From NCBI GenBank assembly GCA_021202555.1, contig JAJQCT010000023.1, positions 10,865-74,864 on the forward strand: a stretch of 64,000 nucleotides of DNA. The letters run 5' to 3'. The notes under the pieces were generated by a model. The model searched no databases. It saw only the letters and a list, made by a program, of their open reading frames with translations, and had not been told where the DNA came from. A program made the translations under genes and the position numbers. Below are positions 1 to 64,000 of this stretch, piece after piece (the first letter of the stretch is position 1; each line of letters starts with the position of its first letter). The stretch comes from Clostridiales bacterium. GTDB lineage: Bacteria; Bacillota; Clostridia; Oscillospirales; CAG-272.

Positions 1-29
1 AACCCCCATATGTCAAATCACCCCAAAAA

Positions 30-911
30 TCAAAGCTTCATCTTATTATTTTCACCATGCGGTATCCATCCCGCAATGTCGTCATCATCAAATTTATAGT
101 CAAGCTTTTTCCCGTAAGCGCTTTCGTACGCTTCAGCCTTCTGCTTATAGTCAAGCGCCATCATCGCCGAGCTGTTTTGCCTTACCGTCAGATTCGGATC
201 GGGATGTATCGTCGGCAGAATGTGTACGACGTAGGACGTCTTATAAAAGCTGTCGTTTTCCTTTGTGCTTCGGTTTTTTATCTCAACGAAGCATGAGACT
301 ATAGGCACGCCGAATTTCGCGGCATAGTAATACGCGCCCGGTCTTGGCGGACGCGGCTTTTTATAATTAAACCACATCTCCTGCTCTGGGTATATAAGCA
401 CAAATTGTCCCGACATGACAAGAGAGCGAAGCGTTTTTATAAATGGTCCCGCCATATAGTGATAATCCGACGTAATCGGAACAATATCCGAGTATTTCAT
501 CAGAAAGCCGATAAATCCCGTCATTGCAAGATTTGTGTCCTGACTGACAATATAAAGCCGCTTTCTTCCCGATTTGCGCACAGCAGTCCAGACGGCGGTA
601 TTGTCAAGCGGGTTGAAGTGATTGCTCGTAACGATTGCCCCGCCCTTTATTGACGAAAGCCTCTCAAGCCCGTCAATTTTCGTGCTTATATTTATAAATC
701 TGCCGCCAACGCCGAGAATGAAACGCGCGAATCTGTTTTTTTCTCTGTATCTTTTCGTCTCGCGCGCAGCCATATGACGGCGTACTAAATCGCGCTTCTG
801 CTCGCGCGTAAGATTTGGGTCGTCAACCTCAACCTTTTCATGAAACTGCCCGCTCTCCGCGCATCGCTTTATATTATCGATTACAAGATCCTTGTTATCG
901 CCTATTATCAT
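30..911 (-). CDS. Lysophospholipid/glycerol-phosphate acyltransferase family protein (PlsC-like)
   Basis: 293-aa ORF with the HX4D acyltransferase block 'SNHFNPLD' and an 'IYPEQE' block. Its start overlaps the stop of the upstream GT8 gene (ATGA at 908-911). Confidence 0.7.
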   Translation of the reverse strand: MIIGDNKDLVIDNIKRCAESGQFHEKVEVDDPNLTREQKRDLVRRHMAARETKRYREKNRFARFILGVGGRFINISTKIDGLERLSSIKGGAIVTSNHFNPLDNTAVWTAVRKSGRKRLYIVSQDTNLAMTGFIGFLMKYSDIVPITSDYHYMAGPFIKTLRSLVMSGQFVLIYPEQEMWFNYKKPRPPRPGAYYYAAKFGVPIVSCFVEIKNRSTKENDSFYKTSYVVHILPTIHPDPNLTVRQNSSAMMALDYKQKAEAYESAYGKKLDYKFDDDDIAGWIPHGENNKMKL

Positions 912-1870
912 ACCCTGATTTTTTCTCCGCGCTCGTACATTTTACGGAATGTTTTATCCTCTCCCGCAAGCCGTGCGGCTTTTGTGAGCATTTCATTAAG
1001 GCATTTCGCGTCGGACGCTTTGTCCTGCTCCGAGTAATTCCGCTTGAAGTTGAGAATCTCTTCATAATACGCCGAGCGCTTTGCGTATTTCCAGAAATAC
1101 TCCTCATACTGTATTCCGTCATAGCACCACGGCTTATCGAAAAGATTGTAGTGTATGAGCTTCGGTGAGGCTTGAGGAAGCTTTTGTCTGTTCGGCATGG
1201 CGTCCCACTTCTCGTCGAGAAAATGTATCTTCCCACAGCACATAGCGTTCAGGTAATCCTGATCGGGCGCGATGGAATCGAAATGATATTTATTCATAAG
1301 CCTCAAAAATTCCTCGCTGAATTTAAGCTCGCGCATTTTTGAAAGATTCATCAGAAGCACACCCGAATTTACGTATCTGTATCTGTTTATCCCGACCGCT
1401 TCCTCGATGTATTTCGCAAAATCCGGCACATCAGCGATAGACAAATCGGGACAAGCCCCTACAATGCTGTCGCCAATGTCTATATGATACATCTCGGAAA
1501 TATCACCCGCAACGATAATATCGCTGTCAATGTAAATTCCCTTATCGTACTGCGGGAACATTTCGGGAATAAAAAGCCTGAAATAAATCGTCATAGTGAA
1601 ATAATCGCAGCGCAGCTTATTTTCAACTCTGTTCGTTATCGATGAAATTTCGTCGCCCATCTCGGCAAATTCCACTCTGACGTTTTCCTTTTCGTGAGAT
1701 GAAAGAATTTTGCGGCTTTTTTCGCTTATATTATCGTTTATGACGACAATGCGGTAGTCGTACTTATCCGATGCGTTTTCAGTCAGCGAAATCAGCGCAG
1801 TATCGAGATACGGCGTAAAGCTCTCGTCAATCGTAAAAAATACGGGCATGGTTTCTCTTTTTTCACTCAA
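908..1870 (-). CDS. Glycosyltransferase family 8 protein
   Basis: 320-aa ORF with GT8 (LgtC/glycogenin-like) hallmarks: 'GIYIDSDIIV' (DxD), 'VNSGVLLMNL', 'HYNLFDKPW'. Confidence 0.75.
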   Translation of the reverse strand: MSEKRETMPVFFTIDESFTPYLDTALISLTENASDKYDYRIVVINDNISEKSRKILSSHEKENVRVEFAEMGDEISSITNRVENKLRCDYFTMTIYFRLFIPEMFPQYDKGIYIDSDIIVAGDISEMYHIDIGDSIVGACPDLSIADVPDFAKYIEEAVGINRYRYVNSGVLLMNLSKMRELKFSEEFLRLMNKYHFDSIAPDQDYLNAMCCGKIHFLDEKWDAMPNRQKLPQASPKLIHYNLFDKPWCYDGIQYEEYFWKYAKRSAYYEEILNFKRNYSEQDKASDAKCLNEMLTKAARLAGEDKTFRKMYERGEKIRV

Positions 1871-1897
1871 AGCAAATATCTCCTGATTCCGCGCACC

Positions 1898-2731
1898 TTA
1901 CGCGCACTTTGAAAGCTCCGGCATAAGAGCCTCATATTTTTCAAGAATATCATCGTACTCGTGAAGCTTCAGTTTGTCGTGAACCCGATCGACCTGCCAC
2001 GGCTTTACCGTGAGCGTGTGAAGCCACGGGAAAAATCTGAAGCTCGTCGTAAAATGCTGTATCACCGTATCGCGGCGAAGCTTCCGCTGCTCGTTGTATT
2101 TTCTCGGCAAAATTTTCTTATTATCTGAAAGCTTGTTGAGAGAGGATTGGTCGGGCATGAACATTTTCTTGTCCCGGCACATATTTCTGCATCTTTCAAA
2201 AAGCCCCGTCGATTTTATCTTTTTCATGTTCAGAATCAAAACTCCCGAGTTAAGATAATCAAATTTGAAGGGATTTCTTCTGAAAAACCATTTTCCGTAG
2301 TGATCGAGGACGCCCGCAATCTCATGCTCACCAAGCTCCTGATGATAGAAATCGGAAATATTTTGTCTTACGACAACATCAACATCAAGATAAAGAAGCC
2401 TGTCGGGCAAATCCGCTATCATATCGGCAAAAAGCCTCAGCATACAAAAGGGCGTAAACCGAGTGTCCATATTCGCGTGGGGCGCATTCTCCGCGAATAT
2501 TTCCGTTATATCGATTTTTTTGACAAAGCTTTCAGCGTCTGCTTTCCTGACAATTCCGTCAAGAAAATCGACTGTTCCGTCAGAAACGGCGTGATATGTC
2601 TTTTCACCCTGCGTCAGCTCCATCGTCATGATATAAACCGCAAGCTTTTCATCGGAATTTTTGATAAGCGACAAAATCGAAATCAAAAGTCCGTCAACTA
2701 TACCCGCGTCCCCGCAGTAAAGTATATTCAT
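1898..2731 (-). CDS. Glycosyltransferase family 8 protein (paralog)
   Basis: 277-aa ORF with 'LLYLDVDVVV' (DxD) and 'LNSGVLILNM'. The architecture matches the neighbouring GT8 gene. Confidence 0.75.
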   Translation of the reverse strand: MNILYCGDAGIVDGLLISILSLIKNSDEKLAVYIMTMELTQGEKTYHAVSDGTVDFLDGIVRKADAESFVKKIDITEIFAENAPHANMDTRFTPFCMLRLFADMIADLPDRLLYLDVDVVVRQNISDFYHQELGEHEIAGVLDHYGKWFFRRNPFKFDYLNSGVLILNMKKIKSTGLFERCRNMCRDKKMFMPDQSSLNKLSDNKKILPRKYNEQRKLRRDTVIQHFTTSFRFFPWLHTLTVKPWQVDRVHDKLKLHEYDDILEKYEALMPELSKCA

Positions 2732-3522
2732 AAAGCCTCACCTTCTTTTCGGTAATGTATATATTCGCAGTCAGAAAGCGACGAGCGCTTCACCATCGCC
2801 TCATATATTTCATCATAAAGCTTTTCACGGCGTTCCCGCACGGAAAGTTCCTTGTCTGGAAAAAACGGACCGTCGATATATACGGTTATTCGCGGCTTCG
2901 AGCCTTCGCGGGCGCGCTTTTTTTTACTGTATACAAGCGTCATCGAAAACGACGGCGCGTTATATTTCACGGGAAAATAAAACGCCGTCGCCGGAAACGG
3001 TCTGATTTTCGTGTACCATTCCCACACATGAGCTTCGGGATAAATAATCACGCATCTTCCCTCGTCGATTCGCGTTTTGACGGCCTCGCAGAATTTCACG
3101 CTGTCATGTATGCTCTCGGGCGTGATTATAGCCGCTATCATCGGCAGAAGTCTGCCTATAACGGGAATACCGAGATTCGCCGAGCCGGCGACGGTATGAA
3201 ATCGCTTAAACCCGAGAACACACGTCGGAATGAAGGCATCTCCCATCGCCTGCGTGTGATTGCCGTAAAGAAAATACCCTTCCTTCCGGTATTTTTTCAG
3301 AACTTTTCTGTTCTTCACCTTCACCCGCAAAACGAGCTTTGAATAAACGATTCCAAACACCCACGCAAGCGCGAAGGTCACAGCGGACGCCATGCGGTAA
3401 AATATATTTTCATGTACCCAGACGAAATTCTCGGGAAGCACTGCCGATTGATTTTTGCTTTCCGTAAAATCGTCCTCAAAGGTTTTGTATATTTTTACAT
3501 TTGCTTTCCTATTATCATTCAT
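2728..3522 (-). CDS. Membrane-anchored acyltransferase-like protein (LPLAT-like)
   Basis: 264-aa ORF with a hydrophobic N-terminal segment, a 'GNHTQAMGD' His/Asp block and an 'IIYPEAHVW' block. ATGA overlap with the downstream GT8 gene (2728-2731). Confidence 0.55.
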   Translation of the reverse strand: MNDNRKANVKIYKTFEDDFTESKNQSAVLPENFVWVHENIFYRMASAVTFALAWVFGIVYSKLVLRVKVKNRKVLKKYRKEGYFLYGNHTQAMGDAFIPTCVLGFKRFHTVAGSANLGIPVIGRLLPMIAAIITPESIHDSVKFCEAVKTRIDEGRCVIIYPEAHVWEWYTKIRPFPATAFYFPVKYNAPSFSMTLVYSKKKRAREGSKPRITVYIDGPFFPDKELSVRERREKLYDEIYEAMVKRSSLSDCEYIHYRKEGEAL

Positions 3523-3656
3523 GGTAATACTCCCGCTTCCTTTGCAGTAAATTATATATTATCATTCTAAACCCAAGATAAACGCGGGAAAATTTTATCA
3601 CAGCGCTTTTTACAAAAAAATTGCCTCTCGTCGGCGTTATTTTTTTAATTTTTCAC

Positions 3657-3685
3657 TTGACCTTTCCGTTCCTTTATGATAAACT
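3657..3685 (+). promoter_or_regulatory. Putative sigma-A promoter for the GH127 gene
   Basis: TTGACC (3657-3662), 17-nt spacer ending in TGa (extended -10), then TAAACT (3680-3685). It lies about 130 nt upstream of the ORF. Confidence 0.45.
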
Positions 3686-3813
3686 GTTTCATGATGAAAA
3701 ATACATCCCGACAAAGGAGTAAAAGCTTGAAAGATAAATCTTACAAGCTCTCTGTTTTGTATCCTTTGCCGGACAAATAATCGAGGAAAGGAAGCTATTG
3801 TACTGCAATAGCA

Positions 3814-5769
3814 ATGGTAACAACTATGAAAAATCTGAACGTGCCGAATATAAAATCGGTCAAAATCGAGCACGACGGGTTCTTCGGACATCTGTCCGAG
3901 CTTGTGCGTGAAAACGTGATTCCGTATCAGTGGGAAACGCTCAATGACAGAACGGAGGGCGCGGACAAAAGTCACTGCATCGAAAACTTCAAAATCGCCG
4001 CTGGCGAGGCGGAGGGCAGCTTTTACGGCTTCGTGTTTCAGGACAGCGACCTTGCGAAATGGCTTGAAGCCGTCGCGTATTCGCTCATGACAAATCCCGA
4101 CCCCGAGCTTGAGGCAACGGCTGACGAGGCGATAGCGCTCATAGGGCGCGCGCAGCAGAAGGACGGATACCTTAACACCTACTACACAATAAAGGAGCCG
4201 GGGCACCGCTGGACAAATATGCGCGACAATCACGAGCTTTACTGTGCGGGTCACATGATGGAGGCTGCCGCCGCATATTATGAGGCGACGGGAAAGCGCG
4301 AGCTGCTCGACATTATGACGCGCATGGCGCACCATATCGATTCGGTAATCGGTCCCGAGGAAGGAAAGCTTCACGGCTATCCGGGACACGAGGAAATCGA
4401 GCTTGCGCTCGTTTCGATGTATCACGCTACAGGGGACGAGACAATGCTTAAGCTCGCTAAATACTTTGTTGATGAGCGCGGTCGCCGCCCCGCATTCTTC
4501 GAGCTTGAGGACGAAAAGCGCCACCCCGACCATCACCATCACCCGCTGCCCGAATATATGGTAAATAACGCAGGTCTTTATGCGCAGTGGCATCTTCCGA
4601 TAAGGGAGCAGACGGCGCTTGAGGGACACAGTGTGCGCGCGCTCTACATGGCGACGGGAGTTGCCGACGTAGCGCGTGAAACGGGTGACGAATCGCTTCT
4701 TCAGACGTGCAGAACGCTTTACGATAATCTCGTACATAAGAGAATGTACGTGACGGGAGGCGTCGGTTCCTCCGCAAACGGCGAGCGGTTCACGTTTGAC
4801 TATGATTTGCCTAATGACACCGTATACGCCGAAACGTGCGCGTCAATAGCTCTTTGCTTTTTCATGCGCGCAATGCTTCAGATTGAGCCTAAATCATGCT
4901 ACGCGGATACGCTTGAAACGGCGCTTTACAATACCTGCATTGCCGGAATGTCGCTTGACGGAAAGAACTTTTTCTACGTAAATCCGCTCGAGGTTTATCC
5001 CGAGGCAAGCCATAAAAATCCAGATAAGCGCCATGTACTTCCCGTGCGCCCGAAATGGTTCGGCTGCGCCTGCTGCCCTCCAAATCTCGCGCGTCTCATC
5101 ACCTCGATAGGAAAGTACATTTACACCATTGACGGCGACAGAATATACATGAATCTTTTCGTCGGCGCAAAAACGGAGCTTGAAACATCCGGCGACAAGG
5201 TTACGCTTTCAGTAAAGACCGAATATCCGAACGACGGCAAAATCACCGTTTCATGCGGATGCGGACATTATACGCTCGCGCTGCGCATTCCCGCGTACTG
5301 CTGTGGCAAATACACGCTCTCTGTAAACGGCGAGAAATATGCAGCCGAGGACGACAACGGATACGCTGCGATAACGCGCGATTGGTGCGAAGGCGACACT
5401 GTAACGCTCGAACTTCCCGTCGAGCCTCACCGCGTATACGCGAATTACAATGTGCGTGCCGACGCGGGCAAGGTGGCAGTGCGCCGCGGACCTATTGTTT
5501 ACTGCCTTGAAGAGGCGGACAACGAAACACCGCTGCCCGCAGTTTCGCTTCCGAGGTCATCAGAGCTTCACTGCGAATACGTCCCCGACAAGCTCGAAGG
5601 AATATACGAGATTACAGCCGACGGATATATCGAATGCGATGACGGTGACGATACGCTTTACCGCATGACGCCTCCCACAAAAAAGCCCGTAAAGCTTACG
5701 TTCATCCCCTACTATAAGTGGGCAAACCGCGGAGAGGGAGAAATGACCGTATACGTTGCGGAAAACTGA
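3814..5769 (+). CDS. Glycoside hydrolase family 127 (beta-L-arabinofuranosidase, DUF1680-type)
   Basis: 651-aa ORF whose length and motifs are typical of GH127, including the cysteine cluster 'CACCPPN'. The start could be the second ATG at 3826 (MKNLNV). Confidence 0.8.
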   Translation: MVTTMKNLNVPNIKSVKIEHDGFFGHLSELVRENVIPYQWETLNDRTEGADKSHCIENFKIAAGEAEGSFYGFVFQDSDLAKWLEAVAYSLMTNPDPELEATADEAIALIGRAQQKDGYLNTYYTIKEPGHRWTNMRDNHELYCAGHMMEAAAAYYEATGKRELLDIMTRMAHHIDSVIGPEEGKLHGYPGHEEIELALVSMYHATGDETMLKLAKYFVDERGRRPAFFELEDEKRHPDHHHHPLPEYMVNNAGLYAQWHLPIREQTALEGHSVRALYMATGVADVARETGDESLLQTCRTLYDNLVHKRMYVTGGVGSSANGERFTFDYDLPNDTVYAETCASIALCFFMRAMLQIEPKSCYADTLETALYNTCIAGMSLDGKNFFYVNPLEVYPEASHKNPDKRHVLPVRPKWFGCACCPPNLARLITSIGKYIYTIDGDRIYMNLFVGAKTELETSGDKVTLSVKTEYPNDGKITVSCGCGHYTLALRIPAYCCGKYTLSVNGEKYAAEDDNGYAAITRDWCEGDTVTLELPVEPHRVYANYNVRADAGKVAVRRGPIVYCLEEADNETPLPAVSLPRSSELHCEYVPDKLEGIYEITADGYIECDDGDDTLYRMTPPTKKPVKLTFIPYYKWANRGEGEMTVYVAEN

Positions 5770-5787
5770 TAAATCACCTAAAACAAT

Positions 5788-5821
5788 CCCCGCCTCGCAA
5801 AATCAGAGGCGGGGTTTGCTT
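5788..5821 (+). terminator. Rho-independent terminator after the GH127 gene
   Basis: Stem CCCCGCCTC / GAGGCGGGG followed by TTTGCTT. Confidence 0.7.
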
Positions 5822-5898
5822 GTAATTAAGAGGAAATCCTCGTTATTATACTGCAAAAAATACGATTAGCTGCCTTGTCTGACTTTCTCTTTTACGCC

Positions 5899-5930
5899 AA
5901 AAGTGCATTCCCGAACAGGAATGCACTTTT
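5899..5930 (-). terminator. Hairpin terminator downstream of the solute-binding protein gene
   Basis: AAAAGTGCATTCC-cgaaca-GGAATGCACTTTT, with A/T runs on both sides. It lies 17 nt after the minus-strand stop. Confidence 0.6.
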
Positions 5931-5946
5931 GTATCTTTCGTAACGA

Positions 5947-7443
5947 TTAACTTCCGAGCGCGTTTTCGATATACTTCGCGAATTTCTTATTCAGCGCTTT
6001 TTCGTTGCTCTGGAAGGTCGAGATTGTCCTCGTATTGCTTGCGAACATTCCCGCAATCAGACCGTCCCGAACAGAATCGCAGAACGTCGTGTCGCCGAGG
6101 TCAGCAACGCGGTGGGAGAAAATTATGTCGAGCATTTCCTGCGATTCCTCATCACGCATCGTTCTTCCCGAAAGCGACTGATCATAGTAAGCCGTAACTA
6201 CGCCGCCGTCAGTTGCCGAATAGTAATTGAGCACCTCCATTACAGCTCCTGCAAAATCGGGGTCTGCCGTGTTCGGCACAACAAACGACCAGAAATACGA
6301 AACTCTCGCGTAGTAATCTTCCTGATCCTCATCCCACTTCGGATAAGGCACTATACCAAACTCGGATTCCATTTCACGAAGCTGGACAACATAGTTGAAG
6401 GAGCAGTCGAGGAAATATGCCTGATTATTTTCAAACATATCTATATTGCTCGAAGGAACGTCCTGACCGTCACCGGTATAATCGGAATACCAGTTCTCGT
6501 CGTCCCACATTATTTCAAATACCTTTGTAAATACCGAGAAGAAATAATCGTCAGTAAGATTCAGAACGGGATAATCGTCAGAATCCTTGGAAACCATAGT
6601 GGTTCCGCACGATACTATAAACGACGGAACAACCATCCTGTTATCCGCGAGATACCCGTATCTGTCGCTTGAGTCGCGATTGCCGTCGCCGTTTGCATCA
6701 AAATAAGATGACGCAAGAATCTCCTGCATTTTATCGACCGTCCATTCGCCGTTTCTCACAAGCTCATAAAGGTCGGGAAGGCTGCTGTTTTGTTCAAAAA
6801 GCTCCTTTGAGAATACAAGAGCAAATGTAAAATCATAGACATTGAGGTCTGCGCTTCCGACAGCAGTATACTGCTGACCTGCGAGCATCAGACCGGGATT
6901 GATGTCCTGAGCCCAATATGACTTTTCAAGATCCACATACTGAAGCTCGTCAAACGTGTAAATATCGCCGTCCGACCAAAGCGAAATCGACTCAATACAT
7001 CTTACGTAAAAGAGGTCATAGGTGTCGTCGCCTCCTGTGACAAGCGTATCGACAAGAGTGTAGCTTCCGCTGTAATAGTCGGGCGCAACAACATCGACAA
7101 ATTCAATTCCCATAACATCCTCAAGGTAGAGGCTGCGCAGATACATCGCATTCTCAATGGGGTCGGAGCTTAATTCCTCAAAATCAATCCACGTTGTCGC
7201 GACGGTCGTGTCCGATGTCCTGATTGTGAACGTCTCGCCATCCCACTGCTTAAGCTCCGCTTCGGTCATGCTAAGTGTATAATCCGAATCTTCCACCACA
7301 TCTGAAGCGGAGGTATCCTCCACCCCTTCTGTGCTGTCAGCGGCAGTGTCAGCCGTTTCTTCATCGTCGGGAGATGTCTGGCACGCGACAACCGTGCCGA
7401 GAACCATCAGAAGCGCGATAAAGAGACAAAGAATTCTCTTCAT
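5947..7443 (-). CDS. Extracellular solute-binding lipoprotein (sugar ABC transporter SBP-like), orphan
   Basis: 498-aa ORF with a signal peptide and lipobox '..GTVVAC' and an acidic linker. Its size and composition match large family-1 SBPs of Clostridia. No permease or ATPase gene is adjacent. Confidence 0.55.
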   Translation of the reverse strand: MKRILCLFIALLMVLGTVVACQTSPDDEETADTAADSTEGVEDTSASDVVEDSDYTLSMTEAELKQWDGETFTIRTSDTTVATTWIDFEELSSDPIENAMYLRSLYLEDVMGIEFVDVVAPDYYSGSYTLVDTLVTGGDDTYDLFYVRCIESISLWSDGDIYTFDELQYVDLEKSYWAQDINPGLMLAGQQYTAVGSADLNVYDFTFALVFSKELFEQNSSLPDLYELVRNGEWTVDKMQEILASSYFDANGDGNRDSSDRYGYLADNRMVVPSFIVSCGTTMVSKDSDDYPVLNLTDDYFFSVFTKVFEIMWDDENWYSDYTGDGQDVPSSNIDMFENNQAYFLDCSFNYVVQLREMESEFGIVPYPKWDEDQEDYYARVSYFWSFVVPNTADPDFAGAVMEVLNYYSATDGGVVTAYYDQSLSGRTMRDEESQEMLDIIFSHRVADLGDTTFCDSVRDGLIAGMFASNTRTISTFQSNEKALNKKFAKYIENALGS

Positions 7444-7479
7444 GATAATTACCTCCTTGGGCTTTCATTGTACAATCAC

Positions 7480-7508
7480 ATTTTATCACAAAGTCATCAC
7501 AAATGCAA
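7480..7508 (-). promoter_or_regulatory. Putative promoter for the SBP gene
   Basis: On the minus strand: TTGCAT (7508-7503), 17 nt, TAAAAT (7485-7480). A GGAGG RBS precedes the ATG at 7443. Confidence 0.5.
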
Positions 7509-7559
7509 GCCTTTTTTTCGATAAAAAGTATTTTTGTACATTCTCACAAATGCATGGCG

Positions 7560-8987
7560 TCAGGAATCCGCGTTTATATCGACAATGTTCACGCCGGTTA
7601 AGTCAGACGTGACCTCATACGCGTCCAGTACGCGGTCATATTCCGCCTCGTAAGCCTCCTCAACGAGAAGCTCATACATTTGAGCCGCCCATGCTTCCCT
7701 TCCGTCGCCAATAAAATACATGACGTGACAGCCGTAATCCGATTCGACAATACCTGTTTCGCCTGCCGTGCGGGACTCGTCGTAGCACCAGTCCTCAAAT
7801 TCCTCAACCATCTCGTCGAGCATGACGTCCTCATAAAGCCCGCCGGTGTCAGCCGAGCCCGTGTCATATGAATATTTTGCCGCAAGCTCGATGAAAAGCT
7901 CCTCTGTCGCGCCGCCAGAAATATATTCCTCAAGCACAGCCTCCGCAGCTTCCATGCAGGCGTCCTCGTCGTCGTAATTTTCAATCGACAGAAGAATATG
8001 GCGCACATTCTTCGTGAAATATGTCTCACGCGCCGCAAGAGACGTCACCATATAAACCGTGTAAGTTCCCTCGCCGTCGTCGATAACGGTCGTATCATAA
8101 AGCTCGCGTTCATCGTCGAAAAGCCATACGCTGTAATCCTCGTCCTCGTCGATTGTCTCGTCCTCAATAAGCGCCGCCGTCACTAAAGATGAAATATCGT
8201 CATCCGTCATCTCGTCGTCATCGGCATAGTGCTCCGTCAGATATTCAGAGAGAAGCGTATCGAACTCGTCGGAGTTCTCCGCCTCTGCAATCGCGTTTGC
8301 GGCAGCCTCCGCCGCAGCGTAAGCCTCGTCAATTGTCTCATCGTCGGCGTCGTCCTCATACGTTGCCTCAACGTCGAACACCTTGTAGGAAACGTAGGTG
8401 TAATCGTCGGCGTTTTCCGCAAAGCATTCCTCAAGCTCCTCATCCGAATAATCAAGCCCGTCAATGAAGTAATTATAATACTCCTGCGCAAGATAGAAGA
8501 GCCTGAGCGCCTCCCTTACGTCGTCCTCCGTAATGTCGCCGTAGCAAAGCTTGATATATTCGTCAAGCGAATATCCGTAGGATTCTCCGGTGGATTCAAG
8601 CGTTTCGATTTCGCGGTCGATAAGCGTGTCGAATTTCTCGTCGTAATACGAAAGCCCCGCACGAATTGCCGCCTCACAGAATGTGAGATAAAACGTCGCG
8701 CTGTCCGTCGCGAGATACAGGAAATAATCGTACCATGTAGCCCCGCTGCTCGAATCGTAATACTGCTCCTTTAGCGACGCCGTATAGTCAAATCCGTAAT
8801 AATAGTAAAAATAGTAGCCGTATGAGCTTACAAGATAATTGAAATAGTCGTACATATAGTACGAGAGCATAGCGTCCGTCACGGTGAAGTTTTCCGTATA
8901 CATGACGACGTTTCGCTCCTCACCGCACGACGCGCACGAGAGTACGATAATTATAAGTGCAAGCACCAAAGAAACAAACCTTTTCAT
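7560..8987 (-). CDS. PpiC/parvulin-type peptidyl-prolyl isomerase lipoprotein (PrsA/SurA-like)
   Basis: The start is set at MKRFVSLVLALIIIVLSCASC (signal plus Cys), not the longer ORF (9062). The C-terminal rotamase domain reads 'VRHILLS...GLYEDV...ESDYGCHVMYFIG'. A Tyr-rich block 'GYYFYYYYGFDY' and acidic linkers are present. Confidence 0.6.
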   Translation of the reverse strand: MKRFVSLVLALIIIVLSCASCGEERNVVMYTENFTVTDAMLSYYMYDYFNYLVSSYGYYFYYYYGFDYTASLKEQYYDSSSGATWYDYFLYLATDSATFYLTFCEAAIRAGLSYYDEKFDTLIDREIETLESTGESYGYSLDEYIKLCYGDITEDDVREALRLFYLAQEYYNYFIDGLDYSDEELEECFAENADDYTYVSYKVFDVEATYEDDADDETIDEAYAAAEAAANAIAEAENSDEFDTLLSEYLTEHYADDDEMTDDDISSLVTAALIEDETIDEDEDYSVWLFDDERELYDTTVIDDGEGTYTVYMVTSLAARETYFTKNVRHILLSIENYDDEDACMEAAEAVLEEYISGGATEELFIELAAKYSYDTGSADTGGLYEDVMLDEMVEEFEDWCYDESRTAGETGIVESDYGCHVMYFIGDGREAWAAQMYELLVEEAYEAEYDRVLDAYEVTSDLTGVNIVDINADS

Positions 8988-9063
8988 CTTAATTCCCTTC
9001 AAAAAACATCGAATCGGGGCTGCCGAAGACGCGGCAGTCCCGAAATCGCTGTCTTTAATCACA

Positions 9064-10611
9064 TTAAATCTGATTGTTTACGTCAGGGATACCTGAAGCA
9101 ATCGAGCTGTCCGACGTGATGGTATAAACCTCCGAAAGCTCGTCGATAACCTCTTCTACCTCTTCCTCAACAAGTGTGTCGTTGATATCCGACATCCACG
9201 CCGTCATTCCGTCGCCCACGAAAAACATGATGTGATAGCCGTAATCGGACTCTATTATTTCCACATCGCCGTATTCGCGGTCTTCATCATATGCCCAGTC
9301 CTCAAATTCATCGACAAACACTCCCTTGAGAATATCGTCGTAAATTCCGCCGTGAGCGGACGAGCCGCTGTCATCGCTGTATTCGGCGACAAGAAGAGCA
9401 AACGCCTCCTCTGTCATCTCTCCCGATTTGAACAGCTCAAGCACTGCCTCAGCCGCGGCAAGGCAGGCATCGTCGTCATCGTAGTAGCTTGTCGAGAAAA
9501 GTATATGGCGAACAGTTTTTGTCGTATATTCCTGACGCGACGCGAGGGACGTTATCATGTAAACCGTGTATGTATCGTCGTCCTCGGCTATAACCGTAGT
9601 CTCGTAAAGCTCGCGTTCCTCGTCAAAGAGCCATACGCTGTAGTCCTCGTCCTCATCCTCCGTCTCGTCCTCGACAAAGGCGTCCTCCAGCGCGTCCGTT
9701 ATATCGTCCTCGTCCGTTTCGAGCGATTCGAGATATTCGGTCAGAAGCTCGTCAAATTCGTCGGACGACGTCGCCGCCGCAAGCGCATTCGCAGCTTCGC
9801 TCGCTTCAGTCTGCGCCTCCGCTATAGCGTCGTCATCCGCATCGTCATCATACGATGCCTCAAACGTGTATGTCTTGTACGAAACGAAGATGTAGTCCGA
9901 CTCATTTTCGGTATAATATTCCTCGATTTCCTCATCCGTTGCCTTCGCTTCATCGGCTATAATATAGTCATACTTGAGCGCGAGATAATAAAGCTCGAGC
10001 GCGTCGCGTATATCGTCCTCCTGAACGCCTACGCCGTAAAGCTCGTCAAGATAATCCTGAATCTCGTAATCAACGGAGGACGCCGCGTATTCGATTTGCT
10101 GAATGCAGCGCTCGATAGCAAGATAATCCGTCTCCTCAAGCTCAACTCCCTCCGCATACGCCGCCTCGCAAAGCACAAGATAGCTCTCTGCTATGCTTAT
10201 CGCCGCATCAAGGAAGTAATCATACCACGTCGTACCGGAATCCTCGTCGTAGTACTGTGTTTTCAGTGCGGACGTGTAATCGAATCCGTAGTAATAGTAG
10301 TAATAATAGTAGTAGGTGCTGACGCTCGAATCGAAATTATCGTACATTATGTATGCGAGCATTGCATTATTCACCTCAAAATGCTCGGAATACACAGCAA
10401 CCTTGTTGCGCAGATAATTTCCCGTCGATCTCACGGTCTTGTACGCAAAAACGGCGCCGAAAACGACACCCGCAACAACCGCAAGCACGACGATTACGGC
10501 GACAACCATGACAAGCGTTTCCCTGCGCGCCCGTCTTTTGGCTTCCTTCGCCTCGTCAATTCGCCTTTGCGCTTCTTCTCGTTGAGCCTTGACCCTTTTA
10601 GCCTTCCCCAT
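9064..10611 (-). CDS. PpiC/parvulin-type peptidyl-prolyl isomerase, membrane-anchored paralog
   Basis: The start is set at MGKAKRV (ATG 10611): a K/R/E-rich cytoplasmic head followed by a TM helix. Nine consecutive Tyr codons lie at 10288-10314. The C-terminal parvulin domain reads 'VRHILFS...GGIYDDI...ESDYGYHIMFFVG'. Confidence 0.6.
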   Translation of the reverse strand: MGKAKRVKAQREEAQRRIDEAKEAKRRARRETLVMVVAVIVVLAVVAGVVFGAVFAYKTVRSTGNYLRNKVAVYSEHFEVNNAMLAYIMYDNFDSSVSTYYYYYYYYYGFDYTSALKTQYYDEDSGTTWYDYFLDAAISIAESYLVLCEAAYAEGVELEETDYLAIERCIQQIEYAASSVDYEIQDYLDELYGVGVQEDDIRDALELYYLALKYDYIIADEAKATDEEIEEYYTENESDYIFVSYKTYTFEASYDDDADDDAIAEAQTEASEAANALAAATSSDEFDELLTEYLESLETDEDDITDALEDAFVEDETEDEDEDYSVWLFDEERELYETTVIAEDDDTYTVYMITSLASRQEYTTKTVRHILFSTSYYDDDDACLAAAEAVLELFKSGEMTEEAFALLVAEYSDDSGSSAHGGIYDDILKGVFVDEFEDWAYDEDREYGDVEIIESDYGYHIMFFVGDGMTAWMSDINDTLVEEEVEEVIDELSEVYTITSDSSIASGIPDVNNQI

Positions 10612-10763
10612 GACAAAAACCTCACAAAAAATTATTTTAGACCGAAAATGTGAGCCGCACCACACGTATGCGTGGAAAATGCGGCGCACACTCTTTTTTT
10701 TAATTCCGTAACGCCTCAGTTCGCGTGAAAACACGCAAAGCGGGGCGTTTTTGAAGGATGAAA

Positions 10764-12080
10764 TCACTCTGTCTCGGACAAATGCTCCTCATCGGAATCG
10801 TCCTCGTCGTCATCCTCATCCTCGTCGGGCAGAACGGTAAGCCTCATTCTGTCAACCATTATTCCGTCAAGACCCGAAACAGTGAAGGACAGCCGTCCGA
10901 AGGTAAAGCCGTCGCCGATTTCCGGCGCAAGTCCGAGTCTGTCGGCACACCAGCCGCACAGCACGGTGAACTCATCCGCAATCTCCTCATACTCGTCGCC
11001 TTCAAGCTCAAGCTCCTCAAAAAGCTCTCGCAGCCAAATCTGACCGCCAAGGTCATATTCACCGTCGCCAAGCTCAATTAAATCGGGCAGAGCATCGTCC
11101 GTTTCATCCCAGATGTCTCCGACAAGAATCTCGAGCGCGTCCTCCATCGTCACGATTCCGAGAACGCCGCCGTAGTCGTCGGCAACAAACACAAGCCTGC
11201 GCTTCGTTTCGCGCATACGCCGCACAATGTCCGGAATCGTCGCCGTCTTTGCGACGAAAACGGGCGGAGTTGAGAGGGATGCAATATCGGGAATCCTTCC
11301 CGATGCCTCCGCCGACAAAAGACGATTCAGATGCACAAGCCCGATAACATTGTCGGGATTTCCCTCGCACACGGGGATTCTCGAATGCGTGAACATCATC
11401 ATGCTTTCCTTGATATCCTCGTAATCGTCCTCGATGTCGATATACTCCATATCTACACGCGGCGTGATTATCTCGTAAGCCTTGATATTTTTGTAGTCAA
11501 TCGCCCGCCTGACAAGGTCGGATTCATCCTCGTCGAGAACGCCCTCATCCTCCGCAATATCGATAACGCTTTCAAGCTCGTCAGTCGTCAAGCCGTCGTC
11601 ATCAGTCGATTTTCGCCGCCAGATGAACGAAAGCAGCTTTATTATAAGCGTGATTACAAATATAAACGGTGAGAGAATAACGGTCAGCACACGAAGCGGC
11701 ACTGCCGAAATCGTGCAGAATTCCGCCGCCTTCTGCTTGCATATTACCTTCGGAACGATTTCCGTAAAGGTGAGTATCAGAAGCGTCATGACAAGCGTGG
11801 CGACCCACGACATTCCCTCGCCGAGAAGCCCGACTACAAGCAGTGTTGCGATGTTTGTCGCAATCATCGTCGTCATGTCGTTTCCGATAAGCGTTGTCGT
11901 CAGAAGCGACTGAAAATGCGAGACAAAATAAAGTGCGGCGCGTCTCGGGAGAGTATTCTTTTCCTCACATCGAAGCCGCAGCCTTTGCTCGCCCACGGAT
12001 GTAAATGCCATCTCCGAGCCGTTGAAAAATGCGGCGCAGAGAAGCATCAGAAATATAATGATAATATCAGAGAAAATCAT
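10764..12080 (-). CDS. CNNM/DUF21-CBS-CorC_HlyC family protein (hemolysin-family, Mg/Co efflux-like)
   Basis: 438-aa ORF with a 4-TM DUF21 N-terminus, a CBS pair, a CorC_HlyC-like C-terminus and an acidic tail. Confidence 0.8.
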   Translation of the reverse strand: MIFSDIIIIFLMLLCAAFFNGSEMAFTSVGEQRLRLRCEEKNTLPRRAALYFVSHFQSLLTTTLIGNDMTTMIATNIATLLVVGLLGEGMSWVATLVMTLLILTFTEIVPKVICKQKAAEFCTISAVPLRVLTVILSPFIFVITLIIKLLSFIWRRKSTDDDGLTTDELESVIDIAEDEGVLDEDESDLVRRAIDYKNIKAYEIITPRVDMEYIDIEDDYEDIKESMMMFTHSRIPVCEGNPDNVIGLVHLNRLLSAEASGRIPDIASLSTPPVFVAKTATIPDIVRRMRETKRRLVFVADDYGGVLGIVTMEDALEILVGDIWDETDDALPDLIELGDGEYDLGGQIWLRELFEELELEGDEYEEIADEFTVLCGWCADRLGLAPEIGDGFTFGRLSFTVSGLDGIMVDRMRLTVLPDEDEDDDEDDSDEEHLSETE

Positions 12081-13090
12081 ACGGCGGCACCTCCCGCACC
12101 CATAATTTCCTCGTCCATATCGCCGACAAGAACCTCAAGAATGTCCTCGACCGTTATAATTCCGACGATTTTTCCGCCCTCGCCCGTCACAATCGCGAGA
12201 GTCGCCTTCGCGCGGCTCATCTTTTCGATAGCGTCGTCAGCTGGGGTGTCCTCGGAAATGTAAAACGGCTTGGTCATCACGTCGCCCGCCACGGCTTTGT
12301 TGCCGCACTCGATTGAGCGCTTTAGATAGCCTCTCAAATAAAGTATTCCAACGGGAACTCCTCCGTCGGTGACGGGAAACCTTGAATGAAGGGTAGCATC
12401 CGCTGTCGCCGTGACAGAGGCAAAATCCGCCCTCACGTCAAGCGTCTGTGTCGCCTCCCATGGCGTTGTTACGGCGCCGATTTCAAAATCGGAAAAGCCG
12501 TATGCCGAGCGAATAAGCCTTCCCCTTTCGGGCGGCTCGCTTTCGTCGTCCGTAACCGTGTCGATAATGTCGTCAAGCTCATTTTCGGTATATGTAACGC
12601 CGTCGTCGTCCCCTCCCGGGATTTTCGACATAATGAAGCGCGAAAGCTTCGTAAATGCCGTAACAATCGGGTGAAGAACACGAACCAAAAAGAGCATGAA
12701 TCCCGCGAATACCGACGATATAGCCTCGGGGCAGTCACGTGCAACAGATTTCGGCATCATTTCGCCGAAGAAGAAAAGCACAATCGTGCTTACGGCGACG
12801 ACAATCGTCTCCGTAAGCGCCCCGCCGCCGAGAGAAATCGAAACAAGAGCTGCTGTCGTTCCGCACCCCGCGCTGCAAATATCGTTCAAAATGAGATTTG
12901 CAGACAAAACGAAGTCAAAATCATCAAGTACCGCGACAACCTTTGCCGCGCGCTTGTCGCCCTTGTCCGCGCGATTCATCATGCGCGCCCGGCTGACTGC
13001 CGCGAATGCCGTTTCGGAGGCAGAGCAAATCACACACCCCGAAAGGCATATCGCGAAAAGCAAAATACATCGTATAGGACCGTCGTCCAA
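12077..13090 (-). CDS. DUF21-CBS domain protein (CNNM family, lacks the CorC C-terminal domain)
   Basis: 337-aa ORF with the same N-terminal architecture as the downstream paralog. ATGA-type overlap at 12077-12080. Confidence 0.7.
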   Translation of the reverse strand: MDDGPIRCILLFAICLSGCVICSASETAFAAVSRARMMNRADKGDKRAAKVVAVLDDFDFVLSANLILNDICSAGCGTTAALVSISLGGGALTETIVVAVSTIVLFFFGEMMPKSVARDCPEAISSVFAGFMLFLVRVLHPIVTAFTKLSRFIMSKIPGGDDDGVTYTENELDDIIDTVTDDESEPPERGRLIRSAYGFSDFEIGAVTTPWEATQTLDVRADFASVTATADATLHSRFPVTDGGVPVGILYLRGYLKRSIECGNKAVAGDVMTKPFYISEDTPADDAIEKMSRAKATLAIVTGEGGKIVGIITVEDILEVLVGDMDEEIMGAGGAAV

Positions 13091-13164
13091 GAAAAAATCA
13101 CTCCTATCTTAAATTGTAATGTTTAATTTTTTGTTTCCGAAAGCACTGAAACTATCAGCGGAAA

Positions 13165-15324
13165 TTATTCCTCGGTCGTCTCGGTTTCGGCGGAAGCTTC
13201 CTCGCCGGTCGATGACTCCTCAGCCTCTGCGGGGACATCCTCCTCGGTAACCGCTTCATCCTCGTGAACGTCGTCGGTTGAATAAACAACCTCGCTCTCT
13301 TCGGACTCCTCGTATTCCTCCTCGGGCTCATCCTCGGATACATACCCGTCCTCAATAAGCTCTCTTATCGAAAGGCTTATCTTCCTGTTGTCGTCGTCAA
13401 TACCGATAATTTTCGCGTCAACAAGGTCGCCTACCGAAAGCTCGTCGGACGGCTTTGAAATTCTGTGGTCGCTTATCTCGGAAATGTGAATAAGACCGTC
13501 CTGACCGGGAACAACCTCTGCAAACGCGCCAAACGTCGTGAAGTTGAGAATCTTTACTTTAACGACGTCGCCGATGGAATACTTCTCCTTGAAGATGTTC
13601 CACGGATTGTTTTCGGGCGTCTTGCACGAAAGCGAAATTCTCTTTGTCTCGCGAACAGCGCTTAATACGTGAACCTCAATTTCGTCTCCCACCGAAATAA
13701 CGTCGGCGGGACGTCTGATGTGACGCCATGTAAGCTCGCTCATGTGAACCATTCCCTCAATGCCGGGAGCGATTTCAACAAACGCACTGTATTCCGTCAG
13801 GTGCTTTACCTTTCCGGTATAGACCTTGCCCGGCTCAACGCTCTTCCAGAACGCGTCCTCATTCGCGCGTCTTTCGATACGCGCCGCGTCGCGAATCGAG
13901 CCTGTCGCTCTCTTTGAGCGCGGATTTACCTCGCGAAGCTTAACCTTCTTTGTCTCACCCACGATGGAATTGAGATCTCCGTCCTTCGGAACACCCGTCA
14001 GAAATGCGGGAACAAACACGCGCACGGAATTGACCATCATCACAACTCCGCCCTTGTTTGCCTCGATAACCTTGCCCTCTGCAAGGCTTCCGCTTTCCTT
14101 CAGCGCCTCAAGATCAAACCACTTCGCATCCGCGTCCGCGCGGCGCTTTGAAAGCGTAGCGATGCCGTCAATATCGCTCACCTTTATGACGAACGCGCGA
14201 ACCTCGTCGCCAACCTTGGCGATTTCGGTAAGCTTAGCCGAAGAATCGTCCGTAAATTGGTCAAACGCAATAACGCCGGTCGCTTTCGCGCCGATGTCAA
14301 GGTGGACTTCAGCATCTGAAACAGATGTAACAGTTCCCGTTACGATATCTCCTGACTTTATTGTTTTTGGTGACTCTTGGTCGAGCAGCTCCTTGAAGGA
14401 TTCTTCCATGATTTCGGACTCTGCCATTGTTTTTACAACCTCCTCAATTATACCGTCGGGAGTTGACGCTCCCGCGGTTATTCCGATAATATTATTTTTG
14501 CCGAGAATTTCGGTCGGAATATCTTTTGATGAATCAATTCTGTATACGGCGCGGCATCCCTTGCTGCAAATATCGTAAAGCTTCATTGTGTTGGAGCTGT
14601 GCGCTCCTCCGATTACGAGCATTGCGTCGCACATCGGAGCCGTTTTTGCGGCTTCCCTCTGCCGTTCGTCCGTTACATTGCATATTGTATCAAATATTTT
14701 TGCGTTTGTATATACCTTTTTGAGATTTTCCGCACATTTTTTCCACTCATCAATGTTTTGCGTGGTCTGAGCGGCGGCAATTATTTGCTTATCTTCTATC
14801 CCGCGTCCTTTTTCGGAAGATATAAACTCCGAAAGCTCGCGTGCGGTCGAGAAGGTCAGCTTCTGCCCCTTCGCCCAGCTTAAAATCCCTTTGACCTCCG
14901 GATGCTCCGCGGCGCCGATTAAAATGAATACCGAGTCGTCATCCGTGTGCTCTTCCGCTATCCTATGAACCTTTGAGACAAAAGGACAGGTGCAGTCGAT
15001 GACATGAAAATGTTTGTTTTCACGCTCCAGCCGCGAAAGCGCCTCTTCCTCTTCCTTTGTTATCCCGTGCGCGCGAATGATAACATATGATTCGTGACCC
15101 TCGCGCGACACCTCCGACGAGGCAATCCTGCCTATATCGTCAATTCCGACGACGGCGACGCCCTTTGACTTTATTTGCTCAAGATAGCCGCTGTTGTGAA
15201 TAATCTCGCCGTATGTGTAGATTCCGTCAGTCCTGCCGTGCCTTTCTATGCAGTCCTCAAGCGTTCCCGTAGCCCTTCTGACGCCGAAGCAGAAACCGGC
15301 TCCCTTCGCAAGCAAAATCTTCAT
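13165..15324 (-). CDS. ispH: Bifunctional 4-hydroxy-3-methylbut-2-enyl diphosphate reductase (IspH) / ribosomal protein S1 fusion
   Basis: 719-aa ORF. The N-terminal ~285 aa are LytB/IspH-like ('AKGAGFCFGVRRA', 'DCTCPFV'). Four S1 OB-fold repeats and a D/E-rich tail follow. The fusion and the cmk-plsC-ispH/S1 gene order are typical of Clostridia. Confidence 0.85.
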   Translation of the reverse strand: MKILLAKGAGFCFGVRRATGTLEDCIERHGRTDGIYTYGEIIHNSGYLEQIKSKGVAVVGIDDIGRIASSEVSREGHESYVIIRAHGITKEEEEALSRLERENKHFHVIDCTCPFVSKVHRIAEEHTDDDSVFILIGAAEHPEVKGILSWAKGQKLTFSTARELSEFISSEKGRGIEDKQIIAAAQTTQNIDEWKKCAENLKKVYTNAKIFDTICNVTDERQREAAKTAPMCDAMLVIGGAHSSNTMKLYDICSKGCRAVYRIDSSKDIPTEILGKNNIIGITAGASTPDGIIEEVVKTMAESEIMEESFKELLDQESPKTIKSGDIVTGTVTSVSDAEVHLDIGAKATGVIAFDQFTDDSSAKLTEIAKVGDEVRAFVIKVSDIDGIATLSKRRADADAKWFDLEALKESGSLAEGKVIEANKGGVVMMVNSVRVFVPAFLTGVPKDGDLNSIVGETKKVKLREVNPRSKRATGSIRDAARIERRANEDAFWKSVEPGKVYTGKVKHLTEYSAFVEIAPGIEGMVHMSELTWRHIRRPADVISVGDEIEVHVLSAVRETKRISLSCKTPENNPWNIFKEKYSIGDVVKVKILNFTTFGAFAEVVPGQDGLIHISEISDHRISKPSDELSVGDLVDAKIIGIDDDNRKISLSIRELIEDGYVSEDEPEEEYEESEESEVVYSTDDVHEDEAVTEEDVPAEAEESSTGEEASAETETTEE

Positions 15325-15938
15325 GTCAGAGATGCCTCTCCGTTTTTAATGTCGCATATCTTTGAAAATACGCACTTCGTGATTTCCGCATATTTGTCGC
15401 GTCCCGCAAACGCCGCGATTTCATCGGGCATAACAGGCGCGCCGTAATATACATCGGTACGGCGAAGCATCTTTACGCGATTCTTTTTCGTCCTGATATA
15501 AACGGGAAGCACGGGTACACCCGTTTTTGATGCAATCAGTCCAAGTCCGGGCTTCAGCTTGTCGTAGGTCGTCTCTATGTCAACCCCCGGGCATCTCGTT
15601 CCCTGCGCGAACACGCAGAGCGGGCACCCGTCTCCGATAACGGAAATCGCTTTTTTTATCGCCGCAACGTCTCCCTTGTTTCTGTCAACGGGAATCCCGC
15701 CCAAAGCTTTGAGAAACGATGAAACAACCGGAATTTTGAAAAGCTCCTGCTTGCCGAGATAAAATATACGCCTCGGTGACGAATCGGAAAGCACAATCGG
15801 ATCGGCAAACGTCGTGTGATTCGTGCAGATTATATATGCGCCCTCTGCCGGCACGTTTTCCGCGCCGTGCGTGTGAATGCGAAAAAGCAGCTTCACAATT
15901 CCCGAAAAAAGCGCATAGATGACATTATAAACGCTCAT
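15321..15938 (-). CDS. plsC: 1-acyl-sn-glycerol-3-phosphate acyltransferase
   Basis: 205-aa ORF with the HX4D block 'CTNHTTFADP' and 'FAQGTR'. It sits between cmk and ispH/S1. Confidence 0.75.
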   Translation of the reverse strand: MSVYNVIYALFSGIVKLLFRIHTHGAENVPAEGAYIICTNHTTFADPIVLSDSSPRRIFYLGKQELFKIPVVSSFLKALGGIPVDRNKGDVAAIKKAISVIGDGCPLCVFAQGTRCPGVDIETTYDKLKPGLGLIASKTGVPVLPVYIRTKKNRVKMLRRTDVYYGAPVMPDEIAAFAGRDKYAEITKCVFSKICDIKNGEASLT

Positions 15939-16608
15939 CGAACGATTCTCCGGTTTTTTCGTTGATTATCCTCACGGCAGCGGCGTATGTATCCACTTCG
16001 AGAAAGCCCGAATTGTCAAGCATAACAGCGTCAGCGGCGGGTACGGCAGGTGCCTCCGCCCTTGTCGCGTCGTTATTGTCGCGCTCGTTCATATCTGAAA
16101 GAACCTCATCAAGCGTCACATTCATTCCCTTTGCCGCAAGCTCCTCGTATCTGCGCTCCGCTCTGTCCTTCGGATTCGCGAAAAGGAATATTTTAACGTC
16201 CGCGTCGGGCATAATGACCGTTCCAATGTCGCGTCCGTCCATGACGACGCCTCCCACTCTGACCATATCGAGCTGAAGCTCCTTTAGAAACGCTCTCACC
16301 TCGGGAACGGCGGAGACCGCAGACGCATACATCGACACCTCGGGCGTGCGGATTTTGTCAGTCACGTCCTCACCCGAAAGCAAGACCTTCTGCGCGCCGC
16401 CCTCGTGCTTCATTTCAACTCTGATTTCCGAAAGCGACGATATTATACCCGCCGTATCTGTTTTCTCAATGCCGCGTCTCATTACGGCAAGCCCAACAGT
16501 CCTGTAAAGCGCCCCTGTATCGACGTATGTAAGTCCGATGCCTCTTGCAAGATTTTTTGCAAGCACGCTTTTGCCCGAACCACCGGGTCCGTCAATAGCT
16601 ATATTCAT
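15925..16608 (-). CDS. cmk: Cytidylate kinase
   Basis: 227-aa ORF with P-loop 'IDGPGGSGKS' and 'YVDTGALYR'. Confidence 0.9.
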   Translation of the reverse strand: MNIAIDGPGGSGKSVLAKNLARGIGLTYVDTGALYRTVGLAVMRRGIEKTDTAGIISSLSEIRVEMKHEGGAQKVLLSGEDVTDKIRTPEVSMYASAVSAVPEVRAFLKELQLDMVRVGGVVMDGRDIGTVIMPDADVKIFLFANPKDRAERRYEELAAKGMNVTLDEVLSDMNERDNNDATRAEAPAVPAADAVMLDNSGFLEVDTYAAAVRIINEKTGESFDERL

Positions 16609-16647
16609 TCCAAAACTCCGTAATATATGTATTTTAACTATTTGCTT

Positions 16648-17934
16648 TTATTCCGCGCCGCCCGCCGAGATTCCCGCCGCGCGACCTGTTGAAAACGCTA
16701 TCTGAAGGTTGTAGCCGCCCGTATATGCATCGACGTCGAGCACCTCGCCGCAGAAGTAAAGCCCTGCCACACGCTTCGATTCCATCGTTTTCGGTGACAC
16801 CTCAGAGACATCGACGCCGCCCCGCGTAATCATAGCGGAATCAAATGACGATTTGCCGCTCACCTCAAGCTCAAATCCCGTCAGCTCGTTTGCGGCTCTC
16901 ACGCGCATCTCCCGCGAAGCCTCGCAGCATTTCATATCCGAACGCGCGCCTGCGCGCCGCAGAATCAAAGACGCGAGCGCTGACGGGCAAAACTCCTTTA
17001 TCAGAGACTGGACGTTTCTCGCCCCGTTTTTTTGAAACATATCGGATAGATAGGCGTCAAGCCCGTCTTTTTTCATATCGGGAAGAAAATTCAGCCTCAC
17101 CCTGTACGTCTTTCCCCATACGATATGAGCCGAAGCACAGAGTGCAAGCGGACCCGTGATTCCCGTATGCGTAAACATCATCTCGCCGCGTCCCGAATAA
17201 AGCGGCTTTTTTGATTCGCCGTACAGAAGATTGAGCGATACATCGTGAAGAGAAATACCGGCGAGCGCGGAAATTTGTTCGCGTTCGGTCTTCTCGCACA
17301 CGCCAAGCGGGAAAAGCGACGGAAACGGCTCGTTTACCTTTATTCCAAGCGCCTCTGCGAATCTGTAGCCGTCGCCGTTCGAGCCAAGTGAGCGATGTAC
17401 GGCACCTCCCGAAGCGATTATAACGCGGTCAAATTGATGTGTCCCGTCGGATAACACAATTCCCGTCACGCGACCGTTTTCAGCCTCAATTCCCAAAACG
17501 GGTCTCCACTCAAAGCAAACACCCCGCGATACGCATAAATCGTAAAGCGCATTTACAATGTCCGCGGCTTTGTCAGACACCGGAAACACTCTTCCCTCGT
17601 CCTCGACCTTCAGCCGAACGCCGAGATTTTCAAAAAACGACATCGTGTCCTTTGGCGTAAACGCCGAAAGCGACGAATAAAGAAATTTCGGGCTGCGCAC
17701 AACGTGAGCGAGAAATTCGGGTACGCCGCAAAGGTTCGTAAGATTACATCTTCCGCCGCCGGTTATGGCGAGCTTTTTTCCCGCGAATCCGTTCCCATCG
17801 TATACCGTCACATCAGCGTTTTTTATAAACGCCGCCGCCATCAGACCTGACGCGCCCGCACCAATAACGGCTATTTTGGGCTTATCCACCGGTGTTCTTC
17901 TCGTAGATTTCGTATTTGTCCCACACCTCTTCAA
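16648..17934 (-). CDS. NAD(P)/FAD-dependent oxidoreductase, HI0933/BaiN family
   Basis: Contains 'IAVIGAGASG' (Rossmann) and the family motif 'ITGGGRCNLTN'. A GTG at 17889 (VDKPKIAVIG) is a plausible alternative start and reduces the overlap with the RpiR gene to 8 nt. Confidence 0.85.
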   Translation of the reverse strand: MKRCGTNTKSTRRTPVDKPKIAVIGAGASGLMAAAFIKNADVTVYDGNGFAGKKLAITGGGRCNLTNLCGVPEFLAHVVRSPKFLYSSLSAFTPKDTMSFFENLGVRLKVEDEGRVFPVSDKAADIVNALYDLCVSRGVCFEWRPVLGIEAENGRVTGIVLSDGTHQFDRVIIASGGAVHRSLGSNGDGYRFAEALGIKVNEPFPSLFPLGVCEKTEREQISALAGISLHDVSLNLLYGESKKPLYSGRGEMMFTHTGITGPLALCASAHIVWGKTYRVRLNFLPDMKKDGLDAYLSDMFQKNGARNVQSLIKEFCPSALASLILRRAGARSDMKCCEASREMRVRAANELTGFELEVSGKSSFDSAMITRGGVDVSEVSPKTMESKRVAGLYFCGEVLDVDAYTGGYNLQIAFSTGRAAGISAGGAE

Positions 17935-18802
17935 GCCGCTCGAATATCTTTGAGACCTCGTTTTTCTTTTTTCGGCTTATCGCGATTATTATCGCATCTA
18001 TAAGCGAAAGCGGCGCGACAAGCGAATCCATGTACGACGCCATATCGCTTTTGGCAAAGAGCATAACATCAGAGTATGGGGCGATTGGAGAATTTTCGCC
18101 GTCGGTAATGCAGATAACTTTCGCCCCGCAGTCCTTTGCGAACTGAACGGCTTTGATAATTCTCGTCGAATATCTCGGAAAGGTCATCGCGATGAATACG
18201 TCGCCCTTCCCGATTTTAAGCATCTGCTCAAAAATTTTGCTTTCGGAGGTCGTGTCAATGTGGGTGACGTTTTCAAACACAAGCCCGAGATTGTACGCAA
18301 GCACGTCGGACAGAAGCGACGTTGCTCTCGCGCCCGCGACATAAACACGACCCGCCTCAATTATGGAGTCGATAAACGAGTTGAAATTGTCCTCATCGTT
18401 CACCTCGAGCGTCGATTTTATCTTCGCAATATCTGACATGAGCGTTTTTGAAAGCACGTCTGATTTTCCGATTCGCTCGTCCGTCACCTCGATGCGCTGA
18501 ACTGATGTGAGCGCCGCGTCAGCGTATTCGCGAAGCGCCCTCTGCATTTCGGGATAGCCGTCGAATCCCAGCTCGCAGGCGTACCGCACAACCGTCGATT
18601 CCGACGCGCCAGCCCGCTCTCCGAGCCTTGACGCCGTCATGTACGCCGCTTTGTCGTAATGCTCCAGAATGTAGTCCGATATGCGCCTCTGCCCCTTTGA
18701 CATATCGGGAAGGCGCACGCGTATTTCATCAAGTATGTTTCCCGTCATAAGCTTAAGCCTTTTATTATCTTTTGTCCTTGATTTTCTAAATTTATAAGTC
18801 AT
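17882..18802 (-). CDS. MurR/RpiR family transcriptional regulator (HTH + SIS domain)
   Basis: 306-aa ORF with an N-terminal HTH_6-like region ('MSKGQRRISDYILEH') and a C-terminal SIS domain. Alternative ATG at 18748. Confidence 0.8.
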   Translation of the reverse strand: MTYKFRKSRTKDNKRLKLMTGNILDEIRVRLPDMSKGQRRISDYILEHYDKAAYMTASRLGERAGASESTVVRYACELGFDGYPEMQRALREYADAALTSVQRIEVTDERIGKSDVLSKTLMSDIAKIKSTLEVNDEDNFNSFIDSIIEAGRVYVAGARATSLLSDVLAYNLGLVFENVTHIDTTSESKIFEQMLKIGKGDVFIAMTFPRYSTRIIKAVQFAKDCGAKVICITDGENSPIAPYSDVMLFAKSDMASYMDSLVAPLSLIDAIIIAISRKKKNEVSKIFERLEEVWDKYEIYEKNTGG

Positions 18803-19689
18803 TCGATTGAATCGTCAAGCCCGACAATTACGTATGTAATGACGTCGCCGTCCCAGACATAATTTGTCCCTGCTCTGCCCGAGGTCGGCTCCTCACCGTT
18901 TACGGTGTAGCCCCAGAAGAAAATCTCCGTCTCCTCGCCGCAGTAAAGCGTACCGCCCGCATATCCAGCAACCGTCGAAATGCTCATTCCCGTCAGGTCG
19001 AGCGTATATTCAACGCCGTACTCCGAAAGCGCCTTAGTAACGGCATCAAGCACAGTCACGGCACCGCCGTCAATCCCGATCGTAACGGTGACGGAATCCA
19101 GAATGACGCGCTCCGATTCGGATATATCGTAAAGCTCGATTGTTTCCCCCTCCGTTTCGGATTCGGAATCATTCCCCTCGGTTTCAGTGCTGCCGTCCTC
19201 GCCGCTCTCAAACGTCTCGTCATCGCCCGTTTCATTTGCCGCGTCGAGCGCCGCCTGCATTTCGGCGTTGACGGTGTATATCAGATATTCGGCGTACTTG
19301 TCGCCAAGCTTTACGGTTACGGTCACGCTTATTGATGCGCCTGACGAGGATGTGCCGCCGCTTGTCGATGACGTTTCGTCACTGTCCGCGGCTTTGTCCG
19401 CTTCAGACGAGGATTCGGCGCTCGTTTCAGCCGGCGTTTCGTCCGTTTCCGTGTCCGATATGTCGTCGGCAGCATCTGCATTTTCAGTCGTTTCCTCCGC
19501 CGTTTCCCGTGAGCTTTCTTCTATGATTTCCGAGATTTTCGTTTCCGTTTCGGAGTCTCCGACGGTCTGGGTTGTGTCGTCGCCCGCGGGATTGCCGGAG
19601 CATGAATAGACCGCAAACACTATCGCCGAAAGCACACATAAAACAGGTATAACGGCAAAATATTTTACGTTTGCTCTCATTGAAGGCAA
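18799..19689 (-). CDS. Lipoprotein with acidic low-complexity linker and DUF4430-like C-terminal domain
   Basis: Signal peptide plus Cys ('FAVYSCSG'), then a long D/E/S/T-rich region. The C-terminus ('FFWGYTVNGEEPTSGRAGTNYVWDGDVITY') resembles DUF4430. Confidence 0.45.
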   Translation of the reverse strand: MPSMRANVKYFAVIPVLCVLSAIVFAVYSCSGNPAGDDTTQTVGDSETETKISEIIEESSRETAEETTENADAADDISDTETDETPAETSAESSSEADKAADSDETSSTSGGTSSSGASISVTVTVKLGDKYAEYLIYTVNAEMQAALDAANETGDDETFESGEDGSTETEGNDSESETEGETIELYDISESERVILDSVTVTIGIDGGAVTVLDAVTKALSEYGVEYTLDLTGMSISTVAGYAGGTLYCGEETEIFFWGYTVNGEEPTSGRAGTNYVWDGDVITYVIVGLDDSIE

Positions 19690-19730
19690 TTTCCTTCCCG
19701 CGATATTTACGCGAACGCGCCGCTCTGCGT

Positions 19731-19775
19731 CATAAGACTTGAATGATGAAGCTTTGGGCTTAGCTCAATGTCTTA
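19731..19775. repeat. Degenerate copy of the hairpin-1 repeat element
   Basis: CATAAGACTTGA-ATGATGAAGC-tttggg-CTTAGCTCA-ATGTCTTATT shares flanks and apex with the element at 56165-56205 (..AGACTTGAGCGGCGAAGC-ccag-CTTCGCCGCTCAGTGTCTTATT..). Confidence 0.35.
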
Positions 19776-19864
19776 TTGTATCATAAAATCGTTGTTTTGT
19801 CAAGTGCTTTTTTTGACGTTTTGGACGTCCTCACAAAAAATTCAGACAGCGAAAAGCAATTCGC

Positions 19865-19893
19865 TTGACTTTGCGGCTCCGTTATGGTATCAT
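19865..19893 (+). promoter_or_regulatory. Putative promoter for the GH43 gene
   Basis: TTGACT (19865-19870), 17-nt spacer ending in TGg, TATCAT (19888-19893). An AAAGGAG RBS precedes the ATG at 19934. Confidence 0.55.
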
Positions 19894-19933
19894 TTTTGTG
19901 TAGCAAATCAAACAAAAAGGAGCTTTTAGCCTT

Positions 19934-21469
19934 ATGAAAAAGAACAACCCGATAATCTGGGCGGACATCCCGGACGTCGACGTTATTCGCGTCGGCGACA
20001 CGTACTATATGGTAAGCACGACTATGCACCTCTCCCCCGGAGGCGTTATTTTCCGCTCATACGATCTCATTCACTGGGAAATAGCAACGTATCTTTACGA
20101 TATTTTAGAGGATTCGGACGGCGAGAGGCTTCTCGACGGACGAGGAATTTACGGTGCGGGAATGTGGGCTGCCACAATACGCCACCATAACGGCAAATTC
20201 TACGTCATATTTGTCGCGAACGACACGAGAAGTCAGAATATCTCCTTTCTCTTTACGTCGGATAAAATCGAGGGTCCGTGGAAAAAGCGCAAAATCAAGG
20301 GCTTTTATCACGACTGCTCGCTTTTCTTCGAGGGCGACAGACCGTTTATCGTGTCGGGCGGCGGCGACATCAGGCTCGTTGAGATGAAACCCGATCTCTC
20401 AGAGCCGCTGCCGGGCGGAATTGACAAAATAATCATACGCGACAGAGATTACGTCGGACTTCGCTGCGAGGGATCGCATATGTATAAGCTGAACGGAAAA
20501 TATTATATCTTCATGATCCATTGGCTGCGCTACGGCTCGAAGCGGCGCACCGAGGTCTGCTATTTCTCCGACAGAATCGACGGCGAATACGTCGGGAACA
20601 ACTTACTCGACGATGATATGGGCTATCACGGCGCGGGGGTCGCGCAGGGCGGAATCGTCGATACGCCCGACGGGGATTTTTACGCCATGCTATTTCAGGA
20701 TCACGGCGCGGTCGGGCGCATTCCCGTACTTGTTCCCGTGAAATTCGAGGATGACGGATGGCCTATATTCGGAATTGACGGGAAGGTACCGCACTTCATT
20801 GAAACAAAATCGACACGTCCCGATTATAAGTACGCGCCCATTGTGACAAGTGACGAATTCAATTATTCAGGCGGCGCCCCTCTTCCGCTTTCGTGGCAGT
20901 GGAATCACATTCCCGACAAATCTCTTGTAAGCTTCACCGAGCGCGAGGGATGGCTACGCATCAGAACAGCTCGCACCGCAAAGAATGTGACGCTCGCGCA
21001 GAACACTCTCGGTCAGCGCACAGAGGGTCCCATGTGCGAGGCTGAAACTCTCGTTGACGGCACGGGGCTTTGCGACGGCGACTATGCGGGAATATCCGCG
21101 TTTCAGTCAAATTACGGATTTATAGGAATCACCCGCGAGGGCGGCTCGCTTTTCCTCGTCATGCTCGGACGCGGCGAGGGCGGCGAATCTGCCGAATACG
21201 GCAGAGCTCCGCTTGAGGGGAATACCGCGGAGCTGAAGGTATTCTGCGATTTTGACGATAACCGTGACATTGCCGAATTTTATTTTAAGCGCGGCGGCGA
21301 GTGGGTAAAGCTCGGAGCTGACATTCATATGCTCTATACGCTCGATCATTTCATGGGCTATCGCCTCACGCTCTCGTGCTATTCGACAAAAAAGCCCGGA
21401 GGTCATGCCGACTTTGACTATTTCAGATACAGGCGAATCGACAGCCGATATGAGGAGGAAAAGGATTGA
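19934..21469 (+). CDS. Glycoside hydrolase family 43 (beta-xylosidase/alpha-L-arabinofuranosidase type) with C-terminal lectin-like domain
   Basis: 511-aa ORF with the N-terminus 'NPIIWADIPDVDVIRVGDTYYMVSTT' typical of the GH43 five-bladed propeller, plus a ~200-aa C-terminal beta-sandwich region. Confidence 0.8.
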   Translation: MKKNNPIIWADIPDVDVIRVGDTYYMVSTTMHLSPGGVIFRSYDLIHWEIATYLYDILEDSDGERLLDGRGIYGAGMWAATIRHHNGKFYVIFVANDTRSQNISFLFTSDKIEGPWKKRKIKGFYHDCSLFFEGDRPFIVSGGGDIRLVEMKPDLSEPLPGGIDKIIIRDRDYVGLRCEGSHMYKLNGKYYIFMIHWLRYGSKRRTEVCYFSDRIDGEYVGNNLLDDDMGYHGAGVAQGGIVDTPDGDFYAMLFQDHGAVGRIPVLVPVKFEDDGWPIFGIDGKVPHFIETKSTRPDYKYAPIVTSDEFNYSGGAPLPLSWQWNHIPDKSLVSFTEREGWLRIRTARTAKNVTLAQNTLGQRTEGPMCEAETLVDGTGLCDGDYAGISAFQSNYGFIGITREGGSLFLVMLGRGEGGESAEYGRAPLEGNTAELKVFCDFDDNRDIAEFYFKRGGEWVKLGADIHMLYTLDHFMGYRLTLSCYSTKKPGGHADFDYFRYRRIDSRYEEEKD

Positions 21470-23337
21470 CTCATAAAAAAAGCGGATTTCGGGAGAGGAC
21501 ACTGATATTCAAACAGGCTCCCGACAAGCATACGGGAAAAATGAAAAGGGCGCTTTATTACCTCTGGCAGTACGGAATGCTTTTGCTTGCATCCGTCTGC
21601 CTCGGCGCGCTTCTTTTGATTTTCGCCCACGGCGACTATTCGTGGCACGGATTTCTCGGCTATTTCAAATCCCCCGCGATTCTTTTCTTTAACATTCTTC
21701 CCGTATCGGCGATAATTTTTATATTTTACGGAATAACGGGACGGGCGTGGGCTGCGTTTCTTTTCGGCGGTATTCTCGCCTCCGTCCTGCCGCTCGCGAA
21801 CTATTATCTTCTTGCGTTTCGCGATGACACGATACGGTTTGAGGATCTGACGCTCATACGCGAGGCGATGGCAATGGTTTCGGAGCAGCATTACGACCTT
21901 TTCGTCGATTTGCGAATCCTCGCGCTCATTTTCTCCCTTGCGGCGGGAACTCTCATCCTTTCCCTTTTTGTGCGGTATAAAATCAGGCGCGCGCCGTGCC
22001 GAGCGGCTATCGCTTTAATCACGGCAGCACTGTTCGCCATCTCGCTTTTCGGATATTTCAGCGACGATACATACGATTCCGTGCAGAATTACGATTATTT
22101 CAATCGCTGGAGCGAGACGCAGGAGTATATCTCGCGCGGATTCTATTATCCCTTCATACACAGCATATCCGATTTTTTCGACGAGACAGCGCCGGACGGG
22201 TACGACGAGGAAACGGCAAAGGCAATTCTCTCCGAATATGAGGACGCGGACATCGACGAGGACAAAAAGGTCAACGTAATCGCGATAATGCGCGAGGCTT
22301 ACGCCGATTTTTCGCAGTTTGATATTGAAGGCTTCGACGCATCCGCATACGACACCTACCACAAAATACAGTCCGAAAGTATGACGGGAAATCTCATCGT
22401 CAACGTATTCGGGGGCGGCACCGTTGACACGGAAAGGAGCTTTCTCACGGGCGTTTCCTCACTTCGCGATTACAGAAGCTCCGTCGATTCCTACGTCCGT
22501 TATTTCGCAAGTCAGGGCTATCTGACAACGGGAATCCACCCCTACTACAAATGGTTTTACAACAGGCAGAATATAAACACGTATCTCGGATTTGAAAGCT
22601 ACCGTTTTTACGAGGATGATTTTGAATACCTGACTACGGACGCGCTGCCGAAGGATTCGCTGCTTTACGACGAGCTTTACTCCGATTATTGTGAGCTGAC
22701 AGCGGACGGGACACCGTATTTCTCATTTTCCGTCACAGTTCAAAGTCACGGTCCTTATTCAACGACATCATACAGCGGCGACACGGAATACCTCACGGGC
22801 GACTATTCCGACGAATGCAAAAACGCGTTCAACAATTACATAAACGAGATAACCGACGGTGACGAGGCGCTTTACGCGCTGATGGAGACGCTTCGGGACG
22901 ATGAAACGCCCGTTGTGCTCATCGTATTTGCCGATCATATGCCGTGGATGGGCGACGGAAACGCCTACTATAACGAGCTTGGAATTGACGTTTCAACATC
23001 GACTGACGAGGGCTTTTACACGCACTACACAACGGAATATCTCATTTGGGGCAACGAAGCCGCGAAAGAAGCGCTCGGCGTTGATTTCACGGGAACGGGA
23101 CCCACGGTATCGCCGTGCTTTCTCATGAACGTGCTTTTCGATACGCTCGGATGGGACGGACCCGCATATATGCAGGCAACGGATGAGGTCATGGCGTCAA
23201 TTCCCGTGATAACGACGACAGGACGATATGTTGTGAGCGGCGAGCTTGTAACCGAAATTCCCGAAAGCTACGCGGAGCTTTACACGAGATTTTCGTATAT
23301 CGAATACTACAGGAATCACGTTTTCACATATGAATAG
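21466..23337 (+). CDS. LTA synthase/sulfatase-family membrane protein (LtaS-like)
   Basis: Multi-TM N-terminus plus an extracellular sulfatase-like domain ('VNVIAIMREAYADFS', 'GGGTVDTERSFLTG'). The ORF-track start is a TTG overlapping the GH43 stop. Alternative ATG at 21541. Confidence 0.65.
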   Translation: MTHKKSGFRERTLIFKQAPDKHTGKMKRALYYLWQYGMLLLASVCLGALLLIFAHGDYSWHGFLGYFKSPAILFFNILPVSAIIFIFYGITGRAWAAFLFGGILASVLPLANYYLLAFRDDTIRFEDLTLIREAMAMVSEQHYDLFVDLRILALIFSLAAGTLILSLFVRYKIRRAPCRAAIALITAALFAISLFGYFSDDTYDSVQNYDYFNRWSETQEYISRGFYYPFIHSISDFFDETAPDGYDEETAKAILSEYEDADIDEDKKVNVIAIMREAYADFSQFDIEGFDASAYDTYHKIQSESMTGNLIVNVFGGGTVDTERSFLTGVSSLRDYRSSVDSYVRYFASQGYLTTGIHPYYKWFYNRQNINTYLGFESYRFYEDDFEYLTTDALPKDSLLYDELYSDYCELTADGTPYFSFSVTVQSHGPYSTTSYSGDTEYLTGDYSDECKNAFNNYINEITDGDEALYALMETLRDDETPVVLIVFADHMPWMGDGNAYYNELGIDVSTSTDEGFYTHYTTEYLIWGNEAAKEALGVDFTGTGPTVSPCFLMNVLFDTLGWDGPAYMQATDEVMASIPVITTTGRYVVSGELVTEIPESYAELYTRFSYIEYYRNHVFTYE

Positions 23338-23344
23338 GCTAAAC

Positions 23345-23371
23345 AAAAAACGCGGGATTCCCGCGTTTTTT
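23345..23371. terminator. Bidirectional rho-independent terminator between convergent genes
   Basis: AAAAAACGCGGGA-t-TCCCGCGTTTTTT. Confidence 0.8.
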
Positions 23372-23382
23372 ATTGTCCTTAT

Positions 23383-23919
23383 TCATTTTTCGGGAAACGC
23401 CTCAATTATAGCCGCCGCGACCTCTTCGGGCGTCATGTTTGTGCTGTCAACGACAAAATCATAATTTGACGGGTCGGCGTAATCAACCTTATAAATATCT
23501 AAAAAGCGCTCTCGTTCAAGCTTGCCGCGCTCCTCGAGAAGCTCCGCCGCCTCCTCTGGCGAGCCGTAGCATTCGACATCTCCTCGCTCGGCAAGAAATA
23601 CGCGGCGTCCCGCCTCCGCCGGCTCGACGGATATAAAGACGCGGAACACGTTTTTCGCAAAATGCCACGCCATGCGCGAATCGAATATGATGTGGTCGCG
23701 TTCCTCGGAGATTTTTTCCACTTCCCTGTCGATTACAAAATCAAGCGAGGGGTCGGTCATCATGCGGCGATTCAGTTCAAGCGTCGTTATACCCATGTCT
23801 GACGCAATTTTTCTTTGAATCTTCCCCGTCGAATAAATCTCAAAGCCGAGACTTTCCGAAAGGATTTTCGTTATGGACGACTTTCCGCTTCCGAGATTGC
23901 CCGTTATGGAAATGTGCAT
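23383..23919 (-). CDS. Cytidylate-kinase-like / AAA-family nucleotide kinase
   Basis: The start is set at MHISITGNLGSGKSS (P-loop). The longer ORF-track start (23979) would run into the tRNA gene. Confidence 0.65.
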   Translation of the reverse strand: MHISITGNLGSGKSSITKILSESLGFEIYSTGKIQRKIASDMGITTLELNRRMMTDPSLDFVIDREVEKISEERDHIIFDSRMAWHFAKNVFRVFISVEPAEAGRRVFLAERGDVECYGSPEEAAELLEERGKLERERFLDIYKVDYADPSNYDFVVDSTNMTPEEVAAAIIEAFPEK

Positions 23920-23954
23920 AAGCCTGACGTTCCTTTGAAAATAGATTTTAATAA

Positions 23955-24028
23955 CCTGCCCGATGCGATTCGAACGCACGACCTGCAGAGTCGGAGTCTG
24001 CTGCTCTATCCAACTGAGCTACGGGCAG
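23955..24028 (-). tRNA. tRNA-Arg (anticodon CCG)
   Basis: 74-nt cloverleaf folded by hand: acceptor CTGCCCG/CGGGCAG, D arm GCTC-AGTTGGATA-GAGC, anticodon arm GCAGA-CT[CCG]AC-TCTGC, T arm GTGCG-TTCGAAT-CGCAT, discriminator G. CCA is not encoded. Confidence 0.9.
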
Positions 24029-24030
24029 TT

Positions 24031-24441
24031 ATGACATTGATAAGTGAAGCATAGCTTCACTTATCAAGTCGATGAATATTGCGCGCAGCGCAATATTCAC
24101 GGTTTAACGAATGTTTTCATATTGCGAAACACAGCTTCGCAATATGAAGTCTGTCAAATATTCTGTTCAAAGCATAGCTTTGCCCAGAATATTTGCAGTG
24201 CAGTAAATAAGTCCTGTAGAATATTGCGTGCAGCGCAATATCCACGGTTTAGCGCATTTTTGATAATGTGAAGCGTAGCTTCACTTATCAAGTCGATGAA
24301 TATTGCGCGCAGCGCAATATTCACGGTTTAGCGAATGTTTTCATAGTGAGAAGCATAAGCAGGCTTCGCAACATGAAGTCTTTTCAGTGCATGAAATCCC
24401 GAACAGTGGAGGCAGCACAGCGCCGATTTCACCGTTCAAGC
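24031..24441. repeat. Tandem array (at least 4 modules) of double-hairpin repeat elements
   Basis: Perfect palindromes lie at 24039-24065, 24074-24098, 24118-24146 and 24296-24320. Near-perfect ones lie at 24157-24194, 24219-24243, 24262-24288 and 24342-24373. Conserved linkers are AAGTC and ACGGTTTA(A/G)CG. Segments 24037-24117 and 24259-24344 are near-identical direct repeats. Confidence 0.85.
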
Positions 24442-24535
24442 GTTTATTTTATCATAAATCTCGTCCCGTGTAAAGAGCAAAACGAAAATTTTTTCCCGTT
24501 TTCCGAAAAAAATTTCCCGACACGCGATTTTTCTC

Positions 24536-24564
24536 TTGACATAAATAAAAAAATGCGGTAATAT
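24536..24564 (+). promoter_or_regulatory. Putative strong promoter for the small membrane protein gene
   Basis: TTGACA (24536-24541), 17 nt, TAATAT (24559-24564). A GGAGG RBS lies at 24603-24607. Confidence 0.6.
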
Positions 24565-24615
24565 ATAAGATGTGAACGCGGTTTTTCGCGCAATTTAATT
24601 TCGGAGGTTTTATCC

Positions 24616-24849
24616 ATGACACTTCATTCGCTTTTCCCAATTTCGTTCAGAGATCGTTCGCTGACGGGTCTTGTAATCGCCATAGTTATTTACGTCGTTG
24701 TCGGCGCTGTCGCGGGCGCGGTTATCGGCTTTTTGTCGTCAATACCGATACTTGGCATCATTTTCTCGATAATCGGCGCGCTTGTCGATATCTACTGCCT
24801 TGTTGGTCTTGTTCTCGCGATTCTTTACTATGCGAAGGTCGTTGAGTAA
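24616..24849 (+). CDS. Small hydrophobic membrane protein (2 predicted TM helices)
   Basis: 77-aa ORF with a good RBS and promoter. It has two G/A/I/V-rich hydrophobic stretches. I recognised no family. Confidence 0.5.
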   Translation: MTLHSLFPISFRDRSLTGLVIAIVIYVVVGAVAGAVIGFLSSIPILGIIFSIIGALVDIYCLVGLVLAILYYAKVVE

Positions 24850-24876
24850 AAGAGAGCGGTACATAAAACTCAATTG

Positions 24877-24943
24877 CCCGCAGTTTTAAGCGGCGGCAGA
24901 CACGTTTTCTGACCGCGCTTATTTACCGGCGGGCTTTTGCTTT
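24877..24943 (+). terminator. Long imperfect hairpin plus T-tract (terminator or attenuator-like)
   Basis: CCCGC..AAGCG..GCGGCAG-loop-CTGaCCGC..CGCTT..GCGGG followed by CTTTTGCTTT. Only about 30 nt separate the T-tract from the next ATG. Confidence 0.45.
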
Positions 24944-24973
24944 GCACATGAAAATCGAAAGGAGAATAATTTC

Positions 24974-26452
24974 ATGTATTCAAGCAATATACCGAACGTA
25001 AAGCTCGGAATAATTTCGGTTTCGCGCGACTGCTTCGTAATTTCGCTCTCAGAGGGACGGCGCCACGCCGTAGCCGAGGCGTACCGGACAAGGTACGGCG
25101 AAATTTACGACTGTCCCGTGACAGTGGAATCGGAGCGCGACATGGCAAGTGCCGTCGCGGATGTGAAGGCGGCGGGCTGCAATGCGCTTGTCGTATTCCT
25201 CGGAAACTTCGGACCCGAAACGCCCGAAACGCAGATTGCGAAATATTTTGACGGTCCCGTGATGTACTGTGCGGCTGCCGAGGAAAATACGGGTGTTCTC
25301 ACCTCCGAGCGCGGCGACGCCTACTGCGGAATGCTTAACTGCTCGTACAACCTCGCTCTTCGCGGACAGCGGGCGTACATTCCCGAAAATCCCGTCGGGA
25401 CGGCGGAGGATATTGCCGAGGAAATACACAATTTCGTCCCCGTTGCGAGGGCTGTTATCGGGCTTTCAAAGCTCAAAATCATCACCTTCGGACCGCGTCC
25501 CGCCGACTTTTTCGCCTGCAACGCGCCAATCAAGCCTCTTTACGACGTAGGCGTTGAAATCGAGGAAAATTCGGAGCTTGATTTGCTTGTTTCGTATCGC
25601 GAGCATGAGGGTGACGAACGAATCCCCGCGATAATAGAGGAAATGAAGGGCGAGCTTGAGGTTCCCGACAAGATGAAGGGCATTCTTCCGCGCCTCGCGC
25701 AGTTTGAATGCACTCTCATTGACTGGGCGGAAAATCACAAGGGAAGCCGCGAATTTGTCGCGTTCGCCGACAAGTGCTGGCCTGCATTCCAGACGGAATT
25801 CAAGTTCTGTCCCTGCTACGTGAATTCGAGGCTTACATCACGAGGCATTCCTGTGGCGTGCGAAACGGACGTTTACGGCGCGCTTTCCGAATATATCGGA
25901 TGGTGTGTTTCGGAAAATCCCGTGACGCTGCTCGACATCAACAACACCGTGCCGAGGGATATGTACGAAAAGCATATAAAGGGCTACAGGCAAAACGAAA
26001 CCTTCATGGGCTTTCACTGCGGAAATACATCCGCCTGCCTTATAAAGAACCCGACGATGAAATACCAGCTCATTATGAAGCGCTCGCTTGAGCCGGACGG
26101 TGAGCCTGACATTACACGCGGGACGATTGAGGGTACGATAAAGGACGGAGACATCACATTCTTCCGCCTTCAGTCAACAGCGGACGCATCTCTCAAGGCG
26201 TATATAGCGCACGGCGAGGTGCTTCCGGTCGAGCCCTGCTCGTTCGGTGGAATTGGAGTATTCGCGATTCCCGAAATGGGGCGCTTTTATCGCCATGTGC
26301 TGATTGAAAAGCACTTTCCTCATCACGGAGCCGTTGCATTCGGACACTGCGGGAAATATCTTTTTGAGGTGTTCAAATATCTCGGAATCGAGGATATATC
26401 GTACAGCCGCCCGGCAAATGTGCTGTATCCGACCGAAAATCCGTTTTCCTGA
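24974..26452 (+). CDS. L-fucose isomerase family protein (FucI/AraA-like sugar isomerase)
   Basis: 492-aa ORF. The N-terminal Rossmann-like region and central/C-terminal regions ('ACETDVYGALSEYI', 'FMGFHCGN') resemble COG2407-type isomerases. The substrate is not assignable. Confidence 0.55.
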   Translation: MYSSNIPNVKLGIISVSRDCFVISLSEGRRHAVAEAYRTRYGEIYDCPVTVESERDMASAVADVKAAGCNALVVFLGNFGPETPETQIAKYFDGPVMYCAAAEENTGVLTSERGDAYCGMLNCSYNLALRGQRAYIPENPVGTAEDIAEEIHNFVPVARAVIGLSKLKIITFGPRPADFFACNAPIKPLYDVGVEIEENSELDLLVSYREHEGDERIPAIIEEMKGELEVPDKMKGILPRLAQFECTLIDWAENHKGSREFVAFADKCWPAFQTEFKFCPCYVNSRLTSRGIPVACETDVYGALSEYIGWCVSENPVTLLDINNTVPRDMYEKHIKGYRQNETFMGFHCGNTSACLIKNPTMKYQLIMKRSLEPDGEPDITRGTIEGTIKDGDITFFRLQSTADASLKAYIAHGEVLPVEPCSFGGIGVFAIPEMGRFYRHVLIEKHFPHHGAVAFGHCGKYLFEVFKYLGIEDISYSRPANVLYPTENPFS

Positions 26453-26507
26453 CGGACTGTCTCTGTCAAAGACAGTTACATTGAATTTTCAGCATTCAAA
26501 ATACCTG

Positions 26508-26542
26508 AAAAAAATACTCGCCCTGACGGGCGAGCATTTTTT
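26508..26542. terminator. Bidirectional rho-independent terminator
   Basis: AAAAAAATA-CTCGCCC-tgac-GGGCGAG-CATTTTTT between convergent genes. Confidence 0.75.
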
Positions 26543-26556
26543 ATAAAAATGACTGA

Positions 26557-27492
26557 TTAAAAATCATCCTCTGTTGCGAATCCGAGATATACAGCGAAAT
26601 ACTGATACATCGTATTTGCGGCTTCTGCAGCGGTGTATGAGCAGTCCACAGTTATTTCATAGACATTGCCCGACGCTACGGCGTCAACCTCTGACCATCC
26701 GTCGCGACCCGTTATATCATCCGCCGAGCCTACCGTGAAGATTATCTTCGGATTAGCCTCGATTACCTCTTCCTCGGTAACTTCTATGAATCCCTCGTAA
26801 TCCGACGAGCTGCCGAAAATGTTGGAGCCGCCCGCAATCGAGATGAGCTCATAAATGTATGAGTAAGGCGCAACCGTGTAGCACGTACCGTCCTCATAGT
26901 TAAGCTCGAAATAGACGCTCGGCGAGACCCATGTTGTCTGAGCTGCGACAAGAGCCTTTGCCTGATCAAGCCCCTTCTGAATCGATTCCTGCTCCGTGGA
27001 ATAAGAAACGCCCATAAGAGTGCCGACAAACTTGACGTAATCATTCTTGATTGACGTCACGCTCTCCGCCTCGGTCGGGAATTCAACGGCTACGATTCCT
27101 GCGGCTGTAATCGTATCGACATCAATATTCGCGCCTGTGTCGTAAATAACGACATCGGGAGCAGCCGATACAATTGCGCTCGTGCAGTCGTCAGTCACGT
27201 CGTAGGACGCCTTGACGTAATCGGAGCATGAAAGCCTCGAAAAGATAGTCTCGGCAGCGCTCGAAACCGTTATAACGGAGCTGATCGACGAAGGCACAGT
27301 CGCGGAATCCCCGTTCGGAAGCGTAATCGTCGTCGTTCCATCGTCATTCGATGTCGAGGAATCCGTTGTGTCGTCACTTGAAAGTGTCACGTCGCTGCCC
27401 TTGTTTTCCTCAGAATCGTCGCACGACGAGAGGACTGTCACCGCCAGCGTAAGCATAACGGCGAGGATAAATGAAATAATTCGTTTTGTCAT
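26557..27492 (-). CDS. Periplasmic-binding-protein type 2 lipoprotein (FhuD/BtuF-like ABC substrate-binding protein), orphan
   Basis: Lipobox 'VLSSC', S/T/D-rich linker, 'PDVVIYDTG', 'ANPKIIFTVG', 'AVASGNVYEI'. No permease or ATPase gene is adjacent. Confidence 0.6.
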   Translation of the reverse strand: MTKRIISFILAVMLTLAVTVLSSCDDSEENKGSDVTLSSDDTTDSSTSNDDGTTTITLPNGDSATVPSSISSVITVSSAAETIFSRLSCSDYVKASYDVTDDCTSAIVSAAPDVVIYDTGANIDVDTITAAGIVAVEFPTEAESVTSIKNDYVKFVGTLMGVSYSTEQESIQKGLDQAKALVAAQTTWVSPSVYFELNYEDGTCYTVAPYSYIYELISIAGGSNIFGSSSDYEGFIEVTEEEVIEANPKIIFTVGSADDITGRDGWSEVDAVASGNVYEITVDCSYTAAEAANTMYQYFAVYLGFATEDDF

Positions 27493-27539
27493 GATTGACC
27501 CTCCAAATAAAAATTAGGCTGTGAATATATGATACCGAT

Positions 27540-27568
27540 ATAATACCACGTTTTTTTCTTAATGTCAA
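27540..27568 (-). promoter_or_regulatory. Putative promoter for the binding-protein gene
   Basis: Minus strand: TTGACA (27568-27563), 17 nt, TATTAT (27545-27540). A GGAGGG RBS precedes the ATG at 27492. Confidence 0.55.
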
Positions 27569-27653
27569 TACCCCGAGCACATTTTTATCGCCCGAAAGAA
27601 AAAAATTAACAGATTCGTCTTTGTCGCGTCCGCTGCGTCATCGGAATGCTCCG

Positions 27654-27684
27654 AAAAAAAATCACGGCGCGCCGTGATTTTTTA
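27654..27684 (-). terminator. Rho-independent terminator of rpsU (bidirectional shape)
   Basis: AAAAAAAATCACGGC-gc-GCCGTGATTTTTT, 6 nt after the rpsU stop. Confidence 0.8.
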
Positions 27685-27689
27685 TCCGA

Positions 27690-27866
27690 TTATTTGTATT
27701 TGCGCTTTCTCGCGGCTTCGGACTTCTTTTTCCGCTTAACGCTGGGCTTCTCATAGTACTCTCTTTTGCGGAGTTCGGCAAGAACGCCCGATCTTGCACA
27801 CTGACGCTTAAATCTGCGCAGCGCACTGTCAAGTGATTCGTTTTCCTTGACTCTGATCTCTGCCAT
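27690..27866 (-). CDS. rpsU: 30S ribosomal protein S21
   Basis: Hand-translated 58-aa ORF, below the ORF-track cutoff: [58 protein letters not shown]. This is a near-canonical S21 sequence. It has a GGGAGGG RBS, a consensus promoter and a terminator. Confidence 0.9.
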
Positions 27867-27944
27867 ATCTCTATCCCTCCCTTCGCAAACGCACAGTCGG
27901 CACAGCTACGCCCGAAAAGGGGCGTTTCAACCACCGCAGGAAAT

Positions 27945-27973
27945 ATTATATCAAAGCTTTTCGCGTCTGTCAA
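27945..27973 (-). promoter_or_regulatory. Consensus sigma-A promoter of rpsU
   Basis: Minus strand: TTGACA (27973-27968), exactly 17 nt, TATAAT (27950-27945). The ~70-nt leader contains the hairpin ACGCCC-cttttc-GGGCGT. Confidence 0.7.
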
Positions 27974-28008
27974 GAGCGAATTTCAAAAAAACGCAAATTT
28001 TTTCGATT

Positions 28009-29955
28009 TTAATAACTCATTACGCTCTTATACTGCACAATTTCCGTTCCCGGGCAGTACGCATAAAGCATATCGTCATACGAAACGCCAAGCGTCGCGA
28101 GGTCGTAAAGCCCATACTGCGACACGCCCACGCCGTGACCGTACCCCTTTCCGACAATTATAAAGTTTGATGAGTCAGTCGCGGTTGCGGTTTTTGTAAC
28201 GATTGTCGAGTCGCTCACGCTGTCGGGATCAAGAGTATATGTTGAATCTGCAGTAAGAACCGTAACACTCTCGGCGGATGAAACGCTGTAAACGCCGCCG
28301 GCGGTCTGCACATACGTCTCATCGCCGAAAAGCGATGAGAAGAAAGTCCCTATCGACGTGATTACACCCCACCCGTCGCTGCCGGAAACATTCTGCCCCG
28401 GCGCTACAAGCGTGGTATACTCGGTATATTCAACGCTTCCCTTTCCAATTACGAAGTTTGCGCTGTTCACATACTTTGAAAAGGCTGAACGAACCTTGCT
28501 CGTTGATTCGATAACGACCGTGTTCCCCGATGTATCCTTTATCGTCATTTTGTAAATATACGTCAGCCCGTCTCCTGCCGTCTCGTCAATCGTAACGGAC
28601 GCGATGTCGCTTGTAAGCGTCGTATATCCGCGCGAAATCAGGTATGCGGAAAGCTCGGACGGCGAAACCTCAACAGTCCAGAACGCGTATGTATGGTTGA
28701 GATAATCCTCCCACGGAGTCTCAACCCCGCAAAGCCAAGGATATTTTGATGCATTGCTGCCCCATACGCAGCTCACGGCGGCGGAGCAGTTCCCCATGCT
28801 CGAGCAGTAGTATACCTCCGCTATCGCGCTGTTATATGAAAGCACCATGCCCGCCGTCGCTTCAACCGCCTCGATAACGCGGCTGTTCACCCGCGTAACT
28901 CCCCTGTATACCTGCGACGACGACGTAGGATCAACATTGAAGCCGTACTTGCTCCAGTATTTGCTCATGTTTGTCAGCGCATATGTGCGTACAGCTATTG
29001 CGAATGCCTTCTGCGTCTCAAGCGGCCACGAATTTGAAATTTCATAAGGCAGAACGCCCTTAACGTAATCCTCAAGCGGAACCACGTTTATCATTTCAAT
29101 TCCGTCAACCTCCGACGTTATGTAGCGCTCAAAGACGAAAACTCCGTCATAAATATATTTCGTGTGCGCCAGAAGATATGCCTCCGTGCCGTCATCGCCG
29201 TCAACGGCGTCAAGCGCGAGATATGAATCAGTTCCGCAGTCATACTCAAAGAGAATTTCATTCGAGGTATGATTTACGAGCGTCACCCCCGTTGTCGTCG
29301 GCGAAACGACGCTCAGCGTATAACCCGTTAAAACAGCCTTAAGTGCGCTCACATCGAGCAGAGCCGCATCGCTTGTGGTATAGCTTCCGATTCTCACGGT
29401 GTATTCGCCGTTCACATACGATGGAATAGCGTAAATGTCGCCGCGCCCAGCCGCGCTCAAAAGAGCGTTTATTGCCGCCACAGCCGTTTCCGTTGCGGAC
29501 GCGCTCGAATAAACATTGGAAATCCCGATATGATATGCGCCGACAACAGCGCTTGTATCAGAGAGATAATATTTTGACGACGAATAGCCGTAATTATACT
29601 CGCCAAGCACCGTCACCTTTGAGGTATCGTCAATGCTCCAAAGCTCACTGAAGGTTTTGACGTACTTCCCCATTTCCTCAGACCCGACCGTGAAGCCGTT
29701 CGTCGTAGTAACGGTATACGCAACGTCAACGCTTGTCCCGTAAAGAATGCCGACAGCAATCGAAATGTCGTCAAGTCCGTTCGCTTCCGAAGCCGAGACG
29801 CCGCTGTCCTCTGCAAAAACGAAGTATATAAGTGTATAAAGCACCGAAATAAGCATAAGACCCGCCAGAATGCAGGCGACAACGCGGATTATTATAGTCC
29901 GTCGGTCTATTTTCCTTTTCTCGTGCTCATTTTTCTTTTTACCCTTCGACGACAT
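28009..29955 (-). CDS. SpoIID/LytB domain-containing protein
   Basis: 648-aa ORF with an N-terminal TM anchor. The SpoIID region reads 'ETQKAFAIAVRTYAL', 'QVYRG' and C-terminal 'GKGYGHGVGVSQYG'. Confidence 0.75.
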   Translation of the reverse strand: MSSKGKKKNEHEKRKIDRRTIIIRVVACILAGLMLISVLYTLIYFVFAEDSGVSASEANGLDDISIAVGILYGTSVDVAYTVTTTNGFTVGSEEMGKYVKTFSELWSIDDTSKVTVLGEYNYGYSSSKYYLSDTSAVVGAYHIGISNVYSSASATETAVAAINALLSAAGRGDIYAIPSYVNGEYTVRIGSYTTSDAALLDVSALKAVLTGYTLSVVSPTTTGVTLVNHTSNEILFEYDCGTDSYLALDAVDGDDGTEAYLLAHTKYIYDGVFVFERYITSEVDGIEMINVVPLEDYVKGVLPYEISNSWPLETQKAFAIAVRTYALTNMSKYWSKYGFNVDPTSSSQVYRGVTRVNSRVIEAVEATAGMVLSYNSAIAEVYYCSSMGNCSAAVSCVWGSNASKYPWLCGVETPWEDYLNHTYAFWTVEVSPSELSAYLISRGYTTLTSDIASVTIDETAGDGLTYIYKMTIKDTSGNTVVIESTSKVRSAFSKYVNSANFVIGKGSVEYTEYTTLVAPGQNVSGSDGWGVITSIGTFFSSLFGDETYVQTAGGVYSVSSAESVTVLTADSTYTLDPDSVSDSTIVTKTATATDSSNFIIVGKGYGHGVGVSQYGLYDLATLGVSYDDMLYAYCPGTEIVQYKSVMSY

Positions 29956-30556
29956 AGTATGACCCTCTCAGCATTATGCTTGCAGTGCTCGACGTGATTT
30001 TGATTCCGCGTTCGTCATCTCCCTTTGGTATGAGCAAAAGGTGATTGTAAACGACAAGCCCGCCGTTCATTATATCGATTCCGAGGGACATATCGCAAAG
30101 CCCAAGAGTCGATGAGGACGAAACAACAACCGCGGAACCTGAGCGAAGAACAAGCTCAAGCGCACCTCCCGTCGCGTAAATTATATCTCCTTTTGTAAAC
30201 TGAACCTCAACGAAATCCGATCCGCTGCTGCTGCTACTGCTGCTGCTTCCGCTGTCAATTTTGGCAAGCTGCGCCGCAAGCTCGGAAATTTCCGACTCGA
30301 TGTCCGAAATCCGCGATTCAAGCTCCGTCAGCCGCGTCTCAAGACTGCTGTTGTCCACACTGAGAATCTCGGACTGCAGGCTTTCTATTTCTTCCTGAAG
30401 CTCCGACAATCTTTCCTCAAGGTACGAATACGAAATCAGCGGATCCGTGCTGCTGTCGTAATCGGAGTCTGCCGCAAAGATAAACGGGCAGAGCGAAATC
30501 GTAACCGCAAGCGCGGCGGCAACGGAAATGATTCGGAATTTGGTCTTCATGATCAA
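29939..30556 (-). CDS. Secreted coiled-coil protein with poly-Ser tract (unknown function)
   Basis: Signal peptide, heptad-like 'LEERLSELQEEIESLQSEILS..' region and a run of about 10 Ser. It overlaps the downstream SpoIID-like gene by 17 nt. Confidence 0.4.
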   Translation of the reverse strand: MIMKTKFRIISVAAALAVTISLCPFIFAADSDYDSSTDPLISYSYLEERLSELQEEIESLQSEILSVDNSSLETRLTELESRISDIESEISELAAQLAKIDSGSSSSSSSSGSDFVEVQFTKGDIIYATGGALELVLRSGSAVVVSSSSTLGLCDMSLGIDIMNGGLVVYNHLLLIPKGDDERGIKITSSTASIMLRGSYYVVEG

Positions 30557-30586
30557 ACGCTCCTTTCAAGTTTTTAAAATCAGTTT

Positions 30587-32824
30587 TCAAAACATCTTCT
30601 GTTGAGCGGAACCGCTGTCCGCATCCGATAAAATCACGCCTGTCGAGGGAAGCTTGCTTCGCCTGTACCGCGACGGATTCTCGAAAATGGACGACACATT
30701 CGCCTTTGAGGAAACAACACGCCCGTTCGCCTTCAGCGTCATAAGCCCGACGCCCTGTGAGCTTCTCGTTGTTTTTATCGGAATCTGCGATGTTGATATT
30801 ACAATCGCGCGACCCGCGTCCGACATAAGCATAATGTCAAACGGCTCTCCGTCCTCAATGAAAATCGAAACCGCCGGTGACACTGAGCTGTATGCCGAGG
30901 TAAGCTTCTTTCTGTTTGATTTCGTCTCATATGCCGAAAGCGGTATTTTGACTCCCTTTCCGTTTTCAAATATGAAAACGACGTTTGTGCTCTCACTGTA
31001 TCCCTTGACGACGCACATATAAAGTGTACTCTCGCCGTCGTCGAAATTGAGCTTTGACGGGACAAAATCGCCCATAGAAGATGATTTTGTCGTATCAAAA
31101 TCGCTCATCCTCGACTTATAAACCTGACATTTGTCAGTGAAAAACAATATTTCATCGCGGTTTTCCGCGTCCCTGTTCACAAGAACGCAATCCCCGTCCT
31201 TGAGCTTCTGCTCGTCGCTCATTCTGTACGACTGCACGGTAATCTTTTTGAAATATCCGCCCGCCGTCATAATCGCGCGACAGGGGTAATTTTCAATTTC
31301 GTTTTCCTCGGCGTAAACGTAGCCCTCTCCCGCCTCGATTATCTCCGTGCGCCTTTCCTGACCGTATTTTTTCTTTATTTCCGAAAGCTGTCCGATTATC
31401 TCCGCCTTCAGCTTCAGATCATCCTCGATTATGGCTTTCAGCTTGGCAATTTCGTTTTGAAGCGCCTCTATGTCGCGAACGCGGTTTAGGATGTACTCTC
31501 GGTTTAAGTTGCGCAGCTTAATCTCCGCGATAAATTCCGCCTGCACCTTGTCAATCGAAAAGCCCTCCATGAGATTCGGGACGACCATCGATTCCTTTTC
31601 CGTCTCGCGCACTATTTTAATTGCTTTATCAATGTCAAGCAGGATTTTTCCGAGACCGAGCAGCAGGTGCAGTCTTTCTTCCTTTCGCTCGCAGTCGAAA
31701 ATAAGCTCCCGCCGATAGCAGCCCGTTCTGAAGCGTATCCACTCCTTAAGAATCCCGAGTACTCCAAGCTGGCGGGGAGACCCGTCAATCAAAAGCGTGA
31801 AATTGCACTTGAACGAATCCTCGAGCGGCGTCAGCTTATAAAGCTTCTCCATCAGCTTGTCGGGATCTACTCCGCGCTTCAAATCGAGCGCGAGCTTGAA
31901 TCCCGAAAGGTCTATTTCGTCCCTGAAATCCGTCACCTCACGAAGCTTTCCGTCAGACAAAAGATCTGTGAGCTTTTTCAGTATAAGCTCTATTGTCGTC
32001 GAGTACGGGATTTCAAGAATTTCAAGCGTGTTTGTCTTTTCGTCGAAGCTGTATTTAGCCCTTACCTTCACGGCGCCCGTTCCGGTTTCGTATATCGTGC
32101 GAATAGCAGCCTCGTCATATATGAGTTTGCCGCCTCCCGGAAAATCGGGGGCTTTTATTATCTTCATCAGATCGTCCGTCGTGACGTTCGGATTTTTAAG
32201 AAGGGCAATTGTTCCGTCGCACACCTCCGCCAAGTTAAAGGAGCAGATGTTCGATGCCATTCCGACGGCAATTCCCATATTCGGATTAACAATTATGTTC
32301 GGAAACGTCGTCGGAAGAAGCACAGGCTCCTTCATCGTTCCGTCGTAATTGTCAACCATGTCAACGGCGTTTTTGTCTATTCCCGAAAATATTTCGGCAC
32401 AGAATTTGTCGAGCTTGACCTCCGTATATCTCGGTGCAGCATATTTCATATCGGATGAATACTGCTTTCCGAAGCTTCCCTTTGAATCTATAAACGGATG
32501 AAGCAGCGCGCCGTTCGCGCGCGTAAGCCTGACGAGAGTTTCGTAAATCGACGCATCCCCGTGCGGGTTCAGATGCATCGTTTGACCTACGACGTTCGCG
32601 CTTTTCGTGCGCGCTCCCGTCATAAGTCCCATTTTATACATAGTGTAAAGCAGCTTTCTGTGAGCGGGCTTGAATCCGTCAATTTCAGGTATCGCGCGCG
32701 AGACGATTACCGTCATCACATACGGCATATAATTCGTCTCAATCGTTTCCGTTATCGGCTGGTTGACCGCCTCTGCGGGGGTCTCGAACACCCGCTCAAT
32801 GTCACTTTTCTTTTTCTTTGCCAT
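30587..32824 (-). CDS. Type IIA DNA topoisomerase subunit A (GyrA/ParC family; ParC-like length)
   Basis: 745-aa ORF with 'YMPYVMTVIVSRAIPEIDGFKPAHRKLLY' and the catalytic 'AAPRYTE'. No B subunit lies in the window. Confidence 0.85.
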   Translation of the reverse strand: MAKKKKSDIERVFETPAEAVNQPITETIETNYMPYVMTVIVSRAIPEIDGFKPAHRKLLYTMYKMGLMTGARTKSANVVGQTMHLNPHGDASIYETLVRLTRANGALLHPFIDSKGSFGKQYSSDMKYAAPRYTEVKLDKFCAEIFSGIDKNAVDMVDNYDGTMKEPVLLPTTFPNIIVNPNMGIAVGMASNICSFNLAEVCDGTIALLKNPNVTTDDLMKIIKAPDFPGGGKLIYDEAAIRTIYETGTGAVKVRAKYSFDEKTNTLEILEIPYSTTIELILKKLTDLLSDGKLREVTDFRDEIDLSGFKLALDLKRGVDPDKLMEKLYKLTPLEDSFKCNFTLLIDGSPRQLGVLGILKEWIRFRTGCYRRELIFDCERKEERLHLLLGLGKILLDIDKAIKIVRETEKESMVVPNLMEGFSIDKVQAEFIAEIKLRNLNREYILNRVRDIEALQNEIAKLKAIIEDDLKLKAEIIGQLSEIKKKYGQERRTEIIEAGEGYVYAEENEIENYPCRAIMTAGGYFKKITVQSYRMSDEQKLKDGDCVLVNRDAENRDEILFFTDKCQVYKSRMSDFDTTKSSSMGDFVPSKLNFDDGESTLYMCVVKGYSESTNVVFIFENGKGVKIPLSAYETKSNRKKLTSAYSSVSPAVSIFIEDGEPFDIMLMSDAGRAIVISTSQIPIKTTRSSQGVGLMTLKANGRVVSSKANVSSIFENPSRYRRSKLPSTGVILSDADSGSAQQKMF

Positions 32825-32845
32825 AATAACCTTCCGACGTCACGT

Positions 32846-33889
32846 TCATACGCGCCGAATCGTGTGATTCGCCGCACGGATGAGCCTGTTGTAAATAGCG
32901 GGGGAAAGCCCCTCAACGCCTCTTTGCGGTGCGTATGAGTAAATCACATCAACTCGCCTCGTCTCGCCAATCGCATCTGCTTCGCGAAGTGCAGCGAAAA
33001 GCCTTCTCGCGTGAGATTTCGCGTCGTCCCTGCCGCCGATTGAAATTCCGCACTCGGGAAATTCCGAAACGTCCTCGTCGTAGCAGATGAAAAGGCAGCT
33101 TTCACCAGATGACAGCCTGTCTTTCACATATGCTTTCACCCTTTGTGCCTCGCCGTCAAGCAGAACAAGCGGGGATTTTGGCGCGTAATGCTTGTATTTC
33201 ATACCGGGCGAAAGCGGTATTTCGCCCTCAGAAAGCCCCTCCGCGAATGTCACCTCGGAGCATACAGTCAAAAGCTCGTCGCGGCTCACGCCTCCGGGTC
33301 TTAAAATTTTGAGCGAATCCTCGCCCGAGAGCAGCACGACCGTCGATTCAAGCCCAACGTCGCACTCGCCGCCGTCAATAATCGCCGAAACCCGCCCCAT
33401 CATGTCGTCGGTACAGTGTGAAAATCTTGTCGGAGACGGCTTGCCCGAAAGATTCGCGGACGGCGCGGCAACGGGAACTCCCGACAGCTCTATAAATCTG
33501 TGAGCCGTCGGATGCACGGGACATCTTATCCCGACGGTATTCCCTCCCGCCGTAACCTCATCTGGGATTATTTCGCGTTTTTTTAATATTATCGTTATGG
33601 GACCCGGCACAAAAGCGTCCGCCAGTCTCCGATACAGCTTTGTCGTATATGCGATTTTTTCGGCATCCTCTGGGTACGCGATATGCACAATCAAGGGATT
33701 GTCGTGCGGTCGCCCCTTCGCCTCGAATACGTCATAAGCCGCGCGGGCATCGAGCGCCGACGCTCCAAGCCCGTACACCGTTTCCGTCGGAAAAATCACA
33801 AGCTCGCCCGAGCGGAGCATGGAAGCCGCCGCCCGAAGTCCGTCGTCATCCCCCACGGGGACGAGAAGAGTTTTTTTGTCAAAAGTCAC
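32846..33889 (-). CDS. tsaC: L-threonylcarbamoyladenylate synthase (Sua5/YwlC type)
   Basis: 347-aa ORF with the 'FPTETVYGLGA' YrdC domain and a C-terminal Sua5 domain. It overlaps the prfA stop. Confidence 0.85.
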   Translation of the reverse strand: MTFDKKTLLVPVGDDDGLRAAASMLRSGELVIFPTETVYGLGASALDARAAYDVFEAKGRPHDNPLIVHIAYPEDAEKIAYTTKLYRRLADAFVPGPITIILKKREIIPDEVTAGGNTVGIRCPVHPTAHRFIELSGVPVAAPSANLSGKPSPTRFSHCTDDMMGRVSAIIDGGECDVGLESTVVLLSGEDSLKILRPGGVSRDELLTVCSEVTFAEGLSEGEIPLSPGMKYKHYAPKSPLVLLDGEAQRVKAYVKDRLSSGESCLFICYDEDVSEFPECGISIGGRDDAKSHARRLFAALREADAIGETRRVDVIYSYAPQRGVEGLSPAIYNRLIRAANHTIRRV

Positions 33890-34965
33890 GTCTCACCGTC
33901 GGCTTTTAGCCGCTCCGCCGTGTCAGCCTCCGTAAGTGCGTCAATCAAGCCGTCAATATCTCCGTCGAGAAATGCGTCGAGAGTATAAATCGTAAATCCG
34001 ATTCTGTGATCCGTCACTCGGCTTTGAGGGTAGTTGTACGTGCGGATTTTCTGACTTCTGTCGCCTGTTCCGACCTGTGATTTCCTGTCGGCGGCAATTT
34101 TGGATATGCGTTCGTTTTCCTTGATTTCGTAAAGCTTCGTTTTCAGCATCCGAAGCGCCGTTTCCTTATTCTGAAGCTGGCTTCGCTCCGTCTGACAGCC
34201 GACGATTATTCCCGTCGGCTTGTGTATGATCCTTATCGCCGACTCCGTTTTGTTTATGTGCTGGCCGCCCGCGCCGCTTGATTTCATAGTCTCGACAGTA
34301 ATATCGGCAGGGTTGATTTCAATATCTCCCGTCTCGTCAGCCTCGGGAAGCACGGCGACCGTAGCGGTAGAGGTGTGGATTCGCCCCTGCGATTCCGTTT
34401 CGGGAACACGCTGCACACGATGAACGCCCGATTCAAACTTGAATCTCGAATACGCGCCCTCGCCGGAAATCAAAAGCGTGATTTCCTTGAAGCCGCCAAG
34501 CTCCGTCTCGTTTTCGTCTACTATTTTTACATCAAATCCGCGCTTTTCCGAGTACATCGTGTACATACGGTAAAGCACGGCGGCAAACAGCGCCGCCTCA
34601 TCGCCTCCGGGACCCGCGCGAATCTCGAGAAGCACGTTTTTGTCGTCGTTTTTGTCCTTCGGCAATAGCAGCACCCGAATCTCTCCCGACAAAACATCGA
34701 GCTTTTTCCTGTCGCTCTCAAGCTCCGCGGCGGCGAGCTCCTCAATTTCGGCATCTCCGCACGAAAGCATTTCAAGCGACGCTTCAATTGACGCGCTGCA
34801 AGCCTTGTATTCGCGGTATTTTTCGATAATCGGCAGGAGGCGTTTTCGCTCGCGCGAAAGCTTTTTGTAATTTTCCATATCGGAGAATATCTCGGGAGAG
34901 GCGAGTTCAGCCTCAATTCCCTCGAATTTTCTCTCAATTTCGTTAAGCTTTTCGTTCATTTCCAA
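33886..34965 (-). CDS. prfA: Peptide chain release factor 1
   Basis: 359-aa ORF with 'SGAGGQHINKTESAIRI' (GGQ) and an RF1-type P-x-T tripeptide ('PET'). Confidence 0.9.
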   Translation of the reverse strand: MEMNEKLNEIERKFEGIEAELASPEIFSDMENYKKLSRERKRLLPIIEKYREYKACSASIEASLEMLSCGDAEIEELAAAELESDRKKLDVLSGEIRVLLLPKDKNDDKNVLLEIRAGPGGDEAALFAAVLYRMYTMYSEKRGFDVKIVDENETELGGFKEITLLISGEGAYSRFKFESGVHRVQRVPETESQGRIHTSTATVAVLPEADETGDIEINPADITVETMKSSGAGGQHINKTESAIRIIHKPTGIIVGCQTERSQLQNKETALRMLKTKLYEIKENERISKIAADRKSQVGTGDRSQKIRTYNYPQSRVTDHRIGFTIYTLDAFLDGDIDGLIDALTEADTAERLKADGET

Positions 34966-34994
34966 TGCCTCTTGCCGCCTTTTGTCAAAATCGA

Positions 34995-36407
34995 TTACTT
35001 GTTGAACGCTTTATGTGCGAGATATGCCTCGTAAAGGTCAACCTTTGAAATTATCTCAAACGGCGCGTGCATTGAAAGCACTGGAACGCCGAGATCTATC
35101 GTGTCTATGTTTTCTTTTGATATGTACATTGCAACGGTTCCTCCGCCGCCCTGATCAACCTTTCCAAGCTCGGCAGTCTGCCAGACCACACCCGCGTCGT
35201 CAAATATTCGGCGCACCTTGTAAACAGTCTCGGCGGAAGCGTCGTTTGAGCCGCCCTTTCCGCGGCTTCCCGTGAATTTGACGAGAGTGACGCCGCAGCC
35301 GCAAAGAGCGCTGTTCATACGCTCATATACCTCAGCGTAAAGCGGATCATGTCCCGCCGCAACGTCTGCGGAGAGGCAGAGAGAATGAATGCGCACAAGC
35401 GTTTCGTTCGCACCAAGGCACTTTGAAATTTCGGAAATCACGTCGGTGAGATTGCTCGACTGCATTCCCGTGTTGCCCTCACTGCCGATTTCCTCCTTGT
35501 CGGCGAATATGCACATAACGGTCTTTTCGGGGTTTTCAGCCTCAGCTGTCGCCATCAGAATCGGATATGAGCATACTCTGTCATCGTGTCCGTAGCCGCC
35601 AATCATCGCGCGGTCAAGACCTATATCGCGTGTTTTGCCTGCGGGAACTACGCAAAGCTCCGAGGAAACAAGGTCATTTTCCGTCACGCCGTATTTGTCG
35701 TTCATATATTTCATCACCGCGAGCTTTACCCTGTCGTCAGGCTCGTTCGTCTTGTAAGGGTCGTCGGGCGTTGAATACGGACGCGATCCGACAAGCACAT
35801 TAAGTCCCTCGCCCGAAAAAGCGGAATCAAGGGGTCTTCCCGCCTGATCCTTCGCGAGATGCGGCAGAAGATCCGTGATACAGAATACAGGGTCGCCCTC
35901 CTCATCGCCGATTCTCACGTCTACGGATTCACCGTCCTTTTTGACTATTGTTCCGTGAAGAGCAAGCGGAATCGTCGTCCACTGGTACTTGCGGATTCCG
36001 CCGTAGTAATGCGTCTTGAGATAACCGAATCCGGTATCCTCATAAAGCGAATGCTGCTTTAAGTCAATTCTGGGCGAATCAACGTGCGCCGCGGATATGC
36101 GGATTCCGCACTCAAGCGGCTCGCTGCCGATTACAAACGCGATAAGGCTCTTGCCGCGGTTGTTGTAGTAGTATTTTCCGCCGACGGACACTTTGTCACC
36201 AAGATGATACTCCGAAAAGCCGTGAGATTTCAGAATCTCCACGCCCGCCTTTACGGCTTCGCGCTCCGTCTTTGAGCTGTCGAGAAATTTTTTGTAGCCT
36301 TCGGCAAAATCATACGCCGCGTTTATTTCCTCCTCACTCCTGACCTCATAAACGCTTTTCTTTGAATAAAAAAGCTGTTCCTTCATTTCCTTTGTCTTTT
36401 CAGACAT
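34995..36407 (-). CDS. M18-family aminopeptidase
   Basis: The start is set at MSEKTKE (ATG 36407, GGAGG 8 nt upstream). Motifs: 'SAAHVDSP', 'GHDDRV', 'FADKEEIGSEG'. Confidence 0.8.
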   Translation of the reverse strand: MSEKTKEMKEQLFYSKKSVYEVRSEEEINAAYDFAEGYKKFLDSSKTEREAVKAGVEILKSHGFSEYHLGDKVSVGGKYYYNNRGKSLIAFVIGSEPLECGIRISAAHVDSPRIDLKQHSLYEDTGFGYLKTHYYGGIRKYQWTTIPLALHGTIVKKDGESVDVRIGDEEGDPVFCITDLLPHLAKDQAGRPLDSAFSGEGLNVLVGSRPYSTPDDPYKTNEPDDRVKLAVMKYMNDKYGVTENDLVSSELCVVPAGKTRDIGLDRAMIGGYGHDDRVCSYPILMATAEAENPEKTVMCIFADKEEIGSEGNTGMQSSNLTDVISEISKCLGANETLVRIHSLCLSADVAAGHDPLYAEVYERMNSALCGCGVTLVKFTGSRGKGGSNDASAETVYKVRRIFDDAGVVWQTAELGKVDQGGGGTVAMYISKENIDTIDLGVPVLSMHAPFEIISKVDLYEAYLAHKAFNK

Positions 36408-36445
36408 AATTGCATCCTCCAATATATAATGTTGAAATTTTAAAA

Positions 36446-37012
36446 TCAATAGTATAGCTTCTCGTACATTTCCGCCGCCGCTTCAAGCTTTTCGACAGTC
36501 TCCCTCGTCTCGTCGTACGGAATATACGTCACATTCACGCCGTCGGTCGAGTAATTTCCGTCCGAGAGCCACGAATCAACCATATCCGTGCCGACAATAT
36601 ACGCGGCGTATACGGTTCCCCATCTTTCGTAAAGTCCGTAGAGGTATGAAAGATAGTATGTGCCGTATTTTATATTCGTCTCGGGGTCATAGAGCATTCC
36701 CGTTTCATGCTCCTCGCCCGTAAGGTCGTTCAGCATCTCAAATGTTTCGGGCAAAAGCTGCATCAGTCCTATCGCACCCGAGCTTGAAAGCAGGCTGCTG
36801 TCAAAATTACTCTCCGTTTTGATTACCGCGTAAACTATATATTCGGGTACGCCGTAAAGCTCCGAATATTCGCTGACGTAAGCGGAATATTCCTGCGGGT
36901 AGTTTTTCTCGTCAAGAAGCGTCAGACCTTTTTCGATAAGAAATCCCAGTCCTATCGACAGCGAAAGTATCAGAATAACGACGACGCTCCGCAGAATCGT
37001 TTTCTTGAACAT
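36446..37012 (-). CDS. Lytic transglycosylase (SLT domain) protein, membrane-anchored
   Basis: 188-aa ORF with a TM anchor and 'AVIKTESNFDSS...GAIGLMQL' (catalytic E-S motif). Confidence 0.75.
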   Translation of the reverse strand: MFKKTILRSVVVILILSLSIGLGFLIEKGLTLLDEKNYPQEYSAYVSEYSELYGVPEYIVYAVIKTESNFDSSLLSSSGAIGLMQLLPETFEMLNDLTGEEHETGMLYDPETNIKYGTYYLSYLYGLYERWGTVYAAYIVGTDMVDSWLSDGNYSTDGVNVTYIPYDETRETVEKLEAAAEMYEKLYY

Positions 37013-37027
37013 ATATTACACCGTTTA

Positions 37028-37618
37028 TTATGCCGTAATTTTCTCGTAAATTGCTTTTACATGACTGTAAAGCTCGTCTGTTCCGCCGTCGTTTTCGATG
37101 ACGTAATCCGAAAGCTCTCGAAGCCTGTCCTCGTCCGTCTGCGACATGAGCCGCTCGCGAGCAGCCGCCTCGTCGATACCGTCGCGGCTCATAATGCGCG
37201 GAACATAGTATTTGTCGGACGCAATAACCGAAATTTTATAGTCGCAGAGCGCATCAAATCCCGATTCAAAGAGAAGCGGAGCATCGACGACCGCCGCGCG
37301 GTAGCCGAGCCGTTCATACTTTTTAAGCCGCGTTTCCGTTTCCGCACGTATATATTTATGCGTTATTTTGTCAAGGTCGCAAAGCGCACTTTCATCCGAA
37401 AACACAATAGCTGACAGCTTTTTTCTGTCAAGCGTTCCGTCCGGGTAGAGTACGTCGCCGAAGCGGGCAGTAATTTCAGAAAGGCAATCCGACCCGGGGA
37501 CGCAAAGCTCGCGATAAATTTTATCGGTGTCGATAACTGCCGCGCCAAGGCGCTCCATCATCTCCGAAACTGTTGATTTTCCAGCGCCGCTTTTTCCGCA
37601 AAGTCCGATTACAGTCAA
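37028..37618 (-). CDS. coaE: Dephospho-CoA kinase
   Basis: 196-aa ORF with P-loop 'GLCGKSGAGKST' and 'VVDAPLLFESG'. Confidence 0.85.
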   Translation of the reverse strand: MTVIGLCGKSGAGKSTVSEMMERLGAAVIDTDKIYRELCVPGSDCLSEITARFGDVLYPDGTLDRKKLSAIVFSDESALCDLDKITHKYIRAETETRLKKYERLGYRAAVVDAPLLFESGFDALCDYKISVIASDKYYVPRIMSRDGIDEAAARERLMSQTDEDRLRELSDYVIENDGGTDELYSHVKAIYEKITA

Positions 37619-37763
37619 AATTATTTCCTCCGTCCACGCAGCAACCCGCCCGAATTTTATACACTTTTACTTTATCATATTTCTCGTTGAAAGTCAAGCG
37701 CATTATGTTAATTTGTCAGAAATAATGGCATGGATTTATCTACAAATATTTCAAAGGGCAAAA

Positions 37764-37807
37764 TTATTCCCCGAAAAGCGAAGACGTGCCTCGCTTTCGG
37801 GGAATAA
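37764..37807 (-). terminator. Terminator hairpin downstream of araA
   Basis: TTATTCCCCGAAAAGCGA-loop-TCGCTTTCGGGGAATAA (one bulge), 14 nt after the araA stop, with an A/T-rich 3' flank. Confidence 0.6.
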
Positions 37808-37820
37808 AGGTATCGAAAAA

Positions 37821-39317
37821 TTATTTGTAGTAAACCTCGCCGATCATGAGATCGCGCTTGAGGCTTCCCATCGTCGTGCCCTCGCCGATTACGACGGATT
37901 CGATTCCGAAGTGGTCGCAAAGGTCAACAACGTCGCTTGAGGTGAGGTCATATGTGAACGCGGTATGATGCGCGCCGCCGCACATGAGCCAGCCCTCGGT
38001 ACCCGTCTCAAAATCAGGCTTCGGTGCCCAAAGCGCTGTCGCAACAGGAAGCTTCGGCATGGGCGTAACCTGCTTTTTCACGGCAACCTCATTTATAATC
38101 ATGCGGAAGCGCGTTCCGAGATCAACAAGCGAGCAGGCAACGCCATCGCCCTCTTTTGCCGTAAACACAAGGCGTGCGGGGTCTTCCCTGTTGCCCATTG
38201 AAAGCGGGCAGACGCGAATCGCGGGCTTCGCCTCTGCGATAGACGGGCAGACCTCAAGCATATGCGACTGCAAAATCGCCTTGTTGCCCGGCTCGAGATG
38301 GTATGTATAGTCCTCCATGAAGGACGTTCCCTTTTTCCCTGTCTTTCCGGCGGTCATGAGCTTGAAAAGACGCACGACACCGGCAGTTTTCCAGTCACCC
38401 TCGGCTCCGAAGCCGTAGCCGTCAGCCATCATTCTCTGCATCGCAAGTCCCGGAAGCTGGTTAAGTCCCGCAAGGCTCTGGAAATTCGTGACGACAGCCT
38501 GATACCTGTTCTCCTCGCAGAATTTGCGGAATCCGATTTCGATTTTCGCCTGCTCAGCTACATGGCGGCGGAATTCGTCGGCGTCGCGCCCGTCGGTGAT
38601 GAGGTCGTATGTATCATAGTATTCGTCTGTCAGCGCGTTTATATCGCCAAGTGCGACATCATTTACATATTCGGCAACGTCCGTGATGCAGTAAGCATCA
38701 ACCTCCCAGCCGAATTTCTGCTCAGCCTCAACCTTGTCGCCTTCGGTTACAGCGACATCGCGCATATTGTCGCCAACGCGAACAATGCGCAGATAGCGCG
38801 ATTCAAGCGCTCCGATGGCGACGTTCATCCAATCGGCAATTCTCTTCTGAACATTCGGGTCGCTCCAGTGTCCCGAAACGATTTTGCGCGGCGTTTTCAT
38901 GCGCGTGAGCATATGCGCAAATTCGCGGTCGCCGTGAGCCGACTGATTCTCGTTCATGAAGTCCATGTCGATGGTATCGAACGGAATGTCGCGGTTAAAC
39001 TGCGTATGAAGGTGCAGAAGCGGCTTTCTGTACTCGTTGAATCCGCGTATCCACATCTTAGCCGGCGAGAACGTGTGCATCCAGACGATGCAGCCCGCAA
39101 CGTCGGGGTCTGCGTTTGCGGCGGCAAGCGTTTCGCGAATCGATACGCTGTCGATGAGCGTGGGCTTCCACACAAGCTCATATCCGAGCGCACCCGACGC
39201 ATTGAGCGCGTCAACGATTTTGTGAGAATGCTCCGCAACCACCTTCAGGCAAGCGTCGCCGTAAAGATCCTGAGAGCCGGTAAGAAACCAGAACTTGTAC
39301 TGTTTTGTTGTCAGCAT
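37821..39317 (-). CDS. araA: L-arabinose isomerase
   Basis: 498-aa ORF with 'FWFLTGSQDLYG', 'HTFSPAKMW' and 'GAEGDWKTA'. Confidence 0.9.
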   Translation of the reverse strand: MLTTKQYKFWFLTGSQDLYGDACLKVVAEHSHKIVDALNASGALGYELVWKPTLIDSVSIRETLAAANADPDVAGCIVWMHTFSPAKMWIRGFNEYRKPLLHLHTQFNRDIPFDTIDMDFMNENQSAHGDREFAHMLTRMKTPRKIVSGHWSDPNVQKRIADWMNVAIGALESRYLRIVRVGDNMRDVAVTEGDKVEAEQKFGWEVDAYCITDVAEYVNDVALGDINALTDEYYDTYDLITDGRDADEFRRHVAEQAKIEIGFRKFCEENRYQAVVTNFQSLAGLNQLPGLAMQRMMADGYGFGAEGDWKTAGVVRLFKLMTAGKTGKKGTSFMEDYTYHLEPGNKAILQSHMLEVCPSIAEAKPAIRVCPLSMGNREDPARLVFTAKEGDGVACSLVDLGTRFRMIINEVAVKKQVTPMPKLPVATALWAPKPDFETGTEGWLMCGGAHHTAFTYDLTSSDVVDLCDHFGIESVVIGEGTTMGSLKRDLMIGEVYYK

Positions 39318-39378
39318 AATAGCCTCCGATAAATATTATATTTTTTTGCCGAGCCGTCGTTCGCGCCCCGGCATTGAA

Positions 39379-40044
39379 TCAGATTTTCGCGTCCGCGGAG
39401 CGTCTTGCTTCCATTTGCTCCGCAACCATAATGTCTTTGATTTTCATGAGCCGCGTCGTGTTTCCGCGCTCGTTTTCGTCAAGCTTCATCGAAATTGAGC
39501 GAATCGAGCTTTCAATATCGGGAATCATGATGCTTTCAAGCGCGTTTACACGCCGGCGCGTTTTTTCGATTTCATCCGCCAGAAGCTCGGCGGATTTTTC
39601 AAGCTCCGCCAGCTTTATAAGATCCGCCGTCATCCCGGAAAGCGATTCAACGGCGAAATCAAGCTCGCCAGACGTAAAGGCAAAGCCGTAGCCGCACCCG
39701 TCGGTACGGTGACTTTCATCATACGAGAAGCTCGGAACAGAAACGCTCATGAGATTTTTTTCGGAAACCGATAAAGTCCCCTCGGATTTCGGCAGGAGAA
39801 GCGCCTCGGTGAGCATTTTTCCGTTCATCGCGGCTGCCGCGACGGCGAAATTCGCCTGTACGTTCGCATATCTCACCTCAAGGGACGCGCGAAGCTCCTT
39901 TTCTTCGCGCACAACGTCGAGAAAAAGCTTCATCAGCTCGTCGCGCTTATCCTTCAGCAGCTTATGTCCGTGACGCGCCGTGGCAAGCCTGCCCTTGAGC
40001 TTTTTCAGCTCCATTCGCGTCGGATTTACATTTACGGTCGGCAT
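39379..40044 (-). CDS. ntpD: V-type ATP synthase subunit D
   Basis: 221-aa ORF with 'NPTRMELKKLKGRLATARHGHKLLKDKRDEL'. It is the last gene of the V-ATPase operon. Confidence 0.85.
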   Translation of the reverse strand: MPTVNVNPTRMELKKLKGRLATARHGHKLLKDKRDELMKLFLDVVREEKELRASLEVRYANVQANFAVAAAAMNGKMLTEALLLPKSEGTLSVSEKNLMSVSVPSFSYDESHRTDGCGYGFAFTSGELDFAVESLSGMTADLIKLAELEKSAELLADEIEKTRRRVNALESIMIPDIESSIRSISMKLDENERGNTTRLMKIKDIMVAEQMEARRSADAKI

Positions 40045-40063
40045 ATCGTTTTCCCTTTACCCG

Positions 40064-41458
40064 TTATTCATTCTCGTCTGTCGGCGCTGTTTTGTCCCAA
40101 TACTTTTCGAGTATCGCGGGCTTTATTCGCTTCATCTCCGATTTCGGGAGAATGTGCAGAAGCCTCCAGCCGAGGTCGAGCGTTTCCTCAATCGTTCTGT
40201 CCTCATAAAAGCCCTGATTGATGTATTCCGCCTCAAACGCATCGGAGAATTTGGCGTAAAGCCTTTCAATCGGCGTGAGCGCGGCTTCGCCGAGGACAAC
40301 CATAAGCTCCTTTGCCTCTTTTCCTCTCGCGTAAGCGGAAAAGAGCTGATTCATTGTGCCCGAATGGTCATCGCGCGTGCGTCCTGCGCCTATTCCCTTA
40401 TCCTTAAGACGTGAAAGCGACGGAAGAACGTCAACGGGCGGCAGATAGCCCTTGCGGTAGATTTCGCGCGAGAGTATAATCTGCCCCTCCGTTATATATC
40501 CCGTAAGGTCGGGAATCGGGTGCGTTTTGTCGTCCTCAGGCATTGTGAGAATCGGTATCATCGTAATCGAGCCGTTGCTTCCCTCACGACGTCCCGCGCG
40601 CTCATACATTGTGGCAAGGTCGGTGTAAAGATAGCCGGGGTAACCGCGGCGACCGGGAACCTCCTTGCGCGCGGCGGAAACCTCACGAAGCGCCTCTGCG
40701 TAATTCGTTATATCCGTCATGATGACAAGAACGTGCATTCCCTTATCAAACGCGAGGTATTCGGCGGCGGTAAGCGCCATACGCGGAGTTGAAATTCTCT
40801 CAACGGCAGCGTCGGACGCAAGATTGATGAAAAGCACTGTTCTGTCTATGGCGCCCGTCTTGTTGAAATCACTTATGAAGAAGTCAGCCTCCTCAAAGGT
40901 AATTCCGATTGCGGCAAAAACGACAGCGAATTTGTCGTCTGTTCCGCGCACCTTCGCCTGACGGGCAATCTGCGCCGCAAGATTTGCGTGAGGCAGACCG
41001 GACCCCGAGAAAATTGGCAGCTTCTGACCGCGCACAAGCGTGTTGAGTCCATCAATTGAAGAAACTCCCGTTTGTATAAACTCAGAAGGATATTTTCTTG
41101 CCGAGGGATTCATCGGCGTTCCGTTGATGTCGCGCACCGCCTCGGGAATGAGCTTTGCGCCGCCGTCAATAGGCTCGCCCATTCCGTTGAACACTCGTCC
41201 GAGCATTCCTTCCGAAACGGGAAGCTCGACGCCGTGTCCCGTGAAACGCACCTTTGAATACTCAAGATTAAGACCCGCCGAAGATTAAAAAAGCTTGACA
41301 AGCACGTCAGAGCATTTCTCATCAAGCAGACGGCAGCGTCTCACCTCACCGCTCGGCAAAATAATCTCGCCAAGCTCGTCATATTTTATGCCGTCAACAT
41401 TCTTGACAAGCATAAGAGGACCCGCAACCTCCTCGATTGTTCTGTATTCACGGCTCAC
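40064..41458 (-). pseudogene. ntpB: V-type ATP synthase subunit B, reading frame interrupted by an in-frame TAA (41285-41287)
   Basis: A GTG at 41458 overlaps the ntpA stop (GTGA) and opens '[23 protein letters not shown]...VLVKLF', 57 codons. A TAA follows, then the same frame continues '[34 protein letters not shown]...' to 40064. The stop sits where B subunits carry the conserved Glu of 'FEGTSG' (GAA to TAA, one substitution). Confidence 0.7.
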
Positions 41459-43245
41459 TGCTCATCACCTCCGATTCGGGAAAGCTGTTCGTTGATTTCC
41501 TGTCTTATCTTTTCAAATTCAGCCTTGTATTTCGCCGTCGGAATGCTCTTTGCGCGTCCGATTTTCTCACGCACCGGAAGCTCGGCGATTTTTTCAATAT
41601 CAGCACCCGCTTCAATCGCGCGCTGCGCCTCGTCGCGGAAATAAAGTATCAGTGACAGAAGATCATGCTGCTTTTCGGGCGGGCAATACGAATCATCGTC
41701 TGACATCGCGTCCTGCTGGAGGAAATCCTCGCGAACGGACTGTGCTGCCTCAAGCAGCAGCCTGTCTGACGGCGAAAGCGCGTCCATACCTACGAGCTTG
41801 ACAATTTCCTCAAGCTCCGCCTCCTTTGAGAGGATTCGCATAGCCTCCGTTATCTGCTCCATCCAGTCTGACGCAATATTTGTCTCGAACCAAGGCGCCA
41901 GTCTGTCCTTATAAAGCGAGTAGGAATTGAGCCAGTTTATCGCCGGGAAATGACGGCGGTTCGCGAGTGACGCGTCAAGCCCCCAGAATACCTTTACTAT
42001 TCGAAGCGTCGCCTGCGACACAGGCTCCGATATATCGCCGCCCGGAGGCGACACGGCGCCGACAGCCGTAAGCGCTCCCGTGCGCTCCTCACCGTCGCCG
42101 CATATGCAGCGCACCATTCCCGCGCGCTCGTAAAACTGCGCGAGGCGCGAGGAAAGATATGCGGGATAGCCCTCTTCGCCCGGCATTTCCTCAAGGCGTC
42201 CCGACATTTCGCGAAGTGCCTCAGCCCAGCGCGAGGTCGAATCTGCGATAACAGCCACGGAGCAGCCCATATCGCGGAAATATTCCGCTATTGTTATTCC
42301 TGTGTATACGGATGCCTCACGCGCCGCAACGGGCATATCGGAGGTATTCGCTATAAGCACCGTGCGCTTGAGAAGCGACGCGCCCGTTTTCGGGTCTGTG
42401 ATTTCGGGAAATTCAAGCAGAACGTCTGTCATTTCGTTTCCGCGCTCGCCGCACCCGATGTAAATTACAAAATCTGCGTCAGCCCACTTGGCGAGCTGAT
42501 GCTGAACGACCGTTTTTCCGGAGCCGAAGGGTCCCGGTATGCAGGCAGTTCCGCCCTTTGCAACGGGAAACATCGAATCGATATTTCTCTGACCCGTTAT
42601 AAGCGGCTCGTTGGGAGGAAGCTTTTCCTTATAAGGACGCGCACGGCGTACAGGCCACTTCTGCATGAGCGTTATAGTCTCCGTCGTGCCGTCATCAAGC
42701 GTGAGATTTCCAACGGGATCGGTCACGGTGTAATAGCCCGAGAAAAGATCCGCAATAACACCGCTCTTGCCGGGAGGCACCATTATTTTGAGCTTTACGA
42801 CCTCGTTTTCGCGGACATATCCGTAAACATCGCCCCCTGTAACGCGGTCGCCTTTCTTCGCGGACGCCTCAAAATACCACTTTTTATCGCGGTCAAGCGC
42901 CGGAATATCGATTCCGCGCGTTATGTTCGGTCCGACAGCGTTTTTAATTGCGACAAGCGGACGCTGGATTCCGTCATATATGTTTTCGATAAGCCCGGGA
43001 CCAAGCTCGACAGAAAGCGGCGCGCCCGTCGATACGACTGTATCGCCGCGTCCAAGCCCCGCCGTCTCCTCGTATACCTGAATCGAGGCGCGGTCGCCGT
43101 GCATTTCAATAATCTCTCCGATAAGATGGCGTTCGCCGATTCTCACGACGTCGTACATATTCGCCTCTCTCATTCCCTCGGCGATTACAAGCGGTCCCGA
43201 AACTTTAATTATTCTTCCTTCAGTCATTCCATAAAACCATAGCAT
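41455..43245 (-). CDS. ntpA: V-type ATP synthase subunit A (catalytic)
   Basis: Walker A 'GPFGSGKT', plus '[10 protein letters not shown]' and '[27 protein letters not shown]'. The true start is probably the ATG at 43227 ([14 protein letters not shown]). Confidence 0.9.
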
Positions 43246-43299
43246 TCGCCAAGCGAAAGCTCCCTTTCAATCCTTTCATTCGGAATCGGTACGATATTT

Positions 43300-43650
43300 T
43301 CAGTTATCGCGGAAAAGTATATCCGCGCCGACAGCCTTTTCAACGTGCGATTTCAGCTTTTTCATTCCGAAGCTCATTTTGCCGTCCGCGGCAGCCTCGG
43401 GCAGCGATGTAATCGCAGGAAGCGTTCTTGATGTGTAATGAGCAATATCATCCGCGAGCAGCGTGGCGTATTTTTCCGTGATAAAAACAATTGCGTATCT
43501 GTCGGCGCTCTCGTCGCCCTCGCCCTGCTTTACGAGATTTTTCAAAACAGCTCTCGCCTCATCCGCCGACGAAACATCAAAAACGCCGTAACCGAGCGCT
43601 ATAAAGCCCGAAACGTCTGCTCTGTCGCCTATAACGCCTATCTTATACAT
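43300..43650 (-). CDS. V-type ATP synthase subunit F
   Basis: 116-aa ORF with 'MYKIGVIGDRADVSGFIALG' and 'YAIVFITEKYA'. It sits between the C and A subunit genes. Confidence 0.75.
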   Translation of the reverse strand: MYKIGVIGDRADVSGFIALGYGVFDVSSADEARAVLKNLVKQGEGDESADRYAIVFITEKYATLLADDIAHYTSRTLPAITSLPEAAADGKMSFGMKKLKSHVEKAVGADILFRDN

Positions 43651-44689
43651 ATGAAATGCGCATCCTTTCCCTTATGGCGTCCTCCGTCATGCCCGAGCGC
43701 TTGCCCGCAAGGATGATGCGCGCGTTTTTTGCGCACGACTCCATGCCGACAATATAAGCAAACGGAACGCCGATTCCGTAAAGCGTATCCTCGACACCCG
43801 CTGACACAAGCCTCAGAAACTCGTTTTCCGCCATGCGCTCGAGTGTTGACAGCGCCGCGCCCGACGCGAGCATTCCGGATATTTCGGGATAGCTCTCGCC
43901 GACGGCAGAGGCAAGACGATCTTCGTCATTTTCGCCCTCGTTATGGGAGCATACGGCAAGCGTCAGCATATCGCGCGAGACATTTCCGCCCGATGCAAGC
44001 GCCTCGGAAAGTATTCCCTCCGCCGCCGAAAGCTTCATTCTGCGAACTCTTTCGGACGTCAGAATATTGACCATATCAATTTTTACAGCAAGCGCGTTTT
44101 TGATAAATTTGCTTCCCGTTTTTGCGGCTCCCGCCGCCATCGCCTCAAGGCAGGCGCGGTCAATCGGCAAATCAATCTCCTGCGGATCTCCCGTCTTTGC
44201 AAATTCCTCATTCGCTCTTGCGGCGGAAACGGAAAGCCATTCGGGAAGCGCTGAAAAATCGGCGCCCGAAACGGCAGAAATCACAAGGGATTCGGGAACG
44301 CTCCCGCATGAAAACATCATCCCGTCGGGAGAAAGTCCGCGAGCTGAACACTTCATTGCCGTTTTCATGTTGTTCGCGTCGTACTGAAATCTAAGAAAGT
44401 CAAAGAGAGCCGGATCGTCGAGGCACTGCGACACAAGGTCGAATATCTCACCGACCGCGGCGTCGCAGGCATCCTCCGCGCTGTCTTTATGATACGCATC
44501 CTTCAGTATCTGTTCCGCTGCCGCCGCGCTGTCGGCGTCAATCATCCGACCAAGCATAGCCGACGACAAGCCTCTTTCCTCGACCGCATGAAGATAAGAG
44601 GAAACATAGATAAAATCGTCGTCCTTCACCCGGCGGGAGGCGCGGAAGGTATTTGCCTTTTCTTTAATTCCGTCAACCGTTATCTTCAT
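43643..44689 (-). CDS. ntpC: V-type ATP synthase subunit C (eukaryotic d-like)
   Basis: 348-aa helical protein at the canonical operon position (E-C-F-A-B-D). Confidence 0.7.
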   Translation of the reverse strand: MKITVDGIKEKANTFRASRRVKDDDFIYVSSYLHAVEERGLSSAMLGRMIDADSAAAAEQILKDAYHKDSAEDACDAAVGEIFDLVSQCLDDPALFDFLRFQYDANNMKTAMKCSARGLSPDGMMFSCGSVPESLVISAVSGADFSALPEWLSVSAARANEEFAKTGDPQEIDLPIDRACLEAMAAGAAKTGSKFIKNALAVKIDMVNILTSERVRRMKLSAAEGILSEALASGGNVSRDMLTLAVCSHNEGENDEDRLASAVGESYPEISGMLASGAALSTLERMAENEFLRLVSAGVEDTLYGIGVPFAYIVGMESCAKNARIILAGKRSGMTEDAIRERMRISYV

Positions 44690-44695
44690 AATTCG

Positions 44696-45364
44696 TTATT
44701 CTTCAGGATAAAGCGCCTCATATACGAGAGGATCAAGCCGCGTGCGGCAGCTCTCGGCAATGAGCGAAAGCGTGCGGTTTTCCTCGATATTTCCGCAGCG
44801 TACAATAACGCCGCCGTCAATCGCCACACTTCCCTCCGAGAGAGTAACCCTGCGAAGCTCCTCTGACTTAAATTCGCGCTTATAGTTATTCTTTATGCTG
44901 AAAACGACAAACTCGCCTATTTCCTCGCGGTCATGCTCATTGAACACAAGCTCAAAGGGATAAGAGCCCGCGCTCTCGCCGTAGCGGCTTGTTCTTTCCT
45001 CCGCGGCGTCAATATGACGCTTTATCGCATCGACCGCAAGGCTTGTGACAAGCTCCGCGTAGCTTTCGCGCGGCGACGAATATATCTTTTTCAGCGCCAT
45101 CGTATAAGCAAGATCGACGTTTCGGCTTCTCGCACCCGCCATAATGTTGCGCCTTGACATTGCCGACGACGATTTTGCCCTCGCGACAACAGATTCCGCC
45201 TCGCGTTCAAGCCTTTCGTTCATCGACGCAATAGCAGCGTCTCTTTTGGCTGCGTAGTCCTCTTTTATGCGCTCCGCCTCTGCGTTCGCCTCGTCAATAA
45301 GCGATTTGCACTCGGCGTCGGTGTCCTCGTCTATCTTGCTTATTATCTTCTCAAGCCCCGTCAT
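44696..45364 (-). CDS. ntpE: V-type ATP synthase subunit E
   Basis: 222-aa ORF with a charged coiled-coil N-terminus ('EANAEAERIKEDYAAKRD') and the canonical operon position. Confidence 0.7.
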   Translation of the reverse strand: MTGLEKIISKIDEDTDAECKSLIDEANAEAERIKEDYAAKRDAAIASMNERLEREAESVVARAKSSSAMSRRNIMAGARSRNVDLAYTMALKKIYSSPRESYAELVTSLAVDAIKRHIDAAEERTSRYGESAGSYPFELVFNEHDREEIGEFVVFSIKNNYKREFKSEELRRVTLSEGSVAIDGGVIVRCGNIEENRTLSLIAESCRTRLDPLVYEALYPEE

Positions 45365-45369
45365 TTTTA

Positions 45370-45876
45370 TCAGCTGAAGCTTGCGAAAAGCACAGGGATG
45401 AGCGAAATGAGCAGCGCCAGAATCGCGTATGTCTCAACGAGCGCCGCGGATGTAATTGCTTTGCCGACCTCGCCCGGACGCTTCGAGAGCAGATTAACGC
45501 CCGAAACGCAGACCTTTGCCTGATAGACTGCCGAAAAATATCCGACTACAGCTATAGGCAGGCAGGCAACGAGGTAAAACGCGCCCTGCCACGTCTCAAG
45601 CGTCGAAAGATCGCCGAGAACGCCAATCTTGAACATGACGAGGAACGCCGTAACAAGACCGTAAATGCCCTGTGTGCCGGGAAGCGCCTGCAAAAGAAGC
45701 GTGCTTCCGAACTTCGACGGGTCCTCCGCAAGAATTGCCGACGATGCGACACCGACGTTTCTAACCGCTTTCGCGCTTCCGAGCCCCGGAAGCAGCGCCG
45801 CGACTGCCGCGCCTATCATGGCAAGCGTAACACCGTTGATTTGTGAAAGAAATTCACTGAATGTACCGAACTGCAT
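45370..45876 (-). CDS. ntpK: V-type ATP synthase subunit K (proteolipid, duplicated 4-TM form)
   Basis: 168-aa very hydrophobic G/A-rich protein with a conserved Glu in the last helix region ('AALVETYAI'). Confidence 0.8.
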   Translation of the reverse strand: MQFGTFSEFLSQINGVTLAMIGAAVAALLPGLGSAKAVRNVGVASSAILAEDPSKFGSTLLLQALPGTQGIYGLVTAFLVMFKIGVLGDLSTLETWQGAFYLVACLPIAVVGYFSAVYQAKVCVSGVNLLSKRPGEVGKAITSAALVETYAILALLISLIPVLFASFS

Positions 45877-45906
45877 TTTGTTTTTCTCCTCCCAAGGAAA
45901 ATAAAT

Positions 45907-47877
45907 TTATTTTTCTTTATAGACGTAGTATTTGCTGTCGGGGGAAACCGGCACAAATACTCGCCCGCCGCCCTCATAGAATTTTCCGAAAAATTCTATA
46001 TACTGAAGACGACTTGTATGAACGAAGGTTCCGAGAAGGTTTATCGCCATATTCAAAAGATGTCCGATTAAAATCGCCACCACGAATATGCATATTCCGC
46101 CGAACGAAAGCCCGCCCATAGTACCGAGAATGTTGAATACGCTCGCGATAACCGCGGACGCAAGACCGAGCGAAAGGATTCGCGAATACGACAGAAGATC
46201 GGAAACATACGATATTGTGTCGTAAAGCGACATGAAGCCTTTCAGCACCCGCATAACGGGATTTTTTTCGTTTCTGCCGCCGGTGCATATCATAAGCAGA
46301 TATGCGAGGACGACCATACCAATGCCGATATTGAAAAGAATCCCACCGACAAGATAGCCGATTATCGCGACGGCTGCTCCGAGAAACACGAGTATCCAGC
46401 CGCCCGCGTCAAATATCGCATCAAGAATTCCCTTCGTTTTCAGAAGTATATAAAACTTGACGCACAGTCCCGCGACAAGATGTATCGCGCCGACCGCAAT
46501 CGAAACAATGAGGAATGTCATCGGGTCGCTTACGGGATTGAACCAAATCGAAAGCTCGGGTTCGGGATCAACGCCGAACCAGTAGTACGCGATTTTTGAC
46601 GGAAGATCGCCGAAATATCCGCCGAGAAGCACTCCCATGACGACGCATGACACGCCGCAAATTGCGAACATCTGAAGAAACTTTTTAAGTGAGCCGCGCG
46701 GCTTCATGAGGCGCAGACCCAGAACGCAGCAAATCGAGAGCAGCGCGCCGTACCCGACATCAGCAAACATCAGTCCGAAAATGAGAATATAGAAAAAGCT
46801 CATCACAAACGTCGGATCGAATGTCCCGTATTTCGGCATCGAATAAAGCGCAACGACAGGCTCGAAGGATTCCGCGAATTTGTTGTTTTTGAGAAGCACG
46901 GGAACGTCGTCGTCAGATGATGGGTCGCGAAGCTCATACGCGCAGCCCGCGCCCGTAAGCTCGCCGACAACCTCGTCAACAGACGCCTCAGGCACCCAGC
47001 CCGACAGAATGACCGTATGCGCGGTATTTGCCATACGCTCCTTTGCGGAAATTACTGACAGCTCCGTCTGGCACCTGTCGTAATAGAACTCCACCTCGCC
47101 TATCATGGGAGCAATCTCGTCCGCTTCAGCAAGAATCCGTTCCTCCTCGCGGTCGAGTGCCCCGACGGTTTCCTTCATGCGCGAATAAATTTCCGCTGCG
47201 CGTCCCTTTATTCCGAACGCGGGGGACTTCACAAATCCGAGTGACGACAAGAGCCGCATCAGCTCCGACGTTTCGCTTTTATGTACCACAATCGCGACAT
47301 ATGCGGCGCCGTCAGATTCCTTTGAAAATATTACGGACGCCGCGTAATTGTCCGAGACCGTGCTTTCAAAATTATCAAGCTGCGTCCCCGCCGGCAGCGA
47401 CCCCATAAAAATGTCGCACCGCGACGTTTTTGAAAAATCAAGCGGCAAATCGTAATTGAGCCACGGCTCGTACACGGTCATATCGGATTTAATTCCCGCA
47501 CGCTCTGCAGAAAGGCTTTCAAGACGTCTCGCGATTTTTACGGCTCTTTTCGTTAGAGTCCCGGCGCTCTCAAGGCGCGCCGGATCGGCGTCTCCCCGTT
47601 CCATCTCGGGCTTTGGCGAAAGAAGTCCGCGCTTCGCGACAGTATTTCTGCCCGAGAGAAGGTTTATCGCCGTCACCGCGTCGTCAGTCTTTGCCTTTAT
47701 TCTTTCGCGCTCAGCCGATATGTCGGCAAGCCTTATCTCGCCTCCGCTGTCGTCGGGCATTCCTTCGGGCGATACGTCAACATCGACGCACGAGAGCCAC
47801 ACGAGCTTTTTCGCAAGCTCTCCGCTCGCCTCGCGCGGCGCTATCGCCGAAAGATGCTTCATTTTACAAACTGCCAT
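45907..47877 (-). CDS. ntpI: V-type ATP synthase subunit I
   Basis: 656-aa ORF with a soluble coiled N-terminal half and a multi-TM C-terminal half containing 'SYSRILSLGLASAVIA' (essential Arg region). Confidence 0.85.
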   Translation of the reverse strand: MAVCKMKHLSAIAPREASGELAKKLVWLSCVDVDVSPEGMPDDSGGEIRLADISAERERIKAKTDDAVTAINLLSGRNTVAKRGLLSPKPEMERGDADPARLESAGTLTKRAVKIARRLESLSAERAGIKSDMTVYEPWLNYDLPLDFSKTSRCDIFMGSLPAGTQLDNFESTVSDNYAASVIFSKESDGAAYVAIVVHKSETSELMRLLSSLGFVKSPAFGIKGRAAEIYSRMKETVGALDREEERILAEADEIAPMIGEVEFYYDRCQTELSVISAKERMANTAHTVILSGWVPEASVDEVVGELTGAGCAYELRDPSSDDDVPVLLKNNKFAESFEPVVALYSMPKYGTFDPTFVMSFFYILIFGLMFADVGYGALLSICCVLGLRLMKPRGSLKKFLQMFAICGVSCVVMGVLLGGYFGDLPSKIAYYWFGVDPEPELSIWFNPVSDPMTFLIVSIAVGAIHLVAGLCVKFYILLKTKGILDAIFDAGGWILVFLGAAVAIIGYLVGGILFNIGIGMVVLAYLLMICTGGRNEKNPVMRVLKGFMSLYDTISYVSDLLSYSRILSLGLASAVIASVFNILGTMGGLSFGGICIFVVAILIGHLLNMAINLLGTFVHTSRLQYIEFFGKFYEGGGRVFVPVSPDSKYYVYKEK

Positions 47878-48187
47878 GTTCCGTTATCGCTCCGATAATT
47901 ATCCCGACAGCCCTCTCCATATTTGACATGGCGGCGCGTGTTTCGCCCTCTGCGTCGGCTTCAGCCTCTGTTCGGTTCTTCATGAGAAGCGTCTCCGAAC
48001 CCTTGACTACCTGTTCAAGCTTTTCCTTCATATCGCGTTCGGCGGCGGCAATCGACGACTCATATTCATTTTTTGAGCGTTCCTCGGCATCGGCGATTAT
48101 ACGCTTTGCCTCGGCTACTGCCGCGGCGCGCTTCGCCTTGGAACCGTTTTCCGCTTCAAGTATCGCATTTATCGATTCTTTTGACAA
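47864..48187 (-). CDS. Small charged coiled-coil V-ATPase stalk subunit (G/H-like), first gene of the operon
   Basis: The start is re-set to the TTG at 48187 (LSKESINAILEAE..), 8 nt after a GGGGG RBS. The ORF-track GTG start (48256) lies inside the spacer of the operon promoter. Confidence 0.5.
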   Translation of the reverse strand: MSKESINAILEAENGSKAKRAAAVAEAKRIIADAEERSKNEYESSIAAAERDMKEKLEQVVKGSETLLMKNRTEAEADAEGETRAAMSNMERAVGIIIGAITEHGSL

Positions 48188-48240
48188 ATTAAATACCCCC
48201 GTCACATATCTCGCGTCCGCGATTATCGGACGCCATTTTA

Positions 48241-48269
48241 ATTCTATCACGAACACATGAAAAAGTCAA
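48241..48269 (-). promoter_or_regulatory. Putative promoter of the V-type ATPase operon
   Basis: Minus strand: TTGACT (48269-48264), 17 nt, TAGAAT (48246-48241). Confidence 0.55.
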
Positions 48270-48327
48270 GCATTTTTTTCGGCGTGGCGACACTTTTTGA
48301 GAGTGTCGGAGGAGCCGTTTCGTTTCG

Positions 48328-50430
48328 TCAAGCGTAGCACGCCCAGATTACGGTGTCGCACGTCGGCATACTGATATAAGTCTCGTTTTTGTTTTCGTCC
48401 TCGATTTCACCGTGCGATGCCTCCCATTTAAGAAAGGTCTCGCCGGAATCGTTCACCATCGGCGCCGAAAGCGCGACTTTTTCGCCCTCGACCGAAACCG
48501 TGCCGCGGCGGCTGCCGTTCGCGGTGCCTCCATGAATGAAAAGCATATGCTTTTTCGATTCTTCAATGTCGATAAGGCGATAAACTCCTCCGCGTCTCAT
48601 TTTTTCGTCCGAAACGGTGAGAAATACCCCGTCGTTCGGCGCGCCGTCCGTGACAAGCCGACCGCCGTCCGACGATATGGCGCATATTCCGTCATCATCC
48701 CACAAATCAATTGTGAATTTCAGCGCGCCGTTGCCGTCCCCGAGAGCGATTTTCCCGCCGTCAAGGCAGAGCGTACCGGCACCATGCTTTATGTAAGCCT
48801 CAATCGATTTTGAGCTCTCGCCGTTGTCGTACTCCACTGTTTTTTCCACGCCTCTGGGAACAAGCGTGAACACGAGCTTTTCGTCCTCACCGGCGCTGTT
48901 TTCGCATAGACATACGTTTCCTTCATCTGAAACGGCGAGCGCAAAATGACCGCGCGGGTCGCAGATTTTATATTTTTTGTCGGAGGATACGGAAAACGCC
49001 TTTTTGTAGTTTTCGGGATATTCAAACGTGAATCCGCACTCCGAAAAATCGGGGTCGGGGTCATCCTTCAGTCCCGTTACGTGAACATTGTCGGGCACGG
49101 GAGTCCACGCGCCGTCAAGATTTCTGTGGGGATATATTTTAGAGAAGAATTTATAGGCGTCGATATCGTAATTATAAAGCTCGCGCCTCGTGTTTACGGG
49201 TCCTCTCGTTCCGTCCCAGCCGTCGTCCTTCGCGCATTCGTTCATGACATTGAACCAGATTGCCGAAAGCGTAGCGAAATACTCGTCGGAATTTGATATA
49301 GCGTATGTATTCGGCCATAGCCCCGCCGCCTTCGCGTGACGGTACACCATCTGAAATTCATCGGCAACAGAGCGGTCGTCCATTCTGTCAAAGCCCGCAA
49401 TTTTCACGCCGTGACCGAATTCGTGTATCATTATGTTTTCGTTTCTGTAATGCGTCGTGTAATCGGGGTCGGGACGCTCGGCGTTGTCGACGTGCCAGTG
49501 CCATATGTTGCATTCCGTTATGCTGCACGTTATCCCGCCGAAGCCCTCAACGTAAAGAGAGCCAAACTGATATGAATCCCTGTGCTCGGGAATGTTGTAC
49601 GCGCATTCGCCCTTTCCGAAAACGGAAAGCGACGCTCCCGACTTAACCATTTGCTCGGCGATTTCGGGGCAGTGCGAGAGCTGTATGTCGACAAGCTCCG
49701 CCGCGCGGCGGATTGTTTTCATTCCCCAGAGCAGCGCCGCCGAGCCGTTCACGGGTACGCCGGACTTTGAAACCGTGCGATATTTATAGTAATCCTCAAA
49801 GGGCACGTCATATTCGCTGCCGAGAAATTTCAGCTTTATTTTCGGCGCATCCTCTCCCACGGGCAGCGGAGACGCCAGCCTCACGGTCGTCATTTTGCAG
49901 AAATGAACCTTTCCGCGACCGAAGCCGTAGCGTTCATCCGTCGGCAAAGCCGCCCCGTCAAGCAGCAGTTCAAATTCGTCAGCCGAGGGGTCGGTGTCCG
50001 TTTCAAAATAACGGTCAAAATATATTTCGACGTCGCGTTCGTTTATTCGCCTTGCCGACGTTATCCGAAACGGAAGCTCTCCCGAATCATACGGCAGAAG
50101 CTCAATCGCGCACGGGTCGTATTTTTGCGTTTTCCCGTCGTCACAGTATCTTCTCATCGACTCCTCAAATTTTTCTGCCGTCTCGTCATTTTCGCTGCCG
50201 AGAGCCTCCTTCGGGAAGGCGGCGAAAAGCTCCGAAAAGGATGAAAAGCGCGAAACGCCTCCGACCTTTTTATACATCATCTCGTGCAGATACGGCTCCT
50301 TTTTGAAAAGAATAAGATCGCCCGCCTTTATTTTCGAGCGCTTTTCATCAAAAAGCCGTACTTCAACAGTCTTTGTCCCTTCCTTTATCAAATCGTAAGG
50401 ATGCGGACGGAGCTTCATTTCAAAAATCAT
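48328..50430 (-). CDS. ASCH-domain / zincin-like metallopeptidase fusion protein
   Basis: 700-aa ORF with no signal peptide. The N-terminal ~110 aa are ASCH-like ('MKLRPHPYDLIKEGTKTVEVRLFDEKRSKIKAGDLILF'). HExxH 'HEFGH' is encoded at 49411-49425, with a downstream 'SDEYFA' (candidate third Zn ligand). The C-terminal ~230 aa form a beta-rich region I could not assign. Confidence 0.55.
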   Translation of the reverse strand: MIFEMKLRPHPYDLIKEGTKTVEVRLFDEKRSKIKAGDLILFKKEPYLHEMMYKKVGGVSRFSSFSELFAAFPKEALGSENDETAEKFEESMRRYCDDGKTQKYDPCAIELLPYDSGELPFRITSARRINERDVEIYFDRYFETDTDPSADEFELLLDGAALPTDERYGFGRGKVHFCKMTTVRLASPLPVGEDAPKIKLKFLGSEYDVPFEDYYKYRTVSKSGVPVNGSAALLWGMKTIRRAAELVDIQLSHCPEIAEQMVKSGASLSVFGKGECAYNIPEHRDSYQFGSLYVEGFGGITCSITECNIWHWHVDNAERPDPDYTTHYRNENIMIHEFGHGVKIAGFDRMDDRSVADEFQMVYRHAKAAGLWPNTYAISNSDEYFATLSAIWFNVMNECAKDDGWDGTRGPVNTRRELYNYDIDAYKFFSKIYPHRNLDGAWTPVPDNVHVTGLKDDPDPDFSECGFTFEYPENYKKAFSVSSDKKYKICDPRGHFALAVSDEGNVCLCENSAGEDEKLVFTLVPRGVEKTVEYDNGESSKSIEAYIKHGAGTLCLDGGKIALGDGNGALKFTIDLWDDDGICAISSDGGRLVTDGAPNDGVFLTVSDEKMRRGGVYRLIDIEESKKHMLFIHGGTANGSRRGTVSVEGEKVALSAPMVNDSGETFLKWEASHGEIEDENKNETYISMPTCDTVIWACYA

Positions 50431-50672
50431 ATTATACCTCTCTATGAATATTTTTACGGAAGCGGAGCTTCGTTATATCTCCGCTCTAATTTTATTTGTC
50501 GGATGCGCATAGGTACGTGGGGTCCTATACGCTTTCAATCATGATACCACACCTGCCGGGTTATGTCAACGCTGACTTTTGAATAAATCGTCATTTTTCA
50601 AAAGGGTCATATCACGAAAGAGTCGCGAATATATTTTTATACGCTGATGAGAATTTTTCGGGAGGTGCGTAT

Positions 50673-51131
50673 ATGATATGCGAAACGGTTATTTCGCGCG
50701 ACGGGTTCGGCAATATCGTATCGCGCCTTATAATAAAAACGTCCGAGAGCCTTTCGGAAAACGATTTTGTCACGCGGCACACAGCAGCTGTGCGCGAATT
50801 TTACGAAACAAAATTTCAAGCCGCCGCAAAGGAATCATCTCTGCCGGTCAGGCGCGCGGGCGCAAAAACGCTCGCCATATATTATTCGCGCGGGGCGCCG
50901 ACGGAAGGAAAAAGGCAAAAATATGCATTGGTTTGCGTCGAGGTCGCAGTATTTGACGGAGGAAAACGCATATTTTACGAGTGTGAGATTCACAGATTCC
51001 GCGCTGACGACGAGAGCATTTACATGGGAGAAGCAAAAAGCGGCTCAAAGTCTGACAAAAAGCCTCACAAAATAAACGGCGCGAGCAGGAAAAGAAAGCA
51101 GGAGCTGCGTCGGCGCGGCTCACTCAAATAA
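50673..51131 (+). CDS. Hypothetical protein with basic C-terminal tail
   Basis: 152-aa ORF with a GGGAGG RBS 7 nt upstream. I recognised no motif. Its 3' end overlaps the convergent pseudopilin-like gene by 12 nt. Confidence 0.4.
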   Translation: MICETVISRDGFGNIVSRLIIKTSESLSENDFVTRHTAAVREFYETKFQAAAKESSLPVRRAGAKTLAIYYSRGAPTEGKRQKYALVCVEVAVFDGGKRIFYECEIHRFRADDESIYMGEAKSGSKSDKKPHKINGASRKRKQELRRRGSLK

Positions 51132-51599
51132 ATCCGTCATTCGGCATATGACGGAGCGCTCATATTCTGTGCCGTCAAGTGTAATGCTAAGCGTCAAAAG
51201 CCGCGTCACGTCACAAAATTCCGCGCTCGACTGGGTCACGTTTTCGATTATGACGGATCCGCCGAAGAGTATCGCGCAATCGGACGCGCTGTAAGACATA
51301 AGTACAATCTCATTTTCCTCCATGTCAAATCCGTAAAGCGTCCAGCCGTCCGCGTCAGATTCAAGCTCCGTTACGACCAGCTCCCCGCCTGACGAAATTT
51401 CATCAAGCCTTGTTTTCAGAACGTATACGGCGAAAAGCTCGTCCGAGCTTTTGAAAAGTGTATTTTCGGAGCTGTACGCGAGCTTCATGATTCCCGCCGC
51501 CGCAAGCATCACAAGTGATGCCGCGATTACAGTCGAGATAAGCTCGACTGTTCCAAAGCCGCCCGAGGCGCGGCATATATGGCTTTTAATATACTTCAC
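51120..51599 (-). CDS. Prepilin-type N-terminal cleavage/methylation domain protein (pseudopilin-like)
   Basis: N-terminus 'ASGG|FGTVELISTVIAASLVMLAAAG': Gly at -1, Glu at +5 and a hydrophobic helix. Confidence 0.55.
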   Translation of the reverse strand: MKYIKSHICRASGGFGTVELISTVIAASLVMLAAAGIMKLAYSSENTLFKSSDELFAVYVLKTRLDEISSGGELVVTELESDADGWTLYGFDMEENEIVLMSYSASDCAILFGGSVIIENVTQSSAEFCDVTRLLTLSITLDGTEYERSVICRMTDLFE

Positions 51600-51603
51600 G
51601 GCT

Positions 51604-52050
51604 TTATCTCACATCGAAATTTTCGGTTTCGATTTTGTATGATTTGAATGTGTAAGCGCCGGTGCCAAAGTCAAATACGACCACCGCTTCAATTCTCAGG
51701 CTGCGGTCTGACGGGTAGGCGTATATCATGTACGAGTCGTCGCTATAGTCAACGGCAACAAACGCATATGCGACATCATCCTCGTCCGCTATAAAGTCAA
51801 TCGCCTCAAAACCGTCTGTCAGGTACACTCCGTCCGTAAGACGATTTCCTACGGCGAGCGCCGCTTCAATCTGCCCCTCAGCCTCATATTTTGATTTCAT
51901 GTAAAGAAAAGCGTCGGTTTCCCTTTTGAGAGACCTATACGACGAGGAAAGGACTGCGGCGCATATTACCGAAACGAGAAGCACGGTGAAAATCACGTAA
52001 ATGAGAACATAGCCGCTGTCGGAAGAAAATATTGCTTTCTTGTTTTTCAC
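51604..52050 (-). CDS. Membrane-anchored pilus-associated protein (ComGG/PilX-like, no Glu+5)
   Basis: 148-aa ORF with the N-terminal hydrophobic helix 'GYVLIYVIFTVLLVSVICAAVL'. It is tightly packed between two pseudopilin-like genes. Confidence 0.4.
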   Translation of the reverse strand: MKNKKAIFSSDSGYVLIYVIFTVLLVSVICAAVLSSSYRSLKRETDAFLYMKSKYEAEGQIEAALAVGNRLTDGVYLTDGFEAIDFIADEDDVAYAFVAVDYSDDSYMIYAYPSDRSLRIEAVVVFDFGTGAYTFKSYKIETENFDVR

Positions 52051-52056
52051 TGCTCC

Positions 52057-52473
52057 TCACTCCCCGTTCCGCACAATCGTTTCAGCAAAGAGCGTCTCAT
52101 CACCGACATACACGACCTTTACTCTGAAAAAGAATGTATCCTCATCAAGCTCGGCAATTACCGTCACGTCCGCAAATGAGTGCGTAATATATACATATTC
52201 GTCCGTCTCCGTCCAAATTGCCGTATCAGAGGTATCTATTCCGTCCGCGTTCATGCTCTCGACCGCGTTTGTGATTGCGCATTCCGCGGCGGAAATCACC
52301 TCGGCGCGGCTGTTCATGCGAACGGACGCGAGAATTGACACAAAAATCGGAGAGGCGATGAGCGCGACAGCGAGTGCCGCCACAACTACCTCGATAATGG
52401 ACGAGCCTTCCGAGTTGCCGAAAAGGATTCCTGCCCTGTCCTTATTTGTTTTGCGTTTAATCATCCCCATCAT
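52057..52473 (-). CDS. Prepilin-type / TadE-like pseudopilin
   Basis: A ~23-aa leader, then 'EG|SSIIEVVVAALAVALIA' (Gly at -1, Glu at +5). Confidence 0.5.
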   Translation of the reverse strand: MMGMIKRKTNKDRAGILFGNSEGSSIIEVVVAALAVALIASPIFVSILASVRMNSRAEVISAAECAITNAVESMNADGIDTSDTAIWTETDEYVYITHSFADVTVIAELDEDTFFFRVKVVYVGDETLFAETIVRNGE

Positions 52474-53083
52474 ATTTCAAAAAGCAAAGCATGACGGCAA
52501 TATTTCCGCTTACAGTGTCACTTTCGGCGTCATATTCAAGATTTACATCAGAAATCAGCACCTTATATGTATCGGAATGCACTTCCGAAAGTATAAAATC
52601 AAGCTTTTCCGTCGGCGCCTCAAAAGATAGCAACAGGCTCACGCCGTAAAGAACACTACCGTCCGACAGCTCCGTCAGCGTCTCCGCGTCGGAAAAAGCG
52701 ATGCTGTCTCCGGGCGAAATATATTCGCCCAGCCTTTCCTCAAGCTCAACGGAATACATGATTACGTCTTCCTCGAGTATTTCAGCCGTCAACCCACAGT
52801 ATAGCTCATCGGCGCCTTCACTTTGCATTTCCTCGGCAATTTTCTCGTAGAACGCGGCATCCGACAGCTTGTCCGCCATTATGTCAATATACTCGTCAAT
52901 CGACAGGTTCAATTCGTTCTTCACTTCATTTGAATATATCGAAAGCGGCAAATATATAAAAACAATAACCGCGACGGCAAAAGCGAAAAGCAATGCCGCC
53001 GCGAGAAATGGCTTTTTTGGCGTTTTATCGTCGTTTTTCTCCGGTATAACTGTCGGCATATTAAAAACCGCCGCTTCCGGCAA
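52457..53083 (-). CDS. Single-pass membrane protein (PilO/PilN-like assembly protein?)
   Basis: 208-aa ORF with a TM helix 'FLAAALLFAFAVAVIVFIYL' followed by an acidic extracytoplasmic domain. The ORF-track start is a TTG. Alternative ATG at 53059. Confidence 0.35.
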   Translation of the reverse strand: MPEAAVFNMPTVIPEKNDDKTPKKPFLAAALLFAFAVAVIVFIYLPLSIYSNEVKNELNLSIDEYIDIMADKLSDAAFYEKIAEEMQSEGADELYCGLTAEILEEDVIMYSVELEERLGEYISPGDSIAFSDAETLTELSDGSVLYGVSLLLSFEAPTEKLDFILSEVHSDTYKVLISDVNLEYDAESDTVSGNIAVMLCFLKYDGDD

Positions 53084-53129
53084 ACGAAAGCGATTCCTTT
53101 CCGTTCAATTCAGACGGGTCTTTTTGCGT

Positions 53130-53732
53130 TCAATTGATTTCGCGCCGCCCCTCGATTGCGCGATTGAGCGTTACCTCGTCCGCGTATTCAAGATCGCTGC
53201 CGACGGGGACTCCGTAAGCAAGTCTTGTCGCCTTTACACCGAGCGGTGCGACAAGCTTTGATATGTAAAGCGCTGTAGTCTCGCCCTCAACTGTCGGATT
53301 CGTCGCGATTATCACCTCGCGCACCCCTCCATCCGAAAGTCGGCGCAGAAGCGAGTCGGTCGAAAGATTCGACGGTCCTATTCCGCGAACGGGAGATATA
53401 ACGCCGCCGAGAACGTGATAAAGTCCCTTGTATTCCCTCACGCGCTCAAACGTAACGACGTCGCGGGAATTTTCAACGACGCATATAAGAGATTTGTCCC
53501 GTTCGGGATCGCGGCAGACAGAGCAAACGTCCCCGTCCGTCATATTGCCGCAGACAGAGCATTTTTTCACCTTTTCCTTCGCCGACAAAATCGCGTCGGA
53601 AAACGCGCGCGCGTCCTCATCTGTCATTTCAAGTACGCAAAACGCCATCCGCACAGCAGATTTTTTTCCAACGCCCGGCAGACGGCGAAACATCTCCGAA
53701 AGCCTTTCTATAGGCTCGATATATTCGCTCAT
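53130..53732 (-). CDS. recR: Recombination protein RecR
   Basis: 200-aa ORF with 'LPGVGKKSA' (HhH), the zinc finger 'CSVCGNMTDGDVCSVC' and a Toprim region. Confidence 0.9.
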   Translation of the reverse strand: MSEYIEPIERLSEMFRRLPGVGKKSAVRMAFCVLEMTDEDARAFSDAILSAKEKVKKCSVCGNMTDGDVCSVCRDPERDKSLICVVENSRDVVTFERVREYKGLYHVLGGVISPVRGIGPSNLSTDSLLRRLSDGGVREVIIATNPTVEGETTALYISKLVAPLGVKATRLAYGVPVGSDLEYADEVTLNRAIEGRREIN

Positions 53733-53735
53733 GAA

Positions 53736-54080
53736 TTAAAACATTCCGGGAACAGAAAGTCCTCCCGCAACCTTTGAAAGCTCCTTTTCGTTTGTATCCT
53801 CCACAAGGCGCACCGCCTGATTTACGGCGGCGAGGATAACGTCCGAAAGCGTCTCAACGTCGTCGGGATCGACGATTTCAGGCGATATTTCGAGGCTCAA
53901 GACCTCTTTTTTGCCGTTTATTTTAAGCTTGACCATACCACCGCCCGCGGCGACATCATATTCTCTTGCGTCAAGGTCTGCTTTGAGAGCCTCCGTTTCC
54001 GCCTGAAGCTTCTGCGCCTGACGGATAAGCTGATTCATATTTGCGGCGCCGCCGCCCTGATTCAGTATTCTTGCCTTCAT
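53736..54080 (-). CDS. ybaB: YbaB/EbfC family nucleoid-associated protein
   Basis: 114-aa ORF with 'NMNQLIRQAQKLQ' and 'GGGMVKLKINGKKEVLSLEISPEIVD'. It sits in the dnaX-ybaB-recR arrangement. Confidence 0.9.
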   Translation of the reverse strand: MKARILNQGGGAANMNQLIRQAQKLQAETEALKADLDAREYDVAAGGGMVKLKINGKKEVLSLEISPEIVDPDDVETLSDVILAAVNQAVRLVEDTNEKELSKVAGGLSVPGMF

Positions 54081-54118
54081 TTCATTTCCCTCCGAAATTC
54101 AAAATGGAGAATTTTCAT

Positions 54119-55699
54119 TTAATATATATCGTCAAGCGGCACGTCCTCTTTGTCGTTTGACTCTTTTGTTCTCTTTATCGCAACGCTCCCCTCATCTATT
54201 GACCGTCCCTCAAAAACAGTGAAAAGCTCGGCGAAAAGCGGCTTATTCTTTCTGCATATCTCCTCGGTAAACGGATCGCGGCATTCGATGACAAATCCGT
54301 CTCCCATACGACCTCCGCTCATCAGCTCGCGAAAGCCCTCGAAAAAAGGAACTCTCTCAACCGCTTTTGAAATAAGCTCGCCCCAGTACGGTATCGGCTC
54401 CGCCGATTTCACACCCGCGCAGGCGTCGTCTGATTTTTCCGGCTTTTTTTCGGAAAATCCGTCTTTTACCTCGCCGCTGTCAGGCTTTTTTTCATTTTCA
54501 TCGGCATTTTTTTCGCTTCCCGAGTATTTCGGAGGTGCGACGCCGGATGACAAAAGCTTCACCGCGTCTTCAAGCGATGATACCCGTGCCGCAAGAGCTT
54601 CAGCTCGCGTATCGAGAGAGGAGTCGCACATTTTGACAAGCGTCATCTCCGCAAGCATCCGCTTTGACGAGCTGCCCCTTGCGATATTGTTTGCGGCGTC
54701 ATCAAGAAGGCTCGCCTGATATATTATATCCGCCGCCGAAAACCTTTCCGCCGTCTCCATAAGAAGCGAAAACGAAGCTTCGGGCAGCTCAAGTATTTTT
54801 TCGGGATTTTTCACCGTTTTGACTACGAGCATATCGCGGTAGAACGACGAAAGATCGGAGATAAAGACGGAAATATCGCGTCCCGACCTCACGTAATCCG
54901 ATATAAGCGAGAAAAGCGCGTCGATGTCGCGTGCGGCGACAGACGACGCGGCAGCGGCGGAGCCTTCATATCCAAGCGTACCGAGAACATCCGACACAAG
55001 CTTTTGAGTGAGCTTCTCGCCGCGTCCGCAGCACAGCTCGAAAAGCGATATTGCATCGCGCATTCCGCCGTCCGAAATTCGGGCGATTTCCGAAAGCGCC
55101 GAGCGCTCCGCGTCTATATTTTCCTGCTTTGAAATATAATCGAGCCTGTCCGTTATATCGGAGACGGAAAGACGAGCGAAATCGAATCTCTGGCAGCGCG
55201 AAATAACTGTTTCGGGCAGCTTGCGCAGCTCCGTTGTCGCGAGGATAAAAATTACGTGTTCGGGCGGCTCCTCAAGAGTTTTCAGAAGCGCGTTGAACGC
55301 GGAGACGGAGAGCATATGCACCTCGTCGATGATGTACACGCGGTATTTCATTTCTGCGGGAGTGAACGACACACCCTCGATTATATCGCGTATGTTATCG
55401 ACGCTGTTGTTGCTCGCCGCATCCATTTCGATTACATCGACGGACGCGCCCGAAAGTATCGCGCGGCACGACGCGCATTCATTGCACGGATTCCCGTTTA
55501 CGGGATTCTCGCAGTTCACCGCGCGCGAAAGAATTTTTGCGCATGAGGTTTTCCCGATTCCGCGCGGACCCGAAAAAAGATAAGCGTGAGAAACGCTTCC
55601 GTGAGACACCTGATATTTCAAAACGGAGGTTATATGCTCCTGTCCCGTTACATCGTCAAAATCAACGGAACGCCATTTTCTGTACAGCGCAAGGTGCAT
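54119..55699 (-). CDS. dnaX: DNA polymerase III subunit gamma/tau
   Basis: 526-aa ORF with 'HAYLFSGPRGIGKTS' (Walker A), the Zn module 'CENPVNGNPCNECASC', 'IIDEVHML' and 'SRCQRF'. Confidence 0.9.
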   Translation of the reverse strand: MHLALYRKWRSVDFDDVTGQEHITSVLKYQVSHGSVSHAYLFSGPRGIGKTSCAKILSRAVNCENPVNGNPCNECASCRAILSGASVDVIEMDAASNNSVDNIRDIIEGVSFTPAEMKYRVYIIDEVHMLSVSAFNALLKTLEEPPEHVIFILATTELRKLPETVISRCQRFDFARLSVSDITDRLDYISKQENIDAERSALSEIARISDGGMRDAISLFELCCGRGEKLTQKLVSDVLGTLGYEGSAAAASSVAARDIDALFSLISDYVRSGRDISVFISDLSSFYRDMLVVKTVKNPEKILELPEASFSLLMETAERFSAADIIYQASLLDDAANNIARGSSSKRMLAEMTLVKMCDSSLDTRAEALAARVSSLEDAVKLLSSGVAPPKYSGSEKNADENEKKPDSGEVKDGFSEKKPEKSDDACAGVKSAEPIPYWGELISKAVERVPFFEGFRELMSGGRMGDGFVIECRDPFTEEICRKNKPLFAELFTVFEGRSIDEGSVAIKRTKESNDKEDVPLDDIY

Positions 55700-55782
55700 A
55701 CTTCCCTCCTATACATTGTTACATTTAATACGCCAAACGAGAGCGCTTCATTCCGCGCCTCTCCAAAGCATCCTTATGCCCC

Positions 55783-56067
55783 ATATTAAGACCATACGCC
55801 GCAAAATCGAAACAATTTCACTCATGTAAACCGCACCCCGCGCTCGGAACAGGCACACCCGCGGCACATCGGATACACCGCTTAATGCTGCTTGGTTCCC
55901 CACCTGACATGGTTCACGGCTTCCGATTGCGCGGGACCCATTCTTCTACGCGCGGAAATACGGCGCAAGCCGAACAAAAAAGCCCCTCAATTGTGGACAT
56001 AACCCCTGCTTCAGCGGATTTCAGGTACAGGACACCGCTAACTCCCCGGTCTGTATGGTCTTAATAT
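55783..56067 (-). ncRNA. ffs: Signal recognition particle RNA, long Bacillus-type (scRNA)
   Basis: The minus strand reads '..GGGGAGTTAGCGGTGTCCTGTACCTGAAATCCGCTGAAGCAGGG..' (Alu domain) and '..GTGAACCATGTCAGGTGGGGAACCAAGCAGCATTAAGCGG..GATGTGCCGCGGGTGTGCCTG..' (domain IV). Both closely match B. subtilis scRNA as I recall it. A 15-bp terminal helix pairs 55783-55797 with 56053-56067. The position upstream of dnaX matches Bacillus. Confidence 0.9.
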
Positions 56068-56164
56068 GCGGCACAAAGACATCGTGACCTTGATACCGAC
56101 GATAATTATATCACACGGCATTTGAAATTACAAGCGCAAAAGAAAAAATTTTTATATCTCAACA

Positions 56165-56320
56165 GACTTGAGCGGCGAAGCCCAGCTTCGCCGCTCAGTG
56201 TCTTATTCACGGTTCACACCTCACGGTAAAATTCAGCCTGCATGACATTCCGAGACGAATCACAGATTCGCCTCGGAAGTCAGTCGAATATTCCGCATAG
56301 CGGAATATTCGCGGTTCACG
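56165..56320. repeat. Double-hairpin repeat module, older degenerate module and relic ABC gene 3' end
   Basis: Hairpin 1 at 56244-56281 (GACaTTC-CGAGACGAATC-aca-GATTCGCCTCG-GAAGTC). Hairpin 2 at 56286-56310 (GAATATTCCGC-ata-GCGGAATATTC). Tail GCGGTTCACG at 56311-56320. Relic gene end at 56214-56240. Older hairpin at 56169-56197. Confidence 0.8.
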
Positions 56321-58127
56321 ATTCACGGTAAAACTCCGCCTGTTTGTCGAACATCTCTGTATATATTCCGCCCTTCGCGTAAAGCTCCGAGTGTGTGCCG
56401 TATTCGATTATGTTCCCGTCGTGGAACACCGCTATATTCTCGGCAAGCTTTACCGCTGACATTCTGTGCGTCACAAGCACGGCTCCGCGATTCGTTATCA
56501 TCTCATCGAATCGCTTATATATTTCGTACTCGGCAAACGGGTCAAGCGCCGCTGTAGGCTCATCAAGAAGATATATCGGCGCGTCGTGATATATTGCCCT
56601 CGCTATCGCAATTTTCTGTCCCTCACCTCCCGACGGCTCAAACCCTTCGGGATCTACGCTCTTTCCCACATATGTATCGACTCCCTTTGCTGACTTTGCG
56701 GCAAGATTATCAATATCCGCTTTCCTCAGCGCCTCCTTGAGTTTTTCCCTATCGCACTCCTCTTCAAAGGTTATGTTTTGCGATAGCGGAAGGGTATATA
56801 AACAGAAATCCTGCAGTACTGGCGCAAAGAGCTTTTGATATTTTTCCGGGTCAAATTCCCTGATATTCACGCCGTCAAGCGTTATCTCCCCCTCAGTGGG
56901 AAGGTATAATCTTGTCAAAAGCTTTATGAATGTCGTTTTCCCGGATCCGTTTTCGCCCACAATAGAGAGTTTTTTGTTTGCCTCAAGCTTTATGCTCAAA
57001 TGGCGAAGCGCGTATCTGTCGCTGCCCGGATATTTGAAGGACACATCGTGAAATTCTATCACAGAATCCTCTCTGTACTCGGGCACTCTCTCCCCACTGT
57101 TTTCTTTGGATGTCGCATTTGACCTGAATTTCATCAATTCCTCAATATCAAGAGTGTACGATGTTATTTCAAGATAAACATTGAAAATGGAGCTTAGGGT
57201 CCCCGAAAACTGTCCCGCTGCTGAAATGAATATTGTCATAGATCCTACAGCGAGTGTTCCCGCAATGACCTTCACTACGGCAACCGCATAAAGAAATGCT
57301 GTCTGCAAAGCTGATGTGACGGTATGAACTGTCCGCCATTTTCCGTCAATGCGCATATTTTCCCGGAACAGGTCATTTCTTTCTCTCGCAACCTTTGCAT
57401 AGCACTCTATGAAAAAGTCCTTGGTACCGAAAATGCGCGTTTCCTTGCCGTTCTTTGATGAGGAGGCGTTGCTTGCCGCCACCTGACACCTTTGCTCGAT
57501 TCGCCATTGCTTCATTTCATATCCGTGATTTATTTCATTCAGCTTTTTCGTTACCCAGCTGTTTATCGCAATCGCGGCAATCAGTAAGGCAATAACGGAC
57601 GGGTTCATATATATGATTATATATGAAATAGTGAATATGCGAATCACAGCACTGAAAAGTCTCTCTATAAAATCAAGCATCTCAAACGGAGCCTCCGGCG
57701 CGTGCTCACTGAACATCATCGTAAACATGGATATATTGGGGTCTTCAAGCGACGCATACTCCATGTCGGCGATATATGACTGAAATTCAGCTTGGAATAT
57801 CCTGCGCAGCTCACGTTCAAGCCGTGAACACTTTATACGCAATGTCATCTCCTTCAAATGATTGAACAGCGGAATCGATGCCAAGACTGCCGCATATACT
57901 GCTGCGGTTTTGTATCCGATTTCATCATAAAGGGAGTTGATAATGAGTCCCGGAATGATTGTGTAAAGGAGTGATATAACCGCATCAACAGCGGTGATAG
58001 TCGTTTTCAAAATTAAATAAGCACAGCCTTTTCCTCTCTTCAGCCCGAAAAAGCCCAAAAGATAGCGTATGCAGTTTTTGTTCCTTTTCATATCAGTCCA
58101 AAATGATAAATCTTTAATGTTTTTCAT
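56316..58127 (-). CDS. ABC exporter, fused permease/ATP-binding protein (type I exporter half-transporter)
   Basis: 603-aa ORF with a 6-TM N-terminal domain, Walker A 'GENGSGKT', signature 'SGGEGQKIAIARA', Walker B 'IYLLDEPT' and H-loop 'VTHR'. Confidence 0.85.
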   Translation of the reverse strand: MKNIKDLSFWTDMKRNKNCIRYLLGFFGLKRGKGCAYLILKTTITAVDAVISLLYTIIPGLIINSLYDEIGYKTAAVYAAVLASIPLFNHLKEMTLRIKCSRLERELRRIFQAEFQSYIADMEYASLEDPNISMFTMMFSEHAPEAPFEMLDFIERLFSAVIRIFTISYIIIYMNPSVIALLIAAIAINSWVTKKLNEINHGYEMKQWRIEQRCQVAASNASSSKNGKETRIFGTKDFFIECYAKVARERNDLFRENMRIDGKWRTVHTVTSALQTAFLYAVAVVKVIAGTLAVGSMTIFISAAGQFSGTLSSIFNVYLEITSYTLDIEELMKFRSNATSKENSGERVPEYREDSVIEFHDVSFKYPGSDRYALRHLSIKLEANKKLSIVGENGSGKTTFIKLLTRLYLPTEGEITLDGVNIREFDPEKYQKLFAPVLQDFCLYTLPLSQNITFEEECDREKLKEALRKADIDNLAAKSAKGVDTYVGKSVDPEGFEPSGGEGQKIAIARAIYHDAPIYLLDEPTAALDPFAEYEIYKRFDEMITNRGAVLVTHRMSAVKLAENIAVFHDGNIIEYGTHSELYAKGGIYTEMFDKQAEFYRES

Positions 58128-58136
58128 CTTCTGCCC

Positions 58137-59945
58137 TCACGCCTCACGGTAAAATTCGGCTTGTTTGTCGAACATCTCTGTATATATTCCGCCCTTCGCG
58201 TAAAGCTCCGAGTGTGTGCCGTATTCGATTATGTTCCCGTCGTGGAACACCGCTATATTCTCGGCAAGCTTTACCGCTGACATTCTGTGCGTCACAAGCA
58301 CGGCTCCGCGATTCGTTATCATCTCATCGAATCGCTTATATATTTCGTACTCGGCAAACGGGTCAAGCGCGGCTGTAGGCTCATCAAGCAGATATATCGG
58401 CGCATCGTGATATATCGCTCTTGCTATCGCGATTTTCTGTCCCTCGCCTCCCGACGGCTCAAAGCCTTCGGGATCTACGCTCTTTCCCACATATGTATCG
58501 ACTCCCTTTGTCAATTCACAAAGCAGCTTTTCAAGTCCCGCTCTGTCAAGGGCATCTTCAAGCCTCTCCCTGTCAAAATCATCTTCTACAGCGGTATTAA
58601 GCGCTATCGGCAGCGAATCATACAAATTGTAATCCTGAAATACGGGCGCAAAGAGCCTTTGATATTTTTCCGGGTCGAATTCCCTGATATTCACGCCGTC
58701 AAGCGTTATCTCCCCCTCAGTGGGAAGGTATAATCTTGTCAAAAGCTTTATGAATGTCGTTTTTCCGGATCCGTTTTCGCCAACAATACAGAGCTTTTTG
58801 TTCGCTTCAAGCTTTATGCTCAAATGGCGAAGCGCGTATCTGTCGCTGCCCGGATATTTAAATGACACATCGTGAAATTCTATAACCGAATCGTCTCTGT
58901 ACTCAGGCACTCTGTCGCCGCTGTTTTCTTTGGACGTTTTGCCGTGACAAAAGCTCTCGATTTCCTCCACTCTCACCGAATAAGCCGAAATCTCAAGGTA
59001 TGAGTTGAATATCGAGCTGACAGTGCCGGAAAACTGCCCCGCTGCTGATATGAATATCGTCATTGATCCTACGGCGAGCGTGCCTTTTATGACACCGTAT
59101 ATTGCTGTGGCATATAGCGCGGCTTCCTGCAAAGCGCTTGTCAGGGCGTGTACCGTCTTAAGTCTTACGCTCGCTTTTTCGTTTCCGAGGGCAAGCTCGT
59201 CTATCTTTTCGCCTATCTTCATGTATCTTTTGATGAAGAAATCCTTAGTTCTGAAAAGCCTCATTTCCATCCCATACTCTTCATCGTTCAAATTGGCGTT
59301 TTCAGTCCAGAATATATTATCGAGCTTTCTGTTTTCAAGCTCATATTCGCGCCGCAAAGCGTCGATTTTCTTTGTCACCCATGCGTTCACAAAAATAATG
59401 CCCAAGAGCAGAATTACGACCGCAGGATTCAGGTATGCGATTATTGTAGACAGCGCCAGAACTTTTGTAAAGGAATTGATAAGGCTTGTCACATGGTCAA
59501 GCATCGTAAAGGGGATTTCGGGACCGCTTGAATTTATCTCCTTCACCATGGCGGACGCCGCCGGATCCTCTAAAAGCGCATACTCCAAATCCATTGTGTA
59601 TGACTGATATTTCATCTGAAACGAAAGTCTCAAATCCAGCCTTATGTTGTCCGATGCTCTGCGCAGCGTATAGTCCTTGACGTGATTTATAAGCGGCACG
59701 GCGGCAAGCAGCGCAACATAGATAATTACATTCCGCTCCGCGCCGTCAACGAGTGAATTTATGATAAGTCCGGGGATAACAGTATACGCAAGCGAAACAA
59801 GTGCATCGAGCAGCGCCAGCAAGACTCTTAAAAAGATGTAAAGTCCTCCTGTCCTGCTCGACGCGAAAAATCCCGCCGCGTATTTAATCGATGATACGCA
59901 TCGTCTCGCGTTCGCAAATCGCTTTTTTTGTGTTTTTGTCTTCAT
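58137..59945 (-). CDS. ABC exporter, fused permease/ATP-binding protein (paralog with near-identical ATPase domain)
   Basis: The start is set at MKTKTQKK (ATG 59945, GGAGG upstream). The architecture matches the downstream gene. Only 9 nt separate it from the downstream gene's start. Confidence 0.85.
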   Translation of the reverse strand: MKTKTQKKRFANARRCVSSIKYAAGFFASSRTGGLYIFLRVLLALLDALVSLAYTVIPGLIINSLVDGAERNVIIYVALLAAVPLINHVKDYTLRRASDNIRLDLRLSFQMKYQSYTMDLEYALLEDPAASAMVKEINSSGPEIPFTMLDHVTSLINSFTKVLALSTIIAYLNPAVVILLLGIIFVNAWVTKKIDALRREYELENRKLDNIFWTENANLNDEEYGMEMRLFRTKDFFIKRYMKIGEKIDELALGNEKASVRLKTVHALTSALQEAALYATAIYGVIKGTLAVGSMTIFISAAGQFSGTVSSIFNSYLEISAYSVRVEEIESFCHGKTSKENSGDRVPEYRDDSVIEFHDVSFKYPGSDRYALRHLSIKLEANKKLCIVGENGSGKTTFIKLLTRLYLPTEGEITLDGVNIREFDPEKYQRLFAPVFQDYNLYDSLPIALNTAVEDDFDRERLEDALDRAGLEKLLCELTKGVDTYVGKSVDPEGFEPSGGEGQKIAIARAIYHDAPIYLLDEPTAALDPFAEYEIYKRFDEMITNRGAVLVTHRMSAVKLAENIAVFHDGNIIEYGTHSELYAKGGIYTEMFDKQAEFYREA

Positions 59946-60013
59946 ATGTGCCTCCATAATATTGGTTTTTACTCGTCGCTTTCCGACGCTGTATCTCTAT
60001 AGAACTTTGCCTG

Positions 60014-60092
60014 CATGACATTCATTAACGAATCACAGATTCGTTAATGAAGTCGTCGAATATTCCGCATAGCGGAATATTCAAGGTTCACG
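60014..60092. repeat. Double-hairpin repeat module at the 3' end of the third ABC gene
   Basis: CATGACATTC, then hairpin 1 (60017-60054, core ATTAACGAATC-aca-GATTCGTTAAT), then hairpin 2 (60058-60082, GAATATTCCGC-ata-GCGGAATATTC), then the tail AAGGTTCACG, which contains the gene's stop codon. Confidence 0.8.
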
Positions 60093-61884
60093 TCTCTCTA
60101 TAAAACTCTGCTTGTTTGTCAAACATATCACGGTATATTCCGCCCTTTGCGTAAAGCTCCGAGTGTGTGCCGTATTCGGCGACGTGACCGTCATCAAACA
60201 CAGCGACTTTATTCGCAAGCTGTACGGCGGAAAGCCTGTGCGTAATCAGAACGGCGCACTTTCCGTGTATCATTTTATGGAACTGAGCATAGATTTCATA
60301 TTCCGCTCTCGGATCAAGCGCCGCCGTAGGCTCATCCAAGAGGTAAATATCTCCGCCGTGATAAATAGCTCTGGCTATGGCAATGCGCTGCCCCTCACCT
60401 CCCGACGGCTCAAACCCGTCAGGGTCAATAAATTTCCCGATTTTGGTATGCTCCTGCTTCGGAAGCGAGGCGATAAGGTCTGTAAGCCCCACGTCGTCTA
60501 TTGCGGAATGCAGCTTTTCGCTGTCAATGTCGTCGCTAAGACAGATATTATCCTCAACCTCAAAGCTGTATCGGCAAAAGTCCTGAAAAACGGGAGCGAA
60601 AAGACCGATATACTCATAATAATCGAAGGAATAGATGTTTTTGCCGTTGAGCAGGATTTCACCCTCGGTGGGATAGTACATTCTCGTGAGCAGCTTGATG
60701 AATGTAGACTTGCCCGACCCGTTTTCCCCGACAATACAAATGCGCTCATCGCTTCGTATCACAATATTCAGGTGACGAAGCGCATAACGGTCACTTCCCG
60801 GATACTTAAAGCTTACATCCTTGAATTTTATAGTGAACTCGCCGCTCAAATCCGGATGCTCGGTTCCGCTGCTTATCTGTCTTTGCGGGATTGAGAAGAA
60901 GTCCGAGATGTCGTTCAGGCTGTATTTCATGCTCGCCAAGGACAAAACGGAGCCTGAAAGTTTATTAAGCGAGCTGCTGAGCTGTTCAACAGATGAGATA
61001 CAAATTGTCATGGTTCCGACCGAAAGAACGCCTCTCAAGACCTGAACTATAAGATAGCAGTACAAAAACACCTGCTGAACAAACTTTCCGACAACGGAAA
61101 TTCCGCTGACCGCGATTGTCTTTCTCTTATATTTCAAATCGTGTCGGTTTGTCTCCTCCTCGTTCTCCATCATATGGTCTATCAAATAGTCCTTGCTTTT
61201 GAACATCCGGATTTCCTTGGCGAACTCGGTTTCCTGCAAAATGTAGATAAATGTATCGCGTATTCTGTTCAGTATGTCGGATTCAAGCTCACTCTCTCTG
61301 CCCTTTTTCACAAGCCACTTTGACGCAAAGAAATTGATGATTGCCACAGCTATTACTATGAGCACCATCCACGCATTGAGCGTAAATACGAGCGTTATGA
61401 CGAGGCAAAACTGAATAATGGCGCCAAGCACACCGCAGTAATTATCAACAACGGAGGGCAGCGCTTCAATGGCGTTCAGCGCACGGAATTTAAGCTGGTC
61501 TACATCCGGCTTTTCCAGCTCTTCAAGGTCAATTTCGGCAATTTTACCGTACATGAGCCTGTTGCTGTTGTTGTTGAATTTTGACAGCACAGTTGTCGTC
61601 AGATATTCAATGGGCTTGTTCACAGCGAAAAGCAAAAGCGGCGAGCCGACAATCGCGGCGGCATAAAATGCAATCCGACTCATGCTCTGCTCTCCCGTCA
61701 GCTCATCAATCAAAAGTCCCGGAAACATGACAAATACAAGCGGGAGCAATGAGTTCAAAACTGAGCTTATGCACCGCAGAATAATATAGAGCTTCCCGTT
61801 TGCCTCACGGCTCCACACGTACTCTAACCCCTGAAACGATGAGTTGATTGTGCGTATGTTTTCCTGAAATAAAGTGTGTTTCAT
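60088..61884 (-). CDS. ABC exporter, fused permease/ATP-binding protein (third paralog)
   Basis: The start is set at MKHTLFQEN (ATG 61884), because a consensus promoter lies inside the longer ORF-track extension. It has the same NBD motifs: 'GENGSGKS', 'SGGEGQRIAIARA', 'IYLLDEPT'. Confidence 0.85.
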   Translation of the reverse strand: MKHTLFQENIRTINSSFQGLEYVWSREANGKLYIILRCISSVLNSLLPLVFVMFPGLLIDELTGEQSMSRIAFYAAAIVGSPLLLFAVNKPIEYLTTTVLSKFNNNSNRLMYGKIAEIDLEELEKPDVDQLKFRALNAIEALPSVVDNYCGVLGAIIQFCLVITLVFTLNAWMVLIVIAVAIINFFASKWLVKKGRESELESDILNRIRDTFIYILQETEFAKEIRMFKSKDYLIDHMMENEEETNRHDLKYKRKTIAVSGISVVGKFVQQVFLYCYLIVQVLRGVLSVGTMTICISSVEQLSSSLNKLSGSVLSLASMKYSLNDISDFFSIPQRQISSGTEHPDLSGEFTIKFKDVSFKYPGSDRYALRHLNIVIRSDERICIVGENGSGKSTFIKLLTRMYYPTEGEILLNGKNIYSFDYYEYIGLFAPVFQDFCRYSFEVEDNICLSDDIDSEKLHSAIDDVGLTDLIASLPKQEHTKIGKFIDPDGFEPSGGEGQRIAIARAIYHGGDIYLLDEPTAALDPRAEYEIYAQFHKMIHGKCAVLITHRLSAVQLANKVAVFDDGHVAEYGTHSELYAKGGIYRDMFDKQAEFYRET

Positions 61885-61927
61885 AGTAATGCACCTGCTT
61901 ATCCCGAAATTTGTCATCAACAAATCC

Positions 61928-61956
61928 ATTATACGGGGCGAAAATGCGTTTGTCAA
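61928..61956 (-). promoter_or_regulatory. Consensus sigma-A promoter of the ABC exporter genes
   Basis: Minus strand: TTGACA (61956-61951), exactly 17 nt, TATAAT (61933-61928). Confidence 0.7.
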
Positions 61957-62005
61957 GGGGTGCAAGTTTCAAATCATTCAACTTCGGGATTTAAGGCTTT
62001 TTCGT

Positions 62006-62050
62006 AAAAAAACACTGTCCCATAGGATGCGGCGCACCCCTATGGGACAG
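62006..62050 (-). terminator. Rho-independent terminator after the XRE-family regulator gene
   Basis: 12-bp stem CTGTCCCATAGG / CCTATGGGACAG. In minus orientation it is followed by tgTTTTTTT. Confidence 0.75.
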
Positions 62051-62067
62051 AGTTTGATTTTGTTTTG

Positions 62068-62988
62068 TCATCTGCCGCCCTGATGGGAAAGCAGGCTTCT
62101 GATACAGCCGAGAAGCGGCGAGTCCGCGTCAGCTTCGCCCGATACGCAAAGCAGCAGCGCCTCGTTCGCAAGCTCTGTCACCTCGCCACTGTCGCGCGGG
62201 TCACCGAGATTTCTCAAAGCAAGCGCACGGTTATATAAGCAAAACACTAAATTCAGATTATCCTTCGCGTATTTGCATCGTTTTATTCCCTCACGTGCGA
62301 CATTGGCGCACTCACTGTAATTTCCCGCCGTGCCGAGATACCTTGAAAGGTGACGGCAGATTTCCGAGAGCATTTCCGACGCTGCAACAGTGTCCTCGAC
62401 GTTTGCTTCGACAAAATTTTTTGTATGATAAAGTATTCTGACGGCAATTTCGACGTTTCCGAGCGCAAAATACGTTTCGGCTATAAATCCGAGCAGATGA
62501 ATTTCCGTCCTTGTCATAAGAGGCGGCAGGTTTTCGACGCTGAAATCCTCAACAGTAATCGAAAGCGATTTTTCGAGATTTTCAAGCTTCAGGTCAAGAC
62601 TTATCACTCCGTCCTCGAAGAGAATAACCGTTTCAAGCGCGTCGTACCGCTGACGGTTCTCGGGCGAGAAGCTGTCGTATTCCTTGCCGAGCGCGTCAAT
62701 TATCCCGAGCGATTCCGCTTTGTCGCCGTCAGAAAACAGCCGTTCCGCTCCTCGGATTTTCTGATACACAATATAATCGGTCAGGTCTGTAGTTTCGCCG
62801 AGAATTTCCGACCCTAACCCGAGCCGTTCTAAAAGCATCGCCAGAACGTCGGCGCCCCCGATATTGTTTCCGTTTTCGATTCGCGAAAGCATCGATTTGC
62901 TGCATATCCCGCGGCAAAGCTCCGTTTGGGTGACGCCCCGTTCACACCTCCGCTCTTTTATTATTTTTCCGATTTTTGATTTTGTCAT
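62068..62988 (-). CDS. XRE-family HTH transcriptional regulator with C-terminal helical-repeat (TPR-like) domain
   Basis: 306-aa ORF. The N-terminus 'IGKIIKERRCERGVTQTELCRGICSKSMLSRIENGNN' is a classic HTH_XRE. The remaining ~240 aa are helical repeats, as in RNPP/Rgg/PlcR-type regulators (inference). Confidence 0.7.
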   Translation of the reverse strand: MTKSKIGKIIKERRCERGVTQTELCRGICSKSMLSRIENGNNIGGADVLAMLLERLGLGSEILGETTDLTDYIVYQKIRGAERLFSDGDKAESLGIIDALGKEYDSFSPENRQRYDALETVILFEDGVISLDLKLENLEKSLSITVEDFSVENLPPLMTRTEIHLLGFIAETYFALGNVEIAVRILYHTKNFVEANVEDTVAASEMLSEICRHLSRYLGTAGNYSECANVAREGIKRCKYAKDNLNLVFCLYNRALALRNLGDPRDSGEVTELANEALLLCVSGEADADSPLLGCIRSLLSHQGGR

Positions 62989-63047
62989 AGCCTTTCAGTC
63001 AGCGCATAGGCGCCGCGTTATATCCGCAAAATGCGGCGTTCCCCAAT

Positions 63048-64000
63048 TTATCTTGTATAAACGTCGGGATAATCGGGCAGCGGGTACGCGGAATCGAGGA
63101 AATAGTCCGTGTGAGGCGGGATATTGTACGCGACATTTTCAGCCGCCACGCCGCAGCGATACATCGTGTTGTGCATGAGAGTGTAAATTCTGTACTCGGT
63201 CTCATAATTGGTAAGATAGACGCGAAGCGAATTTCCGCTTGTCGTCGCGAATATTATCTCCTCGCGCCAGTCTCCGAGCAAATCAGCGGTAAGGCACGGA
63301 GTCGATTTTGTTCCGTTGATTGACGTCACCTTCTTGCCGGTCAGCACCTCGCCAAGCTCATACGAATAGACAGTCGTTCCGTCAAGCCCACACCTTTCAA
63401 GCGCGCCTGTAAACCACACGGCAAAGTTGATTCCGCCCGACCATGTCACCTTTTTCATTTTTGAAAGCTTGTCACTGTCGCTGTCATAATAATATACAAC
63501 CGATGTTGTCGCGCACATAAATTCTGCCGACGAATTGCCCGATATGAAATTATCCGCAAGCGCGCGTCCGACATCCCTGTCTGCCGTATACTGTCCGAGA
63601 ATTTCTCCCGTCGCCGCGTCCGCAAGATACGCGCCGGTGCCCCCCTCAAGGCAGCCCCAGACCTCAAGTCCCTCGCGCTCCGGCAAAAAATCGCCCACAT
63701 GAACGGCGTCGCCGTGTCCAAGACGTGTATTCCAGAGCTTCGTACCGTCGTGATCGATGCAGCACTGACCGTATACAATCTCATCATATCCGTCGGCGTC
63801 AACGTCGGCAACGACGACATTGTGATTTCCCTGTCCCGCATAGGTCGCGTTCGTATGCTCGTCCGTGTCAAACGTCCAGAGCTTCGTAAGATTCTCGCCG
63901 TCAAAGCTGTACGCAACAAGCACAGAGCGCGTGTAATATCCGCGGCACATAACGATAGACGGAGTTTTGCCGTCGAGGTACGCAACGCAGGCGAGAAATC
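63048..64000 (-). CDS. Rhamnogalacturonan lyase, polysaccharide lyase family 11 (YesW/YesX-like), 5'-truncated by the window edge
   Basis: The frame stays open upstream of the ORF-track Met through 64000 ('..AYLDGKTPSIVMCRGYYTRSVLVAY..'). 'VVADVDADGYDEIVYG' and 'ADLLGDWREEIIF' are typical PL11 beta-propeller motifs. Confidence 0.7.
   Translation of the reverse strand, partial: FLACVAYLDGKTPSIVMCRGYYTRSVLVAYSFDGENLTKLWTFDTDEHTNATYAGQGNHNVVVADVDADGYDEIVYGQCCIDHDGTKLWNTRLGHGDAVHVGDFLPEREGLEVWGCLEGGTGAYLADAATGEILGQYTADRDVGRALADNFISGNSSAEFMCATTSVVYYYDSDSDKLSKMKKVTWSGGINFAVWFTGALERCGLDGTTVYSYELGEVLTGKKVTSINGTKSTPCLTADLLGDWREEIIFATTSGNSLRVYLTNYETEYRIYTLMHNTMYRCGVAAENVAYNIPPHTDYFLDSAYPLPDYPDVYTR

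Follow-up and report, generated by a model that had tools for sequence, protein, structure and literature searches.

The window, that is, the whole 64-kb stretch of DNA that was analysed, carries a minus-strand tRNA-Arg(CCG) gene adjoined by an array of hairpin repeats, of which the tRNA is the downstream neighbour in the direction of transcription. The array proper occupies 24033-24380 (~350 bp) and consists of four hairpins of one type (H1), three short hairpins of a second type (H2) and one long H2-like hairpin (X). The H1 and H2 hairpins lie head to tail, forming a 224-bp higher-order repeat in which all H1 and H2 copies share one orientation. The features of the locus are the following:

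23955-24028, minus strand: tRNA-Arg(CCG), CCA not encoded (ARAGORN; Rfam RF00005, 63.4 bits)
24033-24070, minus strand: H1 copy M1 (covariance model 58.5 bits, E 6.5e-14)
24075-24097, minus strand: H2 copy c, AATATTGCGC tgc GCGCAATATT, a palindrome without mismatch (repeat search)
24098-24112, minus strand: linker and tag, ATTCGTTAAACCGTG, with the ACCGTG tag immediately 5' of H2
24113-24151, minus strand: H1 copy M2 (covariance model 37.2 bits)
24155-24195, minus strand: long H2-type hairpin X, with 19-nt arms that are 89% complementary (repeat search)
24220-24242, minus strand: H2 copy b, GATATTGCGC tgc ACGCAATATT, imperfect, with a minus-strand G-U pair (repeat search)
24257-24294, minus strand: H1 copy M3, GATAAGTGAAGC tac GCTTCACATTATC (covariance model 25.8 bits)
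24299-24321, minus strand: H2 copy a, AATATTGCGC tgc GCGCAATATT (repeat search)
24337-24380, minus strand: H1 copy M4, a hybrid (weak covariance-model match, 8.5 bits, E about 8)
24381-24440, minus strand: non-repeat part of the 5' leader, with a separate hairpin GAACGGTG...CACTGTTC
24446-24474, minus strand: promoter-like site, TTTACA-17-TG-n-TAAAAT (10/12 matches)

The repeated unit, read on the minus strand, comprises the tag ACCGYG, an H2 with an AATATT base and a variable interior, 4-6 nt and an H1, for a total of ~80 nt. With its flanks included, the order is ACCGYG, H2 (23 bp), C(A/G)(A/T)C, H1 (38-40 bp) and AT(A/G). In the H1 consensus, the base GACTT...AA(T)GTC, whose T bulges out, is followed by 7-8 variable pairs and an apex of the form GA-R-K-C / T-R-Y loop / G-M-Y-TC. 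M1 (GACTT GATAAGT GAAGC tat GCTTC ACTTATC AA(T)GTC; 17 bp, T bulged) has a dG of -21.4, compared with -4.0 in shuffles, and M2 (GACTT CATATTGC GAAGC tgt GTTTC GCAATATG AAAAC) possesses an 8-bp variable part and an apex G-U pair on the minus strand. X (AAATATT CTGGGCA AAGC tat GCTT TGAACAG AATATTT) joins an H2-like base to an H1-like apex, and its orthologue in the MAG L082 forms 18 pairs. Comparison of arms across strains revealed that the two arms of M3 derive from distinct H1 variants, leaving one bulge. M4, in which a 5' arm CATGTTGCGAAGC and a 3' arm GCTTCTCACTATG enclose an enlarged loop, still folds (13 bp, z -3.2), and the same hybrid is found in L079 and L073.

Repeat searches returned perfect hairpins at 24037-24067 (14 bp), 24073-24099 and 24297-24323 (12 bp each) and 24116-24148 (13 bp), a 94% direct repeat between 24044-24131 and 24268-24355, and three direct-repeat copies of H2 with its tail, at 24074, 24219 and 24298. 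The hairpins and direct repeats described in the initial annotation are present in the sequence, with small corrections to their coordinates. The third H2 copy exists but starts at 24298 instead of 24296, and M1, whose first base is 24033, ends 4 nt (ATAA) ahead of the tRNA 5' end, not the 2 nt that had been claimed. Within the extent of 24031-24441 assigned to the array, 24033-24380 holds the repeats, while 24381-24441 is a non-repeat stretch whose separate leader hairpin is kept in all MAGs of the species. The conserved tail said to end each module corresponds to the short tag ACCGYG, which stands before H2 at all three loci in every genome examined.

Array ORFs gave zero Pfam matches, and their length is not kept across strains. 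The earlier view that no credible ORF is present therefore stands, since large rearrangements and indels between strains, together with ORFs devoid of Pfam matches, indicate that the array is non-coding. The promoter-like site at 24474->24446 lies just upstream, which places the array, by prediction, within the tRNA-Arg 5' leader; the site is kept, at only ~60 nt from the tRNA, in L075, a relative that lacks the array. By its consensus match, a transcript starting there would read through the array into the tRNA. A further promoter candidate within the tRNA-proximal H1 (TTGATA...TATCAA) was rejected in view of its 19-nt spacer, a stem that varies by strain, and the retention of the upstream promoter. 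An intrinsic terminator role was also rejected, as the array hairpins carry no U-tracts; a terminator scan listed no array hairpin on the minus strand, and only 56168-56198, on the non-gene strand, appears in it.

The H1 covariance model matched the window only at 24033, 24112, 24258, 24336 (weak), 56165, 56244, 60017 and 19736, the sites that had been listed before. These eight H1 copies are distributed over four loci, two of which are paralogous ABC genes. The features beyond the tRNA locus are:

19736-19772, plus strand: decayed H1 (covariance model 19 bits)
19775-19803, minus strand: promoter-like site, TTGACA-17-TG-n-TACAAT (11/12 matches), abutting the 19736 copy
56165-56243, minus strand: duplicated ABC gene 3'-end fragment (ATGCAGGCTGAATTTTACCGTGAGGTGTGAACCGTG, 56243->56208), followed by an H1
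56244-56318, minus strand: unit after the third ABC gene (covariance model 56.7 bits)
59969-60016, minus strand: former 3' end of the first ABC gene, ..QAKFYRDTASESDE*, displaced and no longer coding
60017-60090, minus strand: unit inserted in the 3' end of the first ABC gene (covariance model 58.5 bits)

At the ABC genes, the stop codon directly precedes an ACCGYG-type tag, and H2 starts 6 nt past the stop. The unit of the third ABC gene consists of the stop TGA (56316-56318), the tag ACCGCG (56310-56315), an H2 at 56287-56309 (AATATTCCGC tat GCGGAATATT) and an H1 at 56244-56281 with the stem CCGAGGC/GTCTCGG. That of the first ABC gene contains the stop TGA (60088-60090), the tag ACCTTG, an H2 at 60059-60081 and an H1 at 60017-60054 with the stem CATTAAC/GTTAATG. 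The H1 at 56165-56202 (stem GAGCGGC/GCCGCTC; covariance model 53.2 bits, plus strand), formerly considered degenerate, is in fact a perfect 13-bp hairpin with its bulge on the opposite arm, and is the sole oppositely built copy; tandem units of the 56165-56243 kind also occur in L078 and L085.

In L076, the first ABC gene has no unit at the corresponding site, and the sequence there equals the displaced 3' end that remains in the window. The segment 59969-60016 matches this intact gene end and resembles the C-terminal tails of homologues, and the comparison indicates that insertion of a unit replaced the C-terminus of one ABC gene. ABC loci hold one to three tandem units, each with a copy of the last ~27 coding nucleotides, and a unit with the (C/T)ATTAAC stem follows gene A in the window and gene C in L085. 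The unit spreads among the ABC paralogues and takes a copy of the gene's 3' end along with it. At the ABC A-B junction, the unit is flanked by an imperfect 24-nt repeat, which was considered as a target-site duplication (TSD) and rejected, because its left copy is the paralogue gene end and its right copy is the empty site, which points to paralogue conversion instead.

At the 19736 site, most other MAGs possess zero or one intact H1, while L086 contains two units and L082 about five 110-nt units. The tandem units of L082 and L086 are composed of H1, a linker and a long H2, and in L082 they share one orientation. The abutting promoter-like site would place the repeat at about +1, in the predicted 5' UTR of the gene at 18799-19689 and antisense to it. 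Linkers of different loci share ACCGYG alone, any further similarity being non-significant. Descent of the tRNA and 19736 linkers from the last ABC codons was examined by local alignment against shuffles and rejected (p = 0.24 and worse).

Folding statistics set the family apart from shuffled sequence. The array region reaches -174.9 kcal/mol on the minus strand, compared with -100.1 +/- 5.4 in shuffles (z -14.0), and -166.8 kcal/mol on the plus strand (z -10.6). Among 30 distinct H1 sequences, 28 fold better than at least 199 of 200 shuffles; hairpin dG ranges from -12 to -28 kcal/mol, with z values of about -3 to -9 in 28 of the 30 copies. Family members account for 10 of the 15 window hairpins with at least 11 pairs and at most one mismatch. 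A MAFFT alignment of the 30 H1 copies contained asymmetric gaps, so it was left out of the pair counts and fold statistics were used instead.

The proposal of a conserved base and apex enclosing a variable, compensated stem middle is borne out by strong covariation. H1 cells are paired in 97.6% of cases, compared with 79.4% in shuffles (0 of 500 reach it) and 28-40% with slid partners, and 10 of 18 H1 pairs have changed on both sides, counts that are inflated because the 17 mostly intact H1 copies of this set are related by descent and hand-selected. At least five unrelated sequence classes of stem coexist in one genome. H1 loops are biased to T-R-Y on the module strand, and among imperfect copies the module strand is stabler than its complement in 15 of 25, with the opposite found in 4. 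The two mismatches reported as A-C on the plus strand and G-U on the minus strand are as claimed. The minus-strand RNA that they were said to favour weakly is not supported, as the asymmetry tracks module orientation and the 19736 array is antisense to the predicted transcript.

The DNA read for comparison comprised the 64-kb window and ~20-40 kb per related genome (about 64-90 kb per genome). Five further MAGs of the same species, with flanks 95-97% identical, carry arrays of two to at least six H1 with reshuffled arms, in accordance with the suggestion that copy number might vary between relatives. Array content amounts to 2 H1 and 1 H2 in L084; 2 H1, 1 H2 and X in L082; 2 H1 and 2 H2 in L073; 3 H1 and 2 H2 in L079; 4 H1, 3 H2 and X in the window; and at least 6 H1 in L086, although exact counts may be wrong, since the comparison genomes are short-read MAGs whose contigs often break inside arrays, with one 100-N gap. 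The more distant L075 (flanks ~79% identical) retains the same promoter and tRNA and has no array. The distance from the H1 end to the tRNA is 4 nt in all six genomes with an array, and the tRNA-proximal H1 stem is GATAAGTG in three of them and (C/T)ATATTGCG in the other three. Additionally, L082 has the reverse complement, GCA, of the H2 loop TGC found in the window; hybrid copies join arms from different H1s, and stems are replaced as a whole.

Searches beyond the species returned only chance matches. A strict H1 pattern matched twice, by chance, in 185,579 species genomes (this species' genome not included); both matches lie in coding DNA, with non-complementary variable positions. A pattern of H1 base plus H2 matched 57 loci in JGI metagenomes (again not including this species' genome), and one of H2 plus tag matched 11 loci in viral contigs. 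All of these are chance matches: they lack the H1 features and have no palindromic H2 interior in the proper setting. A BLAST search with the array found nothing in plasmids or phages. As the initial annotation had supposed, no named RNA family corresponds to the element: with Rfam 15 at the gathering threshold only tRNA and SRP RNA pass, and a permissive scan of 23900-24650 yielded just hairpin-like miRNA matches far below threshold. Y1_Tnp and other transposase domains are absent from the window ORFs and from ~100 kb of related loci, and the window ORFs encode no integrase. The tRNA and 19736 sites show neither a terminal inverted repeat (TIR) nor a TSD, the hairpin feet lack GTAG/CGTC on both strands, and the three insertion contexts share no evident target sequence; close relatives offer no truly empty counterpart of the tRNA or 19736 locus.

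The array is probably a locally amplified cluster of a young, fast-evolving, species-confined family of hairpin repeats of the REP/BIME or BOX kind, copies of which are seen at four loci in 64 kb. The family is unnamed and new, yet of a familiar type, and it does not represent a new kind of system. The earlier comparison with REP/BIME elements holds as the closest in kind. The likeness includes extragenic palindromes of 23-40 bp, frequently located right behind coding regions, in DNA that is transcribed (in the present case by prediction), composite arrays of two hairpin types with short linkers, an imperfect stem with an unpaired base, a short conserved motif by the hairpin, and species-specific families; copies inside gene ends are also known for REPs (PMC3733652, PMC8266576). 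However, one end of a REP palindrome bears an unpaired tag, GTAG or CGTC (PMC3733652), and the sequence read here shows no such tag, no alternating orientation and no RAYT. The cognate RAYT/TnpAREP gene of REPs is usually single-copy, with REPs on both sides. REP copy number typically exceeds 100 per genome (PMC2817692), whereas it appears low here (8 H1 in 64 kb at 4 loci). Furthermore, the stems of a REP family share sequence, in contrast to the unrelated classes found together here, and the host, a Clostridia-like Bacillota MAG, lies outside the usual REP hosts.

BOX, with RUP and SPRITE of Streptococcus pneumoniae, provides the second parallel: a Firmicute host, modular composition with an internal module repeated variably, strong secondary structure, intergenic location, co-transcription with neighbours (predicted in the present case), and restriction to one species and its closest relatives. 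BOX, RUP and SPRITE are species-restricted, transcribed repeats that were judged parasitic (PMC3049150). BOX differs in its MITE-like arrangement, with terminal boxA and boxC modules around boxB; the array has neither terminal modules nor a sequence relationship to it, and its unit, two hairpins in ~80 nt, is much smaller. The family also differs from MITEs in having no TIR and no TSD.

Two other classes resemble the array in hairpin design. Integron attC sites are palindromic but imperfect, with conserved ends around a middle that varies yet stays self-complementary; they contain extrahelical bases and act as folded single strands. Unlike in integrons, there are here no cassette ORFs, no integrase, no genes between hairpins and no R''/R' core sites (RYYYAAC/GTTRRRY) at hairpin ends; a GTTAAAC in the tRNA-locus linker fits GTTRRRY at chance-level odds, and the ABC loci have GTGAACC. 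In IS200/IS605 elements, the hairpin is recognised as folded ssDNA, with unpaired bases as determinants. Their ends, like the units, have two unlike subterminal hairpins, no TIR and no target duplication, and are strand-specific. Such elements insert 3' of a short target whose sequence is fixed. In contrast to them, the units have no transposase gene nearby, no target tetra- or pentanucleotide readable from the three sites, hairpins only 4-6 nt apart, and variable stems.

On the reading of the array as a young REP- or BOX-like family, its adjacency to the tRNA would be explained by a unit that inserted and amplified in the 5' leader, downstream of the promoter that the array-free relative has kept. 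The array would be transcribed within the tRNA-Arg leader and discarded after RNase P cleavage, as a tolerated passenger that the tRNA does not need, and the number of units may rise and fall through replication slippage or unequal recombination of one unit with another. Downstream of the ABC genes, the units would form 3' RNA hairpins with a probable influence on mRNA stability or expression. Recognition by a specific protein could account for the strict conservation of base, bulge and apex and for the T-R-Y loop bias, and would make the element more than a passenger.

The differing stems had been taken to imply selection on structure. Pairing is indeed kept, but selection is not the sole reading, as recombination and template switching fit the stems as well. 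Template switching makes and maintains hairpins with apparent compensatory changes (PMC8794818, PMC7202029). Products of quasipalindrome template switching resemble the array in one-step homogenisation of arms, loop inversion (TGC to GCA) and hybrid arms, and compensatory-looking changes of this origin need no selection (PMC8794818, PMC7202029). The hybrid arms, the inverted loop and the wholesale replacement of stems point to recombination and template switching, which yield and preserve palindromes without selection. Template switching is nevertheless a mutational mechanism and not an element family, and it does not explain a composite unit at unlinked loci. In the young family proposed here, palindromy may be kept mainly by recombination and template switching among arms and copies, with some purifying selection on hairpin formation also contributing.

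An alternative regarded as unlikely is that the genome encodes, outside the window, an HUH/Y1 enzyme (RAYT/TnpAREP-like or IS200/IS605-type) for which the hairpins are ssDNA substrates, as the initial annotation had proposed for a Y1 transposase. The two-hairpin unit would then be a minimal element with a left and a right end, which would account for dispersal and tandem clusters, and two unlike hairpins per unit with neither TIR nor TSD fit this picture. Recognition of folded ssDNA hairpins through unpaired-base determinants is documented, and for E. coli TnpAREP the lower-stem positions, the unpaired bulge and a 5' motif matter, while the upper stem-loop is structural and swappable (PMC8266576). 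H1, with its conserved lower stem and unpaired base, shows this pattern of conservation, and the short ACCGYG motif lies before H2; yet the apex is conserved too, which would not be expected from the TnpAREP model. The module-strand bias in stability (15 of 25 compared with 4) extends to 19736, where that strand is not the predicted transcript, and GC skew identifies the module-sense strand of the tRNA and ABC loci as leading-strand sequence, in other words as the template of the lagging strand. Such strand asymmetry can, however, be produced by C-to-T mutation bias. No Y1 gene lies within the window, and no transposase domain of any kind was found there or in ~100 kb of related loci; the GTAG or CGTC tag (PMC3733652) is lacking; the units run head to tail, unlike alternating BIMEs/REPINs; and paralogue gene conversion accounts for the ABC spread without a transposase.

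It is unlikely, in turn, that H1 and H2 are the two ends of an unrecognised, untagged class of hairpin mobile element of Clostridia-like Bacillota, caught young, which would move as folded ssDNA through an HUH-type or other structure-specific enzyme that reads only the lower stem with its bulge and the apex and leaves the intervening 7-8 bp free to vary. The signs of youth would be its restriction to one species, a range of 0 to at least 6 copies per site, and gene ends that are still being remodelled.

Selected functional RNA elements offer a decidedly unlikely explanation, in which an RNA-binding protein or ribonuclease would read the base, bulge and apex to control the processing or stability of the tRNA-Arg precursor and ABC operon mRNA. 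Strong covariation, a T-R-Y loop bias on the module strand and, at the tRNA and ABC loci, G-U pairs instead of A-C mismatches on the strand predicted to be transcribed accord with it, as do the predicted transcription of all sites (leader, 5' UTR, 3' UTR or intercistronic) and the fixed spacing of H2 6 nt after the stop and H1 4 nt before the tRNA. Nevertheless, the related species with the same promoter and tRNA has no array in its leader, copies range from two to at least six within one species, and several genomes retain broken hybrids. At 19736 the array runs antisense to the predicted transcript, the 56165 copy bears its bulge on the other arm, no Rfam family matches, and a one-species family would be unusual for a regulatory RNA with a dedicated protein partner.

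Duplex operator sites for a dimeric DNA-binding protein, such as a transcription factor or nucleoid protein acting near promoters, are very improbable. In their favour, the 23 bp of H2 form a perfect palindrome whose half-sites have AATATT as constant ends, and two arrays abut promoter-like sites. A duplex-binding dimer, however, needs no self-complementarity in the variable interior of H1 and long H2, where it is kept; the bulged base and asymmetric loops serve no purpose in binding to a duplex, the ABC copies follow stop codons and not promoters, and copy number is unconstrained. An assembly artefact of a short-read MAG is extremely improbable: although Logan contigs end within the array and one MAG has a 100-N gap inside it, six assemblies from different samples show arrays of like design at this position, the tRNA-proximal H1 and the first part of H2 recur without a base difference in independent Logan contigs, and at other loci the unit adjoins unique sequence at clean junctions.

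Bacteria commonly contain small structured repeats, but most of the families described so far are abundant and old, so that their origin, spread and early dynamics have seldom been observed. The present family, in an uncultured gut-type Bacillota species, is missing in a sister species and shifts in copy number at every site between genomes 3-5% apart; it rewrites the C-terminus of an ABC transporter gene and lies inside a predicted tRNA precursor. It offers a natural case for asking whether palindromy is maintained by selection or by template switching, and whether REP-like families can arise without a RAYT. Short-read assemblies are interrupted at these loci by the arrays, which could also be used to tell strains apart.

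The best-supported reading of the hairpin array beside tRNA-Arg is that of a young, small family of structured repeats restricted to a single species and similar in type to REP/BIME clusters and pneumococcal BOX elements. The observation made in the initial annotation was confirmed, while its interpretation held only in part. One modular unit, consisting on the minus strand of an ACCGYG tag, hairpin H2, 4-6 nt and hairpin H1, occurs at three kinds of site: the tRNA-Arg array, the 3' ends of ABC genes (56165-56318 and 60017-60090) and position 19736. H1 reads GACTT, 7-8 variable nt, GAAGC, a 3-nt loop, GCTTC, the complement of the variable nt and AA(T)GTC, with the T bulged. H2 in the tRNA array is AATATTGCGC-tgc-GCGCAATATT, and ...AAACCGTG lies directly 5' of each copy. 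Upstream of the tRNA, the minus strand runs from a promoter-like site through a unique leader of ~60 nt with its own hairpin (24440->24381) to the repeats, in which M1-M4 are the H1 copies, M1 being tRNA-proximal, and X is a long H2-type hairpin.

Features of the tRNA-Arg region, array segments in minus-strand order
24536-24564, plus strand: divergent promoter-like site serving the small membrane-protein gene at 24616
24616-24849, plus strand: gene without Pfam match for a predicted membrane protein of 77 aa, neighbour of the array
24474->24446, minus strand: strong promoter-like site TTTACA-17-TG-n-TAAAAT (10/12 matches), immediately upstream of the array
Segment 1: H1 (M4), linker, H2
Segment 2: CATC, H1 (M3), linker, H2
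Segment 3: 25 nt, X, GACA
Segment 4: H1 (M2), linker, H2
Segment 5: CATC, H1 (M1), ATAA, tRNA
23955-24028, minus strand: tRNA-Arg(CCG), the sole tRNA of the window

A repeat search of the array recovered perfect hairpins, three H2-plus-tail copies and a 94% direct repeat (24044-24131 versus 24268-24355), bearing out the earlier description; given this direct repeat, the four modules make up a 224-bp higher-order unit that is present twice. The boundaries proposed earlier were correct to 2-4 nt, except that the array proper spans 24033-24380 and 24381-24441 falls outside the repeat. No Rfam family matched the array, whether at gathering or at permissive thresholds, in line with the earlier remark that it was not recognised as a named repeat family, and nothing similar was found in plasmid and phage records. 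A strict H1 pattern gave two matches in 185,579 species-representative genomes, both by chance in coding DNA, and scans of metagenome and viral contigs gave zero true matches. Among the chance matches on metagenome contigs (L009, L033, L026, L049, L059), an unrelated conserved motif, ..CGTGAAGAGGGTTAAGTCACAGAATATTTTCCGTAAGAAAATATTC.., was seen; two contigs carry it in two copies spaced 1381 bp (L009 positions 6687 and 8068).

Minus-strand folding of the 417-nt region yields -174.9 kcal/mol, where shuffles give -100.1 +/- 5.4 (z -14.0); the plus strand yields -166.8 kcal/mol (z -10.6). The 64-kb window holds 15 hairpins that have 11 or more pairs and no more than one mismatch; ten belong to the H1/H2 family, and the other five are terminators or lie within coding DNA. 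R1, a covariance model of H1 run over both strands of the window with filters off, returned the same H1 sites as the initial annotation (24033, 24112, 24258, 56165, 56244, 60017 and 19736, with a weak match at 24336, E ~8) and no further copy with E below ~1. Covariation was assessed by pair counts in 17 distinct, mostly intact H1 copies drawn from every locus and genome. In this alignment, whose rows were chosen for intactness and often share descent, standard pairs fill 97.6% of cells, compared with 79.4 +/- 1.5% with shuffled partners (0/500 shuffles equal) and 28-40% with partners displaced by 1-3 columns. Pairing thus lies far above shuffles, as the compensated stems described earlier had suggested, and 10 of 18 pairs have changed on both sides, including two at the apex, which occurs as GAAGC/GCTTC, GAATC/GATTC, GAGGC/GCCTC and AAATC/GATTT. 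Five unrelated stem classes occur: GATAAGT; CATA(A/T)TG(T/C); (C/T)A(T/G)TAAC; CCGAGGC; and GAGCGGC or GAGTGAT. Among 30 distinct H1 sequences, 28 out-fold at least 199 of 200 shuffles and 20 retain at least 15 pairs. H1 pairing is maintained; in a DNA palindrome, such pairing is compatible with RNA, with single-stranded DNA or with a mutation process that makes palindromes as its cause.

A G-U asymmetry had been taken to favour, weakly, a minus-strand RNA. Across 25 imperfect copies, the module orientation is stabler than its complement in 15, equal in six and less stable in four. The tRNA and ABC copies, where module orientation coincides with the predicted RNA strand, agree with that proposal, yet at 19736, where the module strand is opposite to the predicted transcript, three of four intact copies show the same tendency. 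GC skew is negative throughout the window (1-64000), which marks the minus strand as the leading strand and places the window on one replichore; nearly all genes are on that strand. A C-to-T bias on the leading strand would produce the same asymmetry, and the strand evidence is equivocal.

Exact-protein look-up reached the tRNA-Arg loci of five other MAGs with flanks 95-97% identical. The array occupies the same position in all five, ending ...AATGTC(A/T)TAA at the tRNA, and its composition differs in every one.

Composition of the tRNA-Arg array (all compared genomes are short-read MAGs, so exact copy numbers are provisional, pending long reads)
L084, GCA_965297975.1: 2 H1 + 1 H2
L082, GCA_021205025.1: 2 H1 + 1 H2 + X
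L073, GCA_021204965.1: 2 H1 + 2 H2
L079, GCA_021199515.1: 3 H1 + 2 H2
Window: 4 H1 + 3 H2 + X
L086, GCA_021201675.1: at least 6 H1 + at least 5 H2 + X, with a 100-N gap inside

The copy-number variation sought among relatives is therefore present, from two to at least six H1, and the array interior is a frequent end point of short-read contigs. The tRNA-proximal H1 stem is GATAAGTG in the window, L079 and L084, and (C/T)ATATTGCG in L082, L073 and L086. H1 copies previously called degenerate proved to be hybrids of arms from different H1s: in the window, L079 and L073 the 5' arm CATATTGCGAAGC is combined with the 3' arm GCTTCTCACTATG, and in L084 CATAATGTGAAGC is fused with TTCGCAATATG. For the H2 loop, the window has TGC and L082 has its reverse complement, GCA; other genomes have TAT or TGT. 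Together, hybrid arms, swapped stems and inverted loop indicate unequal recombination, arm exchange between H1 copies and template switching.

The minus-strand promoter-like site upstream of the array is conserved in all related genomes. At the more distant locus L075 (GCA_021199825.1, flanks ~79% identical), the same promoter and tRNA lie only ~60 nt apart and are repeat-free; the array is accordingly an insertion and expansion within the tRNA-Arg 5' leader. It would be co-transcribed with tRNA-Arg and then removed by RNase P. Its absence in the sister species and its two to at least six copies within the species suggest that it is a passenger there.

The minus strand carries three paralogous ABC exporter genes, each ending in ...GGIYTEMFDKQAEFYRE(x) and a stop codon, and units lie past the third and the first.

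Features at the ABC genes
56316-56318, minus strand: stop codon of the third gene, followed by a unit of ACCGCG, H2 (AATATTCCGC-tat-GCGGAATATT), CGACT and H1 with stem CCGAGGC
56165-56202: H1 with stem GAGCGGC and the bulge on the opposite arm, after a 36-nt gene-end near-copy
60088-60090, minus strand: stop codon of the first gene, followed by a unit of ACCTTG, H2 as at the third gene and H1 with stem CATTAAC, then ATGCAGGCAAAGTTCTATAGAGATACAGCGTCGGAAAGCGACGAGTAA
59969-60016, minus strand: displaced 3' end of the first gene, now non-coding, with original tail ..QAKFYRDTASESDE and stop; intact in L076 (9900-9947)

The near-copy downstream of the third-gene unit repeats that gene's last codons and stop codon. 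At L076 (GCA_965297975.1), the repeat is absent from the first-gene junction and the gene continues ...GACAAACAGGCAAAGTTCTATAGAGATACAGCGCCGGAAAGCGAGGAGTAA, an intact end identical to the sequence stranded behind the unit in the window, where the gene (60088-61965, minus strand) now ends ..QAEFYRET. The unit therefore brought a gene end of paralogue type with it and supplanted the original tail. Homologues elsewhere mostly extend 5-20 residues past FYR(D/E), as would be expected if the displaced tail is the ancestral end. L078 (GCA_021199515.1) has two units at the first-gene junction and three past the third gene, with ~27 nt of duplicated gene end per unit; at L085 (GCA_021201675.1), the first gene is deleted and a TATTAAC-stem unit sits past the third gene instead. 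Units are thus polymorphic in presence as well as number, and their spread among ABC genes is mediated by the paralogues, requiring only homologous exchange between 3' ends. ABC gene content itself varies within the species (L076 10001-12238; L085 5790-6000). In GCA_965297975.1 the third gene (window 56316-58127) is missing and the second ends in tag plus half H2 (GCGTGAACCGCGAATATCCCGC); in GCA_021201675.1 a promoter-like site replaces the deleted first gene. Directly downstream of the ABC-gene units lies a promoter-like site (TTGTAA-17-TG-n-TATAAT, 56133->56105) for the bacterial large SRP RNA (RF01854, 176.9 bits; 55792-56058, minus strand).

At 19736, H1 is decayed in the window and intact in L073 and L079 (GACTT GAGTGAT GAGGC tgt GCCTC ATCGCTC AATGTC). 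L086 carries two units there, and L082 about five tandem 110-nt units, each consisting of H1, a linker that ends in CACCGTG, and a long H2 (AATATT GAATCC GAATC tgc GATTT GGATTC GATATT). Linker similarity among the tRNA, ABC and 19736 loci is not significant beyond the ACCGYG tag.

Features at 19736
19803->19775, minus strand: promoter-like site TTGACA-17-TG-n-TACAAT (11/12 matches), abutting H1
18799-19689, minus strand: gene without Pfam match for a 296-aa protein, neighbour of the array

Judged by position, the start of this array would fall near +1 of the neighbouring gene's 5' UTR, in antisense orientation.

In the main rival reading, an HUH/Y1 enzyme whose gene lies elsewhere would act on H1 and H2 as folded single strands. 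The H1 conservation pattern resembles the determinants of E. coli TnpAREP, namely lower stem, unpaired bulge and 5' motif, the upper stem-loop being structural only (PMC8266576). However, the GTAG/CGTC tags that define REPs (PMC3733652) are absent, the units do not alternate in orientation as REPs do, and no HUH/Y1 gene was seen among window ORFs or related-locus genes, whose Pfam lists include no transposase, integrase or Y1 domain; the neighbourhood genes are housekeeping (V-type ATPase, DnaX/YbaB/RecR, SRP RNA, glycoside hydrolases and similar). A dedicated RNA function of the hairpins is less likely, since copy number varies, one site is antisense and broken copies persist. Terminators were ruled out because U-tracts are missing, and a coding reading was rejected.

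Under the young-family reading, the arrays would be transcribed and would grow by unequal recombination or slippage, with palindromy kept largely by recombination and template switching, both of which are known to generate hairpins and preserve them (PMC8794818, PMC7202029). Hairpins in the 3' RNA, beginning 6 nt past the ABC stop codons, would be a likely side effect. This reading does not account for the fixed base, bulge and apex despite wholesale replacement of the middle, or for the first arrival at unlinked loci. The H1/H2 repeats are an unnamed new instance of an established element type, instructive for their tRNA-leader location, gene-end remodelling and stems in cassette-like classes.

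Further differences among relatives were observed. In GCA_021199515.1 (JAJQHX010000006.1), the ABC/SRP locus (L078, 45-67 kb) and the tRNA-Arg locus (L079, 349-370 kb) lie ~300 kb apart on one contig, versus 32 kb in the window, and the genes past RecR differ as well (Wzz, CbiA-like, LytR), through either rearrangement or MAG misassembly. The bidirectional terminator at 23342-23374 (AAAAAACGCGGG-att-CCCGCGTTTTTT), which separates the kinase-like and sulfatase genes, is enlarged in GCA_021205025.1 (L082 10532-10592) to a palindrome with a 28-bp stem, which likewise points to palindrome growth in this lineage.

Follow-up and report, generated by a model that had tools for sequence, protein, structure and literature searches.

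Small non-coding mobile elements with palindromic structure have been described at the 3' ends of bacterial genes. QMITE1 and QMITE2 of Coxiella burnetii are present in tens of copies, measure 150-400 bp and have terminal inverted repeats, with QMITE2 containing a GTAG REP and being flanked by direct repeats of 7-11 nt of variable sequence; they are mostly located at gene 3' ends, where they overlap the last codons of functional genes and in places give the C-terminal residues or the stop codon (PMC5896051). RPE, ERIC, Correia and YPAL are non-autonomous elements of 100-200 bp which form strong stem-loops and are found within or at the ends of genes (PMC2229807). Long variable direct repeats (8-514 bp) have among bacterial transposable elements only been reported for IS1549 and IS1634 (PMC2266710).

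Here we describe hairpin modules at the ends of ABC exporter genes in a 64-kb window, the whole stretch of DNA that was analysed. The module probably represents one copy of a mobile element that is small (about 80-85 nt; range 78-85 nt) and non-coding, and the explanation that we favour for the locus, and consider probable as a whole, is that such an element would have inserted into the end of an ABC exporter gene and that the altered gene end would then have spread between paralogues by gene conversion.

A lineage-restricted family of two-hairpin elements

The element comprises two different hairpins, HP1 and HP2, and is conserved at its 5' end, ..(A)AGCG(C)TGAACCGTGAATATT.., and at its 3' end, ..AATGTCAT. 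It belongs to a dispersed, lineage-restricted repeat family with five to six copies in the window and related copies at the loci L002, L003, L005, L007 and L025. In the stems of seven copies 10 of 25 pairs covary, with changes on both sides, and 99% of the cells pair. The major subtype has an HP2 of GCGC type, for which contig depth in related metagenome runs reaches about 15-100 times the baseline, and judged by this depth it is present in tens of copies. The ABC-associated copies form a low-copy subtype of their own with a CCGC-type HP2 (depth about 1-3 times the baseline), as would be expected if they travel with gene ends and not by repeated transposition. Copies without HP2 were found at L002 (5330) and in an array of three to four major-subtype elements (24030-24400, minus strand), which is located between a promoter-like site and a tRNA gene (23955-24028). 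All units of this array have the same orientation, they form tandem duplications with a period of 224 nt, and strains differ from each other by whole units. Of five left flanks, four end with ..TCATAA.

Both the mobility of the family and its target duplication can be seen at L005, a copy which is not associated with an ABC gene and lies in a promoter box. Here the X25/X26 contigs skip exactly 96 nt with an ambiguity of 11 nt at the joint, and the filled site thus contains an 85-nt element and a perfect 11-bp target duplication, TATATCATAAA. The original prediction had suggested searching for other copies with duplicated flanks, and L005 provides at least one within the family. At the same locus the contig of run X27 goes back 96 nt, a tandem duplication. 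When the relatives' contigs were compared with positions 24601-44600 of the window (20 kb), no further polymorphic insertions were identified.

Terminal inverted repeats are absent, as the ends of the L005 element defined by the empty site, TTAAGCGCTGCA.. and ..CTCAATGTTAT, are not complementary when read by eye. A conserved GTAG-like 5' tetranucleotide is absent as well, the element being made up of two different hairpins with conserved linear tails. A search of Rfam 15 at gathering and at permissive thresholds gave no family for the module; matches over the module had E > 2, and only the SRP RNA and a tRNA passed. Pattern scans with the HP2 motif yielded two real matches in GTDB genomes (L005 and L007, the rest being chance palindromes), 15 matches in JGI metagenomes, all of them chance palindromes, and none in viral contigs; as these scans were nearly empty, the family must be rare in public collections. 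A palindrome at 36865-36891 of the window, inside an ORF with an SLT domain, is not a member of the family.

The duplicated 3' end of gene C

Gene C (56316-58127, minus strand) encodes an ABC exporter of 603 aa, as assigned by the ORF list, the Pfam ABC_tran domain and its homologues, and terminates with CAG GCG GAG TTT TAC CGT GAA TCG TGA (56342-56316). Its live gene end, X (CAGGCGGAGTTTTACCGTGAATCG, QAEFYRES; 56319-56342), is defined by the direct repeat and by the 5' consensus of the element, (A)AGCG(C)TGA, which was derived from L005 and other copies; the 5' end of the element probably includes the last one or two codons of X. Element M (56241-56318, minus strand), supported by its inverted repeats, covariation and a match of 95.8 bits with the family covariance model, begins with the TGA stop and continues with the tail AACCGCGAATATT, HP2, HP1 and the end AATGTCATG. 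HP2 (56285-56311) has perfect arms of 12 nt (56285-56296 and 56300-56311), HP1 (56248-56278) has arms of 14 nt (56248-56261 and 56265-56278), and the boundary of the element reads ..GAATGTCATG (56250-56241). It is followed by an unused relic gene end, X' (CAGGCTGAATTTTACCGTGAGGTGTGA, QAEFYREV-TGA; 56214-56240, minus strand), which matches the live end at 22 of 27 positions, and by TGAACCGTGAAT at 56216-56205. This belongs to an older one-hairpin element without HP2 (56161-56216, minus strand), which is composed of TGAACCGTGAATA AGACAC, a perfect 13-bp hairpin at 56169-56197 and AAGTCTGT. This hairpin and HP1 of the L005 element are homologous, the same one-hairpin unit is also present 3' of gene ends in L003, L025 and L002 g0, and strain X1 has a different remnant at this position.

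The live end, the two hairpins, the relic and the older hairpin were thus found just as the original prediction had placed them, and a model match of 29.1 bits supports its view of the downstream hairpin as the remains of an older element, which belongs to the same family. By repeat search the direct repeat of gene C extends over 50 nt with 76% identity and a period of 102 nt. A match of at least 22 of 27 within the next 150 nt occurs at about 0.1% of 40,000 random positions of the window, and these are mostly other true repeats. The 186-nt end region folds with -87.1 kcal/mol (z = -7.1 against shuffles).

Relic X' is the former end of the recipient gene, and ends of this type are the live gene ends in L001 g2 and X2/X3. 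As had been proposed, the last eight codons of gene C and its stop come from the proximal copy and the module, which together make up a cassette. Judged by sequence, the conserved 5' end of the element evidently provides the last codon(s) and the TGA at the ABC genes: the bases around the ABC stop agree with the 5' consensus that the element shows in its non-genic copies. Among the matches listed, 10 of 240 homologues end with QAEFYRE-x-stop, all from one small clade, while the others extend for 2-25 residues. An exact-protein look-up for gene C and P0180 gave no record. Read-through of the TGA or its use for selenocysteine is ruled out, as more stop codons follow in frame within 11-25 codons.

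Gene A and gene B

A second occurrence of the gene C layout, not part of the original prediction, is found at 59969-60114 in gene A (60088-61965, minus strand), the first gene of the ABC cluster. Its present end, QAEFYRET-TGA (60114-60088), comes from the cassette. In the imported tract (60014-60139, minus strand), coding sequence of paralogue type (about 25 nt, IYRDMFDK) is combined with the live end X (60091-60114), the TGA and element M (60014-60090). Next to it is the relic native end of gene A (CAGGCAAAGTTCTATAGAGATACAGCGTCGGAAAGCGACGAGTAA, QAKFYRDTASESDE-TAA; 60013-59969, minus strand), and this is followed by a ribosome-binding site and the start of gene B.

Alignment with the orthologue L001 g1 revealed a 101-nt insertion in gene A and 8 mismatches in the 25 nt just upstream of it. 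The live end of gene A differs from L001 at 5 of 24 positions, compared to a background divergence of about 3-4%, and the first 27 nt of the relic are identical to the live end of the orthologue. L026 has the same native end as the relic, and the X2/X3 contigs carry the empty allele. When compared with L002 g0, the imported tract shows no difference in the 25 nt upstream and 2 of 24 in the live end. Because the relic corresponds to the native end of the orthologue and the live copy together with the 25 nt upstream is foreign and paralogue-like, the flanking repeat at gene A indicates an import by gene conversion between paralogues rather than a fresh target duplication. Of the proposed insertion with an unusually long target duplication, the insertion footprint is therefore retained, and the fresh target duplication has to be given up at gene A.

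Gene B (58137-59957, minus strand) has no module, but its stop context, GAGGCGTGAGG, keeps the first ~11 nt of the element's 5' end. The DNA of its nucleotide-binding domain is 94-100% identical to that of gene C up to GACAAACA, and this identity over the 3' halves argues that conversion is active in the ABC cluster.

Filled and empty sites and the origin of the repeat

The ABC-end cassette has a length of 101-102 nt, of which ~19-24 nt are gene end and 78-83 nt element, and in four contexts close relatives differ in whether they carry it. Filled and empty sites are represented by gene A of the window versus L001 g1, L026 and X2/X3 (101 nt), by L003 versus L025 g2 (101 nt, with a perfect repeat of 25 nt), and by gene C of the window and X1 versus L001 g2 and X2/X3; in addition one contig skips 102 nt. 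An in-frame cassette is ruled out by the length of the insert, which is 101 nt at gene A, L002 g1 and L003, with gene C (102 nt) as the only exception. The interpretation of the locus as an insertion footprint is supported by close relatives (L001, L026, L025 g2 and the X2/X3 contigs), in which the relic is used as the live end and no module is present. A relic tail without module in relatives had been regarded beforehand as evidence against insertion; it is the empty site, and so supports insertion.

A local tandem duplication of the gene end plus hairpins, as also proposed originally, could be produced by slippage between short repeats such as ACCGTGA and would agree with the 102-nt period at gene C, with the tandem duplications known from the tRNA-leader array and from L005 in run X27, and with 7-nt micro-duplications of GGYGTGA near stop codons. 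The second unit at gene C is however an element of a different subtype, no second module follows the relic at gene A, L002 g1 and L025 g1, the relic of gene A is a native long tail as in the orthologue, and the cassette is found in four downstream contexts. This mechanism is largely refuted by the present evidence already and we regard it as very unlikely.

The right junction, GTCATG|CAGGC, is the same at all five filled sites in their four downstream contexts. This would be expected if the element had been inserted independently and site-specifically each time by an enzyme cutting 19-24 bp apart, so that each relic would be a true long target-site duplication, as first suggested. The live and relic copies moreover share codon choices within a locus (TACCGTGA at gene C, the perfect 25 nt at L003), which could point to independent local duplications instead of spread by conversion, and TTTTATAGAG of the gene resembles the ..TCATAA flank of other copies. 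Yet the live copy of gene A, which is preceded by the 25 foreign nt, differs from the relic at 5 of 24 positions, the ABC copies have their private low-copy HP2 subtype, and the duplication measured elsewhere is 11 bp, which together make repeated site-specific insertion improbable.

The identical right junction is also compatible with recombination alone. In this case an ABC end with an element after its stop would have been copied to a paralogue during break repair, with the left junction formed through homology of the nucleotide-binding domain and the right junction formed once by illegitimate or microhomology joining and then passed on by templated gene conversion, and the repeat would never have been a target-site duplication. 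Ends which carry the element but no relic do exist (L001 g2, L002 g0, L002 g2, L024 and L025 g2), co-conversion at gene A and the conversion between B and C fit as well, and so does the fact that the measured target duplication of the family is just 11 bp. On the other hand, an unobserved illegitimate joining exactly at the homologous codon would be required, the family demonstrably inserts with a flanking duplication elsewhere (L005), and L003 has the perfect 25-nt repeat. Recombination alone therefore seems to us a possible, if rather unlikely, origin of the cassette.

The repeats might finally be the att-site cores of a site-specific recombinase, flanking a miniature integrative element with a spare gene 3' end. 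Direct repeats indeed flank an insert that restores the gene end, and in L003 and L025 the ABC genes are preceded by genes for large serine recombinases. The exchange catalysed by serine recombinases, though, takes place in a core of 2 bp, the repeats enclose no more than 78 nt of hairpin DNA with neither cargo nor recombinase, other copies of the family occupy unrelated sites (tRNA leader, promoter box), and the window encodes no recombinase; we consider this reading barely credible.

Proposed insertion and spread of the gene end

In our preferred explanation, insertion followed by paralogue spread, the element would have entered an ABC exporter gene within its last codons, directly after ..TTT TAT AGR G, and the gene would now finish with one or two codons (Glu-Ala/Thr/Ser/Val) and a TGA stop taken from the element's 5' end. 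Downstream, the former end of the gene would persist as an untranslated relic and form, with the upstream copy, a direct repeat of ~19-24 nt. The cassette of new gene end and element would then have been copied to other ABC paralogues by homologous gene conversion, with homology provided on the left by the near-identical nucleotide-binding-domain sequence and on the right by the gene end of the recipient itself. At gene C it would have landed on an end which already carried the older one-hairpin element, at gene A on the native long-tailed end. The presence and absence of the cassette between relatives and the co-conversion of the flank at gene A are directly observed, and we infer that the first long duplication was a target duplication. 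Two findings do not fit easily: the sole measured target duplication is 11 bp compared to the ABC repeat of ~19-24 nt, so that one mechanism would need to make duplications of variable length, and the right conversion arm is short (~24 nt) and imperfect (~80% identity).

A more speculative and rather doubtful possibility is that of a new type of non-autonomous element without terminal inverted repeats, whose target duplications would be long and differ in length (11 bp at the promoter box, ~19-24 bp at the ABC ends) and which would leave 5'-truncated copies lacking HP2. This would recall target-primed or replication-template-switch insertion rather than a known bacterial cut-and-paste transposase, and the 5' end would serve as a portable 'Glu-Ala-stop' terminus.

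Among ~55 ORFs of the window, Pfam detected no transposase, reverse transcriptase, REP-associated transposase (RAYT, an IS200/IS605-like Y1 transposase) or recombinase, only housekeeping genes, and no partner insertion sequence for the element was found within the 64 kb. The hairpins may act on the ABC mRNA, for example by protecting its 3' end or by uncoupling the translation of A and B. An intrinsic transcription terminator would have a GC-rich hairpin with a U-run immediately behind it on the coding strand; a role of this kind is not supported, as a consensus scan identified no terminator-like site after gene A or, on the minus strand, from gene C to the SRP RNA gene. The single RNA run that was found covers the SRP RNA only.

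A tiny selfish hairpin element would thus have given a conserved transporter gene a new C-terminus and stop codon without loss of the gene, and the rewritten end can spread via gene conversion through a paralogous family, leaving the old end as a datable relic. For annotation this accounts for a small clade of ABC exporters that end abruptly at QAEFYRE-x, compared to hundreds of longer-tailed relatives. If long variable duplications are truly made by the insertion mechanism, a mode of mobility not yet described would be indicated for uncultured gut Clostridia.

Comparison with known systems

Homing introns and inteins move by recombination into the homologous site of alleles or paralogues that lack them, and neighbouring donor sequence is carried along by co-conversion. 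The 25 nt of co-converted donor flank at gene A resemble this process; unlike in homing, no endonuclease, ribozyme or splicing is involved, and the insert is tolerated since a stop codon comes with it. An integrative element would have a recombinase and cargo between its direct repeats, where we find hairpin DNA only.

Measured against classical MITEs, the element is small (below the usual limit of ~300 bp), non-coding and multi-copy and has a target-site duplication according to filled and empty sites, but lacks terminal inverted repeats. It is like the QMITEs in being small, non-coding, palindromic and present in tens of copies, in its flanking direct repeats, in its location at gene 3' ends and in supplying a stop codon. 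It differs from them in its length of ~80-85 nt, in having two independent hairpins and no terminal inverted repeats, and in the ~19-24-nt duplication around the ABC copies, which holds a whole spare gene end. Like our family, REP sequences and BIMEs (PMC2817692) are short palindromes in high copy number and form strain-variable mosaic arrays; they often follow stop codons directly and are co-transcribed. REPs are single palindromes of 20-40 nt with a conserved GTAG-type tetranucleotide, have alternating orientation in BIMEs and make no target duplication, whereas our family has neither the single palindrome with a GTAG-like end nor alternating orientation, its units being co-oriented, makes an 11-bp duplication and has no RAYT gene in the window. 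Palindrome-associated elements derived from IS200/IS605 have subterminal hairpins and no terminal inverted repeats, and they insert 3' of a fixed target of 4-5 nt without duplicating it. In our family hairpins are present, inverted repeats are absent and four of five left flanks share the ending ..TCATAA, but the perfect 11-bp duplication does not fit this class. IS1549 and IS1634 are autonomous elements of 1.5-2 kb that encode DDE transposases and end in terminal inverted repeats; a link to our element was not found. The family resembles RPE, ERIC, Correia and YPAL in its filled and empty sites between relatives and in a possible effect on upstream mRNA stability; most of those are bounded by terminal inverted repeats and make short duplications, of TA or otherwise, and none has been described with a replacement gene end that spreads among paralogues (PMC2229807). 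Small mobile elements overlapping gene 3' ends are a known kind of event; the unusual parts are the long flanking duplication and the portable gene end.

Hairpin elements at the ends of the ABC exporter genes

Three ABC exporter genes lie as tandem paralogues on the minus strand of the window: gene A (60088-61965) and gene B (58137-59957), both with ABC_tran and ABC_membrane, and gene C (56316-58127) with ABC_tran. They are followed by a large SRP RNA gene (55792-56058, minus; RF01854, 177 bits) and then by dnaX, ybaB and recR. The original prediction described a hairpin module at the end of gene C (56165-56342), bracketed by a duplicated gene end, and all of its features are present at the positions it gave. 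The end of gene C now in use (live end) reads CAG GCG GAG TTT TAC CGT GAA TCG TGA and is followed by a module of two hairpins, HP2 with perfect 12-nt arms and HP1 with 14-nt arms, and the boundary GAATGTCATG. Beyond it we found an unused former gene end (relic) of 27 nt, 22 of them identical to the live end, then a second tail TGAACCGTGAAT and a perfect 13-bp hairpin. A match of this grade within 150 nt occurs at only about 0.1% of random window positions, and the module region folds far better than its shuffles (-87.1 kcal/mol, z = -7.1). A second module follows the stop of gene A (60014-60090), again with an unused gene end behind it, here the longer native tail QAKFYRDTASESDE-stop.

The hairpin at 56169-56197, prefixed by GTGAATAAGACAC, is a one-hairpin member of the same element family; the unit is also present 3' of ABC gene ends at loci of related genomes (L003, L025 and L002 g0, with g0-g2 denoting the ABC genes within a locus), and in the stem it shows homology to HP1 in the element at a further locus, L005. 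The strain in public sequencing run X1 carries another remnant at this spot, half an HP2 with TCCATTA, like L001, the closest relative; the site is therefore a hotspot at which hairpin units turn over. At stop codons of ABC genes, GGYGTGA or GTGAAY occurs in short tandem micro-duplications (L024 580-600 versus L002 4010-4025; window 56205-56225), for example GAGGCGTGAGGTGTGAATATT versus GAGGTGTGAATATT in the orthologue, changing which TGA is used. Directly downstream of the element cluster lies the SRP RNA gene promoter with a TG-extended -10 (TTGTAA-17-TATAAT, 56133-56105, minus), and in run X4, a metatranscriptome from bat gut, only a part of the SRP RNA reaches very high depth. No terminator-like site was found on the coding strand after gene A or C, and the element may have a role in mRNA stability or in uncoupling the translation of A and B.

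Filled and empty sites

Nearly all of 240 listed homologues end in ...MFDKQA(Q/K/E)FYR(D/E/N) followed by 2-25 more residues, while the abrupt end QAEFYRE plus one residue occurs in 10 of the 240, all 10 from this clade. The bases around these truncated stops (..GAR GCG/ACG/TCG/GTG TGA AYC GTG AAT ATT..) are those of the element's 5' end at non-genic copies, so that the stop and the one or two codons before it probably derive from the element.

Comparison of orthologous loci, proposed with the original prediction as a search for empty sites, revealed such alleles. The unit gained or lost, hereafter the cassette, measures 101-102 nt, made up of ~19-24 nt of gene end and 78-83 nt of element. Gene A carries the cassette in the window but is empty in L001 g1 (from a genome ~95% identical), in L026 and in the strain of runs X2/X3. 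L025 g2 is empty, and its downstream DNA is that of the filled L003, which has a perfect 25-nt repeat. Gene C is filled in the window and in the X1 strain and empty in L001 g2 and X2/X3; one contig of 126 nt skips exactly 102 nt. L002 g1 and L025 g1 are filled as well, the relic being a native TAA-terminated end abutting the RBS of the next ABC gene. Cassette junctions are identical throughout, falling between GAYAAR and CARGC on the left and between GTCATG and CAGGC on the right; therefore one cassette is present in four different downstream contexts.

At L005 the element is flanked by two copies of TATATCATAAA. On the opposite strand this sequence is TTTATGATATA, which resembles an extended -10 box and lies upstream of a short-chain-dehydrogenase-like gene. 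Contigs of related strains from two runs skip exactly 96 nt here, and their joint is ambiguous over 11 nt. The skip marks an empty site, the difference being an 85-nt element and a perfect 11-bp target duplication, and the element is mobile. Its ends as defined here, TTAAGCGCTGCACCGTGAATATT... and ...CTCAATGTTAT, are not inverted repeats, and the 5' motif AGCGCT..AACCGTGAATATT recurs in loose-end sequences from other copies, often after ..TCATAA. The insertion duplicates the TTTATGATATA box (L005 440-555), and the distal copy with its TTGCGA -35 is now 96 nt away from the gene. In run X27 the L005 form carries two tandem element copies.

The original interpretation is supported in part. The filled and empty pairs bear out its reading of an insertion footprint. 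Its other version, repeated tandem duplication of gene end plus hairpins, is disfavoured: gene A lacks a second unit, and the two at gene C are of different subtypes. The first gene-end/element/gene-end structure may go back to a long target duplication that the element created on inserting by a mechanism of its own, which would then have to produce duplications of variable length, because 11 bp were measured elsewhere; alternatively, it may have been a one-off illegitimate junction during paralogue-templated repair.

Probable spread between paralogues

The ABC cluster clearly undergoes gene conversion, because genes B and C are 94-100% identical at the DNA level in the ATPase (3') halves, versus 47-60% in the membrane halves. 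The identity breaks off precisely at GACAAACA, where the duplicated gene-end segment has its first base, and the pattern indicates recent conversion of the 3' halves.

Gene A is ~96-97% identical to L001 along its length, and the 25 nt directly before the cassette differ at 8 positions (GIYRDMFDK versus GIYTEMFDK). Live end and relic differ at 5 of 24 nt, including two amino-acid changes, and the untranslated relic is identical to the live end of L001 across 27 nt. X2/X3 contigs confirm that the empty allele of gene A has these 25 nt in their L001 form. For the foreign 49 nt, the matching paralogue type is that of L002 g0 (0/25 and 2/24 mismatches). A fresh target duplication at gene A is ruled out, the live end and the 25 nt upstream being foreign and the relic being the L001 end. 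The pattern is what gene conversion from a cassette-bearing paralogue would give: the cassette would have been copied into gene A with the recipient's own gene end as right homology arm. One MAG, GCA_021202035.1, contains L025 g1 as a potential donor together with L026, whose A-type gene is an empty recipient. An in-frame TAG splits this A-type gene (L026 2440-2490; products of 531 and 67 aa), which points to a pseudogene or else to an assembly error.

In L001 the cluster consists of just two genes, A and a B-like one whose downstream region is of the C type. In the window gene B ends (58130-58145, minus) with GAG GCG TGA GG followed directly by GCAGAAGATG, and the 11 nt around its stop match the element 5' end of L003, L024 and L002 g0 (AGGCGTGAGGTGTGAATA), so that an old element appears to be interrupted by the B-C junction. 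Two related MAGs have a large serine recombinase gene and a small sigma-70-r4/HTH gene immediately upstream of the cassette-bearing ABC genes (L003 403-2562, L025 304-2461), and these copies may thus mark the border of an integrated mobile element.

Copies of the element family

An array of 3-4 hairpin elements (24030-24400, minus) is preceded by a promoter-like site (TTTACA-17-TAAAAT, ~24470-24442) and followed by a tRNA gene (23955-24028, minus), so it would belong to the tRNA leader transcript. The array differs by whole units among close strains, with 79 nt absent in X1 and 228 nt in X2/X3. In an alignment of seven copies from the window and related metagenome-assembled genomes pairing holds in 99% of cells, and both sides have changed in 10 of the 25 base pairs. 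The covariance model built from it found no further copies in the window. Rfam has no family that matches, and scanning GTDB genomes, JGI metagenomes and viral contigs for the pattern yielded just two more genuine copies, L005 and L007; the family is thus confined to a small clade of gut-type Clostridia that is poorly sampled. Public runs with close relatives show contig depths of ~15-100x the flanking depth over the major, GCGC-type HP2, which would correspond to tens of copies per genome, a rough figure as metagenome depth may combine several genomes. The ABC ends carry a CCGC-type HP2, which is low copy. No mobilising gene was identified among the ~55 ORFs of the window, all ordinary chromosomal genes. 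In its V-type ATPase operon (40064-43245, minus) the B-subunit-like ORF has only 395 aa, and ~200 nt without an assigned gene (41252-41454) lie between it and the A-subunit ORF.

Comparison with known elements

Overlap with the last codons of genes is known from other small mobile palindromic elements, for example QMITE1/QMITE2 of Coxiella (PMC5896051) and bacterial MITEs (reviewed in PMC2229807); they can supply C-terminal residues or stops, and their direct repeats measure 7-11 nt. The only elements reported to produce long direct repeats of variable length when they insert are IS1549 and IS1634 (PMC2266710). Unlike classical MITEs, the element described here has no terminal inverted repeats. 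It differs from REP/BIME sequences in its two distinct hairpins, co-oriented arrays and target duplication, the last of which also separates it from IS200/IS605-derived elements. It is best filed in the known class of small non-autonomous hairpin elements, within which the spare gene end of ~19-24 nt in the flanking repeat and the homing-like spread of the cassette among ABC paralogues are unusual.
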